Shown here: piece after piece, positions 1 through 64,000 of the stretch
Layout of the letters: the number at the start of each line of letters is the position of its first letter
Numbering within the stretch: position 1 is the stretch's first letter
Assembly: GCA_963807625.1 (NCBI GenBank)
Contig: CAWECN010000012.1
Location: 259,583-323,582 of the forward strand
Direction: 5' to 3'
Source: an uncultured Gammaproteobacteria bacterium
GTDB taxonomy: Bacteria; Pseudomonadota; Gammaproteobacteria; SZUA-229
Length of the DNA stretch: 64,000 bases
The notes under the pieces: model-generated
The model's input: the letters and a program-made list of their open reading frames with translations, nothing else
Database searches by the model: none
What the model was told of the DNA's origin: nothing
Made by a program: the position numbers and the translations under genes

Positions 1-1268
1 TCATCGGGTCCACTGATATCAGAATCATCCGCTATCAGCTTCGGATCATGCCATACCGGCTCATTGTCGGCCCGCCAGAAACAACCCAGCGCCCAGCGCG
101 GCAAGACTTCACCCGGATACCATTTACCCTGGCCAAAATGCAGCGCGGCCCCTGGTGCAAAACGCTGCTTCAGTCGTAACAGCAAGTCACCTGCAAGCTT
201 ACGTTTATGATCACCAAGCGCTCCGGTATTCCACTGGACACTCTCCATGTCATCGATGGAGACGAATGTTGGCTCACCGCCCATGGTCAGGCGCACATCA
301 TGTTCCACCAGTTCTTCATCAACCTTTTCACCGAGCGCGTTTATCTGATGCCATTGCTGCTCGGAATAAGGCAGGGTTACTCGTGGGTCTTCATGGATAC
401 GGCTGACTTCATTATGAAAATAAAATTCGACTTCTGCCTTATCACTGGCGCCGCTAATCGCTGCCGCAGTAATCGGGCTAGGTGTACATGCCAGCGGAAT
501 ATGGCCTTCACCGGCGAACAGTCCGGAGGTTGGATCGAGACCGACCCAGCCGGCGCCCGGCAGATAGACTTCCGTCCAGGCATGCAGATCAGTGAAATCT
601 TTTTCAGTGCCTGATGGCCCATCCAGCGATTTTTCGTCCGCCTTAAGCTGTATCAGGTAACCCGAAACAAAACGTGATGCGAGACCGAGATGGCGCAAGA
701 TCTGAACCAGCAGCCAGGCCGTGTCCCGGCAAGAACCGCGTTTTAATGTCAGTGTCTCATCGCATCTCTGCACACCCGGTTCCATCCGGATGTTATAATC
801 GATATCTTTTTGCAGTTTCTGATTTAGCTCAACGAGAAAATCATTAGTCATCCTCCTGCTGCGGTCGACGCCAGCGACCCATTTCTGCAGTAATGGCCCG
901 TTGGCATTGATCACTCTATACGGTGCCAGCTGAGCCATGAGCTGTTTATCGTAAACGAAGGGATAATGATCAGCGCTCTCATCGAGAAAGAAATCAAAAG
1001 GATTGATCACCACCATCTCGGCAACCAGATCGACTTCGACCGAAAGTTTCCTGGTCTTCTCCGGAAATGACAGGCGTGCTAAAAAGTTTCCATAGGGGTC
1101 CTGCTGCCAGTTAATGAAGTGCTGTTCCGGTGTCACTTTTAACGAGTAACTGTGGATGGGCGTACGGGTATGCACTGCCGGACGTAATCGAACAATGTGT
1201 GGCGACAGGTTAACCAACCGGTCATAGTGATATTCTGTTTTATGGTTTATTGCAACGCGAATAGCCAT
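1..1268 (-). CDS. Large transglutaminase-like protein (DUF2126 / bacterial transglutaminase-like N-terminal type); partial, the gene continues past the window start
   Basis: Reverse-strand translation from ATG at 1268 gives MAIRVAINHKTEYHYDRLVNLSPHIVRLRPAVHTRTPIHSYSLKV..., the canonical N-terminus of the ~1100-aa transglutaminase-like family. The frame stays open to position 1, with TGase-core-like GSCRD and GQGKWYPGE...RWALGCFWR motifs. It is absent from the ORF track because it is truncated by the window edge. Confidence 0.75.
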   Translation of the reverse strand, partial: MAIRVAINHKTEYHYDRLVNLSPHIVRLRPAVHTRTPIHSYSLKVTPEQHFINWQQDPYGNFLARLSFPEKTRKLSVEVDLVAEMVVINPFDFFLDESADHYPFVYDKQLMAQLAPYRVINANGPLLQKWVAGVDRSRRMTNDFLVELNQKLQKDIDYNIRMEPGVQRCDETLTLKRGSCRDTAWLLVQILRHLGLASRFVSGYLIQLKADEKSLDGPSGTEKDFTDLHAWTEVYLPGAGWVGLDPTSGLFAGEGHIPLACTPSPITAAAISGASDKAEVEFYFHNEVSRIHEDPRVTLPYSEQQWHQINALGEKVDEELVEHDVRLTMGGEPTFVSIDDMESVQWNTGALGDHKRKLAGDLLLRLKQRFAPGAALHFGQGKWYPGEVLPRWALGCFWRADNEPVWHDPKLIADDSDISGPD

Positions 1269-1542
1269 GGGGTGTCCTGGTAAATACGTTTTTATCTATT
1301 ACTAATACTTATTACCTACCTCATAGCAATAAACGTTCCAGTTCTATTCGAACGCTAAATTTTTATAAAAACCCTTATTTTTAATGCACTAACATAGAAC
1401 GAAGAAATAGAAAATCATATTTATGAGAATATTTACGCACCAAAATAATGCATCCATGTGATGTTGTGACCTAAAAAGAAACATGATCAGAATTATCTTA
1501 ATGCGAGTATTGCAACAGGTCTGCTACTAAGGATATGATTCT

Positions 1543-2349
1543 TTGCATATGTGGATAAAAGCGACCTGTAAGCTCGACTTTCAAATGCAGGCACTAACGC
1601 CACTGGTGTTGATGCTGAGGCCGCGCAGTGGTGCCCAGCAATGGGTGGCTAAAGAGTCTTACACTCTGACACCCTATGTCCCGGTAGTGGAATACACCGA
1701 TACCTATGGCAACCTCTGCCAGCGCCTGGTAGCTCCGGTCGGAGACTTTTCCATTGCGACATCAGCTGAAGTAATGACCTCGGAAGTGGTAGACGTAGAC
1801 CCGGGTGCTTACTTCGTCGAAGTTCAAAACCTTCCTGAATCTGTATTGGTCTATCTGCTACCGAGTCGATATTGCGAATCAGACAGACTGGGTTTTTTAG
1901 CAGGCGATATCGTATCTGATACCCTGCTCGGTTATGACCAGGTGGCATGCATCGATCGATGGGTAAACAAAACGATACGTTACACACCCGGATCGAGCAA
2001 CTACCCGATAACTGCCGAAGGTGTTTACGCTCGAGGCGAAGGTGTCTGCCGAGATCTGGCTCACCTGGGTATAGCACTATGCAGAAGCATCAGCATCCCG
2101 GCCAGGCTGGTCGTCGGTTATCTGTATGGCCTTAACCCGATGGACCTTCACGCATGGTTCGAAGCTTATGTCGGTGGTCGCTGGTACACTTTTGATCCCA
2201 CACAAGATGAAGTCCACGGCAGAAGAATCGCTATCGCCTATGGCCGAGACGCAGCAGATGTATCAATTTTTCACCAGTTCGGCGCGGGAGATATTTTGAC
2301 TAATATGGATGTTCGCGTCGAATTGACCGGTAATGATCCAATTGAGTGA
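1543..2349 (+). CDS. Transglutaminase-family protein (Cys-His-Asp core)
   Basis: The 268-aa ORF carries GEGVCRDLAHLG, the catalytic Cys motif, and DLHAWFEAYVGGRWYTFDPT, the His/Asp region. It is divergent from the large transglutaminase-like gene. The true start may be internal. Confidence 0.7.
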   Translation: MHMWIKATCKLDFQMQALTPLVLMLRPRSGAQQWVAKESYTLTPYVPVVEYTDTYGNLCQRLVAPVGDFSIATSAEVMTSEVVDVDPGAYFVEVQNLPESVLVYLLPSRYCESDRLGFLAGDIVSDTLLGYDQVACIDRWVNKTIRYTPGSSNYPITAEGVYARGEGVCRDLAHLGIALCRSISIPARLVVGYLYGLNPMDLHAWFEAYVGGRWYTFDPTQDEVHGRRIAIAYGRDAADVSIFHQFGAGDILTNMDVRVELTGNDPIE

Positions 2350-2853
2350 ATACTATCTAGAGTAAAGCATGTGATGTTGAACTGATAGCAGACATATTTG
2401 ATAATCATGCCAGCTCATCAAAGTACAAATATCACCAGTACGCAGACCTCTGATCGAAACACCTGAGTGAGAAAGACCGACCTGTTGCGATCATTCGATT
2501 TTCCTGAAAATGACAGACGATAGCCAGCGGGTTATATAATTCTGCAAGAACACCGCCAATCCACCGCTTACCTTTTCTGATATCGGTCGCTCACCTGGCC
2601 ATACATGATGCATTCATTCACGCACTATTAAACGGCAAAACCAGAGTCTTCTGTAACAAGCTGGTGCATAAAATACTTAAAAGCCAGGTTCGATCAAGGC
2701 CATTAAAAATGACTACACTTATTTATCAGTATGTTATGATATTCTAATAAACATGGCATGAATTATGCTGTGATTACAGCAGCTACACGTAAAACATTAG
2801 TGTATCTCTCAAATGATAAAAAAAATAATTAAACAATTAATAGAGGTAACGTC

Positions 2854-3378
2854 ATGTTCGTGCGCATACTATTTATAATCAGTGTCTTATTCATAACGCA
2901 ACAGTTCGCATACGCTGAACCGACCGTGGAACAGAAACGTAATGATCTGGATCACGCTATAATAAAGCTGGACAAGATTAATTTCCTGCCTAACCTGCTC
3001 CCGATAATAATCGATAACAAGGATTTCATCGGGCTCACACAGAAACAGGTCGATGACCTTGATCAGTGGCGAAAAACAAACAGGGCGCCGATGCTAAGCA
3101 CGATGCATAAGGTTGCTGATAAACGTATCGAGATGAAACAGGCCGCACTAACACCGACTGTTTCATCGTCTCGCCTGATACAGATGCAGAACGAGATATT
3201 CAGACTTCAACGCGAGGTCATCGAACACAAGCTATCCTGCCGTGAGCATATAATCCAAACCTTCAACGATGAAAACTGGATCAGTTTCTTTATGGTACTG
3301 GCCGATGAAGACGTTGGTATCACAGTACCGCTAAACTACGCAGATGCGCAGCGGCTACAAGATGAGAATGAGTTCTAA
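2854..3378 (+). CDS. Hypothetical secreted protein with an N-terminal signal peptide
   Basis: 174-aa ORF with a hydrophobic N-terminus (FIISVLFITQQFAYAEP). An AT-rich upstream region precedes it. No recognisable domain. Confidence 0.45.
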   Translation: MFVRILFIISVLFITQQFAYAEPTVEQKRNDLDHAIIKLDKINFLPNLLPIIIDNKDFIGLTQKQVDDLDQWRKTNRAPMLSTMHKVADKRIEMKQAALTPTVSSSRLIQMQNEIFRLQREVIEHKLSCREHIIQTFNDENWISFFMVLADEDVGITVPLNYADAQRLQDENEF

Positions 3379-3547
3379 ATGAGTTCCACGGCGCCATACT
3401 AATGCCGCCAGGACGAGACGATATAGCGCAATAACATAGAGCAATTAATGTACGCGGAAAAAGGCGACAGTCGCTTTTCTAATTCTCTTGACTGGGCATT
3501 ACTCGCCGAAGCGTCGCATTCTTTTCGATCAGCTCAAGGCCTGACAC

Positions 3548-4978
3548 TTAATCTGACAGACAGGCCGATTTTTGAAATAGCCCACGTTCGCTGATTATGC
3601 TTGCCACTTGCTCAGGAACCATGGCGGTCCAGGAAGAATCATTACAGCGGATCTTACTCATGACATCCTGTGGTTTTATCAACAGGTGATCATGATCGAT
3701 CGAATCCAGCGGCCGGATGTACTCATTCTCGATAAGATGGCGGTACAGGTGACGCAGATGATTTTCGATCTTCACATTTTCGACGGTAATAAGTTCGCCA
3801 GTAACAGGATCTATCTTCGGACACACGAACAGCCGCATATCATTTCTAAACAACCGGCCAAAGGCTTCGAGGATACCCCCATCGAGGTTCTCATAATATT
3901 TTTCAGTGAAAATATTAAGCAGGTTCGGTATACCCAGCGCGATCGCGATAGGTTTATTTGTCTGGCTGAAGAGGTACTGCGCCAGTTTGTAGAATTCCCC
4001 ATAGTTTGAGATCAAAACGTTCTTGCCTAGTGCGCTCAGTATCTCAGCACGTTGCAGGAAATCTTCGACATCGACATCTAAATCGAGGCAATCGCCATCG
4101 CGGTCACGCAGGTTATGCAGCGTCATCTCACTCAACACGACGACTGACTCGGGATCGACATCCGGCTCCTCGATAAAGGCCTCGTATGCACTATCAAGTA
4201 TATTCATGGTCAGTTTTGTCGGCGGGCGAAACAGGCTGCGTTCCACCAGTACCGATTTCTTGTATAAAGCATCAGAAGGCTGCACCAGTTTGCCACTGGC
4301 ATTAAACATCGCTGCATGCGTTAGTCCGTATTTGACGAGGTACAGGGCCATCAGGCGATTGTCGACAGATGAAAAGGCAGGACCTTCGAAGTCGATCATA
4401 TCGATCTCCAGCAACTCAGAACTGAGGTCATCCATCAGCGAGGTGAGCAGAGTGATCGGATCATCGTAAAAATAATGCGCGCCATAGATCAGGTTAACCC
4501 CGAGGATGCCGAGTACATCCTGATCCCGTGTGTTCGACTTACCTTTTAGCACGACGTGTAGATCGATCTGTGAAGCAGGTTCCTGTGAATGTGTCTGAAA
4601 GCGGATGCCTAACCAGCCATTACCGGCTCGTTTCTGCGTGTAGCTGTAGGTAGAGACTGTATTGGCGAATGCAAAGAAAGTACATTCTGAACCACGCAAA
4701 GAATCGAGTCGATCGATGACCAGTTTATATTCCTTATCCAGCATGGCCTGCAGGCGTTCACGACTGACATATCGCTGGCAGGGCCCATAGATAGAATCAC
4801 TGAATTTCATGTCGTAAGCCGACATGGTCTTGGCTATGGAGGCGGCCGCGCCACCAACTTTAAAGAACCATCGAGAGGTTTCCTGTCCGGCACCAATTTC
4901 AGCAATCGTGCCATACGGCGCCTTGTCCATGTTGAAGGCCAGCGCTTTTTGGTATGTATCCAGTGCGTTTTTTTCCAT
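3548..4978 (-). CDS. Conserved hypothetical cytoplasmic protein (476 aa)
   Basis: Long uninterrupted ORF with coding-like composition. No family motif is recognised. Its size and position near the transglutaminase pair would fit the circularly-permuted ATP-grasp partner of such clusters, but I have no motif-level support. Confidence 0.5.
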   Translation of the reverse strand: MEKNALDTYQKALAFNMDKAPYGTIAEIGAGQETSRWFFKVGGAAASIAKTMSAYDMKFSDSIYGPCQRYVSRERLQAMLDKEYKLVIDRLDSLRGSECTFFAFANTVSTYSYTQKRAGNGWLGIRFQTHSQEPASQIDLHVVLKGKSNTRDQDVLGILGVNLIYGAHYFYDDPITLLTSLMDDLSSELLEIDMIDFEGPAFSSVDNRLMALYLVKYGLTHAAMFNASGKLVQPSDALYKKSVLVERSLFRPPTKLTMNILDSAYEAFIEEPDVDPESVVVLSEMTLHNLRDRDGDCLDLDVDVEDFLQRAEILSALGKNVLISNYGEFYKLAQYLFSQTNKPIAIALGIPNLLNIFTEKYYENLDGGILEAFGRLFRNDMRLFVCPKIDPVTGELITVENVKIENHLRHLYRHLIENEYIRPLDSIDHDHLLIKPQDVMSKIRCNDSSWTAMVPEQVASIISERGLFQKSACLSD

Positions 4979-5407
4979 TGGTTGGTCTAGCCTGATCGAA
5001 GTATGAGCGTCTCGTGAAGTCAGTTACTTATAACAGAAAAAATTTGCCAGGGTAAAAATATTTCTCAATTATGTTGATTCAAATCAAAGCATATATTTCA
5101 TGCACCAGTAATGTGCAACGTGCACCAAAATAGTTCAGATATAACGTATTATTGCACCACAATTCGTCCAGTCAGATGAAACCATTATTGATTGAGCTCC
5201 ATACGATAGTGTTTTTGCAGTTATTGCATGCAATCACGGAGGATAGTATATGTTGGTATGGTTATTGCTTTATACAACTTCAATATGTCATCCAATTTAA
5301 AGACGATGCTATGTCAGTCAGGAAAGTGATCAAGAGATGTCACCTGTCGATAGAGATAACGACTTGATTTGAACGATTACATTTCCAGAAATTAATTTTA
5401 TAAACCT

Positions 5408-7597
5408 TTGTTGAGGAAGAAGAAAATGAGTAACAAATCTCGCTTACAAGCGATATCTCAAATAACAAACCGTGAGCCAATGAAACTGAAAATGACCGAC
5501 AGGTTAGGAAAGATCTGGGCCGACGACGTTTTCAACCTATCCCGGATGGAATGGGCGCTGTCTAAAAATGCATTCAAAGCAGTCAAGAAAACGGTACAGA
5601 CCGGTGCCCCACTGGACCCTGCGACAGCTGACGTGGTTGCTGCGGCGATGAAAGAATGGGCGGTTTCCAAAGGCTGTAAATTCTTCTCTCATATCTTCTA
5701 CCCGATGACCAATATCACCGCTGAGAAACATGATGGTTTTATTATCACCACCTCTGATGGAAATGCGATTACCGAATTTACCGGCAGCCTGTTGATCAAG
5801 GGCGAGCCAGATGGTTCCTCTTTCCCTAACGGCAGTATCCGTATGACTAACGCAGCACGCGGTTACACCGCGTGGGATCCAACCAGCCCTGCTTATGTCA
5901 TGCATACAGATAATGGCGCTACCCTGATGATCCCATGTGTCTTCATGTCATGGACCGGTGAAGCGCTGGATAAGAAGATCCCGCTGTTACGCTCTAACGA
6001 TGCCATGAACAAGGCAGGACAAAAAGTACTTTCTCTGATGGGTGAAACCGAGATCGCACCGCTGAACTCAAGCTGTGGTGCTGAGCAGGAATACTTCCTG
6101 GTCGATGCTGCCTTCGCTAATGCTCGCCCTGACCTGCTGTTAGCCGGCCGCACCCTGTTCGGTGCACCATCAGCAAAAGGACAGGAGTTTGATGACCACT
6201 ATTTCGGTGCTATTCCTGCTCGTGTCCAGGTTTTCATGCAGGACTTTGAGGACAAATTATACAGGTTAGGCATCCCTGCCAAGACACATCACAATGAAGT
6301 TGCTCCTGGCCAGTTCGAGATCGCACCTTATTTCGAAGCGGCCAACGTTGCTGCCGATCATCAGCAGCTGATGATGACATTATTGAAGAGCACAGCGAAA
6401 AGCCACGGCTTTGTCTGCCTGCTCCACGAAAAACCATTTGCCGGCATTAACGGCTCTGGTAAACACGTTAACTGGTCAGTCGGTAATGCCACGCAGGGCA
6501 ACCTGCTGGATCCAGGCAGCACACCTCATGATAACCTGAACTTCCTGTTGTTCTGTGGTGCAGTAATCCGTGGTGTACATAAATTTGGTCCTCTGCTGCG
6601 TGCGGTTATCGCCTCTGCTGGCAATGACCACCGCCTCGGTGCAAACGAAGCACCACCGGCCATCCTGTCAGTTTACCTTGGCGACCAGCTGGAAAAAGTT
6701 TTCCAGGACATCAAAGATGGCAAAGTCGCTGCAAGTGAACACGGCGGCGAGATGGATCTTGGCCTTGACCAGATTCTTAACTTTGATCGTGACCCGGGGG
6801 ATCGTAACAGGACTTCACCGTTCGCCTTTACCGGCAACCGCTTCGAATTCCGTGCGGTAGGTTCGGCGCAGTCTGTCTCAGGCCCATTGGTAGCGATGAA
6901 TACCATGCTGGCTGATTCACTAAACTGGATCGCAGAGAAACTGGAAGCTGAAATCAAAGGTGGTACTGATAAGGCAGACGCAGTTGTTAATGTACTTAAA
7001 GAATTAATGACTGAACATGGCAATGCAGTCTTCGGTGGTGATGGATATTCTACAGATTGGCACGAGATGGCTGTTAAAGAGCGCGGCCTGAAAAACATCC
7101 CAACCACAGCTGACGCCCTGCCTGCTCTTCGCGAAGAGTCGGTTCAGAAACTGTTTGCTGAGACCGGTGTACTATCTCCTTTAGAACTGGAAAGCCGTTT
7201 CGAAGTTTATGCAGAGCAATATGTTCTGTCTATCGAAGTCGAAGCCAAACTCGTTATCGACATGGCGAAAACATCGATCTACCCGGCTGCTATGAGCTAC
7301 CTGTCTGGTCTGGCCAAAACAGGCAAACGCATGGCCAAGCTGAAGATCGACCTGGATAACTCAACTGCTGAAACGGTTGCTGCTGAGGTTAATGCAATGA
7401 TGTCTGCCGTTGGCAAACTGAGCGAAGCAATGGAGAAAGAAGACTTTGCTAATACTGAAGAACACATGCAGTTCTGCGCCAACGACATCCGCGGTCTGAT
7501 GGATGAAGTACGTGCACATGCTGACACACTGGAAACAGAAGTATCAGATGAGCTATGGCCTCTTCCCAAGTACCAGGAAATGCTGTTTATGAAATAA
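5408..7597 (+). CDS. glnN: Glutamine synthetase type III (GSIII)
   Basis: The ORF is 729 aa, typical GSIII length. It carries the glutamine-synthetase signature KPFAGINGSGKHVNWS and FEIAPYFE. A GAGGAAG RBS precedes the alternative start at 5426. A strong terminator follows. Confidence 0.8.
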   Translation: MLRKKKMSNKSRLQAISQITNREPMKLKMTDRLGKIWADDVFNLSRMEWALSKNAFKAVKKTVQTGAPLDPATADVVAAAMKEWAVSKGCKFFSHIFYPMTNITAEKHDGFIITTSDGNAITEFTGSLLIKGEPDGSSFPNGSIRMTNAARGYTAWDPTSPAYVMHTDNGATLMIPCVFMSWTGEALDKKIPLLRSNDAMNKAGQKVLSLMGETEIAPLNSSCGAEQEYFLVDAAFANARPDLLLAGRTLFGAPSAKGQEFDDHYFGAIPARVQVFMQDFEDKLYRLGIPAKTHHNEVAPGQFEIAPYFEAANVAADHQQLMMTLLKSTAKSHGFVCLLHEKPFAGINGSGKHVNWSVGNATQGNLLDPGSTPHDNLNFLLFCGAVIRGVHKFGPLLRAVIASAGNDHRLGANEAPPAILSVYLGDQLEKVFQDIKDGKVAASEHGGEMDLGLDQILNFDRDPGDRNRTSPFAFTGNRFEFRAVGSAQSVSGPLVAMNTMLADSLNWIAEKLEAEIKGGTDKADAVVNVLKELMTEHGNAVFGGDGYSTDWHEMAVKERGLKNIPTTADALPALREESVQKLFAETGVLSPLELESRFEVYAEQYVLSIEVEAKLVIDMAKTSIYPAAMSYLSGLAKTGKRMAKLKIDLDNSTAETVAAEVNAMMSAVGKLSEAMEKEDFANTEEHMQFCANDIRGLMDEVRAHADTLETEVSDELWPLPKYQEMLFMK

Positions 7598-7625
7598 TCT
7601 TCTTATTTAATAAACTACTATAAAG

Positions 7626-7655
7626 AGGCCGCTAATTTAGCGGCCTTTTTTTTTC
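7626..7655 (+). terminator. Rho-independent terminator after the GSIII gene
   Basis: AGGCCGCTA-ATT-TAGCGGCCT hairpin followed by a T9 run. Confidence 0.8.
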
Positions 7656-7705
7656 GAATTTAAAACGCCCTGTTTAAATATGTAAGTCTGCTAACGACTG
7701 CGGTT

Positions 7706-7966
7706 TCAACCGGTCGATGCAACACACTGATTAAATCGTTCTGCTGGTGTTTCATAGTTTAGCGTCTTTCTAGGTCGCTCGTTTAGTCTCCTCGCTACAG
7801 CATTCAACTTTGCTTGTGAATGAACGGACAAGCCTGTTCCTTTAGGTAAGTATTGCCTCAATAGTCCATTGGTATTTTCATTGGAGCCACGTTGCCAGGG
7901 ATTCTGTGGATCACAAAAAAAGACTTTGATATCTGTCGCTAAGGTGAATCGTTTGTGTTCTGCCAA
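7706..7966 (-). pseudogene. IS30-family transposase, C-terminal fragment only
   Basis: The 86-aa [32 protein letters not shown]...[15 protein letters not shown] matches the conserved C-terminus of IS30 DDE transposases. No N-terminal two-thirds is present upstream. Confidence 0.7.
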
Positions 7967-8189
7967 CTCTGAACCACGATCCCATGTCAGTGATTTATAT
8001 AATTGGAATTAAAGGGGTCGGAAGGCGTGAAGTTGCAAGCGGTAGTAAGGCTTTTACCACCTCTTTATTTTTGGCCAGTCCGGCTAATTTCAAGCATTAA
8101 ATCCAATAGTGCGTTGCAAGCAGAAAAACATGATGAAAAAAAAGCAGGCCACGAAGGGCCTGCTTTGGGTTGAGCTATGTAATTAAAGT

Positions 8190-9569
8190 CTATGGGTCGA
8201 GTGCAATGACCGCATCGATTACATGAATGACACCGTTGGTTGTGACTATGTCGAAGGTCGTAACCTGCGCATCATCAACTTTAAATACACCTGAGTCGAT
8301 GGCGATTGCAACAGTTTCACCATTGACAGTTTCAACTTCCATGCCGTTAAGAGTAAATGCAGTTACCGAGTCAACTGACCCTGCAACAACGTGCTTCAAC
8401 AGTATGTCCCTCAGAGTGCCATCAGGGGTTGCCAACAGAGTGGTGAGTAATCCAGCAGGCAGGGCGGCAAATGCAGCGTCGGTCGGTGCAAATACTGTAA
8501 AATCTCCATTCGGATTAGAGAGGATAGACACCAGGTCTGATGTCGCTGAGAGTGCTGTAACCAGAGTTGAAAAATCTGGATTTCCCTGGGCGGTTTCTAC
8601 GATGTTCAAGGTTGGTGCAGCGGCGTCAGCTGGTGGTAGCAACACAGTGTCAATCACATGAATAATACCGTTGCTGGCATCCACATTCGGCATGCTGATA
8701 CCCGACAGGTTGGCAAACAGATCTGTATTGCTCAACGACAGTGCTATGTTATCACCGTTACCCATCGCGACGGTGTTGCCGGCAATCGCAGTTGCCGCGG
8801 CGGCATTTACTTCTCTACCCGAAATCACATGGTATAACAGGATATCTTCCAGATCCGGCGATGCCAGCAATTCTCCAGCACTTATTCCCAAATCAGCCAG
8901 CAAAGCTGTAAATGCCGCATCTGTTGGAGCAAACACGGTAAATTTACCTGACGCGTCAGACAGCGTTGCATCCAGCCCGGTCATAGCCAAAGCACTAAGA
9001 AGTGTGGTGAAGCTGCCATTCGCCGTGGCCACGGCCGCTATCGTGCCAGATGATGGATCGTCTTCAGTCGGTACCAGTACCGCGTCGATGACATGGATTA
9101 CGCCGTTGCTCGCGTCAACGTCAGGGGTCTCGACTCGTGATGCATTGATAAACAGATCTATGCCTTGCAGTTTGACGCCAATATCATCACCGTTAGCTGT
9201 GGTTACAGTGGTCCCGGCAGCGGCGATTGCTGCAGTAGAGTTGATCTCTGCTCCAGACACAACATGGTAGAGCAGGATGTCTGACAGGTTCGGCGAAGCC
9301 AGCAGCTCTGCCGCGCTGATTCCCAAATCTGACAGCAAAGCTGCAAACGCTGTATCGGTTGGAGCAAAAACGGTGAAGTCTTGCGTCTCGTCAGCGAGTA
9401 CAGCGTCTAGACCAGAAGCTTGTAGCGCAGCGACCAGTGTTGTAAATGAACCGTTAGCTTCAGCAACCTCGACGATATTGCCGGCCGCTTTATTGTCGTC
9501 ATCATTACTACAGGCGATTAGGGTGGTCGCAAATAACGCGACCGAAAATGTTTTAAATAAAGTTCTCAT
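8190..9569 (-). CDS. Lipoprotein with three fasciclin (FAS1) domains
   Basis: Signal peptide with a lipobox (LIAC). The unit GSFTTL..AL...GL...L......TVFAPTD.AF..L....................LLYHV....NGVIHVIDAVL is repeated three times and is diagnostic of FAS1. Confidence 0.85.
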   Translation of the reverse strand: MRTLFKTFSVALFATTLIACSNDDDNKAAGNIVEVAEANGSFTTLVAALQASGLDAVLADETQDFTVFAPTDTAFAALLSDLGISAAELLASPNLSDILLYHVVSGAEINSTAAIAAAGTTVTTANGDDIGVKLQGIDLFINASRVETPDVDASNGVIHVIDAVLVPTEDDPSSGTIAAVATANGSFTTLLSALAMTGLDATLSDASGKFTVFAPTDAAFTALLADLGISAGELLASPDLEDILLYHVISGREVNAAAATAIAGNTVAMGNGDNIALSLSNTDLFANLSGISMPNVDASNGIIHVIDTVLLPPADAAAPTLNIVETAQGNPDFSTLVTALSATSDLVSILSNPNGDFTVFAPTDAAFAALPAGLLTTLLATPDGTLRDILLKHVVAGSVDSVTAFTLNGMEVETVNGETVAIAIDSGVFKVDDAQVTTFDIVTTNGVIHVIDAVIALDP

Positions 9570-9987
9570 GTTTGTCTCCAGTATTATTAAAAAAAATTAA
9601 GCTACATCAAGCCGATACGCTGAGCTTGGATAAATAGTAAATCTGGAGATGTGAAGAAATCGTAAAGTTAACGTGAAAAAAATGTGAAAATCAGCCGGGT
9701 TTTGAAGTTTGAGTCGTTAAATACCGATAACTTTGCAGATATCAATCAAATTAGCTGATGGCAAATACCAGGGCAGCTATGCCCGTAAACTACTATAAGG
9801 CTGTGTAAGATATTGAAATAATAATATTTATAACTTGAGTATTGATGGCCGGTCCTGGAAATTTGGTTCAACCAAGCCGTTCTTATGCATGGCTACTCTG
9901 GCCATAATTTCTTTCTTGGCTAAGCGAATTAAAGGGGGCGATGACAAATAGAGCTATTAACATTTTTTACATTTCGAACGTCCGTAT

Positions 9988-11358
9988 ATGGACTCCTCCT
10001 CGTTTGCAAGTAATCAGTTAATGGCTGTTGGCTCGACTGCATACGTATATCCGGCCTCTTAAGTTGGCATACGTTGATGCCGGGCCATAATGGGTTGTTC
10101 GCGCGCAGATTCCCTATTGCTATTACGTGTTTTTACACACTCGGACGTTCTCGGGTTTTATCCGCGCCGGTTCGACCTATTTGCCATCACACAGCTTACT
10201 TCGCAATCATCAATGGATTGTTTTTACTTGTAACATTTTTTAACTTGCCATTACTGGACTAAAGTCTGGATCATACTCAACCCCTTTGCTCATTATTACC
10301 CAGGCCATTCTCGCCATCTTGTTTGCCATTGCACAAGCTGCAACATTGGCATGTCGCCGGTCTTGCAGGTTTGTTATCCAGCGACTCAGGCGGTCATCTT
10401 TATCTTTTGCCGTGCGCATCGCAGAACGCGCACCGTGAACCAATAAGCACCGTAGATAGGCATCACCTCGTTTGCTTATGCCAAGTAGCCGGTCTTTACC
10501 GCCAGAGCTATGTTGCCTTGGGGTTAAACCGATGGCCGCTGCCATATCTCGGCCTTTACGGTATTGTTTCGCATCACCCATGGTGGCAACAAGGGCTGTC
10601 GCGATTAATGGGCCTACACCGCGCAGTTGCTGTAAACGTTTAGCCACTGGATTTTCTTGCGCGATAACCGCTACCTGCTTATCAAGTTCAGACATGCGTT
10701 TATCCAATGAAAGTAGGTCTTCCCACAATCCGTGTAATAGCTGCCTGAAAAACATCGTTAGACCATTGTCCGCATCTTCTAACCACTCAGGTATGGCTTT
10801 GCGCAATGACAATAATTCTTTTGGCGCCACTAAACCGTATTCAGTTACCAGGCCTCGTATCTGATTTGCTTTGGCAATACGATGACTCTTTATTTCGTGT
10901 CTGATACGGTGAACAGCCTGCAGATCTTGTTGCTCAATCGTTTTTACTTTGACGGGATGCATGTTAGGGCGAACCATTGCCTCACAGATTGCCTGTGCGT
11001 CATTAGCGTCGTTCTTGTTACTTTTACGAAGGGCTTTACGAATTGAGGGGGGATGATTTTTACCTCGTAGCCTTTTTCAAGCAGAAGCCTTGACCAGTGA
11101 TGGGCGCCAGCACATGCTTCCATACCAATTACCGTGCCTGGCTCTGCTGTTTCAAATAACTCCTTTAACCATTTATCTCTGGATAACTTCCGCTTCCAGA
11201 CAGTTTTACCTTTATGATCAGCGCCATGTAATTGAAAAACATTTTTTGCTAAATCAACACCAATTCGATTAATCTTCATCTCGGGCTCCTCTTTATCGTT
11301 AACTGAAAACTCAATCTCAGTTTGGCACATTGATGCCGATAGGTGAGGAGGAGTCCAT
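9988..11358 (-). mobile_element. IS110-family insertion sequence (~1.37 kb) with 14-bp terminal inverted repeats
   Basis: ATGGACTCCTCCTC at 9988–10001 is the exact reverse complement of GAGGAGGAGTCCAT at 11345–11358. The repeats bracket an IS110-type transposase gene. Confidence 0.7.
10240..11279 (-). pseudogene. IS110-family transposase, disrupted by a 1-nt frameshift
   Basis: The N-terminal DEDD domain is in ORF 10944..11363 (MKINRIGVDLAKNVFQLHG...MEACAGAHHW...IPPQFVKPFVK). The C-terminal domain is in ORF 10240..10977 (RPNMHPVKVKTIEQQ...LRGVGPLIATALVATMGD...GLTPRQHSSGGKDRLLGISKRGDAYLRCLL). The frames join only if one A is added in the A4 run after FVKPFVK, which yields ...SNKNDANDAQAICEAMVRPNM. 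Confidence 0.75.
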
Positions 11359-11475
11359 CCCATTGCTATTGGCTGATAACCGTCATCAAGAGCATAAAAG
11401 TTTGATGCTTGGTATAGTAGTGGCTAGAAACTTTACCAATAACATATTTTATACATCACAAAAGAGGATTAACTA

Positions 11476-11694
11476 ATGAGTTTAGATCGAATGATCAATG
11501 CAATGGCGGGATTTTTTATTTTACTTTCCCTTGGTTTGGGTGTCGAAGCTAGCCCAATATTCCACAGTGTATACTGGTTGTGGTTTACCGCGTTTGTTGG
11601 GGCCAATCTTCTTCAGTCTTCATTTACTGGTTTTTGCCCAGCGGCCCTAATCTTTAAAAAGCTCGGTGCAAAACCCGGCGCGGCATTTAATTAA
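11476..11694 (+). CDS. DUF2892 (YgaP-like) small inner-membrane protein
   Basis: 72-aa two-TM ORF with the conserved LLQSSFTGFCP motif of DUF2892. Confidence 0.55.
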   Translation: MSLDRMINAMAGFFILLSLGLGVEASPIFHSVYWLWFTAFVGANLLQSSFTGFCPAALIFKKLGAKPGAAFN

Positions 11695-11710
11695 AATAGT
11701 ATTGTAAGCA

Positions 11711-11741
11711 AAACAGCGGCTCCTTCGGGAGCCGTTTTTTA
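11711..11741. terminator. Bidirectional rho-independent terminator between the DUF2892 gene and gnd
   Basis: CGGCTCC-TTCG-GGAGCCG hairpin flanked by A-rich and T-rich runs. Confidence 0.75.
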
Positions 11742-11790
11742 TTGTCTTTAACGTCCATTATCGGCCGGAAACCTAGATTACGCAAATAGA

Positions 11791-13266
11791 TCATACTTCA
11801 TAAGTTGTAGAGGCAACCTTGCCACCGTGGCCAGTCCAGTCGGTATGGAAAAATTCGCCACGCGGCTTATCGAGGCGTTCATAGGTATGTGCACCAAAGT
11901 AGTCGCGCTGCGCCTGCAGCAAGTTTGCCGGCAGGCGTTCACTGCGGTAGCCATCGAAGTAAGACAACGCCGATGAAAATGCCGGAGCTGGAATACCGCT
12001 CTCGACAGCAAGTACCACAGCTTTGCGCCAGCCCGTCTCTGCAGTTTTCAGTGCATCGCTAAAGAAGGAGTCAAGCGCCAGGTTTTCCAGTTCAGGATTC
12101 TTGTCGTAGGCATCTTTTATATTGCCGAGGAAAGTACTGCGGATAATACAGCCACCTCGCCACATCAATGCGATCTCACCATAGTTAAGATCCCAGCCCA
12201 TCTCTCTTGCTGCTTCAGACATGAGCATAAAACCCTGTGCATAAGAGATGATCTTGGATGCGTACAGAGCATCGCGAAGTGCATCTATTATTGCTTTCTT
12301 GTCTGCTACTGGAGAAATCTCAGGGCCCGGACCAAGTATTGCAGAAGCACGAACACGCTCATCTTTCAATGACGACAGGATTCGGGCAAACACCGACTCA
12401 CCGATCAAGGTCAGTGGCACGCCGAACTCTAATGCGCTGATACCGGTCCATTTACCCGTGCCTTTCTGGCCAGCAGTATCGAGTATCTTGTCTAACAGTG
12501 GTTCACCATCTTCATCTTTGACCGCGAGGATATCCTTGGTGATATCGATCAGGTATGAATCGAGTACCCCGGTGTTCCATTCTTTGAACACTTCATGCAT
12601 CTCGTCACAGCTCATGCCGAGCGCATTCTCCATCAATGAATAGGCCTCACAGATCAGCTGCATATCACCGTATTCGATGCCGTTGTGCACCATCTTCACG
12701 AAGTGGCCGGCACCGTCCTGTCCTACCCACTGGCAACATGGCTCACCGTCGACTTTCGCCGACACCGCCTGGAAGATATCTTTAACCAGCGGCCATGCTT
12801 CGGGATCGCCACCTGGCATGATGGATGGACCAAAACGGGCACCCTCTTCGCCGCCTGAAACCCCGGTACCGATAAAGCGCAGACCTTTTTCTCTCAGGTA
12901 AGCGGTACGTCGTGTCGAATCAGGATAATGAGAATTACCACCATCGATGATGACATCACCCGGTTCGAGCAAAGGTATCAGCATATCGATGAAACTGTCG
13001 ACCACCTCACCGGCTTTAACCATCAGCATGACCTTTCGCGGCGTCGCCAGTGATGCGACCAGTTCTTCCATACTGTAGGTACCGATGATACTGGTACCTT
13101 TTGCTGGCCCCTCGATAAAGTCATCGACCTTGCTGGTGGTACGATTGAAGACAGCGACACGGTAACCGTGATCCGCCATATTCAGAACCAGGTTCTGCCC
13201 CATTACTGCAAGTCCGATAAGCCCGATATCTGCCTTTTCCATAGTTTTAGTTTCTCTTAGAGTCAT
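11791..13266 (-). CDS. gnd: 6-phosphogluconate dehydrogenase, decarboxylating
   Basis: [26 protein letters not shown] is the Rossmann N-terminus. Full-length similarity pattern to Gnd, about 480 aa. The probable true start is the internal Met at 13242. Confidence 0.9.
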
Positions 13267-13664
13267 TTTTATTAAGAATTATTTCATATCTATATTACAT
13301 ACAAGCAAGGATTAAGCCACGTGTTATTTACAATATTTTAATAACCGCTTTATCATCCGAAGCTATTATTTTTTAAAGCAGAAAAAACTGGCACAAGATT
13401 TGATAGGTATAATTCATGTGCATTTTTTGTCACAAAATTGTAAATTTCTGCACAATACAGGAACATCGTGATTGATCGTGGTGCATTTTTCTTACAATTT
13501 GAATCTAATAGATGCGATTATGGGTGACGTGACAACTAGTGATTTGATTCAGGTCAATAACATATTTGTAATCATCTATAAGCTTCACATGCAGCCGTTT
13601 ATACAGTAACCAGACAATTCTGACTTAATTTTTGATCTATCACTAAGGGATAAACAAGCTAATA

Positions 13665-14174
13665 ATGCCAGGTACTACAAACATACCATTGCAGTTTCTC
13701 AACCTGTGGTTGACATTACTGCTCATCTGGCTGATAGCCAACGGCAACCTGGCATCTGACACGGTTATCGCCGGCGTCGTTGTCTCTGCGGTTATCGCAC
13801 TGGCATTTTCTACCTTCGCGCGGGTCTACAGCGTCATCCGCTGGTCACCGAGGGTTATCTACTATTACCTGATGTATCTCGGCGTATTCTGTATCGAACT
13901 GTTCAAAGCCAATATCAATGTCATGCGGCTGGTATTCTCGCCACATATCGATATCAAACCCGGTATCGTCGAGATCAAGACCGAGCTAAAGTCACCGATC
14001 GGCCGGCTGGCACTGGCAAACAGCATTACCTTGACACCCGGTACGCTGGTCGTTGATATAAAGGATGATTCACTGTTTATCCACTGGATCAATATCGGTG
14101 CGACTGATCCGGTTGCTGCCAGCGAAGCGATCTCGGGACGTTTCGAAAAATACCTGAAGGTGATCTACGGATGA
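13665..14174 (+). CDS. MrpE/MnhE-like subunit (MbhA-like) of an Mrp–complex I hybrid complex
   Basis: 169 aa with N-terminal TM helices and the MnhE-type motif SITLTPGTLVVD. It is the first gene of the 11–12-gene operon. Confidence 0.7.
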   Translation: MPGTTNIPLQFLNLWLTLLLIWLIANGNLASDTVIAGVVVSAVIALAFSTFARVYSVIRWSPRVIYYYLMYLGVFCIELFKANINVMRLVFSPHIDIKPGIVEIKTELKSPIGRLALANSITLTPGTLVVDIKDDSLFIHWINIGATDPVAASEAISGRFEKYLKVIYG

Positions 14175-14180
14175 TGCTCG

Positions 14181-14456
14181 ATGACTGATTTTGGCATGAC
14201 AGAAATTACCATCGTCATCTCCTCTGTACTGATCTTTTTCAGTATCGTGTTCGGCATCGTACGCCTGGTGATCGGACCGGAGACGGTTGATCGCGTGGTC
14301 GCCATCGACCTGCTGACCATCGTGACTATCGCGCTGATCGCCCTGCTCGCACACCAGGCCGAGCGATACATCTATCTCGATGTCGCACTGGTCTATGGTC
14401 TGCTCAGTTTCCTCGGTGTGCTCGCCGTTGCCCGTTTCCTGGAAAAAGGTATCTGA
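14181..14456 (+). CDS. MrpF/MnhF-like subunit
   Basis: 91-aa three-TM protein with the topology and size of MrpF. Its position follows MrpE as in mrp/mbh operons. Confidence 0.6.
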   Translation: MTDFGMTEITIVISSVLIFFSIVFGIVRLVIGPETVDRVVAIDLLTIVTIALIALLAHQAERYIYLDVALVYGLLSFLGVLAVARFLEKGI

Positions 14457-14463
14457 TCTGCGT

Positions 14464-14736
14464 ATGTCTACTCTCGTCATCACATTATTAACTGTCGTAC
14501 TATGTGCAGGTATCCTGATCGGGGGCCTGCTTGCAGTCATACTCAATAATATGGTCAGCGCGGTAATCAGCGCCGGCCTTGCCAGCCTGTTCGCTTCCGT
14601 GGTCTACGTGGTGCTGGCCGCACCCGATGTGGCGATGACCGAGGCGTCTATCGGCTCCGGCCTGACCACCATGATCTTTCTCTATGCTATCCGTAAAACA
14701 CAGAGCGCAGAGTCAGATAGCGAGGAGGACAAATGA
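14464..14736 (+). CDS. MbhD-like subunit (DUF4040, MrpA C-terminal-like)
   Basis: The internal start MSTLVITLL... of ORF 14380..14736 carries the conserved APDVAMTEASIGSGL motif of DUF4040/MbhD. Confidence 0.55.
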   Translation: MSTLVITLLTVVLCAGILIGGLLAVILNNMVSAVISAGLASLFASVVYVVLAAPDVAMTEASIGSGLTTMIFLYAIRKTQSAESDSEEDK

Positions 14737-15089
14737 CGTTTCTCGGTGATATCGTTGGCAACCTGTTCCTGATCATCGGTTCGCTGTTCCTGTTTTCAGC
14801 AGGACTCGGTGTGTTGCGCATGCCTGACACCTACAACCGTATCCAGACCGGCACCAAAGCGACCACGCTGGGTACCATCATGGTGCTGATCGGGCTGGCT
14901 TTTCTGCATCCGGCCTGGACCTTGAAACTCATCATCCTGATCTTCTTCGTCATGCTGACCAACCCGGTTTCATCACATGCACTGGCACGTGCCTCACACG
15001 CCACAGGCATACATGGAACTGAGGAAACAGTGATCGACCAGCTCACTGACGCTACCGAAAAAGATAATGTCGAGGTTAAACCGGAATGA
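14733..15089 (+). CDS. MrpG/MnhG-like subunit
   Basis: 118 aa. GLGVLRMPDTYNRIQTGTKATTLG matches the MnhG signature. The start overlaps the upstream gene's stop (ATGA), which suggests translational coupling. Confidence 0.7.
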   Translation: MTFLGDIVGNLFLIIGSLFLFSAGLGVLRMPDTYNRIQTGTKATTLGTIMVLIGLAFLHPAWTLKLIILIFFVMLTNPVSSHALARASHATGIHGTEETVIDQLTDATEKDNVEVKPE

Positions 15090-15829
15090 TCAAACGAATC
15101 TTCATCTTTTTGATGCTCGTTCTGATGGCGATGATCTTTTTCAACCTTGCCGCGAACTATACCGAGAATACTTCGCTGTCCAAACTCGGCCACTACTATG
15201 CTGACAGAGGCCCCGAGGAACTGGGTGCACCCAATCTTGTTACCGCCGTGGTGGTGACCTATCGCGGCCTGGATACACTGGGTGAAGTCACTGTGCTGTT
15301 CATCTCTGCCGCCGGTGTCGGCCTGCTGCTGCGCCGTACCCGACGCAACCAGGATGATGATGAAGGTCTCGAAAAAGGTGACCGTGCGGAAGAGACAGCG
15401 GGCATACATAAACCTGCCAGTGAGATCGTCGAAACCGCCACCGAACTGTTGCTGCCGATGGTGATCCTTTTCGGTGTCTATGTCTTCATGAATGGTCACC
15501 TCTCGCCCGGTGGCGGATTCCAGGGCGGTGCGATCATCGCCTCTGGCACCATGTTCCTGCTGCTGGCATTACCGGAGTCACACATCAGCCGATTGATGAT
15601 CGCAGTCACAGAATCGCTGTCTGGCTTCAGCTACGTCGTGGTCGGTGTGCTCGGCGTTACTCTGGCAGGCGGCTTTCTCGACAACCGTATCATGGATCTT
15701 GGCACCTATGGCCACCTGTTCAGTGCCGGCGCGATACCGCTGATCTACACCTTCGTCGGCCTCAAGGTCGGTTTTGAACTGAGCGCAGTACTCGACCGCT
15801 TCCGCAAGGAGGACACCGGCCCGGTATGA
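15086..15829 (+). CDS. MrpB/MnhB-domain subunit
   Basis: 247 aa. NLVTAVVVTYRGLDTLGEVTVL is the MnhB motif, and GHLSPGGGFQGG is present. ATGA overlap with the upstream gene. Confidence 0.65.
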   Translation: MIKRIFIFLMLVLMAMIFFNLAANYTENTSLSKLGHYYADRGPEELGAPNLVTAVVVTYRGLDTLGEVTVLFISAAGVGLLLRRTRRNQDDDEGLEKGDRAEETAGIHKPASEIVETATELLLPMVILFGVYVFMNGHLSPGGGFQGGAIIASGTMFLLLALPESHISRLMIAVTESLSGFSYVVVGVLGVTLAGGFLDNRIMDLGTYGHLFSAGAIPLIYTFVGLKVGFELSAVLDRFRKEDTGPV

Positions 15830-16206
15830 ACATGCTAACCGACATCCCGATTTCACTCATCGTTCTGTGCAGCGGCCTGGCCCTGATACTGATCGGCATG
15901 TGGGGCATGCTGACACAGCGTAACATGATCCGCATGATCATCGGCTTCTCGCTGACCGATACCGGTATCCACATGGTCATGGTATCGATAGGTTATGTCA
16001 CCGGCGGCACGGCGCCGATCATCAACGATGCGGTACCCATAGCCGATGCCGTTAACATGGTGGTTGATCCGGTACCCTCTGCACTGGTTCTCACCGCCAT
16101 CGTGATCGGTCTCGGTGTTACCGCGGTGATGCTGGCCTTTGCAGTTCGTATCTATAAAGCGCGCAACACTTTAAACATCGATGAATGTACGGAGTCGAAA
16201 TGGTAA
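15826..16206 (+). CDS. MrpC/NuoK-like subunit
   Basis: 126-aa three-TM protein of the NuoK/MrpC family (GMWGMLTQRNMIRMIIGFSL). Confidence 0.7.
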   Translation: MNMLTDIPISLIVLCSGLALILIGMWGMLTQRNMIRMIIGFSLTDTGIHMVMVSIGYVTGGTAPIINDAVPIADAVNMVVDPVPSALVLTAIVIGLGVTAVMLAFAVRIYKARNTLNIDECTESKW

Positions 16207-19200
16207 CGGCAAGTCTGTTAGATACATTGCTGCAGCCATTGAGCATCTACGTACTCGCACTCGGTGCGGGTTTCCTGATTCCGCTGTTCGACCGTGCCCA
16301 CCGCGGCTCGGCGATAATGGTTTTCATGCTCGCCCTGGCGGGCCTGGTAGTAATCGCCGGCTTTAACCTGCTGGCCATCATCAACGGTGCACCGGCCATC
16401 GATATCGAAACCGCCGGCATAAAACCGCCGTTTTCCATCAATTTACGATTTGGCCTGTTCGAAGGCGGCTTCGTGCTCGCCGTCAATACCGCCGCATTAC
16501 TGGGCGCCTGGCATTACCTGCCGAAACTGAAAGAACACGCCTCTGCGCTGCTGCTCTACCTGATCCTGGTGATGGGCATCAACGGCATGGTGATGACCCG
16601 CGACCTGTTTAACCTGTTTATCTTCATCGAGATCACATCGATCGCCACCTACGCGCTGATCGGCATGGAGCGCACCGGCAGTGTGCTGGCCGCCGGTTTT
16701 AAATACATCATCGCGACTTCGATCGCATCGGCATTTTTCCTGCTAGGCACCATCTTTATCTATTACCAGACGGGCACGCTGAACATCGATGACATCATCG
16801 CGCACAGTGCGGCGATCCAGGGCCCTATCGGCTTTATCGCCACCCTGTTCGTACTTACCGGCCTGCTCATCGAACTCAAACCCTACCCGGCTAACGGCTG
16901 GGGGCTGGATGTTTATGAAACCGCTCCCAGCGGCATCGCCTCATTGATTTCTGTGGGTGTTTCTGCCGGTGTATTTTTTGCGGTATATAAGGTGCTACCG
17001 CTGGCGGGTGACTTCTTGCAGAGCATCGCGATAATCGGCGGATTCACCTTCCTGTTTTCAAACGTTATCGGCCTGAAGCAGGAAAACGCCAAACGTCTGC
17101 TCGGGTATTCATCTATCGGCCAGATGGGACTGCTAACCATGGCACTGGCATTACTGGCACAGATGGATAGCGGTACCCAGGCACCGATTATTATCGGCGG
17201 CCTGTTTGTTAATCACCTGCTGGCCAAGGCAGGACTGTTCTGGCTCGCTGGTTTAGTCGATCGAAAAAGTATCCGTGACTGGTCAGTGATTACCAAAAAT
17301 CGTGGCATGTTACTACTGCTCGGCATCATGATAGTTGCATTGGTCGGCCTGCCGCCTTTCCCCGGGTTCTGGGCGAAATGGGAACTGGTCATGCTGCTGG
17401 CCAGCAATGAACTGTTTGGCTGGATCGCACTGGTATTGCTCGGCTCACTGCTGGAAGCCGCCTATTTGTTCCGCTGGTTCAGTTACGCACAACAGACTGA
17501 CGAATCACAAACAGAATCTACCGCTAGTTACTCACCTGCCACATACTGGCAGCAGGCACCCATCGCCATCGCTGCACTGCTACTGTTTGCAACTGGCTAT
17601 ATCATGGCGATGGTCATGCAGGTCGTTACCCCCGAATTATTCCTGCCGCTGGTGGCCGGCCTGGTGCTCTGGTTGATCGACGGTGTACCCGGACGCTTCA
17701 AAAATCTACCGATGCTGGTTGCTGTTGGTGTCTGTGGCTACCTGCTTACCAATGAACTCGAAGGCATCAACCGCCTGTTCAGTTACCTGCTGATTGGCGG
17801 CGGCCTGCTGGTAAGCATCGCTGCGATGTACCGCAATGATGCACGCAGGGGTTTCTACCCGCTGCTCGCAGTCCTGTTACTGTCGCTGGCCACCCTGTTA
17901 CGCGCACAGACCACGCTGGAATTTTTCTTTGGCTGGGAACTGATGACGCTGAGCTCCTACCTGCTGGTAACACTGGGACGAGACAGCCTGCATAACGGCA
18001 TCAAACCTGCGTTGACTTACCTGCTGTTCTCACTCGGTTCAGCCTATTTCATACTCACTGGTTTCGCCGTCGCTTATGGCGTTAGCGGCAGCCTGCTATT
18101 AAGCAGCCTTGGCAATAGCGGCGACTCGACAGGCATCATCTTCAGCCTGCTGGCACTCGGCTTCCTCATCAAGATGGGCGGTTTCGGCGTACACATCTGG
18201 TTGCCTGGCGCCTATGCTGAATCGGATGATGACTTCACCGCTATCCTCTCTGCCGTGGTCAGCAAGGCCGGCGTCTTCGGCCTGATCATCGTCGCTGCCC
18301 AGCTGGGAATACGCTCCGATATCGGGCTCGAGCCGGCTTATGTGCTCGGCTGGATCGGTATCCTCACCGCCACGTTCGGTGCCTTGATGGCCGTGTTCCA
18401 GGAAGACATCAAAAAACTGGTGGCCTATTCCAGTATGGGTCAGCTGGGTTACATCGTCACAGGTGTCGCCCTGATGAGCCACCTAGGCTGGGTATCAGCC
18501 ATGTATATGACGGTCAATCACTTCCTGTTCAAAGGCATCCTGTTCCTGTCGGTCGCCGGCATCATCCTGCGCACCAACCAGCGCATGATGTACAAGATGG
18601 GCGGCCTGATCAAGAACATGCCATTTACTTTCACCTTCACCATGATCGCGATCATCGCCATGTCCGGGGTGCCGCCGCTGACCGGTTTTGGCGGCAAGTG
18701 GATGCTGTTCAACGCACTGATGGAGAAAGGCTGGTACTGGATCGCAGCGCTGGCGTTCTTCTCCAGCGCTGTTGCATTCCTCTATATGTTCCGCCTGCTG
18801 CAGACCGTGTTTCTCGGCCAGCGCAAGCTCGAACATCACAAGTTACGCGAAGCCCCGGCTATCCTGCTGATCCCGCAGGGTGTAATGATCGCCTGCATCA
18901 TGGTGGTCTCGGCGTATCCGAAACTGCTGCTTGATCCTGTATCCGCAGCCATCGATCCGTGGATCGCCAATACCCTGGTGTGGGAAGGCACCGCGATGGT
19001 GGCACACTTCGGTTACTGGAATGCACCGATGATCATGGCCGTGGTCGCCGGTGTCTGGATGGTGCCGCTGATACTGCTGCTGCTGATCTCACTGACCTTA
19101 AAGATCCAGAAAGTCGAGCAGTTCAATATCGTATTTGCAGCTGAACGTCCTCGCCGTCCGGAAGAGACACATTTTGCCTATAACTTTTTTGCGCATTACG

Positions 19201-19385
19201 ACCGCGCCATCGGCTTCCTGGTAAGACCGCGGGCGACCGCATTCTGGAACACCGTGGCCGAGTGGAGCCACACCATGGCATCATCACTACGCATTTTCTA
19301 TAGCGGTAACGGCCAGACCTATGCACTATTCGTCATCATGTATTTTGTTGCCATGTTCCTGCTTAATGGAGGACTCGCCCTGTGA
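16185..19385 (+). CDS. Fused tandem antiporter-like subunit (two MrpD/NuoL/M/N modules in one 1066-aa polypeptide)
   Basis: Module 1, about aa 1–500, has FIEITSIATYALIG and LGYSSIGQMG. Module 2, about aa 560–1000, has FFFGWELMTLSSYLLV and VAYSSMGQLGYIVTG. Both are hallmark motifs of proton-pumping NuoL/M/N and MrpA/D subunits. Confidence 0.75.
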   Translation: MYGVEMVTASLLDTLLQPLSIYVLALGAGFLIPLFDRAHRGSAIMVFMLALAGLVVIAGFNLLAIINGAPAIDIETAGIKPPFSINLRFGLFEGGFVLAVNTAALLGAWHYLPKLKEHASALLLYLILVMGINGMVMTRDLFNLFIFIEITSIATYALIGMERTGSVLAAGFKYIIATSIASAFFLLGTIFIYYQTGTLNIDDIIAHSAAIQGPIGFIATLFVLTGLLIELKPYPANGWGLDVYETAPSGIASLISVGVSAGVFFAVYKVLPLAGDFLQSIAIIGGFTFLFSNVIGLKQENAKRLLGYSSIGQMGLLTMALALLAQMDSGTQAPIIIGGLFVNHLLAKAGLFWLAGLVDRKSIRDWSVITKNRGMLLLLGIMIVALVGLPPFPGFWAKWELVMLLASNELFGWIALVLLGSLLEAAYLFRWFSYAQQTDESQTESTASYSPATYWQQAPIAIAALLLFATGYIMAMVMQVVTPELFLPLVAGLVLWLIDGVPGRFKNLPMLVAVGVCGYLLTNELEGINRLFSYLLIGGGLLVSIAAMYRNDARRGFYPLLAVLLLSLATLLRAQTTLEFFFGWELMTLSSYLLVTLGRDSLHNGIKPALTYLLFSLGSAYFILTGFAVAYGVSGSLLLSSLGNSGDSTGIIFSLLALGFLIKMGGFGVHIWLPGAYAESDDDFTAILSAVVSKAGVFGLIIVAAQLGIRSDIGLEPAYVLGWIGILTATFGALMAVFQEDIKKLVAYSSMGQLGYIVTGVALMSHLGWVSAMYMTVNHFLFKGILFLSVAGIILRTNQRMMYKMGGLIKNMPFTFTFTMIAIIAMSGVPPLTGFGGKWMLFNALMEKGWYWIAALAFFSSAVAFLYMFRLLQTVFLGQRKLEHHKLREAPAILLIPQGVMIACIMVVSAYPKLLLDPVSAAIDPWIANTLVWEGTAMVAHFGYWNAPMIMAVVAGVWMVPLILLLLISLTLKIQKVEQFNIVFAAERPRRPEETHFAYNFFAHYDRAIGFLVRPRATAFWNTVAEWSHTMASSLRIFYSGNGQTYALFVIMYFVAMFLLNGGLAL

Positions 19386-20320
19386 TCTTCGATAGTATGA
19401 GCGAATGGCTGTCCAAAGCCGGTTATTTTTCACTTACTTTATTGATAGTAACGTTCTACGGATTGTTCGTCGGCGCATGTATCGAACGTATCATCGCCAA
19501 GGTACAGGGCCGTATCGGTATCCCCTACTCACAGCCGTTCATAAATATCCTGAAGAACTTCTTTAAACGTACCGCCATCAGCCACGGCATCATGTTCTAC
19601 CTCGGCCCGGTATTCCGTATCGCCGGCGGTATCGGTACCCTGGCTTTCATACCGGTTATCTACGGCAGTGAAATGTTCTCTAATTTCAGCGCGGCCGGTG
19701 ACCTGTTCCTGGTAATCTATTTCATGTTTTTCGGCCAGCTGGGTATGGCGCTGGGCGCCGGTGAAAGCGGACATCCTTACGCTGCCATCGGCATCGCCCG
19801 CGGCCTGTCGCAGATGACCGCCTATGAAGTACCGTTTGCACTGGCGGTTATCTCCATCGTCATCCAGTACGACACCCTGTCTATCAACGAGATCGTCGCT
19901 GCCCAGCAAGGCGGCTGGCAGAACTGGACGATGGTCACCAACTGGGTGGCGACGCTGGCTGCGATGCTGGCATTCCTCGGCATGACCGGTTACTCGCCGT
20001 TTGATATCTTCCTGGCACCACAGGAGATCCCGATCGGCCCACCCACCGAATTTCACAGCTCCTATCTTTCCCTGCTGCAGATCAACCGTGCGCTGTTCGG
20101 TGCCACCAAGCTGGTACTGTTCATGAACCTGTTTTTCGGCGGTGCCACCGGCTGGGTCGAACTGATGATCAAGACCTTCCTGATCTATATGGTCGCCATC
20201 GTCGTCGGCGTCGCCTTCCCGCGCTTCAGGGTCGACCAGGCGATTCGTTTCTTCTTTAAAATCCCGACCCTTATTGGGATAATGTCAATCGTATACGTGC
20301 AGATGGTACTGACTGCCTAA
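19382..20320 (+). CDS. NuoH-like (MbhM/HyfC/CooK-like) membrane subunit
   Basis: 312-aa polytopic protein of the complex I subunit 1 family (GLFVGACIERIIAKVQGRIGIPYSQPF). ATGA coupling with the upstream gene. Confidence 0.75.
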   Translation: MIFDSMSEWLSKAGYFSLTLLIVTFYGLFVGACIERIIAKVQGRIGIPYSQPFINILKNFFKRTAISHGIMFYLGPVFRIAGGIGTLAFIPVIYGSEMFSNFSAAGDLFLVIYFMFFGQLGMALGAGESGHPYAAIGIARGLSQMTAYEVPFALAVISIVIQYDTLSINEIVAAQQGGWQNWTMVTNWVATLAAMLAFLGMTGYSPFDIFLAPQEIPIGPPTEFHSSYLSLLQINRALFGATKLVLFMNLFFGGATGWVELMIKTFLIYMVAIVVGVAFPRFRVDQAIRFFFKIPTLIGIMSIVYVQMVLTA

Positions 20321-20332
20321 TAGGACATAACT

Positions 20333-20965
20333 ATGATTAAAAGTCTGAACACAGAAGATACCCTGGAAAATGCCGGGCTAACCGAAGAAGAGCAGCTGCT
20401 GTTCAGTAATGCCCGGCCTAAAGCTTACGAACCTTATCCGATCAAGGCGGTCGAAGACTTTGCTAACTGGGCGCGTGCGAATTCATTATGGATACTGGCA
20501 TTCGGTACAGGCTGTGGCGCCATCGAACTGCGCCCGCTGATGACGGCACGATTCGATGCCAACCGTTTCGGTGTCGCCGGCCGTCCGACACCGAGACAGT
20601 CATCGGTATTCATCATCGGCGGCTATGCCTCGGTAAAAACACTGAAACGTATCGTTCGCAGCTATGAGCAGATGCAGGGGCCCAAGTTCGTGATCTGTCT
20701 CGGCATCTGCCCGGTCAACGGCGGCATGTATTTCGACAGTTACAACACGATCAACCAGTTCGACCAGTACATACCGGTCGACCTGTATATCACCGGCTGT
20801 ATGCCGCGCCCTGAAGTACTGGTCGCCGGCATCATGGAACTGCAGAAAAAGATCAAGGCCGGTGAATGTGACGGCGCCAACCGTTATGTAGAAAACTTCG
20901 ACTGGTATAAAGCCAACCAGAAAAAAGTCATCAAGAACTGGGATATGCCGGATTATAACTGGTAA
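20333..20965 (+). CDS. NuoB-like (hydrogenase small-subunit-like) Fe-S subunit with an incomplete cluster-N2 Cys set
   Basis: 210 aa. GTGCGAIEL shows a single Cys where NuoB has a CC pair. GICPVNGG and GCMPRPE match the NuoB motifs GxCxxxGG and CPP. Confidence 0.8.
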   Translation: MIKSLNTEDTLENAGLTEEEQLLFSNARPKAYEPYPIKAVEDFANWARANSLWILAFGTGCGAIELRPLMTARFDANRFGVAGRPTPRQSSVFIIGGYASVKTLKRIVRSYEQMQGPKFVICLGICPVNGGMYFDSYNTINQFDQYIPVDLYITGCMPRPEVLVAGIMELQKKIKAGECDGANRYVENFDWYKANQKKVIKNWDMPDYNW

Positions 20966-21011
20966 CAGAATTTGGCTGGTAGCCAATATTAGCTAATAGA
21001 TAAGTGAAACT

Positions 21012-21554
21012 ATGAATGAATTGATGGAAAGACTGCAGCGTGACTTTGGTGTCAATGACATCATCGTGCGTAAACCTGCGCTGACGACACTCAAGGTCAG
21101 TAAAGACAGTACTGAAACACTGATCCGTGAACTGCGCGATCGTGAAGGTTACACGCATCTCAATTTCATGACCTGCATCGACTATATCGAGGACGGCATT
21201 TTCACCCTGGTCTACATGCTGCACAACTTCGAAAAAACACACTCAATAGGCGTACACGTCGATATCAGCCGTGACAATGAAGACATGGTCTCCATCCATA
21301 CACTGTGGGCACAGGCATGGACCTACCAGCGGGAGCTGCGTGAGATGTACGGCATCAATTTCCCCGGCAGCCCGCGTCTCGAGGAAGACTTCTGCCTGGA
21401 AGGCTGGGACGATATACCACCGATGCGCCGCGAGTTCGATACCAAAAAATTCAGCCAGGAACGTTTCGGCCACCGTGAAGGCCGGCACAGCGAAGTGCCG
21501 CGTGAGCACATGAAAGTAGAAATCTACCCGAACCGCGGGGGTGACGAGAAATGA
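21012..21554 (+). CDS. NuoC-like (30-kDa subunit) protein
   Basis: 180 aa. ERELREMYGINFPGSP is the NuoC signature. Confidence 0.75.
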   Translation: MNELMERLQRDFGVNDIIVRKPALTTLKVSKDSTETLIRELRDREGYTHLNFMTCIDYIEDGIFTLVYMLHNFEKTHSIGVHVDISRDNEDMVSIHTLWAQAWTYQRELREMYGINFPGSPRLEEDFCLEGWDDIPPMRREFDTKKFSQERFGHREGRHSEVPREHMKVEIYPNRGGDEK

Positions 21555-22750
21555 AACTGCCATTTGGACGTGCCTCTAGCGGCCCCATATCAACAGGCCA
21601 CTCCGCCTCACTGGATTTTGCCCAGCCGGAACCTGTCGACCTGGCTTCAGGCAAATACGTCAAACTGTGGCAGGGCCCGCAGCACCCGGGGATTACCGGT
21701 AACATGTCACTGGAGCTGACGCTCGACGGTGACACCATCATCGATTGCAAGACCCACGTCGGCTACCTGCACCGCGGTTTCGAAAAGCTGATGGAACGCC
21801 GCAGCTTCATCCAGAACTTTACTGTGGTGTGCCGTATCGCAGTACCCGAACCGACATTCAACGAATACCTTTATTCTCATGCGGTCGAGGAACTCAGCGG
21901 CATCGAGATACCAGAGCGTGCCACCTGGCTACGCACCATGAACCTCGAAATGATGCGCCTCGCCAGTTTCCTGATGTGGATTGGCGGCCAGGGCGGCGCC
22001 TTCGGCCAGTACACCGTAGCTAACTGGACACTGGCCTATCGTGACTATGTACTCGACCTGTTCGAAGAGATGACCGGCGCCCGTATTTACCACATGTATA
22101 TCGTGCCCGGCGGCGTACGTGCCGGCCTGCCCGATGGTTTCGAGAAACGCGCACGCGAGATCATGGACGGTGCTGAAAAGCTACTCGATCAGATCGAACG
22201 CGTGATGTTTAACAATACTGTTTTCAAAGCACGCTCGAAAGGCCTCGCCATTATCCCGCCTGAAATGATCGACCCCTACGGTGTCGTCGGCCCTAATGCA
22301 CGCGCCTGCGGTGTTAAACGCGACCTGCGTAAAGACGAGCCTTACCTGGCCTACGATCAGCTCGATTTCGAAGTCATCACTGGCACAGATTCAGATGCTT
22401 ACGAACGTGCTTATCTGCGTCTGCAGGAAACCCGTCAATGCATCAGCCTGATCCGCCAGTGCCTGGATCGTATGCCGATGGATGGACCTTTCCAGGCAGA
22501 TATGCCCAACGTATTACACTGGAAAGTGCCTGCCGGTGAAACCTATGTGAAAGCGGAGTGTACCCGCGGAGAATACGGTTACTACATGGTGACCGATGGA
22601 TCAGAATTCGTGCGCCGTGTCCATGTACGCGGTCCGAGCTACACGCATGCCATCGCCGTGATGGAGCGCCTCGCCGTCGGCAACAATATCGCTGATATCG
22701 CCGGCATGATGGTTTCGCTGCACACATATCCACCCGAGATAGAGCGATGA
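21551..22750 (+). CDS. NuoD-like / [NiFe]-hydrogenase large-subunit-like protein lacking Ni-Fe cysteine ligands
   Basis: 399 aa. WQGPQHPG and HVGYLHRGFEKLME are NuoD-type motifs. There is no N-terminal RxCGxC and no C-terminal DPCxxC. The C-terminus ...VHVRGPSYTHAIAVMERLAVGNNIADIAGMMVSLHTYPPEIER has no cysteine. Confidence 0.8.
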   Translation: MKLPFGRASSGPISTGHSASLDFAQPEPVDLASGKYVKLWQGPQHPGITGNMSLELTLDGDTIIDCKTHVGYLHRGFEKLMERRSFIQNFTVVCRIAVPEPTFNEYLYSHAVEELSGIEIPERATWLRTMNLEMMRLASFLMWIGGQGGAFGQYTVANWTLAYRDYVLDLFEEMTGARIYHMYIVPGGVRAGLPDGFEKRAREIMDGAEKLLDQIERVMFNNTVFKARSKGLAIIPPEMIDPYGVVGPNARACGVKRDLRKDEPYLAYDQLDFEVITGTDSDAYERAYLRLQETRQCISLIRQCLDRMPMDGPFQADMPNVLHWKVPAGETYVKAECTRGEYGYYMVTDGSEFVRRVHVRGPSYTHAIAVMERLAVGNNIADIAGMMVSLHTYPPEIER

Positions 22751-22766
22751 TGGGAGAGATAATGTC

Positions 22767-24575
22767 ATGAGCTTAAAAGACCTGCTCTCACCTTTTTTCG
22801 TCTGGCAGCGTGCCTTCGAAAAACCTTATACCTCGATTCGACCAACAATCGATCGTCCAGGCGCACCGGCTTACCGCGGCTTTCATATCAACATCACCGA
22901 AACCTGCGTCGGCTGCGGCAGCTGCCACGAGATCTGCCAGAACCAGGCCATCGATATGGTCGCGGTCGAGGAATTCCAGGGCCGTGACGGCGACAGCGGA
23001 CTGCGCCCGCGTTTTGATTACGGCCGCTGCTGCTGGTGCGGTCTCTGTGTCGATATCTGTACCGCCGCCTCGCTTCGCATGAGCAACGAATACGCCTGGA
23101 TCAGTGAAGATCCGAACTCATTTCACTTCACTGCCGGTGTCGATGACAAGCCATGGCAGGACAACGAACACGGTTACCGCCGCGCTGAAGGTTATCACCT
23201 GTATCCGCCCAAACGCATCGAGATGGATATGCTGTCGCCGGAAGAAAGTGTTAAGTCGTTCGATGAAGTCGCCAAAGGTTATGACGAACAGCAGGCGAAA
23301 AAAGAAGCCGACCGCTGTGTTGAGTGCGGCATCTGTGTTGCTACCTGTCCGGCGCACATGGATGTCCCTGATTATATTCACAGCATCCGCGACGGTGACT
23401 ACGAAAAAGGCCTGCAGCTGATGTACCGTACCAACCCGTTCCCGGCGACCTGCGGCCGCATCTGTACACGAAACTGCGAATCAGTATGTCCCGTAGGTAT
23501 CCTCGGTGAACCGGTCGCAATCCGCTGGCTGAAACGTTTCATCGTCGACCAGGTCGATAAAAAAGATTACAAACGTATATTGAATGAGCAGATAACTGAA
23601 AGCGGACGCAAGGTTGCCATCATCGGTGCCGGACCGGGCGGGCTCAGTGCAGCTTATTACCTGCGCCAGCAGGGGCATGCCGTTACCGTATTCGAAGCAC
23701 AGGAATCAGGTGGTGGTATGCTGCGCTACGGTGTACCGAGTTATCGACTGCCGGACGATGATCTGGATAAGGATATCGATTACATCGTCTCACTCGGCGT
23801 CGATATCAGGTACAACACCCGAGTTGGTAAAGACGTCACATTTGAAAAACTGCTGGAAGATTATGATGCATTGTTTATGTCTACCGGACTTTCTGTGCCT
23901 TCCAATATGCGCATCCAGGGTGAAGACCATCCGCGCGTCTTATCCGGCCTGCAGGTACTGGCCGATGTGGCCAACGGACGCGACCCGGGTATCGGCAAGA
24001 AAGTCGCTGTCATCGGTGGTGGTAATGTGGCAATGGACGCGGCACGTGTCTCCCGACGCTTCGGTGCGGATGTCACCATACTCTACCGCCGCCGTATCAG
24101 CGAGATGCCGGCAGATGAAGAAGAGATTCACGAATCTCAGGAAGAAGGCTGCACCATCGTACAGCAGGCGATCCCGGTCGAAGTCATCAATGCCGAGAGC
24201 GCCGAGCAGGTTTCAATCAGATGGGGTGAAGCCGAAATGGTCGATGACCCCAAAGGCGGTCGTCCCCGTCCTGTACTGCAGGAAGACCGCATGCATACCG
24301 AGACCTATGACTGCATCATCTCAGCCATCGGTCAGGGCAGCAACCTGGACTACATCCCGAAAGAGGTTCAGGAGCAAATGGAAGTTGAATGGGGCAAATT
24401 CACACCCGGTGAATATCAGCATACGATACTTGAAAAAGTCTTTGTCGGCGGTGATTTTGCCAACCGTACGGCCGATGCCATCAGCGCTATCGAAGACGGT
24501 CATCACGCTGCCCGCGGTATTAACCGTTTCCTCAACCCGGATGCTTACATCGATACAGAACAACAGGTAAATTAA
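22767..24575 (+). CDS. Fusion protein: N-terminal 2x[4Fe-4S] ferredoxin (NuoI/MbhN-like) joined to a GltD/SudA-like NAD(P)H-dependent FAD oxidoreductase
   Basis: CVGCGSCHEICQN and CCWCGLCVDICTAAS are two ferredoxin motifs. CVECGICVATCP...PFPATCGRICTRNCESVCPVG is a GltD-type N-terminal Fe-S region. KVAIIGAGPGGLSAAYY and KVAVIGGGNVAMDAAR are two dinucleotide-binding folds. Confidence 0.8.
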   Translation: MSLKDLLSPFFVWQRAFEKPYTSIRPTIDRPGAPAYRGFHINITETCVGCGSCHEICQNQAIDMVAVEEFQGRDGDSGLRPRFDYGRCCWCGLCVDICTAASLRMSNEYAWISEDPNSFHFTAGVDDKPWQDNEHGYRRAEGYHLYPPKRIEMDMLSPEESVKSFDEVAKGYDEQQAKKEADRCVECGICVATCPAHMDVPDYIHSIRDGDYEKGLQLMYRTNPFPATCGRICTRNCESVCPVGILGEPVAIRWLKRFIVDQVDKKDYKRILNEQITESGRKVAIIGAGPGGLSAAYYLRQQGHAVTVFEAQESGGGMLRYGVPSYRLPDDDLDKDIDYIVSLGVDIRYNTRVGKDVTFEKLLEDYDALFMSTGLSVPSNMRIQGEDHPRVLSGLQVLADVANGRDPGIGKKVAVIGGGNVAMDAARVSRRFGADVTILYRRRISEMPADEEEIHESQEEGCTIVQQAIPVEVINAESAEQVSIRWGEAEMVDDPKGGRPRPVLQEDRMHTETYDCIISAIGQGSNLDYIPKEVQEQMEVEWGKFTPGEYQHTILEKVFVGGDFANRTADAISAIEDGHHAARGINRFLNPDAYIDTEQQVN

Positions 24576-24590
24576 AGCAGGTAAATTAAT

Positions 24591-25037
24591 ATGAATACAG
24601 TTGATGAGATACTGGATTACGCCATTGATCAGGAACAGCAGGCAGCTGATTTTTATGCAGATGTCGCACAACGCGCCGAGTCAGCCGGCATGAAAAAACT
24701 GCTGCTGGACTTTTCCGAAGAAGAAAAACGCCATAAAGAGATCCTGCTGGCAGTGAAAACCGGCGAGCATGAACTGACACCGGAACAGGAAGTACTGGAT
24801 CTGAAGATTTCTGATTACCTGGTCGAAGTCGAAGCCAGTGAAAACATCTCCTATCAGGACGCGTTGATCATCGCGATGAAACGTGAACGCGCCGCCTATG
24901 AACTCTACACCGACATGGCGGCAAAAGTACCCGAAAGCCACCTCAAGGAAGTGCTCGAGGGCCTCGCCAAAGAAGAGGCGAAGCATAAACTGTTCTTCGA
25001 AGCAGAATATGATGAACGGGTGCTGATGGACAACTAA
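24591..25037 (+). CDS. Rubrerythrin/ferritin-like diiron protein (no rubredoxin domain)
   Basis: 148 aa with two E..H di-iron half-sites (EEEKRHKE, EEAKHKL) in a four-helix-bundle pattern. It starts 16 nt after the preceding gene, so it is probably co-transcribed. Confidence 0.6.
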   Translation: MNTVDEILDYAIDQEQQAADFYADVAQRAESAGMKKLLLDFSEEEKRHKEILLAVKTGEHELTPEQEVLDLKISDYLVEVEASENISYQDALIIAMKRERAAYELYTDMAAKVPESHLKEVLEGLAKEEAKHKLFFEAEYDERVLMDN

Positions 25038-25063
25038 AAAGCAGCGAAAAGTGAAAAATAGAT

Positions 25064-25133
25064 TGTCATCTCGACTAAAGGGAGAGATCTTTACCACCAG
25101 CATATCAGATCTCTCCCTTTAGTCGAGATGACA
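25064..25133. repeat. Perfect 27-bp inverted repeat (hairpin, 16-nt loop) between the rubrerythrin-like gene and pgm
   Basis: TGTCATCTCGACTAAAGGGAGAGATCT ... AGATCTCTCCCTTTAGTCGAGATGACA. No T-run follows. Confidence 0.8.
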
Positions 25134-25164
25134 TATAATTCCACGCCATAAATTCTTCCTGTAA

Positions 25165-26823
<1,659 letters not shown>

Positions 26824-26927
26824 TAAGATAACGATACAGGGGAGTTAAAACATAAGTTGATACTAATCAAGGCAGGACCTAGGTAACTGTTGTTAACTGA
26901 TACAATGTCAAATAGAGAGAGCCTTAT

Positions 26928-27164
26928 ATGCCGATAGCACACCACCCATTAATCGAAGAATTCCCTGAATATAAAGATGCCATTCATGATCTTAAAATGA
27001 GTAATGCACATTTCTCACGACTAGCACATGAATACGAAGGCATCGATAAATCAATATTCCGTGCTGAACAGGGAATTGAAATCGTTAATGACGATTACCT
27101 GGAAAGAATAAAAAAAGAACGTCTTCATCTAAAAGACCTTATTTACAGCATGTTAAGGAACTGA
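26928..27164 (+). CDS. YdcH-like DUF465 protein
   Basis: 78 aa. The pattern HPLIEEFPEY...HF..L...Y is characteristic of the DUF465/YdcH family. Confidence 0.55.
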   Translation: MPIAHHPLIEEFPEYKDAIHDLKMSNAHFSRLAHEYEGIDKSIFRAEQGIEIVNDDYLERIKKERLHLKDLIYSMLRN

Positions 27165-27175
27165 ACGTTAATCAT

Positions 27176-27529
27176 TTGCATGGATATTACAGGAAACAGA
27201 CTATGACATCATATCAGTCAACCGCAAAGCAGCTCGAAGCGCTCCGTGAAGAACTAACTCAAAGGATCGATGCAATAGAAAAGGATGTTCATCATAAAAC
27301 AGAACCTGTCGAAAAAGACTTTGCCGAACAGGTAACGCAGAGGGAAAATGACGATGTGTTGTCAGCGATCGATAACGAAGCACAACACACCGTGCAACTC
27401 ATCGACGCTGCCCTTGTCCGTATCAAAAATGGCGACTATGGCATATGCGCAAAATGTGGCGAAGCGATCCCCGAAAAGAGACTCGCCGCGCTGCCTTATG
27501 TAACGACCTGTGTAAACTGCGCTGAATAA
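27176..27529 (+). CDS. DksA/TraR-family C4 zinc-finger protein
   Basis: C-terminal CAKCGEAIPEKRLAALPYVTTCVNC is a four-Cys zinc ribbon of the DksA/TraR family. A coiled-coil N-terminal part is present. The true start may be at 27200. Confidence 0.75.
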   Translation: MHGYYRKQTMTSYQSTAKQLEALREELTQRIDAIEKDVHHKTEPVEKDFAEQVTQRENDDVLSAIDNEAQHTVQLIDAALVRIKNGDYGICAKCGEAIPEKRLAALPYVTTCVNCAE

Positions 27530-27556
27530 CATTTTCAGAATCTGATATCGACATAA

Positions 27557-27580
27557 AAAGCCGCTTTTTGCGGTTTTTTT
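27557..27580 (+). terminator. Rho-independent terminator
   Basis: AAAGCCGC-TTTTT-GCGGTTTTTTT. Confidence 0.75.
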
Positions 27581-27668
27581 ATTCTCGTATTCCAGCTTAA
27601 TACATCTATTTTTTACTTATAGAATCAGTAAAATACAAGCGAACCGGTAACCGACTATAGGCAATATC

Positions 27669-28346
27669 ATGCTCAACACCAAAAATACTAAACCTGTAAC
27701 ATTAATCTTTCTCCTGGTATCTTTAACCAGCATGAACGCACAGGCAGCGTTTAATGATTCGCGTGTTAAAAAGTGGGAGTTCTACCTGGCACCGCAGGTT
27801 ACCAACTCGAAAGTTTTGCAGTTTGAAAATGGCGCGGAAGCAGATATAAACAAACGCTCGAGCTTAGGTTTTGGACTTGGTTACAACCTGAACGCACATA
27901 TCGAACTCAACCTGGAATTCTCATCCAGCAACGGTAACTATACATCTACAGTTGTTCCCGAAGACCCAGGTGATTCGCCAGTGACCAGCACTCAATCATT
28001 ATATACAAGCACTATCGACTTTGGCTTCACCTTCAATTTCCTGAGCTCACCATTTACGCCTTACGTCACAGCCAATATAGGTTCAACCTATATAGACTCA
28101 GGAATCTTTACCGGAAACGTGGGCACCGGCTGCTGGTATTATCCTTACTGGGGGTATGTCTGCGGCCCGGTAGCACAGACCTACACTTCGACCGAAATAA
28201 ATTATGGTGCAGCCCTGGGCCTGCGTTATGACTTTAATCGCAAACTCTATATCAAAGGCGACGTCGGCAAAAACTATATTGATTTTGGCAATAGCAACAC
28301 CCCGGACTTCACTACCTATCGCTTCATCTTCGGTTTCATGTTCTAA
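27669..28346 (+). CDS. Outer-membrane beta-barrel protein (OmpA-like/OmpW-like eight-strand type)
   Basis: Signal peptide (MNAQAAF). Alternating-hydrophobic beta strands and a C-terminal aromatic residue (FGFMF). Confidence 0.6.
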   Translation: MLNTKNTKPVTLIFLLVSLTSMNAQAAFNDSRVKKWEFYLAPQVTNSKVLQFENGAEADINKRSSLGFGLGYNLNAHIELNLEFSSSNGNYTSTVVPEDPGDSPVTSTQSLYTSTIDFGFTFNFLSSPFTPYVTANIGSTYIDSGIFTGNVGTGCWYYPYWGYVCGPVAQTYTSTEINYGAALGLRYDFNRKLYIKGDVGKNYIDFGNSNTPDFTTYRFIFGFMF

Positions 28347-28505
28347 AGACCCAGCCAATGACAGGGCTACTACCTGATTGATTCAGCAAGTCATTTATCA
28401 TAGACGACGTGCTCGACAGGAAGATACACCATGGATATTTGAATACGGCAGAAACTTACAGGGATTTCCATAGTCCTACTGTCAATTATTTCAAATGGAA
28501 CCACG

Positions 28506-29120
28506 ATGAAAACATTATCCCTGTTGTTACTGAGCCTGTTTATCACGCCCGTTATCGCTTCTAACCAGGAAGCGACCACCTCACCCGTTCAAAAAAGTGA
28601 GACCGCGATATTTGCCGGCGGCTGTTTCTGGTGCATGGAACCGCCGTTCGACAAACTAGACGGCGTCATCTCGACCACCTCAGGCTATACCGCTGGCCAT
28701 AAAGAGAACCCAACTTATAGAGAGGTTTCAGCAGGCAGCACCGGCCACACCGAAGCCATACAGATCAAATATGATCCAGTAAAAATCACCTACCCCGAAT
28801 TACTGAATGTCTTCTGGAAGAATATCGACCCTGTCGCAGTCGACCGACAATTCTGTGATGCCGGCTCTCAGTACCGTGCAGGCATCTATTATCTCGACGC
28901 AACACAGGAAGCTGAAGCAAGGCGGTCACTCCAGGCACTGAAAGACAACAAACCTTTTGCAGGAAAGATCACCACGGAGATCCTGCCAGCCACGAAGTTT
29001 TACCCGGCTGAAGACTATCATCAGGACTATTATCAGAAAAATCCACTACGCTATAAATATTATCGATTCGCATGCGGACGTGATCAACGTTTAGAGGAAA
29101 TATGGGGCAGCAAGAAATAA
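28506..29120 (+). CDS. msrA: Peptide-methionine (S)-S-oxide reductase, periplasmic
   Basis: The GGCFWCMEPPF active-site motif is present. Signal peptide, 204 aa. Confidence 0.9.
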   Translation: MKTLSLLLLSLFITPVIASNQEATTSPVQKSETAIFAGGCFWCMEPPFDKLDGVISTTSGYTAGHKENPTYREVSAGSTGHTEAIQIKYDPVKITYPELLNVFWKNIDPVAVDRQFCDAGSQYRAGIYYLDATQEAEARRSLQALKDNKPFAGKITTEILPATKFYPAEDYHQDYYQKNPLRYKYYRFACGRDQRLEEIWGSKK

Positions 29121-29239
29121 TAATACAGCTTACTCTGTCATCCTGAACGCTAGTGAAGACTCTAAAAGTACTGTCGTAAAAGAGCCCTCACTAACGTTCA
29201 GGAATGCATAGTATTTGTGACCGCCGTTTTTATTATCGA

Positions 29240-29632
29240 TCAGCGTTGTGGTTCTGTATAACGTCCACCATAACCAGGTCCGTAATAAGGGGCATAATTT
29301 GGCTGACGAGCATTACGATCAACACCGCCATAGTTAGAACCATCATAATTATTGTAATAACGGTCAAAGTAGATGTTTTCTGAACCATTACGCAGGTTGC
29401 CGTAGACATAACCATCAGCATCACCACGCAGTTTCATATTGAACTGGACATTCCCCTGAAGTGAACCATCACCTGAGGTATCGCCAGAACCACCATGGTG
29501 TCCCTGGTAATAACTATTGTTACGCCAGTTATTATTCCCGTTATTCCTACTATAGTTATTATCCCACCAGGCATTGGCCGAAGCTGAGATCATTAACGAC
29601 ATCATCGTTGAAACACATAGCAGATATTTCAT
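29240..29632 (-). CDS. Secreted low-complexity Gly/Tyr/Asn/Trp-rich protein, putative sulfur globule protein (Sgp-like), paralog 1
   Basis: MKYLLCVSTMMSLMISASANA is a signal peptide. The mature part is about 55% G/Y/N/R/D/W (NNYDGSNYGG, YYGPGYGGRY). A GAGGTG RBS precedes the ATG. It is paralogous to 43268..43684. Confidence 0.5.
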   Translation of the reverse strand: MKYLLCVSTMMSLMISASANAWWDNNYSRNNGNNNWRNNSYYQGHHGGSGDTSGDGSLQGNVQFNMKLRGDADGYVYGNLRNGSENIYFDRYYNNYDGSNYGGVDRNARQPNYAPYYGPGYGGRYTEPQR

Positions 29633-29813
29633 ATAGCACCTCATATGGATACATCGATTACTATACCCTGTGGACAACTATATAAAATCCATCTATCAAA
29701 TACAATAAGTGTTATAAAACCAAAAAGAGACCATCGCCGTTTTTGGCGATGATCTCATAATAATAGAGCCATCCGTGGCAAGCAGGAGTCCTTTCTGTCA
29801 GCTATGACAAGTT

Positions 29814-30974
29814 TTAGAAGACAAATTGTGTTTGCAGGAACACTTCATCTTCATCAGCGTTTTCGACACCGTTAAGGTTTTCACCCATCCTGTAAGTCAA
29901 CTGAACTTTGGTATCATGTTTATTTATGAACCAGTTCGCACCGACGGAGGTACGGTTCCAGGCTGTCGCGTAAGCATCGGCATCCTGTGTCTGGTAACCA
30001 GCTACGATTTCGATGGTGTTATTAATCATATAACCACCTTCGACAGCCGCATTAGTTAATGTAGTTGTACCATTTTGATACAGGCCTCCGGTAAATCCTG
30101 ATTCAACGGTATCCGCATCGAATGAGTTGTACTGTGCATCGACCGAAAAACCAGCCGCACGGAATGCGCCACTGACCTCAAGTCCAGTTACTGAGTCAAT
30201 ATCTGCTTTTGAGGTGCTCGGAAAATTTTCACCGCCGGTTGAATATGTGTCATTGTCACCATCGTTGCTCCAGCCATATGCAGCCACACCGATAGTCGCT
30301 TTGGTTTTTCCTGAGAAGTCACCCTGGGCAAATTTCAACTTTCCAAAGGGATGGAAATCAACACGTCCACCGATCATGAAACCATCATTGAAATCATCAT
30401 TCCTGTTGACTGGTGTATCAAAATCCAGTTTTTTAGCATCTGGATCTATCGAAGCGATCGTACCTGAAGCACCCCACGTAACTTTTTTGCTCTCTGTATT
30501 ACCGGTCATGTGGATACCTACATTACGGTCTGGTGTACCGTAATTATGGTCACCGACAAATGTACGTTCGACTAATTGCTGATATTTAGATGAGGTTAAA
30601 AACTCTCGTGAAAATGGAAAATTAGCATTACCGATCGTCAGCTTTGCGTTTGACATTCCCTTGTACTGAAAATAGGCATCTTTAATCGCAATTTCATTTT
30701 CTCCTTCAGCCTTACCCATGTCCCACTGGATCTTCGCTTTCCAGTCTTTATGCGTACTGCCTTCTATATAAGGCCTTAATCTTCTGAAGAATATCTCGTC
30801 GGTTGTGTCGCCACCATCTGGTTGCACCTGGTGGTACTGAAGCTGGATTCGACCGCCAACTTTTAGATAATCATCACCATCTTTATAAGTAATGCCACCT
30901 GCAAAGGCAGATAAAGGTGTAGCTAATGCTGTGATTACAGCAACGTGAATAATCTTGTTCGTGGTTAATTGCAT
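29814..30974 (-). CDS. Outer-membrane porin (possibly OprO/OprP-like)
   Basis: Signal peptide (ATPLSAFA). The 386-aa beta-rich protein ends in ...LQTQFVF, a C-terminal Phe. Confidence 0.6.
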   Translation of the reverse strand: MQLTTNKIIHVAVITALATPLSAFAGGITYKDGDDYLKVGGRIQLQYHQVQPDGGDTTDEIFFRRLRPYIEGSTHKDWKAKIQWDMGKAEGENEIAIKDAYFQYKGMSNAKLTIGNANFPFSREFLTSSKYQQLVERTFVGDHNYGTPDRNVGIHMTGNTESKKVTWGASGTIASIDPDAKKLDFDTPVNRNDDFNDGFMIGGRVDFHPFGKLKFAQGDFSGKTKATIGVAAYGWSNDGDNDTYSTGGENFPSTSKADIDSVTGLEVSGAFRAAGFSVDAQYNSFDADTVESGFTGGLYQNGTTTLTNAAVEGGYMINNTIEIVAGYQTQDADAYATAWNRTSVGANWFINKHDTKVQLTYRMGENLNGVENADEDEVFLQTQFVF

Positions 30975-31180
30975 TTATAAACTCCCGTTTGAAAAATTAA
31001 CGAAGGGAAGCTTATTAGTGATTTGTTACTATATTGCTACAGAGTTGAGACGTTATTGTTACAACCGGAACATAACTCCTTTCAGGCAGGAAATATCCCC
31101 CGCCTGGCTTATACTCTATATAGAGGATGTAACTTTATACACATTACATCAATGTTGTTGCTGTTACTTATTAGAGAGAA

Positions 31181-31414
31181 ATGTCTATGAACAATCTGAA
31201 AGGACTGCTTGAAACAATACAGGATGATAAGGAAAAATTTATGAAAGGGTTAAGAGAACAGGATCAAGACAGAAATTATAAGACACCTGAAGTCATCGCG
31301 ATACTGGAGCTTAGTTTTGCGTTAGTCCAAGCGTCAATAATGACCTTGATGGAAGCAGAGAGAGCAAATAAAATGCAAAAGGATTCACCTATGCCTCGTT
31401 ATCATGAAGAATAA
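31181..31414 (+). CDS. Hypothetical small protein
   Basis: ORF only. Charged and helical. No family recognised. Confidence 0.3.
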   Translation: MSMNNLKGLLETIQDDKEKFMKGLREQDQDRNYKTPEVIAILELSFALVQASIMTLMEAERANKMQKDSPMPRYHEE

Positions 31415-31724
31415 TTTTCACATATTCATCATCATGCAATGTAAACAACTTAATTAATACTAGCCGTACAAAATATTTTGTGTCTGCTTGCATCGCATCA
31501 TAAGAATGCGACAGTTAAAGATATCTTAAATATTTGAATAGCTGTACAAGCGCTCACACTGATAAGATTTGCGATAGGTCTGAAAGTCAATCCATCATAT
31601 GCATGAACCGGACATGTCCGCAAATGATCCGGTAGATACAACATCCTTTTCGGTCTGGTTGCGCCAATGTATCAAAATACAACCACATTCTTTAATCTAG
31701 AGGGTCACTGTTGCCCATTAACAG

Positions 31725-31997
31725 TCATTCAAACAGGACTACGATGGCGATGATAAATATCGCTATCGCCAGTATAGATACACCCATCGCGATCGATTCC
31801 CGCCTCCAGACAGGCGCTTCGTTTTTCTCCATCTCTTGTTCCATGGCAGCGACTCTTCTCATCGATTCCTGAATACCTGCCACATATTCTTTGCTCCCCT
31901 GCTTCTGTAGTGCGATCCAGTTATGTAGTTCAGCATTAGATTTATCTTTTAATTCATACTGGTCATCTAAGTACGACATCTCTATAACCACCCTCAA
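31725..31997 (-). CDS. Hypothetical protein with a C-terminal TM anchor
   Basis: ORF only. C-terminal hydrophobic stretch ILAIAIFIIAIVVLF. Confidence 0.3.
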   Translation of the reverse strand: MRVVIEMSYLDDQYELKDKSNAELHNWIALQKQGSKEYVAGIQESMRRVAAMEQEMEKNEAPVWRRESIAMGVSILAIAIFIIAIVVLFE

Positions 31998-32408
31998 CTC
32001 GTTTATATGTAACCATGCATATATCTTTTTTGCTATCGAACGATTATTGATTAAATGCTCGACACTTCAAACTAACAGTAGTGATTGCTCAAGCATATGA
32101 CTTAAGTCAACTGCTTATAAGATGAGAGAATGCTTAAGTATTAATGTCAACAAGTGTTTGAAATCGATTGTTAGAGCCCTGGCCATATGGCTAATCACTG
32201 ACCCAGATACCAGTGAGCACGCCCTCATAACTCGTCAATGAAATGTAACTAAAGATTGACCATATTTGATAATTTCAGCACAAAGCAGACCTCCTACTAA
32301 TTTGACTGACAAAGAAAAGACGGCCCATTAAAGTCATTTAGAGAACTCTAATATTACTGTTGCTAGAGGACTACATCCGGCCCTAAAAGGACAGCCCACA
32401 ATTAAGTA

Positions 32409-33521
32409 TTATCCTTTCGGACAGCACTCGTCGTAGCTTTGAATACCTTCGCCTTTCTCATACCAGCCAATGGTTGAATTAACGACGCGAACAGCAAGCA
32501 GCATAACGGGCACTTCGATTAAGACGCCAACTACTGTAGCCAGCGCAGCCCCTGATTCAAAACCGAACAAGGCGATCGCGGTAGCGACTGCAAGCTCAAA
32601 AAAGTTACTGGCACCGATCAAAGCGGAAGGTCCCGCAACACAGTGCGGTGATTTTACTGCGCGATTAAGTAGATAAGCCAAACCTGAATTGAATAACACC
32701 TGAATCAGGATAGGTACGGCTAGCAGCAATATGATAAGTGGCTGCTTCATTATTTGTTCGCCCTGAAATCCGAACAGTAATACCAGCGTTGAAAGCAATG
32801 CGCCTAAAGACCATGGGTGAAGTGTCTTCAGTGTACGATCCAGTCTTTGTTGTCCATTGTTGCCGCTGAGTAATAATCTACGCAATATGTTGGCGATTAT
32901 CAGTGGTACAACAATGTATAGCAACACCGACAGGAACAGGGTGTCCCAGGGAACTGAGATAGACGATATACCAAGTAATAGAGCCACAATTGGCGCAAAT
33001 GCGAATACCATGATGACATCGTTTAATGCTACCTGTGTCAGCGTGAAATGAGGCTCACCTCGTGACAGGTTGCTCCACACAAACACCATCGCTGTGCAGG
33101 GCGCAGCGGCTAAAAGGATCAGGCCGGCAATATAGCTGTCAATCTGGTCTTCCGGCAACCAGCCCCGAAACAGGTAGCCGATAAACAGCCAGCCCAGCAG
33201 CGCCATCGAAAAAGGTTTTATTGCCCAGTTAACAAACAATGTGACGCCAATACCTCGCCAGTATTTACTGACGTCCTTCAGCGCTCTGAGGTCAATTTTA
33301 AGTAACATTGGAATAATCATTAACCAGATCAGGAACGCAACAGGCATGTTGATCTGTGCGACTTCAAGTTGGCCTATCCCTTGAAAAAACTGCGGTACCC
33401 AGTGACCCAACCCAATGCCTGTTACGATGCAAAGCATTACCCACAACGTAAGATAACGTTCGAAAAATCCCATGTCAGCATTCGCTGATTTTTTTGCAGT
33501 GGTTTCACATTGTACAGACAT
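32409..33521 (-). CDS. acr3: Arsenite efflux transporter, ACR3 family
   Basis: The N-terminal region is conserved with ACR3 (GFFERYLTLWVMLCIVTGIGLGHWVP...AFLIWLMIIPMLLKID). About 10 TM helices, 370 aa. Confidence 0.85.
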   Translation of the reverse strand: MSVQCETTAKKSANADMGFFERYLTLWVMLCIVTGIGLGHWVPQFFQGIGQLEVAQINMPVAFLIWLMIIPMLLKIDLRALKDVSKYWRGIGVTLFVNWAIKPFSMALLGWLFIGYLFRGWLPEDQIDSYIAGLILLAAAPCTAMVFVWSNLSRGEPHFTLTQVALNDVIMVFAFAPIVALLLGISSISVPWDTLFLSVLLYIVVPLIIANILRRLLLSGNNGQQRLDRTLKTLHPWSLGALLSTLVLLFGFQGEQIMKQPLIILLLAVPILIQVLFNSGLAYLLNRAVKSPHCVAGPSALIGASNFFELAVATAIALFGFESGAALATVVGVLIEVPVMLLAVRVVNSTIGWYEKGEGIQSYDECCPKG

Positions 33522-33526
33522 AGCTG

Positions 33527-33964
33527 TTACTCACTTTTACTTCCATTAAGATGCTGTAATAGCTTCTTAACACGCTCTTTTATGTCATCACGACTTGCAC
33601 GGAACTGATTCATGATTTCTTCTTCGCTGCCTTGTGCTTTGGCGGGGTCATTCAGTGGCCAGTGTTCTTTATTGGTGCCGGCAGGTAAAACCGGGCAGTG
33701 CTCATCAGCATGGCCGCACACGGTCACTACCAGGTCAGCATCTTGCAGCATCTTATCGGTGACTTTGGTGGATTCCTGTTGGGAAATATCTACGCCAGCT
33801 TCTTTCATCACGGCAATGGCACGCGGGTTCTTACCATGCCTTTCAATCCCGGCAGACTGGATTTCAAACAATGGCCTGCCATACCATTTCGCCCAGCCTT
33901 CAGCCATCTGTGAGCGACAGGAATTACCTGTACATAAGAATAAAATGTTAAATATTTTTTTCAT
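33527..33964 (-). CDS. arsC: Arsenate reductase, LMW-PTPase/thioredoxin-coupled type
   Basis: [19 protein letters not shown]-loop (CX5R). Downstream Cys residues are present. 145 aa. Confidence 0.85.
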
Positions 33965-33973
33965 GATTTAATC

Positions 33974-34363
33974 TTAGGCACAGCAGGCCTTGCCAGGCCT
34001 GTCGGCCATTTTATCGAGTATTTTTCTGTCTGAGATAAACGGTTCAGTATTACGCACACCATCAAGCGTTGTTTGCAGAATATCCAACGCCCAGCCCTGT
34101 AGATCAGGATTGATACGGTAGTTCATCCAGGTGCCGTTTCGGCTAGCAACAAGTACACCAGCTTCGCGTAAATGTGCCAGATGACGTGATATTTTGGGTT
34201 GCGAAAGATTCAGTGCATGAGTGAGCTCACAGACACATAACTCACCTTCAGCTTGCATTAACAATAGACAGCGTAACCGGGTGCTGTCTGCCAACATTTT
34301 AAAAAAGGTATCGGTTTCATTTAACATGGAACAAAATATACGCCCTGACATATATATGGTCAA
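33974..34363 (-). CDS. arsR: ArsR-family metalloregulator
   Basis: The ELCVCEL metal-binding motif sits within an HTH (LSQPKISRHLAHLREAGVL). Confidence 0.8.
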   Translation of the reverse strand: MTIYMSGRIFCSMLNETDTFFKMLADSTRLRCLLLMQAEGELCVCELTHALNLSQPKISRHLAHLREAGVLVASRNGTWMNYRINPDLQGWALDILQTTLDGVRNTEPFISDRKILDKMADRPGKACCA

Positions 34364-34520
34364 GCATATATTATGTCGTCCTTAATATTTAGGCCCGTTG
34401 TTGATTAGTTGCATACATATGGCGAAGATATACTTCCACTGAAGTCATAAGCTAGCTAAAACGTAATAATATAGCTTCGTATACACTCGGAAAATCGCAT
34501 TTCCTGCAATGTTCATCAAA

Positions 34521-34553
34521 TTGTCACATCCTGTAACATCCTTGTAACAATTC
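34521..34553 (+). promoter_or_regulatory. Pho box (three 11-bp-phased TGT(C/A)AC repeats) upstream of pstC
   Basis: TTGTCACATCC TGTAACATCCT TGTAACAATTC. The 7-bp PhoB half-sites recur at 11-bp periodicity. Confidence 0.6.
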
Positions 34554-34570
34554 AACGCTAGAATTCGCGC

Positions 34571-36769
34571 ATGAAAGATCAGACCTTACAGATGCGGTAC
34601 AATCGGCGGGCCCTGAAAGACCGCCTGGCACGATACTTTGTAGCTTTAGGTGGAATCAGCGTTATCATCGCTATCCTGTTGATTTTCTTCTATTTGCTTT
34701 ATGTTGTTATACCGATGTTCGGTTCAGCTGAAATTCATGAAAGCGTAACATACACTGCCCCAGCAGAAGGCAAAACTCTGCATCTCGGATTGGAAGAGCA
34801 AGGCACCATCGGTGTAAGATTCACAGACAAAGGCCATGCAATCTTTTTCGATACCGCTTCCGGCGATATTATTCAGGATGAAAATTTTGATCTGCCGGCA
34901 CCCATCAGCAGTGTCGCTGCCAATCTGGACCTCGTGGTACTTGGCCTAACTAACGGTTCAGTAATAGCGGTGCGTTACAAGTTCGACCTAAGTTATCCAG
35001 ACGATATCCGCACCCTGACGCCAAGGCTAGAATATCCATTGGGTAAAGATCCACTGACACTCGATGAGTCTGGTGAATCACTATCACATATAGCCATTCA
35101 ACTCAGTGATGACATCGTCGGCCTGGCGGCCACGACTAGTGATAACCGCCTGGTGTTTACCCGTTACCTGCGTGAACAGTCTTTCATCAGCGAAGACATC
35201 ACTATCGAACTTGAATCAAGGTCTGAACAGGCATTCGAGTATGATATCTCTTCGATCGCACTGACACCCGGGCTGGATCATCTATATGCTGCGATTGCGG
35301 GCGGTAAGCTGGAAGACTTTTCACTGGATGATGAAGGCTTCGATGGCAACAGGACAGAATATCACTTCGACCATGATATCACCCGGCTCAAACTTCTGCT
35401 CGGCGGCTCGTCTTTAATGGTCGGCATGAAGAACGGCGAAGTACAGCAATGGATGTCAGTTCGAAAAGATGGCGGCAGAGAATTAACCTTCATACGTAAC
35501 TTCCATGAGAATACAGAAGCTGTTACCACTATCGCCACCGAGCAGCAAAGAAAAGGTTTTGCCGTCGCTGATACACAAGGTGACATCACGATTTATTATT
35601 CAACATCACAAAGAACACTGGCAAACATTAACACGGCAGATGCGCAGATAGAGCAGATGGCATGGTCGGCACGTGCCCAAAACCTGATAGCGGCAGACAG
35701 TAGTAACCAGATACGACTGTACCAGGTACATAACGAGTATCCAGAAGTATCCTGGGACGTGTTATGGGGCAAGATCTGGTACGAAGGCTATGACGAAGCA
35801 GATTATATCTGGCAGTCGTCTGCTTCGACCAACGAGTTCGAACCCAAGTTCAGCTTGATGCCGCTATCATTCGGCACCATCAAGGCTGCATTTTATGCCA
35901 TGTTGTTCGCCGTGCCGATCGCCATATTAGGTGCGATATTTACCGCACAGTTCATGGCGCCACGCATGCGCCAGACGGTAAAACCATCGATCGAGATCAT
36001 GGAAGCACTGCCTACTGTTATCCTCGGTTTCCTGGCTGGTTTATGGCTCGCGCCTTATGTAGAAACGCATCTTGCAGGAATATTTACCCTGCTATTGATA
36101 ATGCCCGTTGGCTTTATAGTATGCGCATGGCTCTGGGGCTACATGCCAAACAAATCTGCCTACGAAGGCTGGGAAGCAGCATTGCTTATACCCGTGGTTC
36201 TGCTTTTGATCTGGGTTTCTATGTCCTTAAGTTCACCGATCGAGACACTCTTTTTCGATGGTGACATGCGAACCTACATGAGCAACGAATGGGGCCTGAA
36301 CTATGACCAGCGAAATGCACTGGTCGTCGGTCTGATCATGGGTTTTGCTGTTATCCCGACAATATTCTCGATTGCAGAAGATGCTTTATTCAGTGTGCCA
36401 CAGCACCTGGTGCGTGGTTCACTGGCACTGGGCGCAACACGCTGGCAGACGATGACAAGCGTGGTACTGCCGGCCGCTAGTCCAGGCATATTCTCAGCTG
36501 TGATGATGGGTTTTGGTCGTGCCGTTGGTGAGACTATGATCGTCTTGATGGCAACGGGTAATACGCCATTGATGGACATGAGCATATTCCAGGGTATGCG
36601 CACACTGGCAGCAAACCTGGCGGTAGAGGTTCCTGAAGCAGAAGTCTTCAGTACACACTATCGTGTCCTGTTCCTCGCTGCATTAATACTGTTTCTGTTC
36701 ACCTTCGTATTTAATACACTCGCAGAAATAATTCGTCAACGTTTACGCCAGAGGTACAGCGGCCTATGA
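34571..36769 (+). CDS. pstC: Phosphate ABC transporter permease PstC (long form with an N-terminal periplasmic extension)
   Basis: The C-terminal half has ABC-permease TM helices and the EAA-like loop (ALGATRWQTMTSVVLPAASPGI). The long N-terminal domain resembles pseudomonad-type PstC. The true start may be at 34592. Confidence 0.85.
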   Translation: MKDQTLQMRYNRRALKDRLARYFVALGGISVIIAILLIFFYLLYVVIPMFGSAEIHESVTYTAPAEGKTLHLGLEEQGTIGVRFTDKGHAIFFDTASGDIIQDENFDLPAPISSVAANLDLVVLGLTNGSVIAVRYKFDLSYPDDIRTLTPRLEYPLGKDPLTLDESGESLSHIAIQLSDDIVGLAATTSDNRLVFTRYLREQSFISEDITIELESRSEQAFEYDISSIALTPGLDHLYAAIAGGKLEDFSLDDEGFDGNRTEYHFDHDITRLKLLLGGSSLMVGMKNGEVQQWMSVRKDGGRELTFIRNFHENTEAVTTIATEQQRKGFAVADTQGDITIYYSTSQRTLANINTADAQIEQMAWSARAQNLIAADSSNQIRLYQVHNEYPEVSWDVLWGKIWYEGYDEADYIWQSSASTNEFEPKFSLMPLSFGTIKAAFYAMLFAVPIAILGAIFTAQFMAPRMRQTVKPSIEIMEALPTVILGFLAGLWLAPYVETHLAGIFTLLLIMPVGFIVCAWLWGYMPNKSAYEGWEAALLIPVVLLLIWVSMSLSSPIETLFFDGDMRTYMSNEWGLNYDQRNALVVGLIMGFAVIPTIFSIAEDALFSVPQHLVRGSLALGATRWQTMTSVVLPAASPGIFSAVMMGFGRAVGETMIVLMATGNTPLMDMSIFQGMRTLAANLAVEVPEAEVFSTHYRVLFLAALILFLFTFVFNTLAEIIRQRLRQRYSGL

Positions 36770-38445
36770 TTCAGCAACAAGGGATGAGCCAAAAAACAAA
36801 AGCGTGGTTTAAGAGCGGCACTCCCTGGATATGGATGAATGCCGGTGCGATCGCTATCTCACTGGTCGCCGTATTTGGTTTATTGCTGCTTATCCTGTTT
36901 CGCGGCATGAGCCATTTCTGGCCGGCGAACGTAGAGACATTTTATTATGAAAACGGCAGTAATTCGCTAACGGTCATTGCAGAGGTCGTCGAATCAGAAA
37001 TAGTACCTGCTGAATCACTTCACGGTATAGACAATGCTGGAGGCGATGCGGAAGGCAATATCGAACGTTACCTGGTGAAGACAGGCAACCGCGACATACT
37101 CGGTAGCGATTTTAGATGGTTATACGACATCGACCTTGTAAAACGTGAACAACCAGAAGAACTGATGGTCCTCGAACGAATCGAGTGGGGAAACTTCTAC
37201 GGTTACCTTAATTCAGTTTATGAGAACGATGAACTGGTTGCCAGTGGTAACCAAGCATGGCCTGAATTTAAGCAACGTCTTCGCAGAACCATCGAAATAC
37301 GTGAAAATATACTGCATCTCGAGCAGGTCGAGATCGGTGCCATCAACTACAAGCTGGAACGGTTACGCTTAAAAGAGCGAAGCTTGCAGCTTGATGACGA
37401 ATTAACCGAGGATGCAGCCAAAGAGTTAGCAGAAGTGCGCGCTGAGCTGAATCTCGAATACGAGGACCTGCTAAAAGAGACAAAGATACTTTACCAGGAT
37501 ATCAACCGCGACTCGATTCGTGCGACTGTAATGGATGGCAGTGAAGTAACTGTTCCGCTAGAGAAGATCGTCAAAGCCTGGCAGCCAAACAATATGTCCA
37601 TACCGAATAAACTTGGCTTCTACGTTTACACGTTATGGAGCTTTATTACAGAAGACCCGCGTGAGGCCAATACGGAAGGTGGCATCTTCCCGGCAATATT
37701 TGGTACCGTGATGATGGTAATGCTGATGGCAGTACTGGTCACACCACTCGGCGTTATCGCCGCAGTTTACCTTCGGGAATACGCAAGACAGGGTGTATTG
37801 ATCCGGGTTATCCGTATCGCTGTAAACAATCTTGCCGGTGTACCTTCCATCGTATATGGTGTATTTGGCCTGGGCTTCTTTATTTATTTCCTGGGTGGGA
37901 ATATCGATGCATTGTTTTTCCCTGAAGCACTACCCTCTCCCACTTTTGGCACACCAGGATTGATGTGGTCGTCGCTTACCCTGGCATTGCTGACATTACC
38001 GGTGGTGATCGTCGCCACAGAAGAAGGACTATCACGTATACCAAGAAGTTTACGCGAAGGCAGCCTTGGTCTTGGCGCAACGAAAGCTGAGACGCTGTGG
38101 CGCGTCGTCCTACCGATGGCAAGCCCCGCCATCATGACCGGATTAATCCTGGCTGTCGCCAGGGCTGCCGGTGAAGTTGCACCCCTGATGCTGGTCGGTG
38201 TTGTCAAACTGGCCCCCAGTCTGCCGCTTGATGGCAATTTCCCGTTCTTGCATCTTGACCGTAAATTCATGCACCTCGGCTTTCACATCTATGATGTAGG
38301 TTTCCAGAGCCCAAATGTCGAAGCTGCACGCCCACTGGTTTATGCGACATCATTCCTGCTCGTTGTTGTTATCGTCACTCTGAACCTGACGGCCATTAAC
38401 TTAAGGAACAGGCTGCGTGAAAAATACCGTGCGCTTGATAATTAA
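36766..38445 (+). CDS. pstA: Phosphate ABC transporter permease PstA (long form)
   Basis: GLGATKAETLWRVVLPMASPAIMTG permease signature. ATGA overlap with pstC. Confidence 0.85.
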   Translation: MIQQQGMSQKTKAWFKSGTPWIWMNAGAIAISLVAVFGLLLLILFRGMSHFWPANVETFYYENGSNSLTVIAEVVESEIVPAESLHGIDNAGGDAEGNIERYLVKTGNRDILGSDFRWLYDIDLVKREQPEELMVLERIEWGNFYGYLNSVYENDELVASGNQAWPEFKQRLRRTIEIRENILHLEQVEIGAINYKLERLRLKERSLQLDDELTEDAAKELAEVRAELNLEYEDLLKETKILYQDINRDSIRATVMDGSEVTVPLEKIVKAWQPNNMSIPNKLGFYVYTLWSFITEDPREANTEGGIFPAIFGTVMMVMLMAVLVTPLGVIAAVYLREYARQGVLIRVIRIAVNNLAGVPSIVYGVFGLGFFIYFLGGNIDALFFPEALPSPTFGTPGLMWSSLTLALLTLPVVIVATEEGLSRIPRSLREGSLGLGATKAETLWRVVLPMASPAIMTGLILAVARAAGEVAPLMLVGVVKLAPSLPLDGNFPFLHLDRKFMHLGFHIYDVGFQSPNVEAARPLVYATSFLLVVVIVTLNLTAINLRNRLREKYRALDN

Positions 38446-38473
38446 TACAGATAACTAACACATAGATGCGATC

Positions 38474-39295
38474 ATGACTGACACTATCACGACAACAATC
38501 GATGAATCACTGCTTAAAGGCTCAACCGCTACTGACGCAGACGAAATATGCATGCAGGTAAATAATCTAAGCCTGTTTTATGGTGAAGCACAGGCATTAA
38601 CTGATATCAGCTTTGAGATGAAGAAAAACCGTGTCACAGCATTTATCGGCCCCAGTGGCTGTGGCAAGTCCACCCTGTTACGCTGCTTTAACCGCATGAA
38701 CGACCTGGTCGACAGTGTTCGCGTGGAAGGTGCGATAATGCTTGATGGCGACAACATCTACGCGCCCGATGTTGATGTCACATCACTGCGCCAGCGAGTC
38801 GGCATGGTGTTCCAGAAACCCAACCCCTTCCCGATGAGTATTTTTGAAAACGTGGCTTATGGTCTACGTTTACAGGGCATAAACAAACGCCGCCACCTTG
38901 AAGAAAAAATTGAATGGGCACTTAAAGGTGCTGCTTTATGGGAAGAAGTGAAAGACCGGCTCGATGAAAGCGCACTGGGATTATCCGGTGGTCAACAGCA
39001 ACGTCTTGTTATCGCCCGTGCGATTGCTATCGAACCTGAAATTCTGTTGCTGGACGAACCCGCATCTGCACTTGACCCTATTTCCACATTGAAGATCGAA
39101 GAACTGATATACGAGTTAAAATCGCAGTACACTATCCTTATCGTTACTCATAACATGCAACAGGCAGCCCGCGTATCTGACGAGACCGCCTTCATGTACA
39201 TGGGTGAGATGATCGAGTTTGGTGAAACCAACAAGATATTCACCAATCCTGCAAGAAAACAGACTGAAGATTATATTACTGGCCGTTACGGCTAA
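38474..39295 (+). CDS. pstB: Phosphate import ATP-binding protein PstB
   Basis: Walker [13 protein letters not shown] signature LSGGQQQRL, Walker B ILLLDEP. Confidence 0.9.
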
Positions 39296-39338
39296 CTATA
39301 CAAGCAGTAATATTAGATTAAAGCAACGAGGCACATTT

Positions 39339-40055
39339 ATGGACACCAATAACACAAGCCAGCACATATCCCAGCAGTTTGACGAAGAGATGGAAGGTCT
39401 TCGCAACCAGGTATTGAAGATGGGCGGCCTGGTTGAACAGCAGATCAGCGGCGCGATCGAGGCACTGCAGAGTACCGATGCGGCAGGGGCAGAAAAGATC
39501 ATCCTCAGAGACCATAAAGTTAATGCGCTCGAAGTAAATATCGATGAGGCATGTACACAGATACTGGCCAGACGCCAACCAGCCGCTTCTGATTTAAGGA
39601 TGGTGATCGCAGTCATCAAAACCATCACCGATCTGGAACGCATCGGTGACGAAGCCGAAAAAATAGCGAAGATGGCTCTAAACCTTGCTGAAGAAGATGC
39701 GGGTTTTCATACCCGCTACGCTGGCATGCGCCACCTCGGTGACCAGGTGAAACGCATGGTTCATGATGTGCTCGATGCATACGCACGCCTGGATGTCGAC
39801 GCTGCGATCAAAGTTGTACGTGATGATGACGATGCTGATAAAGAATACCAGGACCTCATCCGCATGCTGATCACCTACATGATGGAAGATCCGAGGACGA
39901 TATCAGAAGTACTCGATGTGATCTGGGCGGCACGTGCACTGGAGCGTATCGGCGATCACGCAAAAAATATCGGCGAATATGTTATCTACCTGGTAAAGGG
40001 TAAAGATGTACGCCATCTCGATATCGAAGAAGTCGAGAAAAAGATCCTTTCATAA
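39339..40055 (+). CDS. phoU: Phosphate-specific transport system accessory protein PhoU
   Basis: Two PhoU repeats, each with E..D...RIGD (DLERIGDEAEKIAK, ALERIGDHAKNIGE). The start is the internal Met of ORF 39219..40055. Confidence 0.85.
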   Translation: MDTNNTSQHISQQFDEEMEGLRNQVLKMGGLVEQQISGAIEALQSTDAAGAEKIILRDHKVNALEVNIDEACTQILARRQPAASDLRMVIAVIKTITDLERIGDEAEKIAKMALNLAEEDAGFHTRYAGMRHLGDQVKRMVHDVLDAYARLDVDAAIKVVRDDDDADKEYQDLIRMLITYMMEDPRTISEVLDVIWAARALERIGDHAKNIGEYVIYLVKGKDVRHLDIEEVEKKILS

Positions 40056-40067
40056 TAGACGCTGATT

Positions 40068-40748
40068 ATGAAACACGCGAACATCCTGGTTGTTGAAGAT
40101 GATCCTGGCATACAGGACATGCTCAAATATTCTTTATCTGCGGAAGGTTACAACCTGCACCATGCTTACACGGTAAAAGAAGGCTGGGAGACCATCGAGA
40201 ATAAAGCGATAGACCTTGTCCTGCTCGACTGGATGCTGCCAGACAACAGCGGCATCGATCTGCTGCACCGCATACGTAAATATCATTCCATGTTGCCTGT
40301 GATCATGGTGACGGCAAAAACAGAAGAAGAGGACAGGATCCTGGGGCTGGACGTCGGTGCCGATGATTATGTAACTAAACCATTTTCTGTTCGAGAATTA
40401 AGCTCTCGGATACAGGCACTGTTACGACGCGCGATGCCCGATGAACAACCGATACAGATCGGCGAACTGTACCTCGACCCGACCAGTCACCGGGTAAAAG
40501 TTTCTGAGAAAGCATTAGACCTGTCCCCTACCGAGTTCCGCCTGCTGCACTATTTCATGTCACATACCGACCGCGTTTTCACACGCTCACAGTTACTGGA
40601 CCAGGTATGGGGATCTCAGGTCTATGTCGAAGAACGCACCGTCGATGTACATATAAGACGATTACGCAAACAGATGGCGCCATTCGGATTAGACTCATTG
40701 CTACAGACAGTTCATGGAAGTGGATACCGCTTCTCCAGGCATGGCTAA
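40068..40748 (+). CDS. phoB: Phosphate regulon response regulator PhoB
   Basis: Receiver domain (DLVLLDWMLPD) plus an OmpR-type winged helix (VDVHIRRLRK), 226 aa. Its position between phoU and phoR supports the call. Confidence 0.85.
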   Translation: MKHANILVVEDDPGIQDMLKYSLSAEGYNLHHAYTVKEGWETIENKAIDLVLLDWMLPDNSGIDLLHRIRKYHSMLPVIMVTAKTEEEDRILGLDVGADDYVTKPFSVRELSSRIQALLRRAMPDEQPIQIGELYLDPTSHRVKVSEKALDLSPTEFRLLHYFMSHTDRVFTRSQLLDQVWGSQVYVEERTVDVHIRRLRKQMAPFGLDSLLQTVHGSGYRFSRHG

Positions 40749-42063
40749 ATATAACACGATGAACTCCAGCTCCATAACTCCTAGTCTAAAGCGTGAGCTT
40801 GCTTCATTAGCAGTATGGATTTTTTTCATGCTGGTGGTCGGTACGATTACTGACTCGGTGTTTGCATTCCTGTTTATAGCTTTAGCCGTCTATGTAGTTT
40901 GGCATCTATATAATCTGAACAAGTTATACAGGTGGTTAGTCAACCCATCCAAAAAAACACCCGAAGTATTCGGTATCTGGGATGACGTATATTACCAGCT
41001 GTATCACCTGTTCAAACGACAGCGCAAAGCCCGACGTAGACTGACATCCATACTCAATCGATTCCAGAAGTCCACACAGGCATTGCCCTATGCAACGATC
41101 GTTCTTAATGAAGCAAATGAAATAGAGTGGTTTAATCCCGCAGCCAGCCAGATGTTCAATTTACATTCAGGCATCGACGTTGGGCAGCGTATCGACAACC
41201 TGATCCGTCAACCCAGGTTCGTTAGTTACCTGATAAAAAAAGACTTTGTAAAACCGCTTAAATTCCTGAACAACCACAAAAAAATCATTTTGAGTATCAC
41301 TCCTTATGGCAGCGGACAGTTTCTGATCAGCGCACGTGATATCACCTCACTGAGCCAGCTCGATGATATGCGACGCGATTTCATCTCGAATGCATCACAC
41401 GAATTACGCACACCACTCACGGTCATGTCCGGTTACATCGAATTTTTACAGCATAATGCCGATGACAAGATCAAAGCTCCGCTAGAAAAGATACAGCAGC
41501 AGACCGTGAGGATGAACCAGATCATCACTGAACTGATCGACCTGGCAAAACTTGAATCAGCCGCCGCTGTCGATTACACGAATATGATTGATATAAAAGC
41601 GCTGTTAAACGATATATATAACGAAGCGATAGCGCTCGATCAGGACAGGCATCATATTGAATTAGTTATCGAGTCCGAAACACCGGTTAATGTTCCAGCA
41701 TATAATTTGTATGGAAGTTATGAAGAATTACGCATGGCTTTTTCAAACCTGCTGACCAATGCCATCCGTTACACACCCGAAGGTGAAGATATAAAATTAT
41801 TTTCCAGTGCACACGACACAGGCATCTCCGTCGGTGTAAAGGATAGTGGTGTTGGCATCAATTATGAACACATTCCCAGGCTGACTGAGCGTTTTTATCG
41901 CGTCGATGAAGGCCGTTCCAGGGAACAGGGCGGCACCGGCCTGGGGCTTGCGATCGTAAAGCATGTACTCGATCGCCATAATGCATCTCTGCATATCCTG
42001 AGTGAGCCGGGTAAAGGCAGTACTTTCTGCTGTGAATTTCCGCTGTCTCATATCGAGCAATAA
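40741..42063 (+). CDS. phoR: Phosphate regulon sensor histidine kinase PhoR
   Basis: TM helices, a PAS-like region and an H-box (ISNASHELRTPLT), with N, G1 and G2 boxes (GGTGLGLAIV). It overlaps the phoB stop. Confidence 0.8.
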   Translation: MAKYNTMNSSSITPSLKRELASLAVWIFFMLVVGTITDSVFAFLFIALAVYVVWHLYNLNKLYRWLVNPSKKTPEVFGIWDDVYYQLYHLFKRQRKARRRLTSILNRFQKSTQALPYATIVLNEANEIEWFNPAASQMFNLHSGIDVGQRIDNLIRQPRFVSYLIKKDFVKPLKFLNNHKKIILSITPYGSGQFLISARDITSLSQLDDMRRDFISNASHELRTPLTVMSGYIEFLQHNADDKIKAPLEKIQQQTVRMNQIITELIDLAKLESAAAVDYTNMIDIKALLNDIYNEAIALDQDRHHIELVIESETPVNVPAYNLYGSYEELRMAFSNLLTNAIRYTPEGEDIKLFSSAHDTGISVGVKDSGVGINYEHIPRLTERFYRVDEGRSREQGGTGLGLAIVKHVLDRHNASLHILSEPGKGSTFCCEFPLSHIEQ

Positions 42064-42116
42064 GAACACTTCATCGATCTTAAATTAAATGACTTTGCTC
42101 TCTACCTGGGAGACAG

Positions 42117-42145
42117 CTGTAACAAAATTGTAACAACTCTGTCAT
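42117..42145 (+). promoter_or_regulatory. Pho box upstream of pstS
   Basis: CTGTAAC-AAAA-TTGTAAC-AACT-CTGTCAT. Three 7-bp repeats with 4-bp spacers, about 60 bp upstream of the pstS ATG. Confidence 0.7.
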
Positions 42146-42205
42146 TTCGCCTTCATATTTAACGCACAAAATATTCACACTTAATTAATCTGGAGTTATA
42201 AAGTA

Positions 42206-43195
42206 ATGAAACGCAACAAAGTCACATCCGTAATCAATGCGGCATTAACAGGCACTATTCTAAGCATCGGCTTATTGACTGCCGGCAGCGCAACTGCCGT
42301 GTCGGTGGATGAAGGTGTTCCTGAATATAAAGCTATCAGCGGCATTTCTGGTAACCTGTCTAGCGTAGGTTCCGACACACTGGCCAACCTTATGACTTTA
42401 TGGGCGGAAACATTCAAGCGCTCATACCCTAACGTAAACATTCAGATTCAGGCTGCCGGATCGTCAACTGCGCCACCTGCACTGACTGAAGCAACATCAA
42501 ACTTTGGCCCGATGAGTCGTAAGATGAAATCGAAAGAGATCGCTGCATTCGAAGATCGCTACGGTTACAAACCAACAGCTATTCCAGTCGCTATCGACGC
42601 CTTGGCCGTCTACGTAAACAAGGACAACCCTGTCAAAGGCATGGCCATCCCAGACGTTGACGCTGTATTCTCTTCGACCAGAAAGTGTGGCGGTGACAAA
42701 GACATCACAAAATGGGGCGACCTGGGATTGACTGGCAACTGGAAGAACCGCGACATCCAGATCTATGGCCGTAACTCGGTATCTGGTACTTATGGATACT
42801 TCAAGAAAAAAGCACTGTGTAAAGGCGACTATAAGAACAACGTAAACGAACAGCCTGGCTCTGCTTCTGTCGTACAATCTGTATCAAGCTCGATGAACGG
42901 AATCGGTTACTCAGGTATCGGTTATAAAACGTCTGGTGTACGTGCCGTACCCCTTACCAAGAAAGCAGGTGGAGAGTTTATCGATGCGACTCCAGATAAT
43001 GCGGTATCTGGTAAGTATCCGCTGTCTCGTTTCCTGTATGTTTATGTAAACAAAAAACCAAATGCAGAACTGGCCCCACTGGACAAAGAGTTCATCAAGT
43101 TGATTCTTTCAAAACAGGGTCAGGAAGTGGTAATCAAGGATGGTTATATCCCTCTACCAGCTAACGTGGTTGAGAAATATTTAAATCAGATCTAA
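42206..43195 (+). CDS. pstS: Phosphate ABC transporter substrate-binding protein PstS
   Basis: Signal peptide. PstS-family periplasmic binding fold of 329 aa. A Pho box and the adjacent pst/pho genes support the call. Confidence 0.8.
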
Positions 43196-43213
43196 ATATT
43201 TGACTTCATCCAT

Positions 43214-43244
43214 AAAAAAAGCCGGGATTACCCGGCTTTTTTTT
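43214..43244. terminator. Bidirectional rho-independent terminator (pstS / sgp-like paralog 2)
   Basis: AAAAAAGCCGGG-ATTA-CCCGGCTTTTTTTT. Confidence 0.8.
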
Positions 43245-43267
43245 GGACCATCATTAAGTAACGTAGA

Positions 43268-43684
43268 TTACTGGGCTGGAGCCGCTGGCGCAGCTGGAGC
43301 TGGTGCAGGTGGTGGAGCATAGTAACCAGGACCCGGACCATAGGCACGGCCATAATATGGGCGGTTGTAATAACCATTATAGCTGTCATAACGGTTGTCC
43401 CAACGATTATCCCAACTGTTGTCCCAGCGGTTATTGCCGTAATACTCGTTGCGTGCATTACCACGACCGCTGCCGCGCGCATTACCGCTCATGCCAAAGT
43501 TAAAACTACCGTCGACATCACCAGAACCGTCGCCATAACCGTCGCCATAGCCGTAACCGTCATTACGCATGTCATTGCGCCAGTCGTTACGCCAGTCATT
43601 GTTCCAGTTGTTGTCATCCCACGCATTCGCTGATGCTGATACGACTAACAATGCAGCTGTTGCTGCTGTAAGTAAAAGTTTCAT
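43268..43684 (-). CDS. Secreted Gly/Tyr/Asn/Trp/Asp-rich repeat protein, putative sulfur globule protein (Sgp-like), paralog 2
   Basis: Signal peptide MKLLLTAATAALLVVSASANA. Repeats WDNNW / WRNDWRND / YGYGDGYGDG / NRWDNSWDNRWDNRYD and a Pro/Ala-rich tail. An AGGAGGG RBS precedes the ATG. Confidence 0.5.
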   Translation of the reverse strand: MKLLLTAATAALLVVSASANAWDDNNWNNDWRNDWRNDMRNDGYGYGDGYGDGSGDVDGSFNFGMSGNARGSGRGNARNEYYGNNRWDNSWDNRWDNRYDSYNGYYNRPYYGRAYGPGPGYYAPPPAPAPAAPAAPAQ

Positions 43685-44093
43685 AATTCATCCCTCCTTC
43701 AGGATATATTTTCACATTTAACGCAGTTCTCACCACTCGGTAATAATACTGCTAATTCTCGATAAAATACAAACTTCATCTGTAATGTTACAAAATATCC
43801 CTACTAACACATTGATATAAATCAATAAACAACAAACCAGTCCCTTTATGAGAAACGCCTGTATGGGCTAGATAAAAATCCTGAATCTACCCCTATCGAC
43901 TGACTACGAAAACCTTGCACTTTGAGGTAGAATACGCGCGCATTTTGGTGGTTGATGATAATCGTTGTCATAAACGCGGCAATCCTCTTCAACGTTTTAT
44001 AAACGCGAAACGCCACGAAATAACAGATTTTTAATACAGAGCTGGTCATGCCTTGATTAAGGCCAGCATGATAATAACTACTGGAGAAAATAC

Positions 44094-45284
44094 ATGATTA
44101 AACCTCATGGTTCAGACGAACTAAATCCACTGTTCGTATACGATCCCGCTGCAAACGAAGCATTACAAAAAGAAGCTGAAGGCCTGGCTTCTATCCTTGT
44201 AAGTTCTGCTACAGCCGCTAACGCAGTCATGCTGGGTGCCGGTTACTTCAACCCGCTGACGGGTTACATGAATAAAGCTGATGCATTATCAGTTGCAACA
44301 GACCTGAAAACTACATCTGGCCTGTTCTGGCCTACTCCAGTGTTAAACCTGGTAAAAGATGCGGGTGGCATCAAAACCGGTGATCGTATCGCGCTTAAAG
44401 ATCCAAACGTTGAAGGTAACCCTGTTATCGCAGTCATGGATGTTGAAGCAGTCGAAGAATTTTCCGACGACGACATCAAGTTGATCACCGAGAAAGTCTA
44501 TGCGCCTGCAGCTGGTGAAGACCACCCGGGTGTTGACGCTTTTGTTGAGCAGGGTAAAGTATGCCTGTCAGGCCCTATCCAGGTACTGAACTTCTCTTAC
44601 TTCCAGACTGAATTCCCTGATACTTTCCGTACTGCTGTTGAGATCCGCAACGAGATCGCAGAACGCGGCTGGAAAAAAGTTGTTGCCTTCCAGACCCGTA
44701 ACCCGATGCACCTCGCACACGAAGAACTTTGCCACATGGCGATGGATCGTTTAGGTTGTGATGGCCTGGTCATCCACATGCTGTTAGGCAAACTGAAACC
44801 AGGTGATATCCCTGCGCCTGTTCGTGATGCTGCTATCCGTAAGATGGTTGAACTGTACTTCCCTGCTAACAGCGCAATGGTTACCGGTTACGGTTTCGAT
44901 ATGCTGTACGCTGGACCACGTGAAGGTGTATTACACGCTGTGTTCCGTCAGAACATGGGGGCGACTCACTTCATCATCGGTCGTGACCATGCTGGCGTTG
45001 GTGATCACTACGGTGCGTTTGATGCACAAACAATATTTGATGACAAGGTACCAGCCGGTGCATTGGAGATCGAGATATTCAAAGCCGACCACACCGCCTA
45101 CTCTAAGAAATTAGACAAAGTTGTAATGATGTGTGAAGCACCAGATCATGAGAAAGAAGATTTCGTTCTTCTTTCAGGTACTAAAGTTCGCGAGATGTTA
45201 GGTAACGGTATCGCACCACCTAAAGAATTCTCACGTCCCGAAGTTGCTCAGATCCTGATGGATTACTACTCAAGCCTAAAATAA
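44094..45284 (+). CDS. sat: Sulfate adenylyltransferase (dissimilatory-type ATP sulfurylase)
   Basis: QTRNPMHLAHEEL, GRDHAG and HxxH-like motifs of homo-oligomeric ATP sulfurylase. 396 aa. Confidence 0.9.
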   Translation: MIKPHGSDELNPLFVYDPAANEALQKEAEGLASILVSSATAANAVMLGAGYFNPLTGYMNKADALSVATDLKTTSGLFWPTPVLNLVKDAGGIKTGDRIALKDPNVEGNPVIAVMDVEAVEEFSDDDIKLITEKVYAPAAGEDHPGVDAFVEQGKVCLSGPIQVLNFSYFQTEFPDTFRTAVEIRNEIAERGWKKVVAFQTRNPMHLAHEELCHMAMDRLGCDGLVIHMLLGKLKPGDIPAPVRDAAIRKMVELYFPANSAMVTGYGFDMLYAGPREGVLHAVFRQNMGATHFIIGRDHAGVGDHYGAFDAQTIFDDKVPAGALEIEIFKADHTAYSKKLDKVVMMCEAPDHEKEDFVLLSGTKVREMLGNGIAPPKEFSRPEVAQILMDYYSSLK

Positions 45285-45307
45285 AAATCGTTATTGATTT
45301 TTTATGA

Positions 45308-45339
45308 AAAACGGCGCTATTTATTAGCGCCGTTTTTTT
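45308..45339 (+). terminator. Rho-independent terminator after sat
   Basis: AAAACGGCGCTA-TTTA-TTAGCGCCGTTTTTTT. Confidence 0.8.
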
Positions 45340-45366
45340 GTTACAAAAAAAAGATTAAAAGTCTTT

Positions 45367-45469
45367 CACCGCCGAGGCGCGGAGACGCAGAGTTAAGTAT
45401 TGTTAAAAACGCCGGAAGCACTTATGATGATAATAAAATAATTATTCTCTGCGTCTCTGCGGTTCAATC
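45367..45469. repeat. Palindromic repeat element (MITE/REP-like), copy 1, degenerate
   Basis: Left arm CCGCCGAGGCGCGGAGACGCAGAG and right arm CTCTGCGTCTC(Δ8)TGCGGTTCAA. Same family as copy 2 at 46413..46511. Confidence 0.7.
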
Positions 45470-45495
45470 TTATTAGTTTTGAATCTTTTTCGCTT

Positions 45496-46401
45496 TTAAT
45501 CAATCCAGTACTCAACTTCCTGCAACTTCAAAAACTCTTCTGCCCTGCTACCCTGCAACATGGCAAGTGTCGACATCATACCGGCTTCTATACAGGTCGG
45601 CGCTGCGACACTCACCGTGTGCGGCGCATCGCTAACAGACCAGCCGGTTAGCGGATTTAAAATGTGACTATAACGAACACCATCTTTTAGCAGGTAACGA
45701 TGAGCATCACCGCTGGTTGCGATCGCACCGCTGTATAACTGAAACAGACCATAAGCTTTGTCGGAACCTGTGATAAGACGGCCGACCGACCAGAATTTTT
45801 TATCTTTACGCGGCGTCGTCACCGAGAGGTCTCCGCCGAAATTTACCAGTACACTGTCACCTGTTTTTTGCATCGCAACCTGAACACAGCGATCGACTGC
45901 GTATTCTTTGCCAATGCCGCCGAGATCAATCTCCATACCCCCTGGCAAGGTTACGCTACCCTGTTGGCGTATGACTTTCTGCCAACCGATTTTTTTTAAT
46001 ATTTTTTTTACGTCCTTTTTTTCAGGCAGGTTATCACTGCCATCAAACGTCCAGACCTGTCGTAACACACCTGAGGTAACATCAAACAGACCTTCACTTA
46101 TTTCGAATAGTTCGTTAGAAAAATCCAGTAACCGTGATGTCTCATCATCGACGGGAACAGCTTCATCATCTGAATGGTTTATCGCATAGATGATATTGTC
46201 TTTTTTATAACGGCTAAACTTGTCTTCGATGCGCCATGCTTCGTTAGCGACAGCGTTCAGGATATCCTCCGCCATTGACTGATCTTCGACGTCCATAAGC
46301 ACATCACATGGGCAGGCCATCGCCATGAATGTGCCTTTCCAGAAATCAGTTTCTTTTTTAAGTTCTGTTTTTCGCATATTTAAGATAAAAGCTAACTTCA
46401 A
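45496..46401 (-). CDS. apbE: FAD:protein FMN transferase (ApbE family)
   Basis: DLGGIGKEYAVDRC, GAIATSGD and HILNPLTGW motifs of ApbE/Ftp. The true start is probably internal. Confidence 0.8.
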   Translation of the reverse strand: MKLAFILNMRKTELKKETDFWKGTFMAMACPCDVLMDVEDQSMAEDILNAVANEAWRIEDKFSRYKKDNIIYAINHSDDEAVPVDDETSRLLDFSNELFEISEGLFDVTSGVLRQVWTFDGSDNLPEKKDVKKILKKIGWQKVIRQQGSVTLPGGMEIDLGGIGKEYAVDRCVQVAMQKTGDSVLVNFGGDLSVTTPRKDKKFWSVGRLITGSDKAYGLFQLYSGAIATSGDAHRYLLKDGVRYSHILNPLTGWSVSDAPHTVSVAAPTCIEAGMMSTLAMLQGSRAEEFLKLQEVEYWID

Positions 46402-46412
46402 AAAATAATTTA

Positions 46413-46511
46413 CCGCAGAGGCGCGGAGACGCAGAGAATATACTTTTTTTCTTTACTGCGCCGCAGGCGCAACAAACAATATTAAAACTCTGCGTCTCCG
46501 CGCCTCTGCGG
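46413..46511. repeat. Palindromic repeat element (MITE/REP-like), copy 2, intact 24-bp TIRs
   Basis: CCGCAGAGGCGCGGAGACGCAGAG at 46413–46436 is the perfect reverse complement of CTCTGCGTCTCCGCGCCTCTGCGG at 46488–46511. Confidence 0.75.
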
Positions 46512-46522
46512 TTCAAGCTTTT

Positions 46523-47170
46523 TTATTTTAGCCTGGGAACAAACGCCACTTCATCTCCGTGCTCGATGAGTGTAAATGGCTCGGAGAACTGCTTATTTAC
46601 CGTTACCTGCAGGCGATTATCTGTAAACGGCTCCTGCCAGCGATCGCCACGTTTTCGCATCCATGCCAGCAATGTTTCCACGTTGGTGACAGATTCAGGG
46701 ATGATGACCTCCTCTTCATCCCTGCCGGATACTCTTGCCAGGTCTATAAAATAAAGCAGTTTGATGACGACCTTGCCCTCGGTATCCGTTATCCTGGCAT
46801 CACCACGGCTTAAACCATGTTTATCCAGTCGTTCCAGGTAGCCCTGCCAATTGGCCTCATAGTTCTTTCCTAACTCGTGCAACGTGCTCCATGAAAAGAT
46901 ACCCGTGTCGTGGCCATCATCGAAGGTGATCTTTAATGCGTAGGAGCCCTGGGGATCCAGCATCGATATGTTGACCATCTGTTTGCCATGAACAGGCTTG
47001 TTCATTACTTTGACTTCAGCAGCGGTTGAAAACACGCGTAGATATTCACACGGGAAGTTAAATCGAAAGCCATCGGAAAAGGCGATTTCCAGTAACCGTG
47101 ACTTTTGATGAAGATTGATTTCGGTCGGGCTGACATGAGCATTATCTTGCTCGGTATTGGTTTCTGACAT
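46523..47170 (-). CDS. Fusion of DUF971 (N-terminal) and a MoaD/ThiS-like beta-grasp domain (C-terminal) lacking the terminal Gly-Gly
   Basis: N-terminal LEIAFSDGFRFNFPCEYLRVFS matches DUF971. C-terminal KLLYFIDLARVSG...DRWQEPFTDNRLQVTVNKQFSEPFTLIEHGDEVAFVPRLK aligns with MoaD (...DRWALALEDGKLLAAVNQTLVSFDHPLTDGDEVAFFPPVTGG) but ends PRLK. Confidence 0.6.
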   Translation of the reverse strand: MSETNTEQDNAHVSPTEINLHQKSRLLEIAFSDGFRFNFPCEYLRVFSTAAEVKVMNKPVHGKQMVNISMLDPQGSYALKITFDDGHDTGIFSWSTLHELGKNYEANWQGYLERLDKHGLSRGDARITDTEGKVVIKLLYFIDLARVSGRDEEEVIIPESVTNVETLLAWMRKRGDRWQEPFTDNRLQVTVNKQFSEPFTLIEHGDEVAFVPRLK

Positions 47171-47756
47171 ACTAAAAACTACTTGTACTCTATTTGAGTG
47201 ACTATTCGGGGTAATTAAAACAGCGCTTATTCTACCTTTATTTTGACAGTTACAAGATTAATTCCCGTAAGGATAATGATTCTCACTTAATATTTTATAT
47301 GAGACTTTATAAGCCATTGATTTAACTAGATATAAACAAACGTAATTAGTCATAAATAAAACTTATCGTAACCACAGTATTATTGTTTGGTGTTTCACCT
47401 CTTAGGGTCTATTCTGCACGCCTGCTAAAGACTGCAATAAACACTATTCACTTGTGGGTAATGCTTTCACAGGTGCATTGGGCATACAATATGTGCCCCA
47501 ACTTTAGTGCCTTGGGCTCGTGGTAATGATTTATCGTACCAGAAGGTGTACCGGGGATACTGAAAGAACATTTAGATTAGCAGCCGATTTCAATGCTGCT
47601 GTAACGAATTTTGATTCTTACAGACTGCCATACGACTAGGAATGGCAGCCAGAAAGATGAAAATAAGGTAGTAGATAGAGATGAAATACTGTCTCTTTCA
47701 ATAAAACTATCGCAATTGCAATTGCATAAACTTTAAAACTCTAGGAGTTAATAATA

Positions 47757-48230
47757 ATGCCTACTTTTGTACGTACTGAAAAGTGTGATGGATGTAAAGG
47801 CCAAGACCGTACAGCTTGCATGTACATCTGCCCACACGATCTAATGAAATTAGACAAAGACGGTTCTGAAACAGGACACGCCATGAAGTCTTACAACCAG
47901 GAACCAGAGCAATGCTGGGAATGTTATTCTTGCGTTAAAATCTGTCCTCAGAATGCTATCGAATGTCGTCACTATGCTGACGTTGTACCTTTGGGCGGTT
48001 CTGTACAGCCTTTACGTGGTACTGATTCTATTATGTGGACTATCAAGTTCCGTAACGGAAACATGAAACGCTTCAAATTCCCTATTCGTACTACTGCAGA
48101 AGGTTCTATCGATCCTTATGCTGGTAAACCAGAAGCTGACATGGCGAAGATCTCTGATCCAGGTTTCTTCAACCACATGGAACAGAACGGTTACCGTGCT
48201 GGCGATCCAAGCGAATTAATCAATAAATAA
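47757..48230 (+). CDS. aprB: Adenylylsulfate (APS) reductase beta subunit
   Basis: Two [4Fe-4S] motifs (CDGCKGQDRTACMYICP, CWECYSCVKICP) and the AprB-specific C-terminal tail. 157 aa. Confidence 0.9.
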   Translation: MPTFVRTEKCDGCKGQDRTACMYICPHDLMKLDKDGSETGHAMKSYNQEPEQCWECYSCVKICPQNAIECRHYADVVPLGGSVQPLRGTDSIMWTIKFRNGNMKRFKFPIRTTAEGSIDPYAGKPEADMAKISDPGFFNHMEQNGYRAGDPSELINK

Positions 48231-48247
48231 TATAGAGGTTTAGAAAA

Positions 48248-50233
48248 ATGGCCGAATTTGGTAATCCTGATGTTGTCGAAGAAGAAGTAGACATTCTTCT
48301 TATTGGTGGCGGTATGGCTTGTTGCGGAACAGCGTTCGAAATTCCACGCTGGATCGAAGCTTCAGGCAAAGACATTTCTGTTAAATTAGTTGATAAAGCT
48401 GCTATGGACCGTTCTGGTGCTGTTGCTCAAGGTTTGTCTGCTATTAACACTTACATTGGATCTGAACAAGATCCAGCTGACTATGCTCGTATGGTTTCTA
48501 ACGACCTTATGGGTATTACTCGTGATGACCTTGCGTACGACTTAGGTCGCCACGTAGATGAGTCTGTTCACCTGTTCGAAGAATGGGGTCTGCCTATTTG
48601 GAAAACGGATGAGAATGGCGAGCGTTTTGACGGTTCTAAAGGTATGACATCATTGAAAGATGGTGGTAAGCCTGTACGTTCTGGTAAATGGCAGATCATG
48701 ATCAATGGTGAATCTTACAAATGGATCGTCGCTGAAGCTGCTAAGAAAGCTTTAGGTGTTGATCGTATTGATGAGCGTATCTTCATCGTTAAATTAATCA
48801 ACGACAAAAACGACCCTAGCAAAATTGCTGGTGCTGTTGGTTTCTCTACTCGTGATGACAAGATCGTTGTATACAAAGCTAAGGCAATCCTTCTGGCTGC
48901 TGGTGGTTGTGTAAACATCTTCCGTCCACGTTCTGTTGGTGAAGGTACTGGTCGTGCATGGTACCCAGTATGGAACGCAGGCTCTACATACTCAATGGCT
49001 GCTGAAGCAGGCGCTGAGTTAACACTGATGGAAAATCGTTTCGTACCGACTCGTTTCAAAGACGGTTACGGTCCTGTTGGCGCATGGTTCCTGCTGTTTA
49101 AAGCACAGGCTACTAACGCATACGGCGAAGCTTACATGCAGAAAAACAAAGACATGCTAGACGACTACCCTCCTTACGGTGCGGCTGCTGTCCCTGCTTC
49201 TTGTCTGCGTAACCACTTAATGCTTAAAGAGATGAAAGACGGTAACGGTCCTATCTGGATGGATACTGTAACTGCTCTTGGCAACCTGCGCGAAACTCTG
49301 TCTCCTCGCGAAGTTAAGCATCTGGAAGCTGAAGCATGGGAAGATTTCCTTGACATGTGTGTTGGTCAATGTGGTATCTGGGTTGGTGAGAACATTGAGC
49401 CAGAGAAGAAAAACTCTGAGTTAATGCCTACCGAACCATACCTGTTAGGTTCACACTCTGGTTGTTGTGGTATATGGACTTCTGGTCCTGATGATGTTGG
49501 CGCGCCTACTACTGAGACAGAGCCTGGTGTACCTGATCACCTTCCACAAGGTTGGAACTGGGGCTACCGCGGCATGACTACTGTAAACGGTCTGTTCACA
49601 GCAGGTGACGGTGTTGGTGCTTCTGGCCACAAATTCTCTTCAGGCTCTCATGCTGAAGGTCGTCTGTGTGCCAAGTCTATGGTTAAATATGTACTGGATA
49701 ACGCTGATTACCAGCCTGAATTAGATACTTCCGTTGAAGATCTGGTTGCTGAAATCTACCGTCCAGTTCGCACATTCCTTGAGCATAAAGACTACACAAC
49801 AGCAATCGACGTTAACCCTAACTACATCACTCCTAAGATGCTGCAGTTCCGTCTGCAGAAGATTATGGACGAGTATGTAGCTGGTGTTGCAACTTATTAC
49901 AACACTAACGCCGAAATGATGAAAGTTGCTGGCGAAAAGATCGACATGCTTAAAGAAGACGCTATGAAGATGCGTGCTAAAGACCTTCACGAATTACTTC
50001 GTGCCTGGGAAAATTATCACCGCATAATCACTGCTGAAGCTCATCTGAAACACATCGAGTTCCGTCAGGAATCACGTTACCCAGGTTTCTACTATCGTAC
50101 AGACAAGAACTTTGTCGACGAAGAAAACTGGCATTGTTTCGTGAATTCAATTTACGACAAGAAAACTCAAAAGTTCACATGCTTCAAGCGTGCGCACGTT
50201 GATTTGGTAGACAAGTCTAAACTGTTCAAGTAA
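48248..50233 (+). CDS. aprA: Adenylylsulfate (APS) reductase alpha subunit (FAD flavoprotein)
   Basis: N-terminal FAD fold (DILLIGGGMACCG). AprA-length protein of 661 aa. It lies immediately after aprB. Confidence 0.95.
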   Translation: MAEFGNPDVVEEEVDILLIGGGMACCGTAFEIPRWIEASGKDISVKLVDKAAMDRSGAVAQGLSAINTYIGSEQDPADYARMVSNDLMGITRDDLAYDLGRHVDESVHLFEEWGLPIWKTDENGERFDGSKGMTSLKDGGKPVRSGKWQIMINGESYKWIVAEAAKKALGVDRIDERIFIVKLINDKNDPSKIAGAVGFSTRDDKIVVYKAKAILLAAGGCVNIFRPRSVGEGTGRAWYPVWNAGSTYSMAAEAGAELTLMENRFVPTRFKDGYGPVGAWFLLFKAQATNAYGEAYMQKNKDMLDDYPPYGAAAVPASCLRNHLMLKEMKDGNGPIWMDTVTALGNLRETLSPREVKHLEAEAWEDFLDMCVGQCGIWVGENIEPEKKNSELMPTEPYLLGSHSGCCGIWTSGPDDVGAPTTETEPGVPDHLPQGWNWGYRGMTTVNGLFTAGDGVGASGHKFSSGSHAEGRLCAKSMVKYVLDNADYQPELDTSVEDLVAEIYRPVRTFLEHKDYTTAIDVNPNYITPKMLQFRLQKIMDEYVAGVATYYNTNAEMMKVAGEKIDMLKEDAMKMRAKDLHELLRAWENYHRIITAEAHLKHIEFRQESRYPGFYYRTDKNFVDEENWHCFVNSIYDKKTQKFTCFKRAHVDLVDKSKLFK

Positions 50234-50285
50234 GTCCCAGCCCGGGGCAACCTGGAAAGACTTACTCAACAGTTGAGTTACAGGA

Positions 50286-50317
50286 ATCCGGGCATCATCT
50301 GATGCCCGGATTTTTTC
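50286..50317 (+). terminator. Rho-independent terminator after aprA
   Basis: ATCCGGGCATC-ATCT-GATGCCCGGAT-TTTTTT. Confidence 0.8.
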
Positions 50318-50385
50318 ATTTATAACTAAACATAGTTATAAGTTTTAAATTATAAGTTTGATGTTAAAAAGCTTATAACTTAAAA

Positions 50386-50479
50386 CTTGTAGGCGTGGAA
50401 TCTTTTTCCGCGATCTGCCTCTAAATATCAACGAATTGCGGAACGTCAGTTAGTAACTCTGCTCCGCTCCTACAAAACG
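50386..50479. repeat. Two REP-like elements (core GTAGGAGCGG / GTAGGCGTGG) in inverted orientation
   Basis: CTTGTAGGCGTGGAATCTTTTTCCGCGAT at 50386–50415, and the reverse-complement copy CTCTGCTCCGCTCCTACAAAA at 50457–50477. Confidence 0.6.
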
Positions 50480-50506
50480 ATAGATATATTTAAATTAGGT
50501 AATACT

Positions 50507-51424
50507 ATGAGCCAAGACGACACTTTCAAATTCGACCTACCGCACTCAAGCCCTGTGGCACCGACACGACTTGAACTGGAAGATAAATTAAAATTCCGTT
50601 GCCACCGCGGTGTCTCCTGCTGGAACAGGTGCTGTTCTAAAGCCGATGTAACCCTGGCGCCCTATGACATCATCCGCATGAAAAACGCACTGGGCATAGA
50701 CTCTACCGAGTTCCTGAAAGAACATACGGTGCCTTTTGAACTTGATTCTCATAACGTACCCGGCCTGAAACTTCGCACAGATGAAAGCGGGGCCTGCCTG
50801 TTCGTGAAAGAAGAAGGTTGTTCTATCTACGAAGACCGCCCTACTGCCTGCCGTTATTATCCATCCGGTCTGCTGTCGATGAAGTCGATCAGCGAATCGG
50901 CTGATGAACGTCACTTTCTACTGATCCAGGAAGATCACTGCAAAGGTCACGATGAAGATCAGATCCAGACTATCGGTGAATACCGTAAAGAACAGGGCGT
51001 AGAAATTTATGATGACCTTAACCACGAATGGTACCAGATCATCCTGAAGAAAAAATCGACTGGCCCTACCATCGGTAAACCGTCCGAGATGAGCCTGCAG
51101 ATGTTCTTCATGGCCAGTTACGATGTCGATCGTTTCCGCCGCTTCGTGATGAGCGACGCCTTCATCAAGATGTATGATCTGACCGATGAAGAGTATGCTG
51201 AACTTGAAAAAGATGACATCGCCCTGATGCAGTTCGGTTTCAAACTGATGAAGCAGGTATTCTTTGGCGAGATGACGATCAAAGAACGCGAGGGTGCCTG
51301 GGAGAAACGTGTTGAAGAACGCAAAGAGATTCTTGAATTTCGTAAGCAGGCTGAGATCGCCGAGCATCAAAGAAAACAGGAAGAAGCACGGGCTGCAGCT
51401 ATAGACTCTGGTAAAGACGACTAG
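50507..51424 (+). CDS. YkgJ/UPF0153-family Cys-rich (CxxCxxCC) Fe/Zn-binding protein with a charged C-terminal coiled-coil tail
   Basis: CHRGVSCWNRCC...VTLAPYD and GACLFVKEEGCSIYEDRPTACRYYP match both halves of PF03692. C-terminal EKRVEERKEILEFRKQAEIAEHQRKQEEARAA. Confidence 0.6.
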   Translation: MSQDDTFKFDLPHSSPVAPTRLELEDKLKFRCHRGVSCWNRCCSKADVTLAPYDIIRMKNALGIDSTEFLKEHTVPFELDSHNVPGLKLRTDESGACLFVKEEGCSIYEDRPTACRYYPSGLLSMKSISESADERHFLLIQEDHCKGHDEDQIQTIGEYRKEQGVEIYDDLNHEWYQIILKKKSTGPTIGKPSEMSLQMFFMASYDVDRFRRFVMSDAFIKMYDLTDEEYAELEKDDIALMQFGFKLMKQVFFGEMTIKEREGAWEKRVEERKEILEFRKQAEIAEHQRKQEEARAAAIDSGKDD

Positions 51425-51432
51425 CAATTCAG

Positions 51433-51987
51433 TTGCACAAAAAATCCGATATACACATGATGATTAACAATAGTACCGTTACCGTTGGCATTCTCTCCGA
51501 TTCACACGGTTTTTTAGACCCGCGGATTGCCGAGACAGTCAACCAGTGTGACCATATCGTGCATGCTGGTGACATCTTTAACGCCCATGTATTATCACAG
51601 CTAAAGCCTAAAGAAAAGCTGGTCGCCGTTGCAGGAAATAATGACTTTTCTGATTTCTGGAGAGAAGAAGAGGCCGAAGTTGTCAATGACCTTCCGAGTA
51701 CTGACCAGCTCGAATTACCCGGTGGTATGCTGGTCGTGGAACATGGCCACCGATTTGGTAACCACCCCGCTCATGAACAGCTACGCACAAGCCATACAGC
51801 AGCCCGTATCATCGTTTATGGTCATACCCATCACAGGATCATCGACCAGGACGCGGAGCCCTGGGTGGTCAATCCTGGTGCTTCAGGAAAGGTTCGTACG
51901 CATGGTGGACCATCATGCCTGGTACTGCATGCCAATCAAGATGAATGGAAGATTGATACTGTATTATTTGCCGATACTGCTGCTTAG
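51433..51987 (+). CDS. YfcE-like metallophosphoesterase (calcineurin-like)
   Basis: GILSDSHG, HAGD, GNND and GHTH metallophosphatase motifs. Confidence 0.7.
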   Translation: MHKKSDIHMMINNSTVTVGILSDSHGFLDPRIAETVNQCDHIVHAGDIFNAHVLSQLKPKEKLVAVAGNNDFSDFWREEEAEVVNDLPSTDQLELPGGMLVVEHGHRFGNHPAHEQLRTSHTAARIIVYGHTHHRIIDQDAEPWVVNPGASGKVRTHGGPSCLVLHANQDEWKIDTVLFADTAA

Positions 51988-51994
51988 ATCAACT

Positions 51995-52044
51995 CTGTAG
52001 GAGCGGAAAAATCTGTTTGGAACAGTCTCTTCCGCTCCTACGAA
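51995..52044. repeat. Inverted pair of REP-like elements (BIME-like), probable bidirectional terminator
   Basis: CTGTAGGAGCGGAAAAATCTGTTTGGAACAGTCTCTTCCGCTCCTACGAA. Confidence 0.65.
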
Positions 52045-52050
52045 CTAATA

Positions 52051-52785
52051 TTAAGCTTTAATATAAACCCAGCCTTTCTCCAGACGATCTGGTATCAGAT
52101 CTCTCGCCGACTTATCCGAGTCCACACCCGGTAAAAGTTTGATTTCGATACCTTCTCTCTTTTGTGCTTTCGCGACGGACCTCTCACAGGCAAAGAAAGA
52201 GACATCATCATCTTCGATCATTTTCTGAATACGTTCGACATAGGGTGACACACCCGGTCTTAACATATTGATGCCACCTTTATTAGTGATGACATCCAGC
52301 TTCATCGGTACGTTGGCTTTTTTATAGGTTGCTAGCAGATGGTCTACTTCATTCAATGCCGCATTTACAACCTGCAGATCACCGGAATCGATATGCAGGA
52401 TAATCTTACGATTACCATGATCCACAGCTACGTGATTTGCCACATACTGAAAAGTATTTTCAGCAGACACCTCACCGATTGATTGAGGACTGTAATGATA
52501 TGTCTCCCAACCGAGGAATACACCGATAACAAGTGTCACTGATGCCGCTATCGCCCTGCCAAACATAGAGTATGATTTTTTTGCCTGCTGGTTTTCATAA
52601 TCAGGTCCAGGTACGTCACTATAGGCATAGCCGATCAGTTCACGAACGGCTTTTAACTGGCAGACACGTTCACGCAACTCCTTATCTTCCATTACCGCCT
52701 GGCGTATTTCATTCAGCTCATCTGTATCGAGCTCTTCGTCGATGAACAGGTTTAATTGATCATCAGAGAGATCTTTGATCGTCAT
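52051..52785 (-). CDS. RseA-like anti-sigma factor with a periplasmic DsrE/YchN-like (COG1416) domain
   Basis: The N-terminal LSDDQLNLFIDEELDTDELNEI is RseA-type. One TM (AIAASVTLVIGVFLGW). The C-terminal 120 aa align with the DsrE-like ORF 54038..54526 (KIILHID..D...ALNEV; SFFACERSV; EKGWVYIKA versus KVVYHINYD; EFNVCENTV; AMGYSYIKP). The start codon overlaps the sigma-factor stop. Confidence 0.7.
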   Translation of the reverse strand: MTIKDLSDDQLNLFIDEELDTDELNEIRQAVMEDKELRERVCQLKAVRELIGYAYSDVPGPDYENQQAKKSYSMFGRAIAASVTLVIGVFLGWETYHYSPQSIGEVSAENTFQYVANHVAVDHGNRKIILHIDSGDLQVVNAALNEVDHLLATYKKANVPMKLDVITNKGGINMLRPGVSPYVERIQKMIEDDDVSFFACERSVAKAQKREGIEIKLLPGVDSDKSARDLIPDRLEKGWVYIKA

Positions 52786-53333
52786 TATTTTACCCTTCGT
52801 AATTTAAATTCAGATATTTCATCTGAACCAAACTCCAGTAACTGTTGCTTTAAATTCTTTCGTGCTCTAAAGAGGCGGCTCATCACTGTTCCGATGGGGA
52901 CCTTGGTAATCTCTGCAATTTCTGCATAACTAAAACCTGCAAAATCTGCCAGTGTAACTACTTCACGTAATGCCATGGGTAACTGCTCGACAGACTCCCT
53001 CACCCGTTTGACTATCTCCGACTGCTGGTAGTTGTCCGAATGTCCCGCCTGTTGTTCATCATGCATCTCGACAAACTCGACATTCCTGCCTTTGACACGC
53101 AAATAATCCTGCCAGCTGTTATAAAGGATGCGATACAGCCAGCTGTCTAATGTGTTTACATCACGCAGTTTAGAAGCGTTCTTTATGGCCTTGTATATGG
53201 TTTCCTGTACCAGGTCATCGGCCAGAGCTGGATCATGGCACCAGGAATACGCGATTCTATATAACTTGTTACGCCGTGCAGCAAACTCAGATTTTAGTGT
53301 GATTGCTGCTACCAGATTTTTAACAACTTTCAT
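52785..53333 (-). CDS. ECF (sigma-24 family) RNA polymerase sigma factor
   Basis: Region 2 (DDLVQETIYKAIKN...WLYRILYN) and region 4 (SYAEIAEITKVPIGTVMSRLFRARKNL). Confidence 0.85.
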   Translation of the reverse strand: MKVVKNLVAAITLKSEFAARRNKLYRIAYSWCHDPALADDLVQETIYKAIKNASKLRDVNTLDSWLYRILYNSWQDYLRVKGRNVEFVEMHDEQQAGHSDNYQQSEIVKRVRESVEQLPMALREVVTLADFAGFSYAEIAEITKVPIGTVMSRLFRARKNLKQQLLEFGSDEISEFKLRRVK

Positions 53334-53453
53334 ATAAACTCCCAATATCTCAATAATAGACGCAACACCCGCAAAAATATTCCAATACTTTTATGTGAAT
53401 AATTAACCAGCCACGTGCGTCTCTATAGCTACCAATATATCAAATGAGAGCAA

Positions 53454-53993
53454 ATGAAACCGAATTTTTACAATTTTATTAGATCATGTCTAGTTATTTC
53501 AACGTTGCTGTCTATTACCAGTAGCAACGTATATGCAGCATTCGATATAACACTTAAAAGTACAGATGATAGCGAGCATAAACTCTCGGACTATATCGGC
53601 CAGGGAAAATGGGTCGTTTTGAACATATGGGGCACTCGCTGCCCACCCTGTCGTGAAGAGATGCCAGAACTTGTCAGATTTCATGATGAACACAACAGTG
53701 TTGACGCCATCGTCGTTGGTATAGCCATAGATTTCCCCAGTTATGGCTACGCAAAAAAAGGCGAAGTAATAGCTTTTGCTGATGATTATCTCATCGATTT
53801 TCCGTTGCTGCTAAGTGACGCAGACATTACCGAAAAAACAGGATTAGGACGATTAGAAGGACTGCCTACCACGTATGTTTTTAACCCCGGCGGTAAAGTA
53901 GTCGGCGTACAGGTAGGCGGTATCACAAAAAAGATTATTGAAGACTTTATCAACAAATTGAAGCTGCAATCCCTGAACAGCTCAATTAACTAA
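53454..53993 (+). CDS. TlpA/ResA-like periplasmic thiol:disulfide oxidoreductase (thioredoxin fold)
   Basis: Signal peptide. WVVLNIWGTRCPPCREEMPEL is the CxxC active site in TlpA context. Confidence 0.8.
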   Translation: MKPNFYNFIRSCLVISTLLSITSSNVYAAFDITLKSTDDSEHKLSDYIGQGKWVVLNIWGTRCPPCREEMPELVRFHDEHNSVDAIVVGIAIDFPSYGYAKKGEVIAFADDYLIDFPLLLSDADITEKTGLGRLEGLPTTYVFNPGGKVVGVQVGGITKKIIEDFINKLKLQSLNSSIN

Positions 53994-54037
53994 AAAAACA
54001 AGGGCACAAACCACACCAAACCAGAAGAGGATATAAG

Positions 54038-54526
54038 ATGAACACATTAAAAACAAAGTTACTGACCGCCTTTATGATGAGTATATGCCTGTTGATGATG
54101 ACCACGGCACATGCAAACGAACGTTATGGCAAACAGAAAGTGGTTTACCACATCAACTATGACAACCCTAAGAAACAGGCTGGTGCATTACGTAACATAC
54201 AGAATCATATCAATGCTGTCGGTGCTGAAAACCTGGATTTGAAAGTAGTACTACACGGCAATGGACTGGCGCTTTTGTTAGACCCGGACTCATTAGAAAA
54301 ATTAACAAAATTCAAGAATGCCAATGCTAATGAAACCATGACAGCAAAGATTGACGGTCTCAAAAGTCAGGGTGTCGAGTTCAATGTATGCGAAAACACT
54401 GTGCGTGGTCGGAAAGTAAACGTTGATTCTGATCTTTACAATGTCGACAAGAAAGATATCGTTCCGAGTGGTGTCGCTGAAGTCGCCAGGCTGCAGGCGA
54501 TGGGTTATTCATACATAAAACCATAA
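54038..54526 (+). CDS. Periplasmic DsrE/DsrF-like (YchN-fold, COG1416) protein
   Basis: Signal peptide (TTAHANE). KVVYHINYDNPKK..ALRNIQNHI...LKVVLHGNGL and GVEFNVCENTVRGRKV...VPSGVAEVARLQAMGYSYIKP match the family. A conserved Cys is present. Confidence 0.7.
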   Translation: MNTLKTKLLTAFMMSICLLMMTTAHANERYGKQKVVYHINYDNPKKQAGALRNIQNHINAVGAENLDLKVVLHGNGLALLLDPDSLEKLTKFKNANANETMTAKIDGLKSQGVEFNVCENTVRGRKVNVDSDLYNVDKKDIVPSGVAEVARLQAMGYSYIKP

Positions 54527-54663
54527 TCGCTTATTACTCATAGATAGTCGCAGTTATAGATTCAGTACAGGTTTATTTTCAGATCAACGTGAATAATTAT
54601 CTTACTGAGCCGTCTAACAAAACGAACTATGTTTTTTTATAAACCAAAACAATAACATGAAAT

Positions 54664-55117
54664 TTGGAGACATTAATGAAAAACCTATTATCAGTATTTC
54701 TTCTTTTGATGGCAGTCAGCACCAGCTATCAGATCCAGGCAGCAGAAGAAGACAAACCTTTTGCGGAAGAAAGAATCGTATTACAGATAAGCGACAACGA
54801 CCCTTCGAAACAGACATTAGTGCTTAATGTTGCATCAAACCTGGTCAAACATTACGGCCAGGATAAAGTTGACGTGGAAATTGTTGCCTTCGGCCCGGGA
54901 TTACGTCTGATGTTTAAAGACAATGTTAATAAAGGTCGTATTAGGGACTGACATCGCAGTGGTGTCAAGTTCGCCGCCTGCAAAAACACGATTACCGAGC
55001 ATGACTAAAATTTTAGGTCATGCACCAGAGATGAATAGTAATGCAGCACCCGTTTCAGCCGGAGTGGTACGCATTATCGACTTAGAAAACCAGGGATTTA
55101 AACTGCTTAAACCCTAA
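54664..55117 (+). pseudogene. DsrE-like paralog disrupted by an in-frame TGA and a downstream frameshift
   Basis: Frame 1 reads ...RIVLQISDNDPSKQTLVLNVASNL...NKGRIRD, then TGA at 54949–54951, then HRSGVKFAACKNTITEHD, then a stop. The homologous C-terminus ...PVSAGVVRIIDLENQGFKLLKP continues in another frame (ORF 54923..55117). Confidence 0.55.
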
Positions 55118-55166
55118 AATAAATCGTACCTATAAAAATAATATTTCCTTTCGGGAGGATGAAGAA

Positions 55167-56630
55167 TGAATTACAAGAATAAATTATTAATGAAAGCAAT
55201 TGGAGTCGCGCTATTGAGCAGCACTTCGACTGTACAGGCCGCAAACTGGTTGATGCTGCAAGGCACAGAACCAGCGGGAGCAGCTGCACGTGCCAAAGTG
55301 TGGGGTTTCATTCAGGCGCAGTATCAAAAAGACAACAAGTGACGCAAATATTGCAGACGGTTACATTCCACCCAAACTCATTGGGCCAAACCTTGATACA
55401 CAGAGCTCTTTCAATGTTAATCGCGCACGTATTGGTGTTCGTGGCACTGGAATGCCAATAGATTCAGCAAAGTGAACTACTTCATACTTGCTGAATTTGG
55501 TAATAACGGTATTACTGCACCTGGCGGTTACAGCCCAGCGCTAACAGATGCCAGTGTTACATTAAACCATATACCAGGTGCCGAATACGTGCCGGTTTGT
55601 TTAAAACCCCGGTGCTGAGGAGGGGCTACAGGCTATCCACGTTTTTGATTACATTAATTTCACCACCGTAACAAACCAGATGATGTTGGAAAGATTCCCA
55701 AACACTACTTACACACCTAATACTCCAGCGCAAACACTACCAACAGATACGCCATTGACAGAGGTTGGATATACCCAATCTGTCAGCGCTTTTCGTGATG
55801 TAGGTATCCAGGTATTTGATACCTTTAAAGTAGGCACATGGGAACACAGTTACGCTGCCATGATCGGCAATGGTAATGGCCTGAGCCGTGGTAATTACAA
55901 TGGTAGTTATGATAAGTACCTTTACTGGTCTTCTGAAAATGTATATGGTGGTAAAGGCGGACGAAGAGAAGGCTTAAAGATGTTTGCATGGGGACAGACC
56001 GGCAAGCGTACGTTAGATAACACTAACAACTTTACTGCTACAACTACAAGCACACCTGTACTTGATTCTACTGGAACACCCACCGGCGATACTATCGAGA
56101 CCACTGTCAATACACCGATCCATGATCCCAAAGAATATGATCGCGATCGATACGGCCTGGGTTTCAAATACCTGCAAAGACCTTTCCGTGTTTCTGCCGA
56201 GTACCTGATAGGCAAAGGCATGATCTTTGTCGGCCCGGATAAACCATCAATGTGGGTAAACGATGCAGCCGGAGCAGTTGCCCAGGGTGTTGGCGATGGT
56301 GCAGACGGCGAAGCTAATGGCTACTACCTCGAAGGTGGCTGGTATATCCCGGACACGAACTGGGAAATCGACTTGCGTTACGATGTCTATAATCGTCTAA
56401 CGGATGATAAACAGGGCACTGCAGGTCCTCTCGCCGGAAAATCACTTGAAGTGCAGTTCAATACTGTAACGTTAGGTACTCAGTATCACTTCAACAAGAA
56501 AACTCGTGTCAATGCTGAAGTAGCATTTAGGGACTTTGAAGCCCCTGACTGGGCATCAGGTGCAGGTCCGAACTCTAACCTCGATAACATGGGCGAACGT
56601 TATGCGATACAGCTAACCCACATCTTCTAA
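55167..56630 (+). pseudogene. Porin gene broken into at least four frame segments
   Basis: MNYKNKLLMKAIGVALLSSTSTVQA...QKDNK, then stop. It continues in other frames as SDANIADGYIPPK..., VNYFILAEFGNNG..., and ORF 55680..56630, which ends ...AIQLTHIF. Together they make one roughly 480-aa beta-barrel porin. Confidence 0.55.
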
Positions 56631-56694
56631 CTTGATAACAGAAAAATAAATGTTTGACTCCTGCCTTGTTAAGTTTATCCAAGGCACACTCCAA

Positions 56695-56722
56695 AGGGCC
56701 CGCAAGGGCCCTGTTTTTTTTA
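56695..56722 (+). terminator. Rho-independent terminator
   Basis: AGGGCC-CGCA-AGGGCCCTG followed by T8. Confidence 0.75.
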
Positions 56723-56755
56723 AACCTTCAAATAACAACGAGGTATACTCAGGTC

Positions 56756-57223
56756 ATGAATTCTGTCAATAAAATTTCTGTCCAGGCACTCGTCATCACG
56801 ATACTGTTGAGCACACAGGCCTATGCGGACAACTCGAATGGAATGATAATTATTAAAAGCAACAATAGTGTTACAGCTACAATCGATAAACTTGAAAATG
56901 TCCTTAAAACAAAGGGCATGACAATTTTTAAACGAGTAAATCATGCAGCGGGGGCAGAAAAAGCAGGTCTACAGTTACGTCCCACAGAGCTGCTTATCTT
57001 CGGTAATCCAAAAGTCGGCACACCCTTGATGTTATGTTCACAGACAGCCGCTTTAGACCTGCCACAAAAAGCACTGGCTTATGAAGATGAGGATGGCAAG
57101 GTGTGGCTGGCATATAACGATCCTGCTTACATGGCGAAAAGACACGGTATACAGGGCTGTGAGAAACCGCTTCAAAAAGTTACTAATGCACTCGCTAAAT
57201 TCACCAGGATAGCAACTGAATAA
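56756..57223 (+). CDS. Secreted DUF302-domain protein
   Basis: Signal peptide (LSTQAYADN). ...RVNHAAGAEKAGLQLRPTELLIFGNPKVGTPLM...LDLPQKALAYEDEDGKVWLAYNDP matches the DUF302 pattern. Start at the internal Met of ORF 56654..57223. Confidence 0.65.
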   Translation: MNSVNKISVQALVITILLSTQAYADNSNGMIIIKSNNSVTATIDKLENVLKTKGMTIFKRVNHAAGAEKAGLQLRPTELLIFGNPKVGTPLMLCSQTAALDLPQKALAYEDEDGKVWLAYNDPAYMAKRHGIQGCEKPLQKVTNALAKFTRIATE

Positions 57224-57232
57224 ACGACAACA

Positions 57233-57263
57233 CCTGTAGGAGCGGATTGCAATCCGCGATGCC
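57233..57263. repeat. REP-like element (GTAGGAGCGG core with palindrome GCGGATTGCAATCCGC)
   Basis: CCTGTAGGAGCGGATTGCAATCCGCGATGCC, between convergent genes. Confidence 0.65.
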
Positions 57264-57352
57264 ATAGCGTTACATGTTTAACCATGCGTTTAATTGCATA
57301 CACATATGTATCAGGTACGGATCGCAGAATACATACCGTATCCTACAAATGA

Positions 57353-58168
57353 TCAATCCAGGGTCTTTAAATAATCAAACAGTACCTGGCGGTTATCTTT
57401 TGTTATCATTGCATTACTGTGGTCACTATCGATCAGCTTGAACGACTTCGGCTCTTTCGCTGCCTCGAACAGCCGCTCCGCATGAGACATTCCAATCATC
57501 TCATCTGTCTTACTATGAATGATCAAAACAGGTATTGGTGAGATCAGTCCGATGGAATCAAGCGGACGATATGAATTATCAACCGTGAATGACAGTGGCC
57601 ATTGGAACAGCCAGAACAGCCAGCTTTTTGCTAAAACATCCTGGGTGATATCATGATAATCACTGAATGCAGCTATGGTGATCAGTGCTTCGATCCTGTC
57701 ACGATACGCACTGTGCGCGACGGAATAGATGGCCATAGCCCCCCCCAGACTGTGGCCCATCACGATCAGCTTTTCGTTATCGGGTAATCCACGGGCAACA
57801 TATGAGATCATCAGCTCCATATCGCTGATAACAGTATCCAGCTCTGCTTCACCCTGTGACAAACCGTAGCCACGATAGTCAAAGACATACAGGTCATACC
57901 CCTCCTTCGCCAGCCAGAAGGTATTCGGTAACTGGGTACTGACGTTATCCCCATTGCCATGGAAGAAAAGGATAGTTCCTGCCTTCTTCTTTTCAGCGTG
58001 TAGTCTCCAGCCATGCAGCTTTATCCCGTCAGCCGTATCTATATAGATATCTTCATAAATTAATTCTGCCGAATCAGGTGTGACCGGAAATGATTTTTTT
58101 GGAAAAAACAGATAGTTACTGCATGCTGACAGAAAGATCACACAAGAAAGAATCCAGTACCGAGACAT
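57353..58168 (-). CDS. Alpha/beta-hydrolase lipoprotein (S33/BAAT-like)
   Basis: Lipobox LSAC. HGNGDN and the nucleophile elbow GHSLGG. 271 aa. Confidence 0.75.
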   Translation of the reverse strand: MSRYWILSCVIFLSACSNYLFFPKKSFPVTPDSAELIYEDIYIDTADGIKLHGWRLHAEKKKAGTILFFHGNGDNVSTQLPNTFWLAKEGYDLYVFDYRGYGLSQGEAELDTVISDMELMISYVARGLPDNEKLIVMGHSLGGAMAIYSVAHSAYRDRIEALITIAAFSDYHDITQDVLAKSWLFWLFQWPLSFTVDNSYRPLDSIGLISPIPVLIIHSKTDEMIGMSHAERLFEAAKEPKSFKLIDSDHSNAMITKDNRQVLFDYLKTLD

Positions 58169-58458
58169 TATTGTAAGTTATATTTTGCAGAAAACATGTA
58201 GTGCAAAAATTAACACAAAACGATTAACGACACAGAATAATTATTTATTAGAATTTCATAATATACTGGCAAAAAATCCAGCTGTGCGCATAAACACATA
58301 TTTCCCGCCATAACCATGGCTGGCAGAGCGACGAAATGGTATGTAATATCAAGCATATAGTAGCGATATAAAATATCACTTCATTCAGCTTGCACGTCAC
58401 CACATTTTTCGCTTATTATCTTGTCTCTTTATAAAGATAATCTATACAAAATCGGAGT

Positions 58459-58941
58459 TTGAGAATGAAAAAAATAATTGCAGGTTTAGCTCTATTAAGT
58501 GCATCTTCAGTAGCAATGGCTGAAGCACCAGGCGGCCCGAACTGTGGTTGGGGAAACATGTTGTTTGAAGGGCAGTCAGGCCTGGGTGCACATTTCATCG
58601 CATCGATCACAAACGGTACTTCTGGTAACAACACATTTGGTATGACAACCGGCACTAATGGCTGCTCAACATCTGGCACATTGACTTATGGTGGTAGATC
58701 AATGGTTAGCTCTATCATGGGTGAGTTCTCCGAAGACGTTGCTGCCGGTGAAGGCGATGCAATGGATACAGTTGCTGTAATCTATGGTGTAGAAAAGCAG
58801 GATCGTGCAACATTTGCAAAAGTGATGCATGAAAACTTTGCTGTTATCTTTCCAAATGAAGATGTAACAGCTGATGAGATGATTGCTTCTATCGAGGAAG
58901 TAATGAAAACTGATAAAACTTTAGCTAAATACATCGCTTAA
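58459..58941 (+). CDS. Secreted DUF3015-like protein
   Basis: Signal peptide. PGGPNCGWGNMLFEGQSG...TNGTSGNNTFGMTTGTNGC matches my recollection of DUF3015 proteins of proteobacteria. Confidence 0.5.
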   Translation: MRMKKIIAGLALLSASSVAMAEAPGGPNCGWGNMLFEGQSGLGAHFIASITNGTSGNNTFGMTTGTNGCSTSGTLTYGGRSMVSSIMGEFSEDVAAGEGDAMDTVAVIYGVEKQDRATFAKVMHENFAVIFPNEDVTADEMIASIEEVMKTDKTLAKYIA

Positions 58942-58961
58942 TAATTCTAGCCTTTAAAAGA

Positions 58962-59006
58962 AGCCCTGCATTCCAGGATTATATATCCTGGATACAGGGC
59001 TTTTTT
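58962..59006 (+). terminator. Rho-independent terminator (nested hairpin)
   Basis: AGCCCTG...TCCAGGAT-TATATA-ATCCTGGA...CAGGGCT-TTTTT. Confidence 0.7.
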
Positions 59007-59032
59007 ATGTCACATCTCTAGCAGTATCCCCT

Positions 59033-60940
59033 ATGTTTAACTTCGTCTACCTATCTCTGCAACGGGTACTTAACTGCCTGCCCGGTATCGCATTGTTACT
59101 GCCGGCCACTGCTTTTGCCAGCAATGATATCCATCTAAGAGATTCGCTTATCAATAGAGCAAAAGACGATGTCTTATGGGAAAAGATCGAATGGATGAAC
59201 CTGCTACATTACAATAAGGAAAATGATGGTTACGTCAGCCAGGTAGATGACGTACGCTTTTTTTACGCATCAGACGGCAGTGATAATCCTCGATCCGAAC
59301 TGTTCGAAACGATAAAAAATCTGTTCATCGAAAAAGATGACCATAACCAGCAAACACAATGCAGGTTTGTCGCCAGGACAAGATGGCTGGTTGACCAGCT
59401 CGATATCGACACCAATACCCTCCCTGTCGTGCGCTGTGATGAATATCTTGAATGGCGGCAACTGGTACAGGCAGATAGTGTCACCATGGTATTTCCGGCA
59501 TACCATCTCAACAGCCCCTCATCCATGTTCGGGCACACCCTGTTACGGCTGGACAACTCGGAAGACGCTCGGACAGACTGGCTGTCATACGCGGTCAATT
59601 TCGGTGCCGACATAGACAGCAGCGATAACTCGTTAATTTATGCCTATCGCGGCCTCGCTGGCGGTTACCCGGGAATCTTTATTTCTGAACCCTACTTTAA
59701 AAAGATCCAGGAATACAACCGTATTGAACACCGTGATATATGGGAATACAAATTAAACCTGACCGCGGAAGAGACCGAGAGATTGATCCAGCATCTATGG
59801 GAACTGAAAACCATAAATTTTGATTATTACTTTTTTGATGAAAACTGTTCCTACCGCCTGCTCGAACTAATAGAGGTCGCGCGTCCGGAAGTGGAGCTGA
59901 CTGATGAATTCATTGTAACAGCGATACCTGTGGATACAGTCAGGGCAATAGAACATGCCCAGCTGATCGAGTCTGCCAGTTATCGGCCGGCCATGGCAAC
60001 CGAGTTGCAGTTTATATTGGAGGGCTTATCTAAACAGCAGCGCGACATCGTGTTGAAGCTATCTGAAGATATCAAAACTTTAGATTCAGATAACTTTTTA
60101 AGACTGAGCCAAAAACAGCAAAAGACTACTGTCGATCTCGCCTATAAATACCTGCGTTACCTGAATACCGAAACATCTCGCGATCCGGTGACAGCGAAAC
60201 GCAGCTATCAATTGTTACAAAAGCTTAATAGTTATCCTGTAGATATTGATATAAGCAGGACGGTGCCAACACCTCTGCCACCGGAAAAAGGCCATAACAG
60301 TAAACGCACGACTCTAGGCCTAGGCCAGCGCCTGAACAATAATTATGCAGAGCTCGGTTTCAAGATGTCATTCCACGACCTGGAAGATAACAAAGACGGC
60401 TTCTTACAGGGAGCACAGATCAATATCGGCAGCATCAAAATCCGTGCAGAGGATAACGTCGGGCTGCGTTTATATCAGCTCGACTTCGTAGATATATTCT
60501 CATTGACACCGAGAAGCAGCTTTTTCGATCCGCTATCATGGAAGGTTTACACCGGTTTTGAAAGACAGTTCACATCGAATAAAGATCAACTGGTCTACCA
60601 TCTCAGCGGCGGTGCCGGAGGTACATGGGAAATAATAAAAAATCACCAGTTTTACGCGCTGGCGATCGGCCGCCTCGAGATCAACAAACAGTTAAAAAAC
60701 CTCATCGAACCTGCTATCGGCTTCAATACGGGCTTTCTATCGCATTTCAAACATACCACGGCACACCTCCAGTTCAGCGGCGAACAGTTCGAGGATGACG
60801 TCTATCGCCTTCGCGTGCAGTACATACAAAATTTTGCCATATCGATGAACCATTCGATCAAATTATCCGCAAAGCACCAGTGGCAGGATAAAGATACCGA
60901 TTTTTCAGATATAAACCTCAACTACCAGTATTATTTCTGA
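59033..60940 (+). CDS. DUF4105-domain protein (secreted/lipoprotein-associated)
   Basis: CRFVARTRWL...PAYHLNSPSSMFGHTLLRLD...RDIWEYKLNL...FFDENCSYRLLELI match the conserved DUF4105 blocks. 635 aa with a signal peptide. Confidence 0.65.
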   Translation: MFNFVYLSLQRVLNCLPGIALLLPATAFASNDIHLRDSLINRAKDDVLWEKIEWMNLLHYNKENDGYVSQVDDVRFFYASDGSDNPRSELFETIKNLFIEKDDHNQQTQCRFVARTRWLVDQLDIDTNTLPVVRCDEYLEWRQLVQADSVTMVFPAYHLNSPSSMFGHTLLRLDNSEDARTDWLSYAVNFGADIDSSDNSLIYAYRGLAGGYPGIFISEPYFKKIQEYNRIEHRDIWEYKLNLTAEETERLIQHLWELKTINFDYYFFDENCSYRLLELIEVARPEVELTDEFIVTAIPVDTVRAIEHAQLIESASYRPAMATELQFILEGLSKQQRDIVLKLSEDIKTLDSDNFLRLSQKQQKTTVDLAYKYLRYLNTETSRDPVTAKRSYQLLQKLNSYPVDIDISRTVPTPLPPEKGHNSKRTTLGLGQRLNNNYAELGFKMSFHDLEDNKDGFLQGAQINIGSIKIRAEDNVGLRLYQLDFVDIFSLTPRSSFFDPLSWKVYTGFERQFTSNKDQLVYHLSGGAGGTWEIIKNHQFYALAIGRLEINKQLKNLIEPAIGFNTGFLSHFKHTTAHLQFSGEQFEDDVYRLRVQYIQNFAISMNHSIKLSAKHQWQDKDTDFSDINLNYQYYF

Positions 60941-60996
60941 TCATCTCATCAGGGATAAATCATCAAAATCGCTATGAATTATTATAAAATAGCGGG

Positions 60997-62103
60997 ATGG
61001 AACTGCCGCAAATCGAAGATTATCACTCTATTTTATTAAACGATACCCCGTTACTGGATGTCCGTGCCCCCGTTGAATTTGACCAGGGAGCTTTCCCCTT
61101 CGCAAAAAACTTTCCTTTGATCAACGACCAGGAGCGGGAAGCGATAGGCATCCGCTACAAGAACCTGGGACAGGATGAAGCCATAAAGCTAGGTCACGAG
61201 CTGGTTCAGAGTGAAGCTAAATCACAGCGTGTACAACACTGGCAGGACTTCTTCGAGCAGAACCCACAAGGTGTACTCTATTGCTTTCGTGGCGGCATGC
61301 GTTCGAAGATATCGCAGCAATGGATATATGAAAAAACCGGAACAATCTATCCAAGGATCAAAGGTGGTTACAAAGCCATGCGTCGTTTTCTGATCGACGA
61401 ATTAGAGATATCCGCTCAACAGCTCAATCCGGTAATGATCGGTGGCCGAACCGGTATCGGGAAAACAGTCTTACTACAGCAACTAGATCAACAGGTCGAC
61501 CTCGAAGGCATTTATCACCACCGTGGTTCGGTATTTGGAAAACATGTCACACCACAGCCATCACAGATCGATATCGAGAACAGGTTATCTATCGAATTAC
61601 TCAAGATCCGAAACAGACAATACTCTCAGATTGTTTTAGAAGATGAAGGCACGAACATTGGCTCCAGAGCGATACCGGATATACTGTTTGCCAGGATGAA
61701 ACAGTCACCTTTAATCCTGCTGGAAGCCAGTATCGATGAACGCGTCGATATCACATTTCAGGAATATATCAGCGAATCCCTGGCCGAACACCAACGATAT
61801 AATGGTGATGAAGCAGGCTTTGAATCATGGGCTGATCAGCTACAGACATCTATCGACAAGATACAACGTCGACTTGGTGGCGTTCGTCACAAAGAACTTA
61901 AAACACTGCTCACTGATGCTATCCAGAGGCAATTATCTACAGGCGATGCAGAACGGCACAAAGACTGGATAAGATTATTACTCGTTGACTATTATGACCC
62001 GATGTATGATTTTCAAACAGAAAAAAAACTGGACAGGGTCATCTTCAGAGGTCAGAAAAACGAAGTCCTCAGTTACCTGAAAGAACATCATAAGATAACA
62101 TAA
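60997..62103 (+). CDS. selU: tRNA 2-selenouridine(34) synthase (rhodanese plus P-loop)
   Basis: Rhodanese active site YCFRGGMRS and P-loop GGRTGIGKT in YbbB/MnmH arrangement. 368 aa. Confidence 0.85.
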   Translation: MELPQIEDYHSILLNDTPLLDVRAPVEFDQGAFPFAKNFPLINDQEREAIGIRYKNLGQDEAIKLGHELVQSEAKSQRVQHWQDFFEQNPQGVLYCFRGGMRSKISQQWIYEKTGTIYPRIKGGYKAMRRFLIDELEISAQQLNPVMIGGRTGIGKTVLLQQLDQQVDLEGIYHHRGSVFGKHVTPQPSQIDIENRLSIELLKIRNRQYSQIVLEDEGTNIGSRAIPDILFARMKQSPLILLEASIDERVDITFQEYISESLAEHQRYNGDEAGFESWADQLQTSIDKIQRRLGGVRHKELKTLLTDAIQRQLSTGDAERHKDWIRLLLVDYYDPMYDFQTEKKLDRVIFRGQKNEVLSYLKEHHKIT

Positions 62104-62396
62104 ATTTTTCTGTCAGTAGCGTACCTGTTTCTTTCCTTCTATCTTCTATAATGGATCCTGTTTCATCAGTAACTGAAACCCTTGATAGTATTTTTCTGTG
62201 AGCTGTGATGGCGTATAGACATCAGTCTCGCTTTCATATAGCAGATAAAACCGGCTCTTTCTCATCATCCATAACTAGCGATGGTTTAGTAGGAGGTTGA
62301 ACTTTCGCCTGTTGTTATGAAGGGGGACATGCCAGTAACACAGATGTGATTATAGATGCAGTAAACGCGGAGGATCGCGATACTAGCCTCTCCTAA

Positions 62397-62555
62397 TTAC
62401 TCCAGATTACGCTACCTTCCGGATCAGTAACTTTAACCATGAAGTAATCAGCCGACACTCGCGCGGCATGAAGAATCGCACTGGCTTTGTTATCGTATGA
62501 TTCCAGTAATGTCCATGGTTGAGAATCATTGTTCGGTTTGTATTCCACTTTCCAC
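62397..62555 (-). CDS. Possible small protein (53 aa), unannotated short ORF
   Basis: MWKVEYKPNNDSQPWTLLESYDNKASAILHAARVSADYFMVKVTDPEGSVIWSN. It falls below the ORF-track length cutoff. There is no strong RBS. It sits in the middle of a 1-kb gene-free spacer. Confidence 0.2.
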
Positions 62556-63162
62556 ATATTTCTTCTTCCGATTTTGAAATATCACTAAATAATTCTATTT
62601 ACATACAATATTTATTTATGGTTTCGTTTTAGTGTTAAAAAATAGCTCCGGTAAAAATACAGACAAGGACAAACACAGATAACAACGTGCCTATCTCTAT
62701 TACTACTTTATCTTGCTGATTGAGTGTCCTGTATTTCATCGTTCCATCTCACGCTTTTTTTATTGACAACCTAAGTGTTGCAATGTGCATGCCAGAAAAC
62801 ATGGTCGTACAATAAATTCGGAAGATCTTAAGAAATAGAGTAATAAGGCGTAACAAAGCCCATGGTAACGACATTTCGAATCGTTCCAGAATCCCCCCAT
62901 TGCTTAGTTTGATTTCAACTGTTTTGAAATCAGCACGTCACATTAATGAAAAGTGTCATATTTCTGTCACAAGGCGTTATGGATATGTCATTTTATCGTT
63001 ATTAAGGTGATTGAAATATATAAGAGAGAAAACTGCGAGGCTGATAGACAAACAATCAAAGTGACGACATCAATCCAGGCATAAGTGATGCTCGCATGAG
63101 TATGCTGCCTCAACTATTCGCTTCATCGTATAGTTGAGCGTTATCCTATGAAAATTAGATTA

Positions 63163-64000
63163 TTAGTACAGGCCTTCGAATGACAGGTAATCGATGATAT
63201 CGCCTTTTTTAATCTCTCTACCGACGATCACTTCGACCAGGCCATCCGCCCAGCTTGCAGAAGACAGTACACCCGAACCCTGCTGTGGATACAGTTGCGC
63301 CATTACCTTGTGATCTTTGTATACCAGGCGTGCACGCAGATACTCCTGGCGTTTTATAGTCGGCCAGTCAAAATCCGCGATTACAGGCACCCGTTTCACA
63401 TGATAATCTTCCGCACCCTGTAGTTTTAAGATGAGTCCACGTGTAAAGATCAGGAATGTAACAAATACTGAAACCGGATTACCCGGTAATCCCATAAATA
63501 GAGCATCACCGACCTTACCGAACGCTACCGGCTTACCCGGTTTCATGGCAATACGCCACATCGAAAGTTCACCAAGTTCTTCCAGGGCAATACGAACATA
63601 ATCTTCTTCGCCGACAGAAACACCACCACTGGTAATGACCAGGTCAGCGCCCGCTGCGGCCTGTTTTAAAACATCGACAGTTGCATCCAGCGTGTCTGGC
63701 ACTATGCCAAGGTCAATGACATCACAGTCCATGGCCTGTAACAGACCACGGAGGGTATAGCGATTTGAATTATAGATCTGTCCAGCTGCAAGAGGCTGAC
63801 CTGGTGTTACGATCTCATCACCGGTAAAAAATGTCGCGACTTTTAACCTGCGTTTAACGTTGAACTTCGCCAGACCGACTGATGCCAGCAGACCCAGTTC
63901 CTGGGCACGTAGTCTTTTTCCAGCGCGTAAAACCGCACCACCTTTTGCGATATCTTCACCAGCACGCCGAACATTGCTGCCGGCTTTGACAACGATATTA
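63163..64000 (-). CDS. moeA: Molybdopterin molybdenumtransferase MoeA; partial, the N-terminus lies beyond the window end
   Basis: GGVSVGEEDYV, MKPGKP and GLPGNPVS motifs. The frame stays open upstream of the listed ORF's Met through to position 64000 (...LRAGKRLRAQELGLLASVGLAKFNVKRRLKVATFFTGDEIVTPGQPL...). Confidence 0.85.
   Translation of the reverse strand, partial: NIVVKAGSNVRRAGEDIAKGGAVLRAGKRLRAQELGLLASVGLAKFNVKRRLKVATFFTGDEIVTPGQPLAAGQIYNSNRYTLRGLLQAMDCDVIDLGIVPDTLDATVDVLKQAAAGADLVITSGGVSVGEEDYVRIALEELGELSMWRIAMKPGKPVAFGKVGDALFMGLPGNPVSVFVTFLIFTRGLILKLQGAEDYHVKRVPVIADFDWPTIKRQEYLRARLVYKDHKVMAQLYPQQGSGVLSSASWADGLVEVIVGREIKKGDIIDYLSFEGLY

Follow-up and report, generated by a model that had tools for sequence, protein, structure and literature searches.

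Gene content of the locus

The analysed window, a stretch of 64,000 bp from an uncultured gammaproteobacterium (contig CAWECN010000012.1), carries a 12-gene Mrp + Nuo-like operon (13665-24575), the last gene of which codes for a fusion of a NuoI/MbsN-type domain with an NfnB/SudA/GltD-type flavoprotein module (Table 1). Every gene in this range has a Pfam match, and the Mrp-derived module (MnhE, MrpF, MnhG, MnhB/MbhE, and MbhD-like subunits) is co-encoded with NuoK-, NuoH-, NuoB-, NuoC-, NuoD-, and NuoI-like genes. The true start of the MbhD-like gene probably lies near position 14460, judging from the 100-aa gene call at the related locus L001. The large antiporter-like ORF contains two Proton_antipo_M stretches (E 2.2e-89) and NCBIfam matches at aa 24-436 and aa 510-1059, so that two antiporter-like modules (MbsH and MbsH' type) are encoded here versus one in MBH. 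Most related loci have such fused ORFs (~1045-1190 aa); in L082, L083, and L072 the genes are split.

Table 1. Features of the operon, its terminal fusion gene, and the adjacent diiron gene (positions within the window).
Feature	Position	Strand	Evidence and remarks
MnhE-like Mrp subunit (MbsA equivalent), first gene of operon	13665..14174	+	Pfam MNHE E 2.1e-39
MrpF/PhaF-like subunit	14181..14456	+	Pfam MrpF_PhaF E 1.9e-18
MbhD-like subunit	14380..14736	+	Pfam MbhD E 7.5e-18; listed ORF overlaps MrpF
MnhG/PhaG-like subunit	14733..15089	+	Pfam PhaG_MnhG_YufB E 1.5e-25
MnhB/MbhE-like subunit	15086..15829	+	Pfam MnhB E 6.4e-22, MbhE E 4.8e-10
NuoK-like subunit (MbsG equivalent)	15826..16206	+	Pfam Oxidored_q2 E 5.3e-24
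Fused double antiporter-like (NuoN/M, MrpD-type) ORF, MbsH + MbsH'	16185..19385	+	1066 aa; Proton_antipo_M
NuoH-like membrane anchor (MbsM equivalent)	19382..20320	+	Pfam NADHdh E 3.9e-48
NuoB-like subunit (MbsJ equivalent), proximal [4Fe-4S] cluster	20333..20965	+	Best PDB match 6u8y_J
NuoC-like subunit (MbsK equivalent)	21012..21554	+	Pfam Complex1_30kDa E 4.8e-24
NuoD-like subunit (MbsL equivalent)	21551..22750	+	Best PDB match 6u8y_L
NuoI/MbsN-type + NfnB/SudA/GltD-type fusion subunit	22767..24575	+	602 aa; ORF listing, Pfam, NCBIfam, homologue alignments, AF2
NuoI/MbsN-type 2x[4Fe-4S] domain	22782..23126	+	aa ~6-120; TIGR01971, 6u8y_N, eight invariant Cys
Fer4_20 region (DPD domain II / NfnB N-terminal), two [4Fe-4S] sites	23250..23564	+	Pfam E 2.6e-30
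FAD + NAD(P)H Rossmann folds	23610..24536	+	Pfam Pyr_redox_2 E 8.6e-29; 5jca_L fold match
Ferritin-like diiron protein, rubrerythrin family	24591..25037	+	148 aa; Pfam Rubrerythrin E 1.6e-13

The fusion gene begins with an ATG 16 nt past the stop of the NuoD-like gene, immediately preceded by a Shine-Dalgarno-like GGGAGAG, and has no internal stops in the ORF listing. A scan for promoters and terminators returned no more sites than were found in shuffled sequence. Since the single frame also occurs, uninterrupted and without a stop, in 75 fetched loci, the fusion is not a frameshift or assembly artefact, and separate ORFs for the ferredoxin and flavoprotein parts, the outcome that would have undone the initial annotation, are ruled out. 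A Pfam and NCBIfam search of the ORFs of the operon revealed no second NuoI-like gene, in agreement with the earlier proposal that the fusion stands in for the final subunit of a Mrp-linked Mbx/Ehr-type complex. The split form does exist elsewhere: at locus L085, separate NuoI-like and NfnB-like genes occupy the same position.

The diiron gene starts 15 nt past the stop of the fusion gene. Its product has two ExxH motifs, lacks a rubredoxin-like FeCys4 domain, and contains no Cys at all; among known structures, uncharacterised ferritin-like proteins come closest, with a weak match to the 2fzf/TM1526 type. A diiron gene lies downstream of the fusion in 25 of the 80 genome loci compared, and also in L001 and Thermosipho (L082). 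It occurs in 14 of the 17 Gammaproteobacteria-related loci (L002-L015, L028); in L014 it is displaced upstream, and in L028, where the contig breaks off within the fusion gene, it went undetected. For over half of the loci the tblastn search detected no such gene downstream, and its threshold may have missed divergent copies. In one homologue (P0128/L083) the diiron domain is joined to the C-terminus of the fusion subunit itself. The genes for 6-phosphogluconate dehydrogenase (6PGD) and phosphoglucomutase that flank the operon recur only in the close relatives L001, L004, and L012; at L006, a 6PGD match was located ~8 kb downstream. The window also encodes Sat and AprA, and the host thus metabolises sulfur.

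Domain architecture and cofactor ligands of the fusion subunit

The initial annotation had described the polypeptide as a NuoI/MbhN-type ferredoxin covalently fused to a GltD/SudA/NfnB-like NAD(P)H flavoprotein, and the Pfam and NCBIfam domains found within the one ORF agree with this description. The NuoI/MbsN-type domain (aa ~6-120) is followed by a linker and the NfnB/SudA/GltD-type module (aa 162-590), with Pfam matches to a Fer4 dicluster (aa 44-100), Fer4_20 (aa 162-266), and Pyr_redox_2 (aa 282-578). The N-terminal domain, which includes an N-terminal helix (aa 18-34 are disordered in the isolated model), holds a NuoI-type N-terminal segment and two CxxCxxCxxxCP motifs whose eight Cys are invariant. 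It matches the NCBIfam model of NuoI (TIGR01971) at aa 12-120 with an E-value of 3.9e-21, but with a score of 74.9 it falls short of the family cut-off (113), which identifies it as a NuoI-like domain and not as a NuoI orthologue. Among solved structures it ranked MbsN first (6u8y_N, E 9e-17), followed by the best complex I NuoI (8e9g_I, E 2.9e-9) and MbhN (6cfw_N, E 9e-7). The best matches of the C-terminal part were NfnB-type chains (E 1e-81 to 1e-87), aligned through aa 590. An AF2 model of the fusion calculated from a 90-sequence alignment had a pLDDT of 88 and a pTM of 0.85, whereas prediction from a 12-sequence alignment gave the NuoI-like domain a pLDDT below 50. Superposition of the modelled C-terminal module on NfnI-L with bound NADP(H) (5jca_L) resulted in a TM score of 0.89 and an rmsd of 2.3 Å.

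The Cys ligands of all four predicted Fe-S sites are invariant in alignments of 12, 69, and 90 homologues: C47/50/53/57 and C88/91/94/98 for the first two sites, and C184/187/190/194 and C229/233/237/241 for the Fer4_20 sites. The same alignments showed both dinucleotide GxGxxG motifs to be invariant; in the window protein these read GAGPGG in the FAD fold (aa 287-292) and GGGNVA in the NAD(P)H fold (aa 417-422), the latter followed by LYRRR (aa 439-443). The YRR of this motif aligns with the YRR of an NfnB-type chain, and in NfnB two conserved Arg bind the 2'-phosphate (PMC6405883). Because the LYRRR motif is retained, the NAD(P)H site of the clade to which the window protein belongs probably prefers NADPH.

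The module closely resembles NfnB, NfnI-L, SudA, and GltD (5JCA_L, 4YLF_B, 6S6S; TM 0.89, 34-37% identity), with which it shares two [4Fe-4S] sites, FAD, and an NADPH site with a conserved Arg pair. It differs from the NfnB family in the Fe-S motifs, which are RCx2Cx4Cx3CPV and GRVCPQExQCx3C (with a Glu ligand) in NfnB but CxxCxxCxxxCP and CGRICx3Cx3C here. Unlike in the NfnB/SudA/GltD systems, the operon also contains no NfnA/SudB or GltB partner gene, and a scan of the ORFs between 11791 and 30974 revealed none. As the NfnB-like module is fused to a NuoI-type domain instead, its electrons would be expected to enter the membrane complex and not to be bifurcated. The same overall layout, with N-terminal 4Fe-4S domains preceding a GltD-like flavoprotein, is found in AegA and YgfT of E. 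coli (PRK12769 and PRK12809; E 4e-82 and 6.5e-61), but the window protein scores far under the cut-offs of both models, the N-terminal domains of AegA/YgfT are not of the NuoI/MbsN type, and their genes lie outside Mrp/Nuo-like operons.

Distribution, known relatives, and the catalytic core

At least 574 species genomes carry the fusion, and 80 loci were kept for the context count. The complex occurs in Gammaproteobacteria, Spirochaetes, Cloacimonadota, Bacteroidales, Marinimicrobia, Deferribacteres, Chlorobiota, and Thermotogae. Of the 80 loci, 78 have the fusion gene directly 3' of a NuoD-like gene and the remaining two are without upstream DNA; the whole Mrp-Nuo set is collinear in every locus with sufficient upstream DNA (10 kb). 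The question raised with the initial annotation, whether the fusion always co-occurs with Mrp/Nuo-like genes, is thus answered in the affirmative for all 78 loci with upstream sequence. The accompanying concern that it might be common and already annotated in unrelated contexts applies in part: the fusion is common and its homologues bear generic labels ('FAD-dependent oxidoreductase', 'glutamate synthase small chain'), but the context in these 78 loci is Mrp/Nuo-like throughout.

The supposition that this fusion had not been described for Ehr/Mbx-type complexes did not hold. The replacement of NuoI by a gltD-related flavoprotein in mbx-like operons of Thermotoga and proteobacteria, and the frequent presence of rubrerythrin at the end of such operons, have been pointed out previously (Degli Esposti, 2015; PMC4758237). 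No other study came up in a literature search, not covering Schut et al. (2013, FEMS Microbiol Rev), for biochemical work on the fused subunit or for a mention of it in papers on Ehr. Furthermore, the equivalog NF010590/PRK13984 ('putative oxidoreductase') of NCBIfam is a full-length model of the fusion architecture with 611 positions. Residues 2-590 of the window protein align to its positions 7-607 (E 1.2e-204) with 680.9 bits against a cut-off of 946; this full-length match below the cut-off indicates the same architecture in a divergent clade, whereas the homologue from Thermosipho (P0125) passes the cut-off with 1194.7 bits. The window fusion is a further example of an already noted subunit type and establishes no new principle.

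Comparison with the Thermotoga-type mbx-like operon of Thermosipho melanesiensis (ABR31076, L082) revealed the same 13-protein-equivalent gene set, in a similar order except that the MbhD-like and MnhG-like genes are swapped. The terminal subunits align over their full length with 44% identity and have all 16 Cys in common, and a ferritin/rubrerythrin-like gene comes next in both. The two operons differ in the antiporter subunits, which are separate in Thermosipho but form one fused ORF in the window, and in the second Rossmann fold, where the Thermosipho clade has SLE in place of LYRRR. Their hosts also differ, one being a thermophilic fermenter and the other a mesophilic sulfur-oxidising gammaproteobacterium. 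Thermosipho is a sister genus to that of T. maritima and carries the same fused subunit.

The closest structurally characterised relative is MBS of P. furiosus (formerly Mbx, PDB 6U8Y), which shares the Mrp module and two antiporter-like subunits with the window complex. Among solved structures, the NuoD-, NuoB-, and NuoI-like parts found their best matches in MbsL, MbsJ, and MbsN, respectively. The NuoB-like protein aligns without gaps to MbsJ (6u8y_J; E 5e-63, 56% identity), and by this alignment the three Cys ligands of the MbsJ proximal cluster (C28/C93/C123) correspond to C61/C126/C156. The shortened, MbsJ-type loop with a single Cys (GTGCG) was conserved in all 67 NuoB-like homologues examined; in P. 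furiosus MBS, the three-Cys proximal cluster is the catalytic site (PMC7684303). The NuoD-like protein matches MbsL over its full length (6u8y_L; E 2.3e-95, 42% identity). The NiFe motifs L1 (RxCGxCxxxH) and L2 (DPCxxCxxH/R) were absent from 76/76 NuoD-like homologues, and in the window protein, where the sites read VVCRIAVPEP and HTYPPEIER, none of the four NiFe ligand positions is occupied by Cys. The quinone ligands H38 and Y87 of Nqo4 are replaced by Thr and Val, and throughout the family alignment these positions are not His/Tyr, with the exception of one sequence with His at the first. MBS and the window complex therefore agree in the three-Cys proximal cluster, the loop length, and the lack of a NiFe site and of quinone ligands. 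They differ at MbsL C85, MbsL C385, and MbsJ C25, where the window proteins have Ala, Tyr, and Gly; in the family as a whole, the two MbsL positions are occupied by Cys or Ala, and by Tyr or Cys, respectively, and MBS mutants at both positions are active, showing these Cys to be dispensable (PMC7684303). MBS further lacks an associated diiron protein, and MbsN is a plain ferredoxin-type subunit of 208 aa fed by soluble ferredoxin, to which the window subunit adds an NfnB-like flavoprotein of ~450 aa. Judged by its sequences, the core is MBS-like and bears neither hydrogenase nor quinone signatures.

Proposed function of the complex and competing interpretations

Very probably, the fusion links an Mbx/MBS-type complex of the kind noted before to NAD(P)H, and the pyridine-nucleotide coupling predicted by the initial annotation is a reasonable reading of its domains. 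The best overall explanation, with a probability of about 60%, is that it serves as the distal NAD(P)H-input subunit of an ion-translocating MBS/Mbx-type sulfane reductase. The product of the fusion ORF would form the distal peripheral-arm subunit of a Mrp-linked complex I relative, to which the NfnB/SudA/GltD-type module would contribute two extra [4Fe-4S] clusters, FAD, and an NAD(P)H site. Hydride from NAD(P)H, likely NADPH, would be transferred to FAD, and single electrons would pass on through a continuous wire made up of the four [4Fe-4S] clusters of the subunit to the three-Cys proximal cluster of the NuoB-like protein. By homology with P. furiosus MBS, this open-iron cluster is predicted to reduce sulfane sulfur (polysulfide) in a chamber of the NuoD-, NuoB-, and NuoH-like subunits, and sulfur reduction would drive H+/Na+ translocation via the fused double antiporter subunit and the Mrp module. 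Sulfane sulfur as the partner substrate is put forward tentatively. At standard potentials, electron transfer from NAD(P)H to polysulfide releases no more than ~10 kJ per 2 e-, so that little energy would remain for pumping. With the potentials of NADPH and polysulfide/sulfide being close, the reaction would be near equilibrium and might run in reverse in a sulfur-oxidising gammaproteobacterium. The flanking 6PGD and phosphoglucomutase genes are weak evidence of a functional tie between the complex and NADPH supply.

In favour of a sulfur link, expression of the mbx operon of T. maritima increased 4.4-fold on S0 (PMC9431562). The published model for this organism takes ferredoxin as electron donor (PMC9431562), which counts against the NAD(P)H-linked sulfane reductase, as do the Ala and Tyr in place of MbsL C85 and C385, dispensable though these Cys are in MBS, and the presence of the fusion family in fermenters of the Cloacimonadota, Spirochaetes, and Bacteroidales. 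Ferredoxin is also a possible electron partner of NfnB-type modules, and the complex might instead be an ion-translocating ferredoxin:NAD(P)+ oxidoreductase analogous to Rnf, in which reduced ferredoxin is the donor and the GltD-like module reduces NAD(P)+. The operon was interpreted in this way by Degli Esposti (2015; PMC4758237) after the older Mbx model, and a Mesotoga preprint likewise models Mbx as a ferredoxin:NAD(P) oxidoreductase. In Nfn, the NfnB-type [4Fe-4S] clusters constitute the ferredoxin-reducing branch, the distal NfnB cluster being the predicted docking site of ferredoxin (PMC6405883), and many hosts of the fusion are fermenters that need to re-oxidise ferredoxin. However, when this model was drawn up, P. 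furiosus Mbx had yet to be re-assigned as a sulfane reductase (MBS; PMC7684303). Coupling in the superfamily is driven at the proximal-cluster chamber, which electron flow from ferredoxin to NADP+ at the tip of the arm would bypass, whereas the MBS-type open-iron cluster in 67/67 homologues suggests that a substrate reacts there. The ferredoxin:NAD(P)+ direction is thus considered unlikely.

A function as alternative NAD(P)H:quinone oxidoreductase, with the NfnB-like module in place of the NuoEFG N-module of complex I, would fit the overall complex I-like gene set, the score of the NuoD-like protein above the cut-off of NCBIfam NF004739 (410.9 versus 360 bits), and a gammaproteobacterial host that presumably has quinones. 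It is rendered very unlikely by the substitution of both Nqo4 quinone ligands, the single Cys in place of the tandem-Cys motif of N2, PDB matches in which MBS subunits surpass complex I by at least 30 orders of magnitude in E-value, and the presence of a Mrp module, as is usual in MBH/MBS but not in complex I. Homology to MBH (6cfw_L, E 2e-43; 6cfw_J, E 5e-24) and the report of a Mrp-linked 'group 4g' hydrogenase in the Cloacimonadota MAG that is the source of L053 could point to a Mrp-linked group 4 [NiFe] hydrogenase, working in NAD(P)H-driven H2 evolution or in H2 uptake, a label that similar Mrp-linked loci have received in MAG studies. Yet the L1/L2 CxxC are missing from all 76 NuoD-like homologues, the window protein lacks all four ligand Cys, and the operon showed no hyp maturation genes, so that a hydrogenase is refuted at the sequence level and has next to no probability. 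Finally, the flavoprotein could mainly feed the adjacent diiron protein, reducing H2O2 or O2 as an NAD(P)H peroxidase/oxidase defence module. The rubrerythrin-family gene 15 nt downstream, its recurrence in 25/80 loci including most Gammaproteobacteria-related ones, the C-terminal diiron domain of P0128/L083, and the existence of an NCBIfam model for a GltD-type-plus-ferritin fusion (PRK12775) speak for such a role, but it leaves the constant NuoI-type wiring to a 12-gene ion-translocating machine unexplained, and in over half of the loci the diiron gene is undetected downstream, divergent copies possibly escaping tblastn. A defence module as the main function is therefore quite unlikely, and an accessory protective role of the diiron protein is more likely than a primary one. 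Within the proposed NAD(P)H-linked sulfane reductase, it would probably be bound at the flavoprotein end as a peroxide/oxygen scavenger or auxiliary redox partner.

It is conceivable, though improbable, that in sulfur-oxidising Gammaproteobacteria the complex works as a reversible, ferredoxin-independent NADP(H):sulfane-sulfur oxidoreductase, used for anoxic respiration of stored sulfur and for reverse electron flow in energised cells. If so, stored sulfur would be respired with NADPH under anoxia, and in the energised state the ion gradient would push electrons from sulfide/polysulfide onto NADP+ to supply CO2 fixation. Reverse electron flow by this route would bypass quinone and complex I. 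Metabolic reconstructions disagree on the complex, which has been taken for a ferredoxin-dependent sulfur reductase, for a ferredoxin:NADP oxidoreductase, and perhaps for a hydrogenase. Two points may help to correct such models: the input subunit always comes with an NfnB-like flavoprotein, and the core has kept an MBS-type open-iron cluster. Taken together, both lead to the hypothesis that the complex is an NAD(P)H-linked, ion-translocating sulfane reductase.

The fusion subunit and its operon

The 602-amino-acid fusion subunit is encoded by a single ATG-initiated open reading frame that is free of internal stop codons and begins 16 nt past the stop of the NuoD-like gene, with a GGGAGAG motif ahead of it. 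[quoted passage not shown] For the C-terminal part, NfnB-type chains are the best structural matches (E = 1e-81 to 1e-87), followed by GltD (about 1e-51). An AlphaFold2 model calculated with 90 homologues as input had a pLDDT of 88 and a pTM of 0.85, and its C-terminal module superimposed on NfnI-L with a TM-score of 0.89. In alignments of 12, 69, and 90 homologues, with identities down to 38%, 16 cysteines never varied: the NuoI-type domain contributes two CxxCxxCxxxC sets, and the remaining eight are C184/187/190/194 and C229/233/237/241. The glycine motifs of both dinucleotide-binding folds were likewise invariant. With one stop-free reading frame, three Pfam blocks, and conserved ligands, the fusion of a ferredoxin with an NAD(P)H flavoprotein proposed in the initial annotation is real and had been placed correctly.

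Positions and properties of features in the window
Position	Strand	Feature	Properties
3548-4978; 55680-56630		ORFs	no family matches
5408-7597		729-aa ORF	weak glutamine synthetase similarity (E about 1e-15), far under cut-offs
10240-10977	-	IS110-family transposase ORF	about 2.7 kb upstream of operon
11791-13266; 25189-26823	-; +	flanks of operon	6-phosphogluconate dehydrogenase (NADPH-producing), phosphoglucomutase
13665-24575		co-directional operon	Mrp parts (MnhE-, MrpF-, MbhD-, MnhG-, MnhB/MbhE-like); NuoK-like; NuoH-, NuoB-, NuoC-, NuoD-like proteins
14380-15089		MbhD-like and MnhG-like genes	
16185-19385		double antiporter ORF	1066 aa; two antiporter-like modules, MbsH and MbsH' equivalents fused
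22767-24575	+	fusion gene	last complex subunit of operon
aa 44-100		dicluster ferredoxin region	Pfam
aa 162-266		Fer4_20 (4Fe-4S domain of dihydropyrimidine dehydrogenase, NfnB, GltD)	Pfam, E 2.6e-30
aa 282-578		Pyr_redox_2	Pfam, E 8.6e-29
24081-24095 (aa 439-443)		LYRRR	closes beta-2 strand of second (NAD(P)H) Rossmann fold
24591-25037		ferritin-like diiron protein	148 aa; rubrerythrin family; two ExxH motifs; starts 15 nt past fusion gene
34571-42063		phosphate-uptake cluster	PstC-like (732 aa) and PstA-like (559 aa) permeases, unusually long; PhoR
44094-45284; 48248-50233		sulfate adenylyltransferase, AprA (APS reductase alpha)	

No second NuoI-like gene is present in the operon. The MbhD-like ORF as listed overlaps MrpF by 77 nt, and its true start thus probably lies further downstream; it precedes the MnhG-like gene in gammaproteobacterial loci, an order that is reversed in other phyla (L016–L081 of the comparison loci). 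A fused antiporter ORF of about 1045–1190 aa occurs in most loci of the window's clade, whereas the antiporter genes remain two in Thermosipho (L082), in locus L083, and in a Deferribacteres MAG (L072). The ferritin-like protein lacks a rubredoxin domain. Its gene was detected downstream of the fusion gene in 25 of 80 genome loci, which include 14 of the 17 loci related to Gammaproteobacteria, as well as in L001 and Thermosipho (11853–12356 of L082).

The flanking carbohydrate genes are shared only by the close relatives L001, L004, and L012 (in L006, a 6-phosphogluconate dehydrogenase match lies about 8 kb downstream), and for this reason their tie to NADPH supply is only a weak lead. The G + C content from 13665 to 25037 is 0.54, compared to 0.467 and 0.45 in the flanks, and is also elevated over the flanks in L001, L006, L009, and L012. 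Together with the transposase ORF, this could reflect horizontal acquisition of the operon. Among the matches listed, the nearest relatives beyond the Gammaproteobacteria belong to Spirochaetes and Cloacimonadota (55–60% identity). Sulfate adenylyltransferase and AprA indicate dissimilatory sulfur metabolism, and the best genome matches among those listed were Gammaproteobacteria MAGs, one of them a Thiotrichales chromosome (87% identity). The host thus most likely is a sulfur-oxidising gammaproteobacterium.

Distribution and earlier descriptions of the fusion

A search of 5.8 billion proteins retrieved more than 120 full-length clusters with 76–92% identity, named just “FAD-dependent oxidoreductase” or “glutamate synthase small chain.” When cluster representatives at 50% identity were searched exhaustively, about eleven full-length clusters with identities down to 38% emerged, including Thermosipho melanesiensis ABR31076. 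With one genome scanned for each species, at least 574 species proved to have a relative. Carriers among the matches listed comprise Gammaproteobacteria, Spirochaetes, Cloacimonadota, Bacteroidales, Chlorobiota, Marinimicrobia, and Deferribacteres. Carriers that can be cultivated are Thermotoga, Thermosipho, Marispirochaeta associata JC231 (L029), and Saccharicrinis sp. FJH62 (L059). The co-occurrence with Mrp/Nuo-like genes, which the initial annotation had proposed to check, was confirmed: among the 80 loci kept, 78 have a NuoD-like gene directly ahead of the fusion gene and the other two are without upstream DNA, and the full Mrp-Nuo set is collinear at every locus with 10 kb of upstream sequence. 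The Thermosipho locus contains the same 13 genes plus the ferritin-like gene.

Two variants of the gene structure were found. At L085 (618–2497), a 176-aa NuoI-like gene and a 450-aa NfnB-like gene, joined by an ATGA overlap, directly follow the NuoD-like gene; L084 (59–1808) resembles this split form, which could there be a frameshift. Conversely, one lineage (L083, 10001–12295) encodes a NuoI-NfnB-ferritin triple fusion of 764 aa (P0128), whose third, C-terminal domain is homologous to the window's downstream ferritin-like protein. The split and triple-fused forms support the notion that the parts act as one module.

The suggestion that this fusion had not been described does not hold, because a gltD-related flavoprotein that replaces NuoI in mbx-like operons of Thermotoga and proteobacteria has been reported and regarded as their NAD(P) site (Degli Esposti, 2015; PMC4758237), and because the 611-position model NF010590/PRK13984 (NCBIfam) spans the whole fusion. 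The latter scored 1194.7 bits for the Thermosipho protein, which is above the cut-off, and 680.9 bits for the window protein in an end-to-end alignment. The published operon, which “often terminates with rubrerythrin” (PMC4758237), is of the same type as that in the window, which is a further example of a known and widespread complex.

An MBS-like catalytic core

The NuoD-like protein aligned over its full length with MbsL (E = 2.3e-95, 42% identity), followed by complex-I NuoD chains (about 1e-66) and MbhL (2e-43), and the NuoB-like protein aligned without gaps with MbsJ (E = 5e-63, 56% identity). None of the four NiFe cysteines is present in the window's large subunit, and the complex-I quinone ligands H38 and Y87 of Nqo4 are replaced by Thr and Val. 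In MbsJ, a shortened loop leaves the proximal cluster with only three Cys ligands (C28, C93, and C123), and the iron without a Cys ligand has been argued to be the site of polysulfide reduction (PMC7684303). These three ligands are kept in the window as C61, C126, and C156, with identical loop length, whereas MbsJ C25, MbsL C85, and MbsL C385, at which MBS mutants stay active (PMC7684303), correspond to Gly, Ala, and Tyr. Among the fetched loci, the single-Cys loop GTGCG was found in all 67 NuoB-like homologues and NiFe motifs in none of 76 NuoD-like homologues. Judged by its sequence, the core thus is MBS-like, not a hydrogenase, and probably not a quinone reductase. Since the NuoD-like neighbors of the fusion lack NiFe motifs in these 76 loci, the Mrp-linked “group 4g [NiFe] hydrogenase” reported for the “Candidatus Tenebribacter mawsonii” MAG (PMC8542988), the source of L053, may be a fusion-type, non-hydrogenase complex.

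Proposed electron transfer and pyridine-nucleotide specificity

The NuoI/MbsN-type domain must occupy the MbsN slot, and an NfnB-fold module with all cofactor ligands is covalently joined to it. The pyridine-nucleotide coupling predicted in the initial annotation remains likely, and the complex may also be independent of ferredoxin, as was predicted there. In the proposed NAD(P)H-linked, ion-translocating sulfane reductase, NAD(P)H would reduce the FAD of the NfnB-like module, and electrons would reach the proximal cluster by way of the two NfnB-type and the two NuoI-type clusters. The reduction of sulfane sulfur by the proximal cluster would drive ion translocation. The Fe-S motifs of bifurcating NfnB (RCx2Cx4Cx3CPV, and GRVCPQExQC with a Glu ligand) differ from those of the window protein (CxxCxxCxxxCP and CGRICx3Cx3C), and no NfnA partner gene is located near the fusion gene, so that a linear electron wire as in GltD or DPD would be expected rather than bifurcation.

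Other functions were also considered. A ferredoxin:NAD(P)+ oxidoreductase would agree with a Mesotoga study that treated Mbx as ferredoxin:NADP oxidoreductase. Ferredoxin is also drawn as donor in a T. maritima study in which mbx was induced by S0. An NAD(P)H:quinone oxidoreductase would be in line with the similarity to complex-I NuoD, and a peroxide-defence module with the neighboring diiron protein. However, all three fit the conserved open-iron proximal cluster and the strict fusion less well than a sulfane reductase does. A hydrogenase is the only alternative that the sequence excludes.

The redox potentials of NADP+/NADPH and polysulfide/sulfide are about −320 and −260 mV, respectively. 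From these textbook values, electron transfer from NADPH to polysulfide would yield only about 10 kJ per two electrons. This resembles the 12 kJ conserved by MBH (PMC8165549), which makes reversibility of the NAD(P)H/polysulfide reaction plausible.

The LYRRR motif of the window's clade aligns with YRR of NfnB-type chains. In NfnB, a pair of Arg residues holds the 2'-phosphate (PMC6405883), and NADPH would thus be the favored substrate in this clade, with R441 and R442 as candidate determinants. The Thermosipho-type clade has SLE or CLE at this position, which suggests that its members use NADH and that NADPH/NADH specificity is split within the family.

Follow-up and report, generated by a model that had tools for sequence, protein, structure and literature searches.

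A divergent candidate member of the sulfur globule protein superfamily in a gammaproteobacterial genome

Paralog 1, encoded by a small gene in the 64,000-nucleotide stretch of DNA analysed here (the window), is best supported as a member of the sulfur globule protein (SGP) superfamily, one that is divergent and had not been classified before, and as a distant relative of globule-coat proteins. Profile comparisons with shuffle controls tie its clade to the SGP family, to which it appears to add a rare side branch. The gene itself is real and under purifying selection.

To our knowledge, no proteins other than sulfur globule envelope proteins have been identified in the S0 storage inclusions of bacteria. 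Envelope proteins of this kind are poorly conserved, and standard annotation regularly overlooks them. Typical members are small (mature chains of about 8-15 kDa), carry a cleavable Sec-type signal peptide, and are repetitive, with regularly spaced prolines or a Pro/Ala-rich C-terminus.

The open reading frame of paralog 1 had been placed correctly in a preliminary description of this DNA; it lies on the minus strand, with its ATG at 29632 and its TGA at 29240-29242, and encodes 130 residues ending in TEPQR (Table 1). The 130-aa orthologues in public assemblies are called from the same start. The N-terminus, MKYLLCVSTMMSLMISASANA followed by WW, has on inspection the n-, h- and c-regions of a Sec signal peptide and an A-x-A site, in keeping with the earlier proposal of a small Sec-secreted protein and giving a predicted signal peptide of 21 residues. 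The junction, A/S-x-A followed by W, is common to all relatives of paralog 1, and the mature chain opens WWDNNY. The sequence has no lipobox: the invariant Cys that bacterial lipoproteins carry at the cleavage site is absent, and the sole Cys (residue 6) sits in the n/h region and is Y, G, N or T in orthologues.

Mature paralog 1 has a pI of 6.9 and is strongly hydrophilic (GRAVY -1.57), with 17.4% Gly, 17.4% Asn, 13.8% Tyr, 8.3% Arg, 7.3% Asp, 6% Ser and 2.8% Trp. The preliminary description had it made almost entirely of Gly, Tyr, Asn, Arg, Asp and Trp, which overstates their extent, as these six make up about two thirds of the mature chain; the short repeats it quoted, NNYDGSNYGG and YYGPGYGGRY, are both present, though each appears a single time, and the DNA shows no tandem repeat. 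Prolines number only four, at residues 111, 115, 119 and 127 (spacing 4, 4 and 8), and the Ala/Pro C-terminal tail that typical members and paralog 2 have is absent. AlphaFold2, run with a 23-sequence alignment, gives a mean pLDDT of 40.8 and no secondary structure beyond the signal helix, which fits a low-complexity structural protein. The exact sequence of neither paralog was found among the public assemblies searched.

Table 1. Positions of paralog 1, paralog 2 and associated features in the window
Feature	Position	Strand	Description and basis
Paralog 1 coding sequence	29240..29632	-	130 aa including signal peptide; ORF list and sequence, orthologue calls, dN/dS
Signal peptide of paralog 1, residues 1-21 (MKYLLCVSTMMSLMISASANA)	29570..29632	-	Predicted SPase I cleavage after A-N-A; sequence inspection
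Mature paralog 1	29243..29569	-	109 aa, 12.5 kDa, Gly/Asn/Tyr-rich, predicted disordered
Conserved core, residues 56-104 (GSLQGNVQFNMKLRGDADGYVYGNLRNGSENIYFDRYYNNYDGSNYGGV)	29321..29467	-	14 distinct orthologues compared
Shine-Dalgarno of paralog 1, GAGGTG	29637..29642	-	4 nt ahead of the ATG; read from sequence
Intrinsic terminator of upstream porin gene	29727..29756	-	12-bp stem and T-run; terminator scan
Long inverted repeat	29131..29213	.	Between the convergent msrA and paralog 1 genes; 33-nt arms
Paralog 2	43268-43684	-	138 aa, more typical SGP-like, Pro/Ala-rich C-terminal tail; divergent from sat
Shine-Dalgarno of paralog 2, AGGAGG	43693-43698		
Terminator of paralog 2, GCCGGG-TAAT-CCCGGC-T7	43214-43236		Bidirectional, between paralog 2 and convergent pstS
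sat	44094-45284		
aprB	47757-48230		
aprA	48248-50233		
DsrE-like gene	54038-54526		Product with signal peptide (periplasmic)
Pho-box-like direct repeats (YTGTMAY-N4-YTGTMAY)	42117-42145		Tandem, upstream of pstS
Pho-box-like repeat	34531-34548		One copy, upstream of pstC
Pho-box-like repeat	13427-13444		One-mismatch copy

Standard family models do not reach paralog 1, which has no match in Pfam, NCBIfam or a PDB sequence search. The relevant Pfam model is PF17228 ('Sulphur globule protein'), with a gathering cut-off of 26.7 bits; it is the top Pfam match of an orthologue 91% identical to paralog 1 (P0001; 19.3 bits, E 0.002), and another protein, P0010, scores 19.7 bits, both below the cut-off, and no member of the paralog 1 clade attains the gathering score. 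When 1.84 billion representative proteins were searched exhaustively (hmmsearch) with a paralog 1 profile, only 10 proteins were returned, nine of them small secreted proteins of the same build as paralog 1; two of these nine exceed the PF17228 cut-off (31.3 and 41.0 bits) and one more has a sub-threshold match. The tenth (P0018, 1320 aa with a bactofilin domain) was rejected as a chance match, sharing only a repeated 'ADTALQGNI' motif of which each stretch is insignificant.

Signal peptides inflate comparisons of this kind, so a first hhalign run that included them was set aside and the comparison was repeated on mature chains with shuffle controls. The mature paralog 1 clade then aligns with 22 mature sequences of PF17228 type over 61 columns at 96.1% probability (E 3.3e-9), with a score of 55.8 vs 11.0 +/- 2.1 (maximum 16.4) for 100 column shuffles of the query. 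An HMM built from PF17228-positive mature sequences gives mature paralog 1 28.0 bits, and the best of 300 residue shuffles scores -1.4. Since the real scores lie far above both the residue- and the column-shuffle controls, the similarity depends on residue order and is not merely compositional. A database search with the combined mature alignment found 31 proteins, most with PF17228, among them a protein of the Solemya velum gill symbiont (P0027) that carries the UniRef name 'Sulfur globule protein CV1'. In a multiple alignment, paralog 1, its sister subfamilies, paralog 2, the Solemya protein and Beggiatoa ALG67575.1 have a common order of motifs: a mature N-terminal Trp, an N/D/W-rich stretch, GDxSGDG, a hydrophobic FxM(K/S)(M/L), a basic Gly-rich stretch, RYxNY, PYYG...GY and a proline-containing tail. 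The Sgp-like identity first suggested for paralog 1 is thus upheld as order-dependent profile homology to PF17228 proteins, with the qualification that the protein falls below the Pfam threshold and in a separate rare clade.

Searches of databases, genomes and metagenomes yielded about 14 distinct orthologues of paralog 1 with 63-91% identity. Values of dN/dS are 0.39 and 0.17 against the orthologues at two loci (L001 and L002, respectively). Constraint is concentrated in a 49-residue core, where 26 of 49 columns are invariant among 14 distinct orthologues and mean identity is 0.93; each flank has 4-6 invariant columns and a mean identity of 0.72-0.78.

Gene order around paralog 1 is identical on every contig long enough to show it: rubrerythrin, phosphoglucomutase, DUF465, DksA-like, outer-membrane beta-barrel protein, periplasmic MsrA, paralog 1, a porin of the Porin_O_P family, two small ORFs and ACR3. 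The immediate conserved neighbours are therefore the phosphate-type porin, MsrA, whose gene is convergent with that of paralog 1, and the beta-barrel protein, with no sulfur genes among them. The nearest related genome is the gammaproteobacterial MAG JABDRN01. The phosphoglucomutases of the syntenic genomes are 88-96% identical, so the shared order reflects recent common descent and not functional linkage; with genomes this closely related and genes convergent, the MsrA, outer-membrane protein and porin neighbourhood is weak evidence for a functional link to paralog 1. A sister subfamily (P0014/P0020) occupies the equivalent locus in related genomes, beside MsrA, the outer-membrane beta-barrel gene and DksA, and the P0014 version of the locus has no porin. 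On the L001 contig, which comes from an IMG co-assembly of brackish microbial mats, the module of Sgp-like gene, periplasmic MsrA and beta-barrel protein is duplicated in tandem (positions 2419-7900, a segmental duplication); one copy has a P0020 subfamily gene and the other a paralog 1 orthologue and the porin. A published study of brackish microbial mats is one source of the orthologous loci (IMG 3300040774-3300040801; PMC8605020).

Paralog 1 most likely forms its own transcription unit, since the upstream porin gene ends in a terminator and a very stable hairpin follows the paralog 1 stop codon. The repeat that forms this hairpin folds as RNA with -51.8 kcal/mol (z = -7.9 vs shuffles) and is likely a bidirectional terminator or a 3' stabilising hairpin. 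Scanned for the sigma-70 consensus, the gap at 29633-29726 yielded no promoter. Codon usage is ordinary and resembles that of sat and aprA less closely than the usage of paralog 2 does, and this speaks against very high expression: GGT/GGC supply 74% of Gly codons in paralog 1 and 100% in paralog 2, and its Asn and Tyr codons are mostly T-ending.

Paralog 2 is the only other SGP-like gene in the window. As the preliminary description had noticed, the two N-termini match, both having a junction of SASANA followed by W(D/W)DNN(W/Y). Paralog 2 scores 17.8 bits (E 0.006) on PF17228, again under the cut-off, and all four of its database homologues have PF17228. BLASTP of one paralog against the other gives no significant alignment with composition correction; without it, the two are collinear with 37% identity over 106 residues (E 2e-17), a result that we do not rely on because it is significant only in the uncorrected search. 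The N-terminal half of paralog 1 is collinear with both paralog 2 and the globule protein of Beggiatoa leptomitoformis. The two paralogs are alike in their near-identical signal-peptide/mature junctions, in being monocistronic and in having strong ribosome-binding sites. Paralog 2 differs in being acidic (pI 4.5) and Trp-rich, in its Pro/Ala tail, in lying next to sat and in its sat/aprA-like codons, its Gly and Arg codons being 100% GGT/GGC and CGT/CGC, as in sat and aprA.

The sat, aprBA and periplasmic DsrE-like genes that had been cited as context are all present in the window, and this setting fits a sulfur-oxidising gammaproteobacterium. No dsr, sqr/fcc or sox genes were seen within the 64 kb, so sulfur storage by the host is an assumption. 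The Pho-box pattern has 7 matches in the window vs 1.3 expected; ahead of paralog 1, paralog 2 and the porin there is no such box, and the best scores there do not rise above background. The window has no Rfam families or tRNAs.

The window has several other loci of note. The pst genes at 34571-38445 include an unusually long pstC (732 aa), with weak beta-propeller/WD40-like matches at residues of about 236-393, ahead of the permease domain, and a pstA of 559 aa. A Mrp/Mbh-type membrane complex at 13665-25037 comprises MnhE, MbhD, MnhG, MnhB/MbhE, a NuoK-like protein, a 1066-aa double antiporter-like subunit and NuoH-, NuoB-, NuoC- and NuoD-like proteins, followed by a GltD-like Fe-S flavoprotein and a rubrerythrin. 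An IS110-family transposase at 10240-11363 is split into two overlapping ORFs; this IS element has probably either undergone a frameshift or uses a programmed one. A 459-aa protein with three fasciclin domains is encoded at 8190-9569. At 52051-57223, the gene of an ECF sigma factor, probably paired with an anti-sigma factor, lies with genes for a secreted AhpC/TSA-type redoxin, the periplasmic DsrE-like protein, a DUF302 protein and a 316-aa protein with no Pfam match that ends in Phe and has the look of an outer-membrane beta-barrel.

Judging from the sequence, we consider it fairly probable that paralog 1 serves in the periplasm as an envelope or accessory protein of sulfur globules. Its precursor would be exported by Sec and cleaved after Ala21, and the 12.5-kDa, disordered, Gly/Asn/Tyr/Trp-rich mature chain would self-associate in the periplasm, probably alongside the more canonical paralog 2. 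Together the two would form or modify the thin protein envelope of periplasmic zero-valent sulfur globules, with aromatic Tyr and Trp side chains toward the sulfur and Asn, Asp and Arg toward water, and the stored sulfur would later be oxidised by cytoplasmic pathways ending in AprBA and Sat, both encoded in the window. The globule-coating role is drawn entirely from family membership and the sat/aprBA context. Counting against it are the sub-threshold Pfam scores, a BLASTP similarity to paralog 2 that is lost on composition correction, the single short motif aligned with the Beggiatoaceae proteins, conserved neighbours unrelated to sulfur, the ordinary codon usage and the hydrophilic chain. 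Within it, an accessory or specialised envelope component is more likely than a bulk coat protein, given the unusually constrained 49-residue core and the lack of a long Pro/Ala tail. A further proposal, which we regard as tentative and rather unlikely, is that the paralog 1 clade with its P0014/P0020 sister constitutes a separate, Pfam-undetected SGP-like class in which the core is an interaction module, or one recruited to a non-sulfur matrix role in the periplasm or outer membrane. If it is a separate class, the core may dock canonical coat protein or polysulfane chains and so control globule nucleation or size.

As the main alternative, the same features can be read as those of SGP kin with another periplasmic or envelope job, namely a self-assembling low-complexity protein, prion- or hydrogel-like, serving as matrix or stress protein. 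The tightly conserved core, distinct to this clade and missing from canonical SGPs, would suit such a protein, as would the very hydrophilic chain, the lack of a long Pro/Ala tail, the sub-threshold PF17228 score and a locus that, across two subfamilies, sits beside outer-membrane proteins and periplasmic MsrA. That locus, however, is shared by recent common descent, as the phosphoglucomutase identities show, and its genes are convergent and not co-transcribed; all named or characterised relatives come from sulfur storers (the Solemya symbiont, Beggiatoa and Thioflexithrix), and Pfam, NCBIfam and PDB offer no alternative family. We therefore hold this other job to be doubtful, and the globule envelope or accessory role remains the reading that we prefer.

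Two further explanations fare much worse. Both paralogs do adjoin phosphate genes (the Porin_O_P porin in the case of paralog 1, pstS with the pst-phoBR cluster in that of paralog 2), which could mean that paralog 1 belongs to the phosphate-starvation (Pho) response. Yet Pho boxes are clear at pstS and pstC and missing from both paralogs and the porin, the porin gene and paralog 1 have a terminator between them, as do paralog 2 and pstS (here a bidirectional one), and P0014, of the sister subfamily, is found at this locus in the absence of a porin; Pho-regulon membership is very improbable, and we reject it for want of a Pho box upstream of either paralog or the porin. That paralog 1 might be a chance ORF, or SGP-like by composition only, could be argued from its biased composition, the blank composition-corrected BLASTP against paralog 2 and an AlphaFold model with no structure. 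It is contradicted by purifying selection, by orthologues that keep length, frame and core, by the Shine-Dalgarno sequence and signal peptide, and by similarity beyond the residue- and column-shuffle controls; this explanation is exceedingly improbable and is refuted as far as sequence analysis reaches.

With the paralog 1 clade tied to the SGP family, the curated PF17228 model is seen to miss a whole rare clade and to catch only narrowly the sole chemotroph protein with experimental support. The host is flagged as a probable sulfur-storing oxidiser, and two candidate coat genes are gained for globule proteomics or for mapping of microbial-mat metatranscriptomes. The biology is otherwise as expected, multiple scattered sgp paralogs being normal in such organisms.

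Among known systems, the PF17228 family (A. vinosum SgpA/SgpB, of the CV1/CV2 type, and relatives in chemotrophic symbionts) is one of the closest in kind: its members are likewise small, Gly/Tyr-rich and disordered, with a Sec-type signal peptide, a mature Trp start, collinear motifs and several paralogs per genome. Paralog 1 departs from them in its score below the cut-off, its Asn-rich (17%), hydrophilic chain and its four C-terminal prolines in place of a long Ala/Pro tail. Its clade is very rare (about 10 clusters in the 1.84 billion representatives searched) and has a nearly invariant core of its own (GYVYGNLRNGSENIYFDRYYNNYDGS) with no counterpart in canonical SGPs. The A. vinosum Sgp proteins have been described as extremely hydrophobic (PMC10386293), whereas mature paralog 1, with its GRAVY of -1.57, is hydrophilic. 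SgpC and SgpD of A. vinosum may offer an analogy in role, as non-bulk modulators of the envelope; mature SgpD also starts with Trp (PMC10386293) but is predicted to be helical or coiled-coil, which paralog 1 is not. Related loci show further arrangements. In GCA_053999835.1 (L003, 4851-8384), three SGP-like genes lie within 3.5 kb; the proteins of 193 and 197 aa each contain the entire SGP unit twice over, by internal duplication, and Pfam recognises only the third gene. In GCA_016744375.1 (L008, 2000-6426), an SGP-family gene lies directly 3' of that for a 1295-aa RND-type (ACR_tran) transporter, an arrangement reminiscent of A. vinosum, where sgpD reportedly neighbours a hydrophobic/amphiphilic exporter.

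The chemotrophic gammaproteobacterium B. leptomitoformis provides a 15-kDa protein, ALG67575.1; when a transposon disrupts its gene, sulfur globules and lithotrophic growth are both lost, and thiosulfate induces the gene 10-fold (PMC7356093). Scored on PF17228 with its B. alba and Thioflexithrix homologues (sequences from the PMC7356093 supplement), ALG67575.1 reaches 27.7 bits and the other two 22.7 (B. alba) and 21.4, so at a cut-off of 26.7 the Pfam model is barely sensitive enough even for accepted members. An alignment to Beggiatoa Sgps, which the preliminary description had put forward as a check, recovers the FNM(S/K)(M/L) motif (14 columns, E 0.01, profile vs three Beggiatoaceae proteins) and nothing beyond it. 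Like paralog 1, ALG67575.1 has a signal peptide ending in A-x-A followed by WW; its motif GSGWGDFNMSMGGGGRGYG matches GDGSLQGNVQFNMKLRGDADGYVYG of paralog 1, and YNNYNY and then Y/G/P-rich segments follow. Long GYAPAPY repeats are a feature of the Beggiatoa proteins and are absent from paralog 1; function is experimentally supported in Beggiatoa, whereas that of paralog 1 is proposed from sequence. Several scattered sgp paralogs per genome are typical of sulfur-storing bacteria (PMC6509183; PMC10386293), which speaks for the envelope reading of paralog 1.

Follow-up and report, generated by a model that had tools for sequence, protein, structure and literature searches.

A putative sulfur globule protein gene of the PF17228 family divergent from sat in an uncultured marine gammaproteobacterium

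Gene and genomic neighborhood

The stretch of DNA that was analyzed (64 kb, referred to here as the window) carries on its minus strand, at exactly 43268..43684, an open reading frame (ORF) with an ATG start that is referred to here as sgp paralog 2. It was taken as a complete CDS of 138 amino acids plus stop codon from the ORF list, its dN/dS and its HMM score, with both the ORF call and the translation of the initial annotation found to be identical to those in the ORF list. A homologue scan with one genome per species recovered 28 related loci, all 28 from gammaproteobacterial MAGs, one of which is labelled Thiotrichaceae. The reading frame, the Met-Lys start and the general architecture are kept in every one of the 28 loci, and the product of sgp paralog 2 scores 188 bits against the family HMM. 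Compared with the 12 orthologues for which values were computable, dN/dS was 0.06–0.14 with dS ranging from 0.66 to more than 3, which places the gene under strong purifying selection. As the low dN/dS values belong to the main frame, overlapping alternative ORFs are excluded. The gene is monocistronic, conserved and protein-coding; its ribosome-binding site is strong and it has a terminator of its own.

On one flank of sgp paralog 2 lies the series pstC-pstA-pstB-phoU-phoB-phoR-pstS, with pstS convergent with it, while the other flank holds sat (44094..45284), which is divergent from it. Sat is followed, in order, by an ApbE-family gene, a GBBH-like/ThiS gene, aprB (47757..48230) and aprA (48248..50233), with a DsrE-family gene located beyond aprBA within the window. 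Synteny was assessed by tblastn of the window genes against the 28 related loci. The sgp gene was found divergent from sat in 12 of these (L001–L007, L010–L012, L017 and L019), and in 11 of these sat-linked loci the genes coming next, within the contig stretches that were fetched, were apbE, the GBBH/ThiS gene and/or aprBA. A pstS/pho flank was present in only four of the 12 (L005, L007, L012 and L017), with msrA on that flank instead in seven loci (L002, L003, L004, L008, L010, L011 and L019). The gene had initially been described as lying between a Pho module and sat, which is true in the window and is conserved in the 12 loci on the sat side, but on the Pho side it extends only to the four. 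Across these loci, the Pho genes appear as a lineage-specific neighbor, with the sat side as the conserved one.

Within the window msrA (28506..29120) adjoins a second copy, sgp paralog 1 (29240..29644, minus strand, 134 amino acids from the first ATG), which lies downstream of a phosphate-selective porin gene. A block of approximately 13.6 kb containing the phosphate porin, arsR-arsC-acr3 and pst/pho separates the two sgp copies. The simplest reading of these gene orders would be an ancestral order of msrA-sgp-sat, with the block coming to lie between the two sgp copies in the lineage of the window.

The AprA protein of the window shares 85–88% identity with its counterparts in Thiobacillus, Sulfurivermis fontis and Chromatiaceae, and 91–95% with metagenomic proteins. 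Its 85–88% identity to AprA of sulfur oxidizers marks it as the oxidative type and the host as a sulfur oxidizer. The closest relative found was MAG JABDRN01 (“Site_C30”), with identities of 91% for Sgp, 98% for Sat and 97% for AprA. No sox, fcc, sqr or dsrAB genes were detected within the 64-kb window. The host is an uncultured marine sulfur-oxidizing gammaproteobacterium belonging to a clade of marine sediment, seep and vent.

Protein architecture

The protein begins with a Sec-type signal peptide (residues 1–21, MKLLLTAATAALLVVSASANA; 43622..43684, with this and all following protein features being on the minus strand), which consists of MK, the hydrophobic stretch LLLTAATAALLVV and SASANA. 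The hydrophobic core following MK is 13 residues long, and the leader possesses neither a Cys lipobox nor a twin-arginine motif. By manual reading, cleavage by signal peptidase I is predicted after Ala21 and before Trp22. This site is supported by the conservation of A19, A21 and W22, which show no or almost no variation across the 29 aligned sequences and provide Ala at −3 and −1. A helix was modelled at residues 7–18 by AlphaFold.

The mature region is strongly repetitive. All four motifs quoted in the initial annotation were found in the protein, namely DWRNDWRNDMRND, GYGYGDGYGDG, NRWDNSWDNRWDNRYD and the tail PPPAPAPAAPAAPAQ, and the periodicity claimed for it lies well beyond chance: at a period of four residues, the mature protein gave 44 self-matches, compared with 11.7 ± 3.3 when the sequence was shuffled with its composition preserved (z 9.7), and at a period of eight the z score against shuffles was 8.0. 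At the DNA level, Tandem Repeats Finder (TRF) detected 12-nt arrays at 43390–43432, 43521–43554 and 43559–43612, together with periods of 9 and 15 nt in the DNA of the Pro/Ala tail.

Following the leader is a Trp/Asp/Asn/Arg repeat block (residues 22–42, WDDNNWNNDWRNDWRNDMRND; 43559..43621), with TRF periods of 12 and 24. It comprises three 12-nt WRND units, the third having M for W; in the orthologues at L005 and L010, all three DWRN units are intact. Next is a Gly-Tyr-Gly-Asp repeat block (residues 43–55, GYGYGDGYGDGSG; 43520..43558), in which the 43521–43554 array has a period of 12, 2.8 copies and 90% matches, with G45, G49, G51 and G55 being invariant in the 29-sequence alignment. The non-repetitive core (residues 56–79, DVDGSFNFGMSGNARGSGRGNARN; 43448..43519) is the best-conserved part of the family, with an invariant G59 and with F61, M65, G67 and G75 at least 90% conserved in the same alignment. 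P0003 and P0037 are among the distant PF17228 proteins that also contain this core block. A WDN(R/S) repeat block (residues 85–100, NRWDNSWDNRWDNRYD; 43385..43432) contains the 43390–43432 array, with a period of 12 and 3.6 copies, and its copy number differs among orthologues, as expected for 12-nt slippage. In the Tyr/Gly/Pro-rich block which follows (residues 101–122, SYNGYYNRPYYGRAYGPGPGYY; 43319..43384), P109, Y110, Y115, G116 and Y121 are nearly invariant across the 29 sequences. The protein ends in a Pro/Ala tail (residues 123–138, APPPAPAPAAPAAPAQ; 43271..43318), which is conserved both within the clade and among more distant members of PF17228.

The mature protein of 117 amino acids (about 13.3 kDa) is acidic, with a pI of 4.5 and a GRAVY of −1.61. 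Eight residues (Gly, Asn, Asp, Tyr, Arg, Ala, Pro and Trp) account for 89% of it, with Gly at 16%, Asn at 15%, Tyr at 12% and charged residues at 22%, while Cys, His, Ile, Lys, Leu and Thr are absent from it. An AlphaFold2 model based on 18 sequences had a mean pLDDT of 46 and no secondary structure except for the signal-peptide helix, with the Pro/Ala tail being the only mature region to reach a pLDDT of 70–79. The mature protein is thus predicted by the model to be disordered, which would fit an intrinsically disordered structural protein.

Family assignment

A search against Pfam matched sgp paralog 2 to PF17228 (“Sulphur globule protein”) over model positions 6–90 of 93 with 17.8 bits (E 0.006), which by itself is below the curated gathering threshold of 26.7 bits. 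In the alignment of relatives, 26 of the 29 sequences match the model at E ≤ 0.01 (best 9.5e-15). Among ten syntenic orthologues, four are above the cut-off (L002, 31.3 bits; L003, 28.2; L006, 48.7; L019, 33.4), five score 20–26 bits and the remaining one, L012, has no match at E ≤ 0.01. All four database matches obtained with the single sequence carry a precomputed PF17228 assignment, as do most of the family-profile matches.

Searching with the 29-sequence profile also brought up Solemya velum gill symbiont proteins, which NCBI or UniRef label “sulfur globule protein CV1” or “sulfur globule family protein”. A HMMER search of 1.84 billion cluster representatives gave only 205 clusters (50% identity) at E ≤ 0.001. 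Their shared features are the leader, “DG..F.F.MSG..RG” in the center, PYGY/PYYG and a tail of Pro, Ala and Val. Looking up the clusters of ten family representatives led to no named protein of Allochromatium or Thiothrix. Since the non-repetitive core is shared with PF17228 proteins, the similarity is not merely compositional. The protein is therefore filed as a member of PF17228 by transitive homology, although it is below the threshold by itself. Its initial description as Sgp-like is likewise supported by PF17228 homology through the relatives, together with the sat/aprBA context. The family PF17228 is built around SgpA and SgpB (CV1/CV2) of Allochromatium vinosum.

Two other models that were matched weakly were not retained. 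A TrAA12 match was dismissed as a compositional likeness, its 18.3 bits falling short of the 30.9 cut-off, and membership of the plant GRP family PF07172 was rejected with E values of 0.18 for sgp paralog 2 and 0.0036 for the best of the relatives (cut-off 30 bits). No NCBIfam match was obtained for either sgp paralog 2 or paralog 1, and no Pfam match for paralog 1.

Second copy and copy number

The two sgp copies of the window had been described as sharing their leader context, and both leaders indeed end in SASANA followed by W. A BLASTP comparison of paralog 1 with paralog 2 gave 43% identity over 82 residues (E 1e-5), and by this measure paralog 1 is much further diverged. Scanning a six-frame translation of the 64-kb window with the family HMM returned these two copies only. 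Orthologues of paralog 1 are P0009 and P0013, the latter from a locus (L029) with the same porin-sgp-msrA order. The relatives have two to three dispersed sgp copies as well as tandem arrays, L009 having as many as six sgp-like ORFs. The parallel drawn earlier with multi-Sgp organisms thus holds for the related MAGs, which have several copies per genome including those in tandem, and several copies per genome are also found in cultured sulfur storers (PMC10386293, PMC6509183).

Upstream region and terminator

A Shine-Dalgarno sequence GGAGGG (43692..43697, minus strand) lies 7 nt before the ATG, as identified from the sequence and the alignment, with GGAGG being invariant in the 15 upstream regions that were aligned. 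Further upstream, at a distance of 141 nt from the ATG, is a perfect FNR/CRP-family palindrome TTGAT-N4-ATCAA (TTGATTTATATCAA; 43812..43825, unstranded), which is followed after 21 nt by a candidate −10-like hexamer, TAACAT (43785..43790, minus strand). The hexamer of the orthologues is TAATAT or TATTAT, with the first and last T invariant and the spacing between palindrome and hexamer fixed at 21–22 nt in the 15 loci. The perfect box is present at 11 sat-linked orthologous loci, these being all those without an insertion, and at L026, while L013 and L028 have the box with one mismatch. It is missing upstream of paralog 1, upstream of its counterpart at L029 and upstream of most paralogs with an “ASADWGPW” leader (L026 and L028 being exceptions).

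The center of the box is approximately 41 nt before the inferred transcription start. In Escherichia coli, class II FNR promoters have the box centered near −41.5, upstream of the −10 region and without a good −35 region. The region upstream of sgp paralog 2 has this geometry when reckoned from the inferred start, and its promoter apparently has a putative FNR-type class II architecture. No gene for an FNR-family regulator was seen in the 64-kb window, and no paper linking FNR with sulfur globule proteins was found in the searchable literature.

Three exact TTGAT-N4-ATCAA sites were observed in the window against 0.21 expected. The other two, at 5074 and 26857, are near GSIII, a gene of unknown function and dksA, with no classic FNR targets adjoining, and they neither support nor weaken the FNR assignment.

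Downstream of the gene is a bidirectional intrinsic terminator in common with the convergent pstS (43214..43244, unstranded), composed of A7, GCCGGG, ATTA, CCCGGC and T8. The minus-strand RNA folds at −29 kcal/mol (z −6.0), with none of 200 shuffles as good. It should be noted that a consensus terminator scanner missed this element, probably because A-T pairs extend the stem. Pho-box-like sites were identified upstream of pstS (42128–42156) and of the porin gene (31255–31272), with none in the sgp-sat intergenic region (43685–44093) at up to 3 mismatches.

Proposed function and alternative explanations

The product of sgp paralog 2 is considered, with a probability of about 0.7, to be a genuine sulfur globule envelope protein of the PF17228 family, a role that is assigned from homology and context. 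As is typical of the Sgp class it is small, repetitive and Gly/Tyr-rich and, by manual reading, has a Sec leader. It does not show the “extreme hydrophobicity” ascribed to SgpA/B/C, having a negative GRAVY value as given above, although the published term may refer to solubility behavior.

Three other explanations were weighed against this. The DNA of 43268..43684 is internally repetitive and is overlapped in other frames by ORFs of 66–84 amino acids, such that the ORF could be imagined as a chance reading frame in repetitive DNA with no gene present. This has already been ruled out by the conservation pattern and retains next to no probability, given a dN/dS of 0.06–0.14 at a dS of at least 0.66 in the sgp frame, the keeping of frame and start codon across the 28 related loci and likewise of GGAGG, and the presence of both a terminator and a signal peptide. 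It is also very improbable that sgp paralog 2 is a member of the Pho (phosphate-starvation) regulon with a functional link to pst/pho. That idea draws on the position of the gene directly after pstS with a terminator in common, on the location of the pst/pho block between the two sgp copies, and on paralog 1 lying downstream of the phosphate-selective porin gene on the same strand in both the window and L029. However, sgp paralog 2 converges on pstS, so that the two are not co-transcribed; pst/pho is found on that side in only four of the 12 sat-linked loci, with msrA there instead in seven loci; Pho-box-like sites precede pstS and the porin gene but not sgp paralog 2; and the box that is conserved upstream is of the FNR type rather than a Pho box. 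With the Pho-box scan of the sgp-sat intergenic region being negative, the Pho-regulon reading was rejected for this gene.

A larger share of the doubt, though it is still an unlikely outcome, falls on a secreted, disordered protein of the periplasm or envelope which has another role and only a distant or compositional likeness to Sgp, for example one that binds cations, forms a matrix or acts more generally in the envelope or in stress. The DGYGDGSGDVDGS stretch is similar to acidic Gly/Asp calcium-binding loops, the composition is hydrophilic and acidic, sgp paralog 2 is under the Pfam cut-off with paralog 1 having no match, and the weak, spurious-looking TrAA12 and GRP matches are to Gly-rich models. 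Furthermore, PF17228 is a low-complexity family and part of the similarity could for this reason be compositional. Against this, the PF17228 matches span the full model and reach 48.7 bits among the orthologues despite the composition correction of HMMER, the core motif shared with distant PF17228 proteins is non-repetitive, no relatives turned up outside gammaproteobacterial MAGs and thiotrophic symbionts, and the adjacency to sat and aprBA is conserved. The position below the Pfam threshold and the hydrophilic character, set against the “extremely hydrophobic” A. vinosum proteins, are counterpoints to the Sgp reading, as is the absence of sox, fcc, sqr and dsrAB from the 64-kb window.

As a sulfur globule envelope protein, the product of sgp paralog 2 would be exported by Sec to the periplasm, with the leader being cut after ANA (Ala21). 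The Sgp proteins of A. vinosum are Sec-exported structural envelope proteins (PMC10386293), and the mature protein, together with paralog 1, would similarly assemble, like SgpA/B/C, into a thin envelope around periplasmic globules of elemental sulfur. These globules would be produced during sulfide or thiosulfate oxidation, and the stored sulfur would later be oxidized with sulfite as an intermediate, and after that by AprBA and Sat, which are encoded next door. The regularly spaced Trp/Tyr side chains probably face the sulfur, with Asp, Asn and Arg probably forming a hydrated, salt-bridged outer face. The placement of a Trp or Tyr at each fourth residue between Asp, Asn and Arg could suggest an amphipathic, salt-bridged sheet or coat, which is speculation, and the Pro/Ala tail is probably an extended spacer. 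A role of this kind has precedent in Beggiatoa leptomitoformis, in which disruption of sgp leads to no globules and no lithotrophic growth (PMC7356093), and in a SUP05 isolate Sgp abundance shifts with the oxygen regime (PMC6509183).

Transcription would probably begin near position 43778 (minus strand), approximately 94 nt before the start codon, at a class II promoter under an FNR/CRP-family activator, and activation of this type would couple the synthesis of the protein to low oxygen or another redox signal. It may tentatively be proposed, although this is rather doubtful, that the sat-proximal sgp represents a distinct Sgp subclass with Trp/Asp/Asn/Arg repeats which an FNR-type sensor switches on, such that the envelope, and hence sulfur storage, would be remodelled on a shift between oxic and anoxic conditions, with the paralogs which do not have the box (one of them with the phosphate porin) answering other signals.

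To our knowledge, no structural component of bacterial sulfur stores other than Sgp proteins is known. They show little conservation, annotation frequently overlooks them and work on them has covered very few organisms; the exact product of sgp paralog 2 was absent from a large protein collection. The locus provides a well-supported Sgp example from an uncultured clade of marine sediment, seep and vent. It offers a clade signature, consisting of WDNR repeats plus the conserved core, and a positional marker, with sgp divergent from sat and beside apbE and aprBA, while the FNR-type box provides a testable regulatory hypothesis for sgp paralog 2. The understanding of sulfur storage is unchanged by this gene.

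Comparison with known systems

Sgp proteins have been likened to plant glycine-rich cell-wall proteins and to keratin-like Gly/Tyr proteins (PMC10386293). Sgp paralog 2 has Gly/Tyr-rich repeats in common with the plant GRP (PF07172) and keratin-like proteins, which is a compositional likeness and not membership. In terms of hydropathy, it is strongly hydrophilic on the Kyte-Doolittle scale, whereas the A. vinosum Sgp proteins are “extremely hydrophobic” by description (PMC10386293).

The B. leptomitoformis protein ALG67575.1, with a mass of approximately 15 kDa, has been described as carrying an N-terminal peptide that can be cleaved and prolines at regular intervals, while lacking any marked conserved domain; it is thiosulfate-induced, and both globules and lithotrophic growth depend on it (PMC7356093). 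The resemblance of sgp paralog 2 to ALG67575.1 is at the level of description only.

The best named match of the family profile is the “sulfur globule protein CV1” of the Solemya velum symbiont (P0005), which is present as two identical copies in GCA_000787395.1 and was matched with an E value of 8.9e-28, and of 2.3e-42 in the search of cluster representatives. Both proteins have the same overall architecture, and P0005 contains NNWDNRY and a Pro/Ala/Val tail. However, it is 36% identical over about half of the query, its leader ends in ADW-DMPFF and its core, unlike that of sgp paralog 2, is Arg/Gly-rich with acidic “DADADAD” stretches. It also differs in that its neighbors are pentose-phosphate and Fe-S assembly genes and not sat or apr.

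With PF17228 as a whole, sgp paralog 2 shares a length of approximately 100–150 amino acids, a Sec leader, a Gly/Tyr-rich repetitive mature part, several paralogs per genome and a sulfur-oxidizing gammaproteobacterial host, in addition to the central “DG-F-F/M-MSG-A/G-RG-GRG” block, the “PYGY/PYYG” region and the Pro/Ala/Val tail. The clade of the window differs from the wider family in its Trp content (5.1% vs. 2.3%), in its content of Asp, Asn and Arg together (34% vs. 23%) and in the number of four-residue W-x-N-x units per protein (5.2 vs. 0.3). The WDNR repeats are, by these counts, a clade-specific elaboration.

Predicted regulatory sites of the sat-proximal sulfur globule protein gene

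Upstream of the sat-proximal sulfur globule protein gene (sgp; 43268..43684, minus strand), a perfect FNR/CRP-type palindrome (TTGAT-N4-ATCAA) was detected at 43812..43825, with a −10-like hexamer located 21 nt downstream of it (43785..43790). This pairing was identified at the same positions 5′ of sgp in a number of related loci from gammaproteobacterial MAGs (L001–L005, L007, L010–L012, L017, L019, and L026). The palindrome was not found upstream of paralog 1, the second sgp of the window, nor upstream of most other sgp paralogs, and locus L006 lacks the FNR-type box 5′ of its sgp. Two more exact TTGAT-N4-ATCAA boxes are present in the window, one at 5074..5087, with the gene for a type III glutamine synthetase on one side and an unknown gene of 476 aa on the other, and the second at 26857..26870, flanked by pgm and a dksA-like gene.

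A second intergenic block, at 43900..43990 between sgp and the divergent sat, is strongly conserved and reads AAAATGCGCGCGTATTCTACC on the sgp strand. Since TAGAAT is present within this block when read on the sat strand, it probably serves as the promoter of sat. A conserved hairpin also lies near the sat ribosome-binding site. In one locus, L006, sat is separated from sgp by an insert of ~3.6 kb (2726..6330), which may contain a signalling-domain gene.

Arrangement of the two sgp paralogs

The two paralogs lie in the same orientation within 28506..43684 and flank a block of ~13.6 kb containing a phosphate-selective porin gene, arsR-arsC-acr3 and pstCAB-phoU-phoBR-pstS. As a single sgp is directly flanked by msrA and sat in seven related loci, the block looks, from this gene order, like an insertion or a duplication accompanied by insertion.

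Within 29240..30974, the porin gene (Porin_O_P) is followed 170 nt downstream on the same strand by paralog 1, an order repeated in the metagenomic contig L029 (4673..6393). Paralog 1 might be co-transcribed with the porin gene, upstream of which a Pho-box-like site was found at 31255..31272. Two further overlapping Pho-box-like sites (42128..42156) are positioned 50–80 nt upstream of pstS.

sgp copies and variants in related genomes

In related MAGs, sgp-like genes occur in tandem, with three to six genes per array (L009, 5553..11028; L014, 8443..10489; L021, 1166..4003). In the Solemya velum gill symbiont, a single contig (JRAA01000002.1) carries two identical sgp genes of family PF17228 (L030 and L031). 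They are separated by ~260 kb and have unrelated neighborhoods, with neither sat nor apr nearby. A long C-terminal extension rich in Lys/Glu/Gln/Met is carried by some family members (L022 1229..1810; proteins P0045, P0098 and P0108); it is inserted before or after the Pro/Ala tail and looks helical or coiled-coil.

Other features of the window

An IS110-family transposase is divided between two overlapping ORFs (10240..11363, minus strand; DEDD_Tnp_IS110 and Transposase_20) and may be frameshifted or a pseudogene. A cluster on the plus strand (13665..24575) encodes an Mrp/MBH-like membrane complex with MnhE, MbhD, MnhB/MbhE, a 1066-aa antiporter-like subunit and NuoH-, NuoB-, NuoC- and NuoD-like subunits, followed by a 602-aa Fer4_20/Pyr_redox_2 protein that is GltD- or sulfide-dehydrogenase-like. 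Because the CxxC NiFe ligands are missing from the NuoD-like subunit, the predicted complex resembles the MBX/MBS type rather than a hydrogenase.

Follow-up and report, generated by a model that had tools for sequence, protein, structure and literature searches.

The question raised by this locus, which lies in a 64-kb stretch of DNA (the whole of which we call the window), is what a sigma/anti-sigma pair may monitor when the periplasmic part of its anti-sigma factor resembles DsrE-type proteins, and which genes such a switch would control. The first-pass annotation had proposed an ECF sigma factor with an RseA-like anti-sigma factor, clustered with TlpA and secreted DsrE-like paralogs. The features of the cluster are collected in Table 1.

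Table 1. Coordinates of the genes, domains and predicted signals of the cluster, given as positions of the window.
Feature	Position	Strand	Remarks
Anti-sigma factor gene	52051..52785	(-)	244 aa
Cytoplasmic anti-sigma domain	52618..52785	(-)	aa 1-56, three helices
Single transmembrane helix	52492..52566	(-)	aa 74-98; AF2 helix at 74-98
Periplasmic DsrE/YchN-fold sensor domain	52057..52416	(-)	aa 124-243; MTH1491/COG1416 branch
Cys200 codon	52186..52188	(-)	invariant and sole periplasmic Cys
ECF sigma factor gene	52785..53333	(-)	182 aa, counted from ATG at 53333
Predicted ECF-type promoter, sigma/anti-sigma operon	53358..53382	(-)	GGAATA/GAATA-N15-CGTCT; PWM score 27.3
Predicted divergent ECF-type promoter, tlpA-dsrE1	53397..53422	(+)	GAATA-N16-CGTCT; score 27.9; 32 nt before tlpA ATG
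TlpA/ResA-like periplasmic thiol:disulfide oxidoreductase	53454..53993	(+)	CPPC motif, N-terminal signal or anchor
DsrE1, secreted DsrE-family paralog	54038..54526	(+)	162 aa; 44 nt after tlpA, without own promoter motif
Predicted ECF-type promoter, dsrE2-porin	54591..54615	(+)	GAATA-N15-CGTCT; score 23.7; 61 nt before dsrE2 ATG
dsrE2 pseudogene	54676..55117	(+)	ortholog of secreted 146-aa DsrE-like protein
Porin pseudogene, OprO/P-like (Porin_4)	55166..56630	(+)	second gene of dsrE2 operon
Terminator-like GC hairpin and T-tract	56695..56722	(+)	closes dsrE2-porin unit; AGGGCCCGCAAGGGCCCT then GTTTTTTTTA
Secreted DUF302 protein	56756..57223	(+)	PF03625 8.6e-22; true start and signal peptide identified

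Sigma factor, anti-sigma factor and periplasmic domain

The sigma factor matched Sigma70_r2 (1.4e-14), Sigma70_r4_2 (4.1e-16) and Sigma70_ECF in Pfam, and its combination of Sigma70_r2 with Sigma70_r4_2/r4, without an r3 match, is the domain content of ECF (group 4) factors. It also passed the NCBIfam sigma70-ECF superfamily model (88.9 bits against a cutoff of 42.9), the specific NCBIfam sigma models all scored below their cutoffs, and the nearest solved structures are SigH, AlgU and RpoE. The ORF finder had placed its start at a TTG at 53345 (52785-53345, minus strand); the ATG at 53333, which is preceded by a GGGAG Shine-Dalgarno sequence, is likely the true start. The start codon of the anti-sigma gene shares 1 nt with the stop codon of the sigma gene (TAATG). 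An overlap of 1-4 nt was found in every examined locus where both genes were called, and the sigma gene was directly upstream of the anti-sigma gene in 46 of 46 examined loci, the arrangement of an ECF factor co-transcribed with its cognate anti-sigma factor. The proposed ECF sigma/anti-sigma pair is therefore borne out by domain matches, gene overlap and adjacency.

The window anti-sigma protein matched no Pfam or NCBIfam model. Its AF2 model (pLDDT 87) begins with a helical domain predicted to bind the sigma factor, as in class I anti-sigma factors. The transmembrane helix, MFGRAIAASVTLVIGVFLGWETYHY, is preceded by K/K/R and followed by acidic residues, and by the positive-inside rule the protein would have an N-in/C-out topology. 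Among 58 diverse homologs, zf-HC2 was matched by 17 and RseA_N by two, and the profile of this 58-sequence family matched MucA and RseA_N marginally (E 0.05-0.08). In the N-terminal domain, the family keeps D16 without exception and L11, L19 and Y55 almost without exception. The cytoplasmic part has one cysteine, C42, kept in 49 of the 58 sequences; the HxxxCxxC zinc motif is absent, which places the protein outside the zinc-binding anti-sigma (ZAS) factors. Membership in the RseA family proper was also rejected, since the window protein has neither RseA_N nor RseA_C and the cluster has no rseB-like gene. Accordingly, the earlier label 'RseA-like' fits the N-terminal anti-sigma domain and no other part of the protein.

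The periplasmic part has the three-layer alpha/beta fold of about 110-130 aa that characterizes the DsrE/DsrF/DsrH-YchN superfamily. With phmmer, residues 127-243 matched MTH1491 (1L1S) at E 2.8e-4, and the family profile matched 1L1S at E 7.5e-21 (positions 124-241 against 1L1S residues 4-112) and ST0148 (2PD2) at E 1.1e-10. The homology with COG1416/MTH1491 extends over the whole domain, including the cysteine after strand 3 and a C-terminal GW-Y-I motif. These matches confirm the proposed DsrE/YchN-like nature of the domain and place it in the COG1416/MTH1491 branch. The affiliation with PF02635 (DsrE) held only in part: the window protein was unmatched at E<0.1, but 14 of its 58 relatives were matched at E<0.01.

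C200 is invariant in all 58 anti-sigma homologs and is the lone cysteine of the periplasmic part in 57 of them. Across the three paralogs the cysteine motif reads ACERS, VCENT and ACKNT, and the mature part contains a single cysteine in 17/17 DsrE1 and 33/33 DsrE2 proteins. The motif and the invariance of C200 thus agree with the earlier claim of one conserved cysteine common to the three paralogs. H131, N168 and G171 are near-invariant in the anti-sigma family. Considering that these residues and C200 lie at the C-terminal ends of strands 1-3 in the model, they should form one pocket. An hhalign comparison with an approximate TusD sequence yielded no alignment that could pair C200 with Cys78 of DsrE/TusD; the position of C200, where the helix that follows strand 3 begins, would be topologically consistent with that residue.

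The fusion forms a family of 785 clusters at 50% identity (E<1e-3); the best 150 of these 785 are nearly all about 240 aa long and align over their full length. At least 500 clusters at 50% identity come from marine and sediment Gammaproteobacteria, and the carriers are mostly uncultured members of this class, together with the cultured Thiohalobacter sp. IOR34 (locus tag QVG61_12430). The sigma-linked DsrE fusion is a real architecture and not a chance juxtaposition, and the survey of its frequency, suggested at the outset, found it to be widespread. We found no published account of an anti-sigma/DsrE fusion in the searched literature, Pfam or NCBIfam, in keeping with the view of the first-pass annotation that the module is undescribed, and the main text of the ECF reclassification paper (Staron/Casas-Pastor classification) does not mention DsrE. 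At present these proteins are annotated as 'hypothetical' or as 'intracellular sulfur oxidation DsrE/DsrF family protein'; the latter wording is misleading for a periplasmic domain.

Promoter motif and the genes behind it

A conserved ECF-type promoter motif, tGAATAA-N-CGTCT, is newly described here. The 64-kb window contains it exactly three times (0.51 occurrences expected), always within the cluster, and a PWM scan of the window gave no further site scoring above 14. When 44 sequences (43 loci and the window; 516 kb) were scanned, 101 of the 104 matches were upstream of sigma, dsrE2, tlpA or dsrE1; therefore, the regulon is largely defined. Of the 44 sequences, 41 have the motif upstream of the sigma gene. 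The same holds for four distant loci that were added later, three with CGTCT and one (L047) with CGTCA. In other loci, 25 sites occupy the tlpA-equivalent position and 31 the dsrE2-equivalent position, the latter including the distant loci L043, L045, L046 and L047, and the same promoter arrangement is found where the anti-sigma factors are only 30-34% identical. At the level of predicted sequence motifs, the AAC-like -35 and CGT-like -10 elements of an autoregulated ECF promoter are present. Part of this conservation reflects the shared ancestry of the loci; however, the spacers between the motif blocks are unconserved, and the motif recurs in distant loci.

Since the free DsrE paralogs and TlpA share the promoter motif of the sigma operon, they are probably members of its regulon, which would fit a role in feedback or as partners. 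The search for regulon members upstream of this cluster and of sulfur-oxidation genes succeeded for the three cluster units, but no recognized sulfur-oxidation enzyme had the motif, including aprBA and sat in the window. Genes for methionine sulfoxide reductase, peroxidase, Dsb proteins or metal efflux did not carry it in any locus.

The divergently encoded TlpA-type protein was found as proposed: it matched AhpC-TSA (5e-21) and Redoxin (2.3e-14), and its nearest solved relatives are ResA (E 1.8e-16) and DsbE. It combines a thioredoxin fold and a CxxC motif with a hydrophobic N-terminus, visible in the sequence, as export signal, and CPPC is present in 25 of 25 tlpA orthologs; its scores stayed below the NCBIfam equivalog cutoffs for TlpA (50/230 bits), ResA (74/170) and DsbE (30/123). 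DsrE1 matched PF02635 (E 3.1e-11; 43.9 bits, above the 22.7 cutoff) and 1L1S (E 1.3e-7), its signal peptide ends in AHA, and its one cysteine (FNVCENT) is found in all 17 orthologs.

The dsrE2 gene, earlier noted as decayed, is indeed a pseudogene: compared with loci L001 and L003, its reading frame is interrupted by a TGA at 54949-54951 and carries a 1-bp insertion near 54995. However, it should not be dismissed, since no other regulon member is as conserved as its orthologs, which are intact in 30 of 33 loci and 82-91% identical among relatives. The intact ortholog scored 18 bits against PF02635, below the 22.7 cutoff. The following porin gene has frameshifting indels relative to L003 at 55337 (+1), 55467 (+2), 55581 (-1) and 55607 (-1); intact orthologs match Porin_4 and Porin_O_P. 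The porin is present in 27 of the 33 loci, TlpA in 18 and DsrE1 in 13. Accordingly, the core partners are DsrE2 and the OprO/P-like porin, and the initial emphasis on TlpA and DsrE1 needs correction: both are clustered with the switch and share its promoter motif, but they are accessory. TlpA, missing from 15/33 loci, cannot be essential to the mechanism. In this genome the switch genes are intact while dsrE2 and the porin gene are pseudogenes, and therefore the proposed core output is either dispensable here or replaced by DsrE1.

The DUF302 gene is a conserved neighbor (19/33 loci). It follows the terminator and lacks the motif, so it is probably outside the regulon; DUF302 genes are known from sox clusters (PMC5037610). 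The cluster adjoins sat and aprBA, and aprA is adjacent in 11 of 33 loci. Most carriers are uncultured MAGs and are presumed to be sulfur oxidizers.

Possible signal and rival explanations

On balance, and with slightly better than even confidence, we consider the module to be an ECF switch with a DsrE-fold periplasmic sensor, a sulfur or thiol signal at C200, a three-unit regulon and feedback by paralogs. The gene identities, predicted topology, fold, invariant cysteine, family breadth and promoter motif with its positions are results of the analysis; the ligand, cysteine chemistry, mode of release and feedback are proposed as follows. The N-terminal helical domain of the anti-sigma factor would hold the sigma factor at the inner membrane, with the DsrE/YchN-fold domain (MTH1491/COG1416 type) and its one reactive cysteine, C200, facing the periplasm. 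It is plausible that C200 senses sulfur or thiol-reactive species, and the likeliest signal would be covalent modification of this residue by periplasmic sulfane sulfur, polysulfide, thiosulfate-type or other thiol-reactive species. The sigma factor, released by proteolysis or conformational change, would transcribe its own operon, tlpA-dsrE1 and dsrE2-porin from the tGAATAA-N-CGTCT motif. From this three-unit regulon one would therefore expect paralogs of the sensor that are secreted and contain one cysteine each, an outer-membrane channel of the anion type and, in many lineages, a periplasmic CPPC reductant. The induced paralogs, with TlpA where present, may feed back on the sensor, either by accepting or stripping off its modification or by joining its oligomer. 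The persulfidation of the cysteine, its resetting by TlpA and the decoy or heteromer role suggested in the first-pass annotation would likewise belong to this proposed part. TlpA/ResA-type reductants have a precedent for acting on the cysteine of a periplasmic sulfur carrier in SoxS/SoxW, which act on SoxYZ. A link to sulfur is further suggested by the one cysteine in each paralog, the neighboring sat and aprBA genes, the carrier Thiohalobacter sp. IOR34 and the DUF302 family known from sox clusters. Against the preferred reading speak the absence of the promoter motif from aprBA, sat and other recognized sulfur-oxidation genes, the absence of TlpA from 15/33 loci and the decay of dsrE2 and the porin gene in this genome.

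A different reading does without chemical sensing: the tethered sensor would form mixed oligomers with secreted DsrE2 or DsrE1 and so gauge the amount of correctly exported paralog, and the cysteine would serve the function of the paralogs and not signaling. CpxP, which acts back on CpxA, the envelope sensor whose regulon it belongs to, is a known case of such feedback. In favor of this reading, the presumed targets are paralogs of the sensor itself, DsrE2 accompanies the switch in 30/33 loci, distant ones included, and the closest solved relatives come from a family of oligomers: DsrEFH and TusBCD are heterohexamers of paralogs according to their entry titles, and ST0148 has been used to construct a designed symmetric cage (8uja). 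However, the sensor and the paralogs are only 20-28% identical, C200, H131 and N168 are kept across sensors of about 30% identity, which suggests a functional pocket of their own, the distant loci L041, L042 and L048 have no adjacent paralog, and DsrE2 is dead in this genome. We therefore judge this reading unlikely. Somewhat less probable still is a general envelope sensor of thiol redox state, oxidants or soft metals, in which C200, possibly with H131, would be oxidized or bind Cu(I), Hg or Cd. Protection or repair of periplasmic thiols would then be the task of the regulon, and the sulfur-metabolism neighborhood would be incidental. A lone exposed cysteine beside a conserved histidine and a TlpA/ResA-like reductant in the regulon of 18/33 loci speak for it, and ECF systems that sense envelope redox or metal stress via periplasmic cysteines are known, such as SigF-NrsF of Caulobacter. 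Against it, none of the repair, peroxidase, Dsb or efflux genes named above has the motif, a DsrE-like protein with an anion-type porin would be an odd output for oxidant or metal stress, and TlpA is accessory.

It is highly improbable that the 244-aa protein is no signaling device but a DsrE-like carrier or enzyme anchored in the membrane, encoded 3' of the sigma gene yet with an N-terminus that does not inhibit the sigma factor. Such a reading can draw on the lack of any anti-sigma Pfam or NCBIfam match to the window protein and on the marginal MucA and RseA_N matches (E 0.05-0.08). On the other side stand the 1-4 nt overlap wherever both genes were called, the adjacency in 46/46 loci, the zf-HC2 matches of 17/58 relatives, the invariant D16 with near-invariant L11, L19 and Y55, and the classic layout of anti-sigma domain, transmembrane helix and sensor.

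Returning to the preferred reading of a sulfur or thiol signal at C200, its boldest form is possible, though rather doubtful: the module would be the first sensor of sulfane sulfur or polysulfide known to act outside the cytoplasm, with a persulfide-carrier fold as the input of an anti-sigma factor and with adduct transfer to, or subunit exchange with, the induced paralogs. The reactive-sulfur sensors CstR, SqrR, BigR and FisR are, to our knowledge, all cytoplasmic. If true, a relay between sensor and paralogs would be a principle known for no ECF system, and both the COG1416 branch and the DsrE2/porin pair, which is abundant in marine bacteria, would gain a role in periplasmic sulfur handling. 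Periplasmic sulfur monitoring in sulfur oxidizers is poorly understood, though much sulfur chemistry occurs there, and the module is a concrete, widespread candidate for it. It is also directly testable, because C200, the promoter motif and the three-unit regulon are all defined. In addition, our study places DsrE/YchN-fold proteins outside the cytoplasm, links the uncharacterized COG1416 branch to signaling and flags secreted DsrE2 with its anion-type porin as a highly conserved unit in uncultured sulfur oxidizers.

Comparison with known systems

The relatives of the sensor domain differ from it in location and context. MTH1491 (1L1S) and ST0148 (2PD2) are archaeal proteins that occur free in the cytoplasm, without a membrane anchor or signaling domain, and N168 of the window sensor is unconserved in them; for the MTH1491/COG1416 branch we found neither functional literature nor a demonstrated sulfur-transfer activity. 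DsrEFH and TusBCD work in the cytoplasm as heterohexamers and hand sulfur on to DsrC or TusE, whereas the window proteins are periplasmic and the cluster contains no dsrC, tusE or tusA, the partners of such a relay. SoxS/SoxW-SoxYZ and CpxP-CpxA are functional analogies only, as the sensor has no homology to SoxY or CpxA.

Among ECF systems of inorganic sulfur metabolism, the sulfite-responsive ECF26 factors RpoE1/RpoE4 of Sinorhizobium meliloti and the sorAB-linked RpoE of Starkeya are described (PMC3511301). The module resembles these systems in its small regulon, which includes its own operon and neighboring genes. In contrast, their anti-sigma factor is of the COG5662 type without a DsrE-like domain, their regulon comprises sulfite oxidase, cytochrome c and pseudoazurin, their signal appears to be intracellular in origin, and their hosts are Alpha- and Betaproteobacteria. 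From the zf-HC2 class I factors such as RsiW-SigW, the window anti-sigma factor differs in lacking HxxxCxxC and having C42 as its single cytoplasmic cysteine.

With RpoE-RseA and AlgU-MucA, the differences concern the input and the output. The periplasmic domain here has the DsrE/YchN fold instead of RseA_C or MucA_C, there is no rseB, rseC or mucB gene and no sign of a trigger by OMP C-termini and DegS, and the regulon is tiny, consisting of paralogs, porin and TlpA. On the other hand, AlgU and RpoE are among the closest solved relatives of the sigma factor, the family profile weakly matches MucA and RseA_N, and the anti-sigma factor likewise joins an N-terminal helical, predicted sigma-binding domain through one transmembrane helix to a periplasmic domain. 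The two genes are translationally coupled, in an operon with its own predicted ECF-type promoter, as in those systems.

The sigma/anti-sigma pair and its DsrE-fold periplasmic domain

We identified a gene for an ECF sigma factor and, overlapping its stop codon, a gene for a 244-aa membrane protein. The coordinates of this pair, its partner genes and its promoter motifs are collected in the table.

Features of the ECF cluster and the porin genes in the window
Feature	Positions	Strand	Remarks
Anti-sigma gene	52051-52785	(-)	244 aa; one-base overlap with sigma stop (TAATG)
ECF sigma gene	52785-53345	(-)	Sigma70_r2 1.4e-14, Sigma70_r4_2 4.1e-16, Sigma70_ECF
Motif site	53358-53382	(-)	before sigma gene
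Motif site	53397-53422	(+)	32 nt before tlpA
tlpA	53454-53993	(+)	TlpA/ResA-like thioredoxin-fold protein, CPPC; divergent to sigma
dsrE1	54038-54526	(+)	secreted, PF02635 DsrE family, E 3.1e-11; divergent to sigma
Motif site	54591-54615	(+)	61 nt before dsrE2
dsrE2	54676-55117	(+)	broken gene, lesions relative to L003; divergent to sigma
Porin pseudogene	55166-56630	(+)	316-aa C-terminal ORF intact
Second porin	29814-30974	(-)	intact, Porin_O_P, E 6.7e-18

The sigma factor passes the NCBIfam sigma70-ECF superfamily model and stays below all specific equivalogs, and its nearest solved structures are M. tuberculosis SigH, P. aeruginosa AlgU and E. coli RpoE. Its start is likely the ATG at 53333, which is preceded by GGGAG and would give a product of 182 aa. 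The anti-sigma factor of the window matched no Pfam or NCBIfam model, and therefore its homology was established by phmmer against the PDB, by a family profile and by a predicted structure. In phmmer, residues 127-243 matched MTH1491 (PDB 1L1S) with an E value of 2.8e-4. When an alignment of 58 family sequences was used as a profile, its C-terminal half reached 1L1S (E 7.5e-21) and ST0148 (2PD2, 1.1e-10), and its N-terminal 50 residues reached MucA (6IN7_A) and the RseA N-terminal domain (8Z6G_A) at E values of 0.05-0.08. The first-pass annotation had proposed a comparison with PF02635. The window protein itself remained unmatched, whereas 14 of the 58 relatives, scanned one by one, matched DsrE; zf-HC2 was matched by 17 and RseA_N by two.

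The AlphaFold2 model of the anti-sigma factor (mean pLDDT 87) begins with three helices (8-56) and a long hydrophobic helix (74-98), which a low-confidence tether joins to an alpha/beta domain (126-243). Because Lys and Arg residues precede the transmembrane helix and acidic residues come after it, the sequence argues for a topology with the N-terminus inside and the C-terminus outside. With the alpha/beta domain, Foldseek retrieved 1L1S (TM 0.88), 2PD2, a putative DsrE (3PNX), YchN and DsrE of DsrEFH. The frequency of such fusions, which the first-pass annotation had suggested surveying, was high: among 1.84 billion cluster representatives, relatives of the anti-sigma factor formed 785 clusters at E<1e-3 and 508 at E<1e-10, and the best 150 were nearly all about 240 aa long and aligned from about residue 5 to 243 with 29-38% identity. 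The finding is real and reproducible across hundreds of lineages.

The sigma gene was adjacent to the anti-sigma gene in 46 of 46 loci, and in one gene call (P0367) the two were joined as a single protein. Source annotations of the anti-sigma factor read 'hypothetical protein' or 'intracellular sulfur oxidation DsrE/DsrF family protein', never anti-sigma; that the 244-aa protein has no signalling role at all is unlikely. On the Sigma70 matches, the homology to 1L1S and the predicted fold, the earlier reading as an ECF sigma/anti-sigma pair with a DsrE-like periplasmic domain stands, and we consider a predicted anti-sigma role of the 244-aa protein, with one invariant cysteine in its periplasmic input domain, to be firmly supported.

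Four positions were invariant in the 58-sequence alignment (D16, C200, W239 and Y241), and the near-invariant ones include H131, N168, G171, A199, P219, R234 and G238. C200 is the sole cysteine past the membrane in 57 of 58 homologs. The homologous residue is the only mature cysteine in all 17 DsrE1 (FNVC-NT) and all 33 DsrE2 (F-AC-NT) orthologs, in agreement with the common cysteine that had been noticed in the anti-sigma factor and its paralogs. C200 comes after strand 3, H131 after strand 1 and N168/G171 after strand 2, and in a parallel alpha/beta fold they would be expected to line one pocket. A residue-level match of C200 to Cys78 of DsrE/TusD was looked for and not found: with hhalign, the family alignment gave no alignment to an approximate TusD sequence, and among PDB entries a profile built from the three paralogs retrieved MTH1491 and ST0148 but neither DsrE nor TusD.

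A predicted three-promoter regulon and its partial decay in this genome

Upstream of the sigma gene, GGAATATTTTTGCGGGTGTTGCGTCTAT looks like an ECF promoter: its -35 element is of the GGAAT type and its -10 element of the CGTC type. In the 64-kb window, GAATA-N14-17-CGTCT was matched exactly three times, where 0.51 matches would be expected; 2 of 100 shuffles attained that count. With a weight matrix derived from all sites, the three window sites scored 27.9, 27.3 and 23.7, and nothing else in the window scored above 14. When the 43 loci fetched by then were scanned together with the window (516 kb), 104 matches were found: 41 before sigma, 31 before dsrE2, 25 before tlpA, 4 before dsrE1, 2 at contig ends truncating dsrE2 and 1 unexplained. 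The two blocks are separated by 15 or 16 nt of unconserved sequence. Four loci whose anti-sigma factors are 30-34% identical to that of the window (L043, L045, L046 and L047) have sites before sigma and before a divergent DsrE2-like gene, and the sigma-side site is also present in L041 (Thiohalobacter) and L048. In the motif search that the first-pass annotation had called for, the three window sites all lie inside the cluster, and no sulfur enzyme was found to carry the motif. A predicted regulon in which the system itself is joined by single-Cys secreted paralogs of the sensor, by a porin of the anion type and, often, by a reductant with CPPC is firmly supported.

Downstream of the anti-sigma gene, L046 has extra GGAATAAAT-N-CGTC(T/A) sites at 9385-9410(-) and 9672-9697(+), and the genes they face encode 128 aa and 70 aa, the latter with a metallophosphoesterase-like gene of 492 aa behind it; therefore, some lineages may have a larger regulon. 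In the clade of the window, the anti-sigma gene is always accompanied by a Metallophos_2 gene, which lacks the motif. In L041 (Thiohalobacter sp. IOR34, CP128988), the spacer 5' of sigma (6400-7350) is full of repeats, with repeated peptide strings in several frames, and holds an orphan motif copy (6499-6523(-)) with no obvious downstream gene. Neither a DsrE2 nor a porin gene lies nearby in L041, and therefore the regulon of this strain must lie elsewhere in its genome.

Of the 33 loci that extend at least 2.5 kb upstream of sigma, dsrE2 was present in 30, the porin (Porin_4 with OprO/P-like features) in 27, DUF302 in 19, tlpA in 18 and dsrE1 in 13; dsrE2 and the porin are thus the core partners, and tlpA and dsrE1 are accessory. 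Within the same clade, DsrE2 is 82-91% identical as against about 68% for the anti-sigma factor. The TlpA-type thioredoxin described earlier as divergent was confirmed, and so was the decayed third paralog. Compared with L003, the closest relative (anti-sigma 91% identical), dsrE2 carries an in-frame TGA (54949-54951) and a 1-bp insertion near 54995, and the porin has four frameshifting indels in its first 450 nt: +1 at 55337, +2 at 55467, -1 at 55581 and -1 at 55607. Since most lesions lie outside homopolymers and one is a substitution, genuine decay appears more likely than sequencing error. Reading the TGA as selenocysteine was rejected; orthologs have Leu or Thr there, not Cys, and a frameshift follows downstream. 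The whole conserved dsrE2-porin operon is inactivated in the window; its promoter is intact, and so are the sigma/anti-sigma switch, tlpA, dsrE1 and the other two promoters. The second porin of the window could compensate for the decayed one. On an unrelated metagenome contig (L046, 4492-5942), the porin beside the DsrE2-like gene was called as two pieces of 219 and 260 aa, which is either a second decayed porin or an assembly error.

Because a strong hairpin with a T-tract (56695-56722) comes after the porin, the DUF302 gene is a conserved neighbour outside the dsrE2-porin unit; its membership in the dsrE2 operon of the window was rejected, as it also has no motif. As called, its ORF starts at TTG 56654 and passes through the terminator hairpin (56695-56712). 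The true start is ATG 56756, the signal peptide ends in AYA, and two Cys are present in 16 of 16 orthologs. The DUF302 family occurs in sox clusters (PMC5037610).

Hosts and genomic neighbourhood

A genome search with a 9-sequence alignment recovered mainly close relatives, and distant contexts were fetched individually. All genome matches were MAGs of uncultured Gammaproteobacteria that bear the labels Thiotrichaceae, Thiotrichales or Arenicellales, and the one cultured carrier found is Thiohalobacter sp. IOR34 (QVG61_12430). With ATP sulfurylase (44094-45284), ApbE and AprB/AprA (47757-50233), the neighbourhood in the window is, by its predicted gene content, that of a sulfur oxidiser. Between ApbE and aprBA, and so beside genes for sulfite oxidation, lies an unusual 215-aa fusion of GBBH-like_N and ThiS, a sulfur-carrier ubiquitin fold (46523-47170(-)). 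A few genes from the cluster, a rhodanese and P-loop gene (60997-62103(+)) resembles tRNA 2-selenouridine synthase (SelU; AAA_SelU in L001), and no link between it and the cluster was seen.

The region 14000-25100 is a GC-rich island (0.51-0.55 against 0.42-0.48 elsewhere) encoding an Mbh/Mbx/Mrp-like membrane complex with MnhB/MbhE, a 1066-aa Proton_antipo_M, NuoH-like, Oxidored_q6, 30-kDa and 49-kDa subunits, followed by a rubrerythrin and an Fe-S flavoprotein of the GltD/SudA-like kind. In this sulfur oxidiser, the island may represent a module resembling a group-4 hydrogenase or a sulfane reductase that was gained by horizontal transfer. No ORF of at least 120 aa was found in the 1.4 kb at 30974-32409, and no Rfam family or tRNA in the entire window.

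Possible signal and comparison with known systems

In terms of mechanism, the signal may be the modification of C200 by a sulfur species of the periplasm or by some other thiol-reactive species, and the induced paralogs and TlpA would feed back on the sensor. SoxS/SoxW-SoxYZ offers a precedent for a periplasmic reductant servicing a carrier cysteine. On the one hand, sulfur is favoured by this precedent and the DUF302 neighbour, by the known chemistry of the DsrE/TusD fold and the single-Cys design, and by the sat/aprBA neighbourhood and putative sulfur-oxidiser hosts. On the other hand, no function is known for the COG1416 branch, the motif was found at no sulfur enzyme, many lineages do without TlpA, and dsrE2 and the porin, which form the core output, are dead in this genome. 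Two rival explanations stand beside it: pure titration by the paralogs, and a general sensor of thiol-redox or metal stress. We consider sulfur sensing to be attractive, testable and unproven.

No description of a DsrE-like anti-sigma factor was found in the literature, Pfam or NCBIfam (ECF Hub group descriptions lay outside this search), and DsrE does not appear in the main text of the paper that reclassified ECF factors. Literature on COG1416, MTH1491, periplasmic DsrE-like proteins, and sulfane sulfur with anti-sigma factors yielded nothing relevant. The DsrE-fold anti-sigma factor is thus apparently undescribed, as the first-pass annotation had supposed of the module. The only sulfur-linked ECF systems found in the literature were S. 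meliloti RpoE1 and RpoE4 (ECF26), which control sulfite oxidase genes and whose anti-sigma factor (COG5662) differs from the DsrE-fold one here (PMC3511301). The anti-sigma factor is not a ZAS protein, because it lacks the HxxxCxxC motif. Its earlier description as RseA-like holds for the cytoplasmic face, which would work as in RpoE-RseA or SigW-RsiW, but it falls outside the RseA family, since it has no RseA_C and no RseB partner. The input domain belongs to the MTH1491 branch of the DsrE/YchN superfamily and is not part of a DsrEFH/TusBCD-type relay. Among ECF/anti-sigma pairs, this one stands out by an apparently new class of input domain and by an unusual regulon composed of the sensor's own paralogs.
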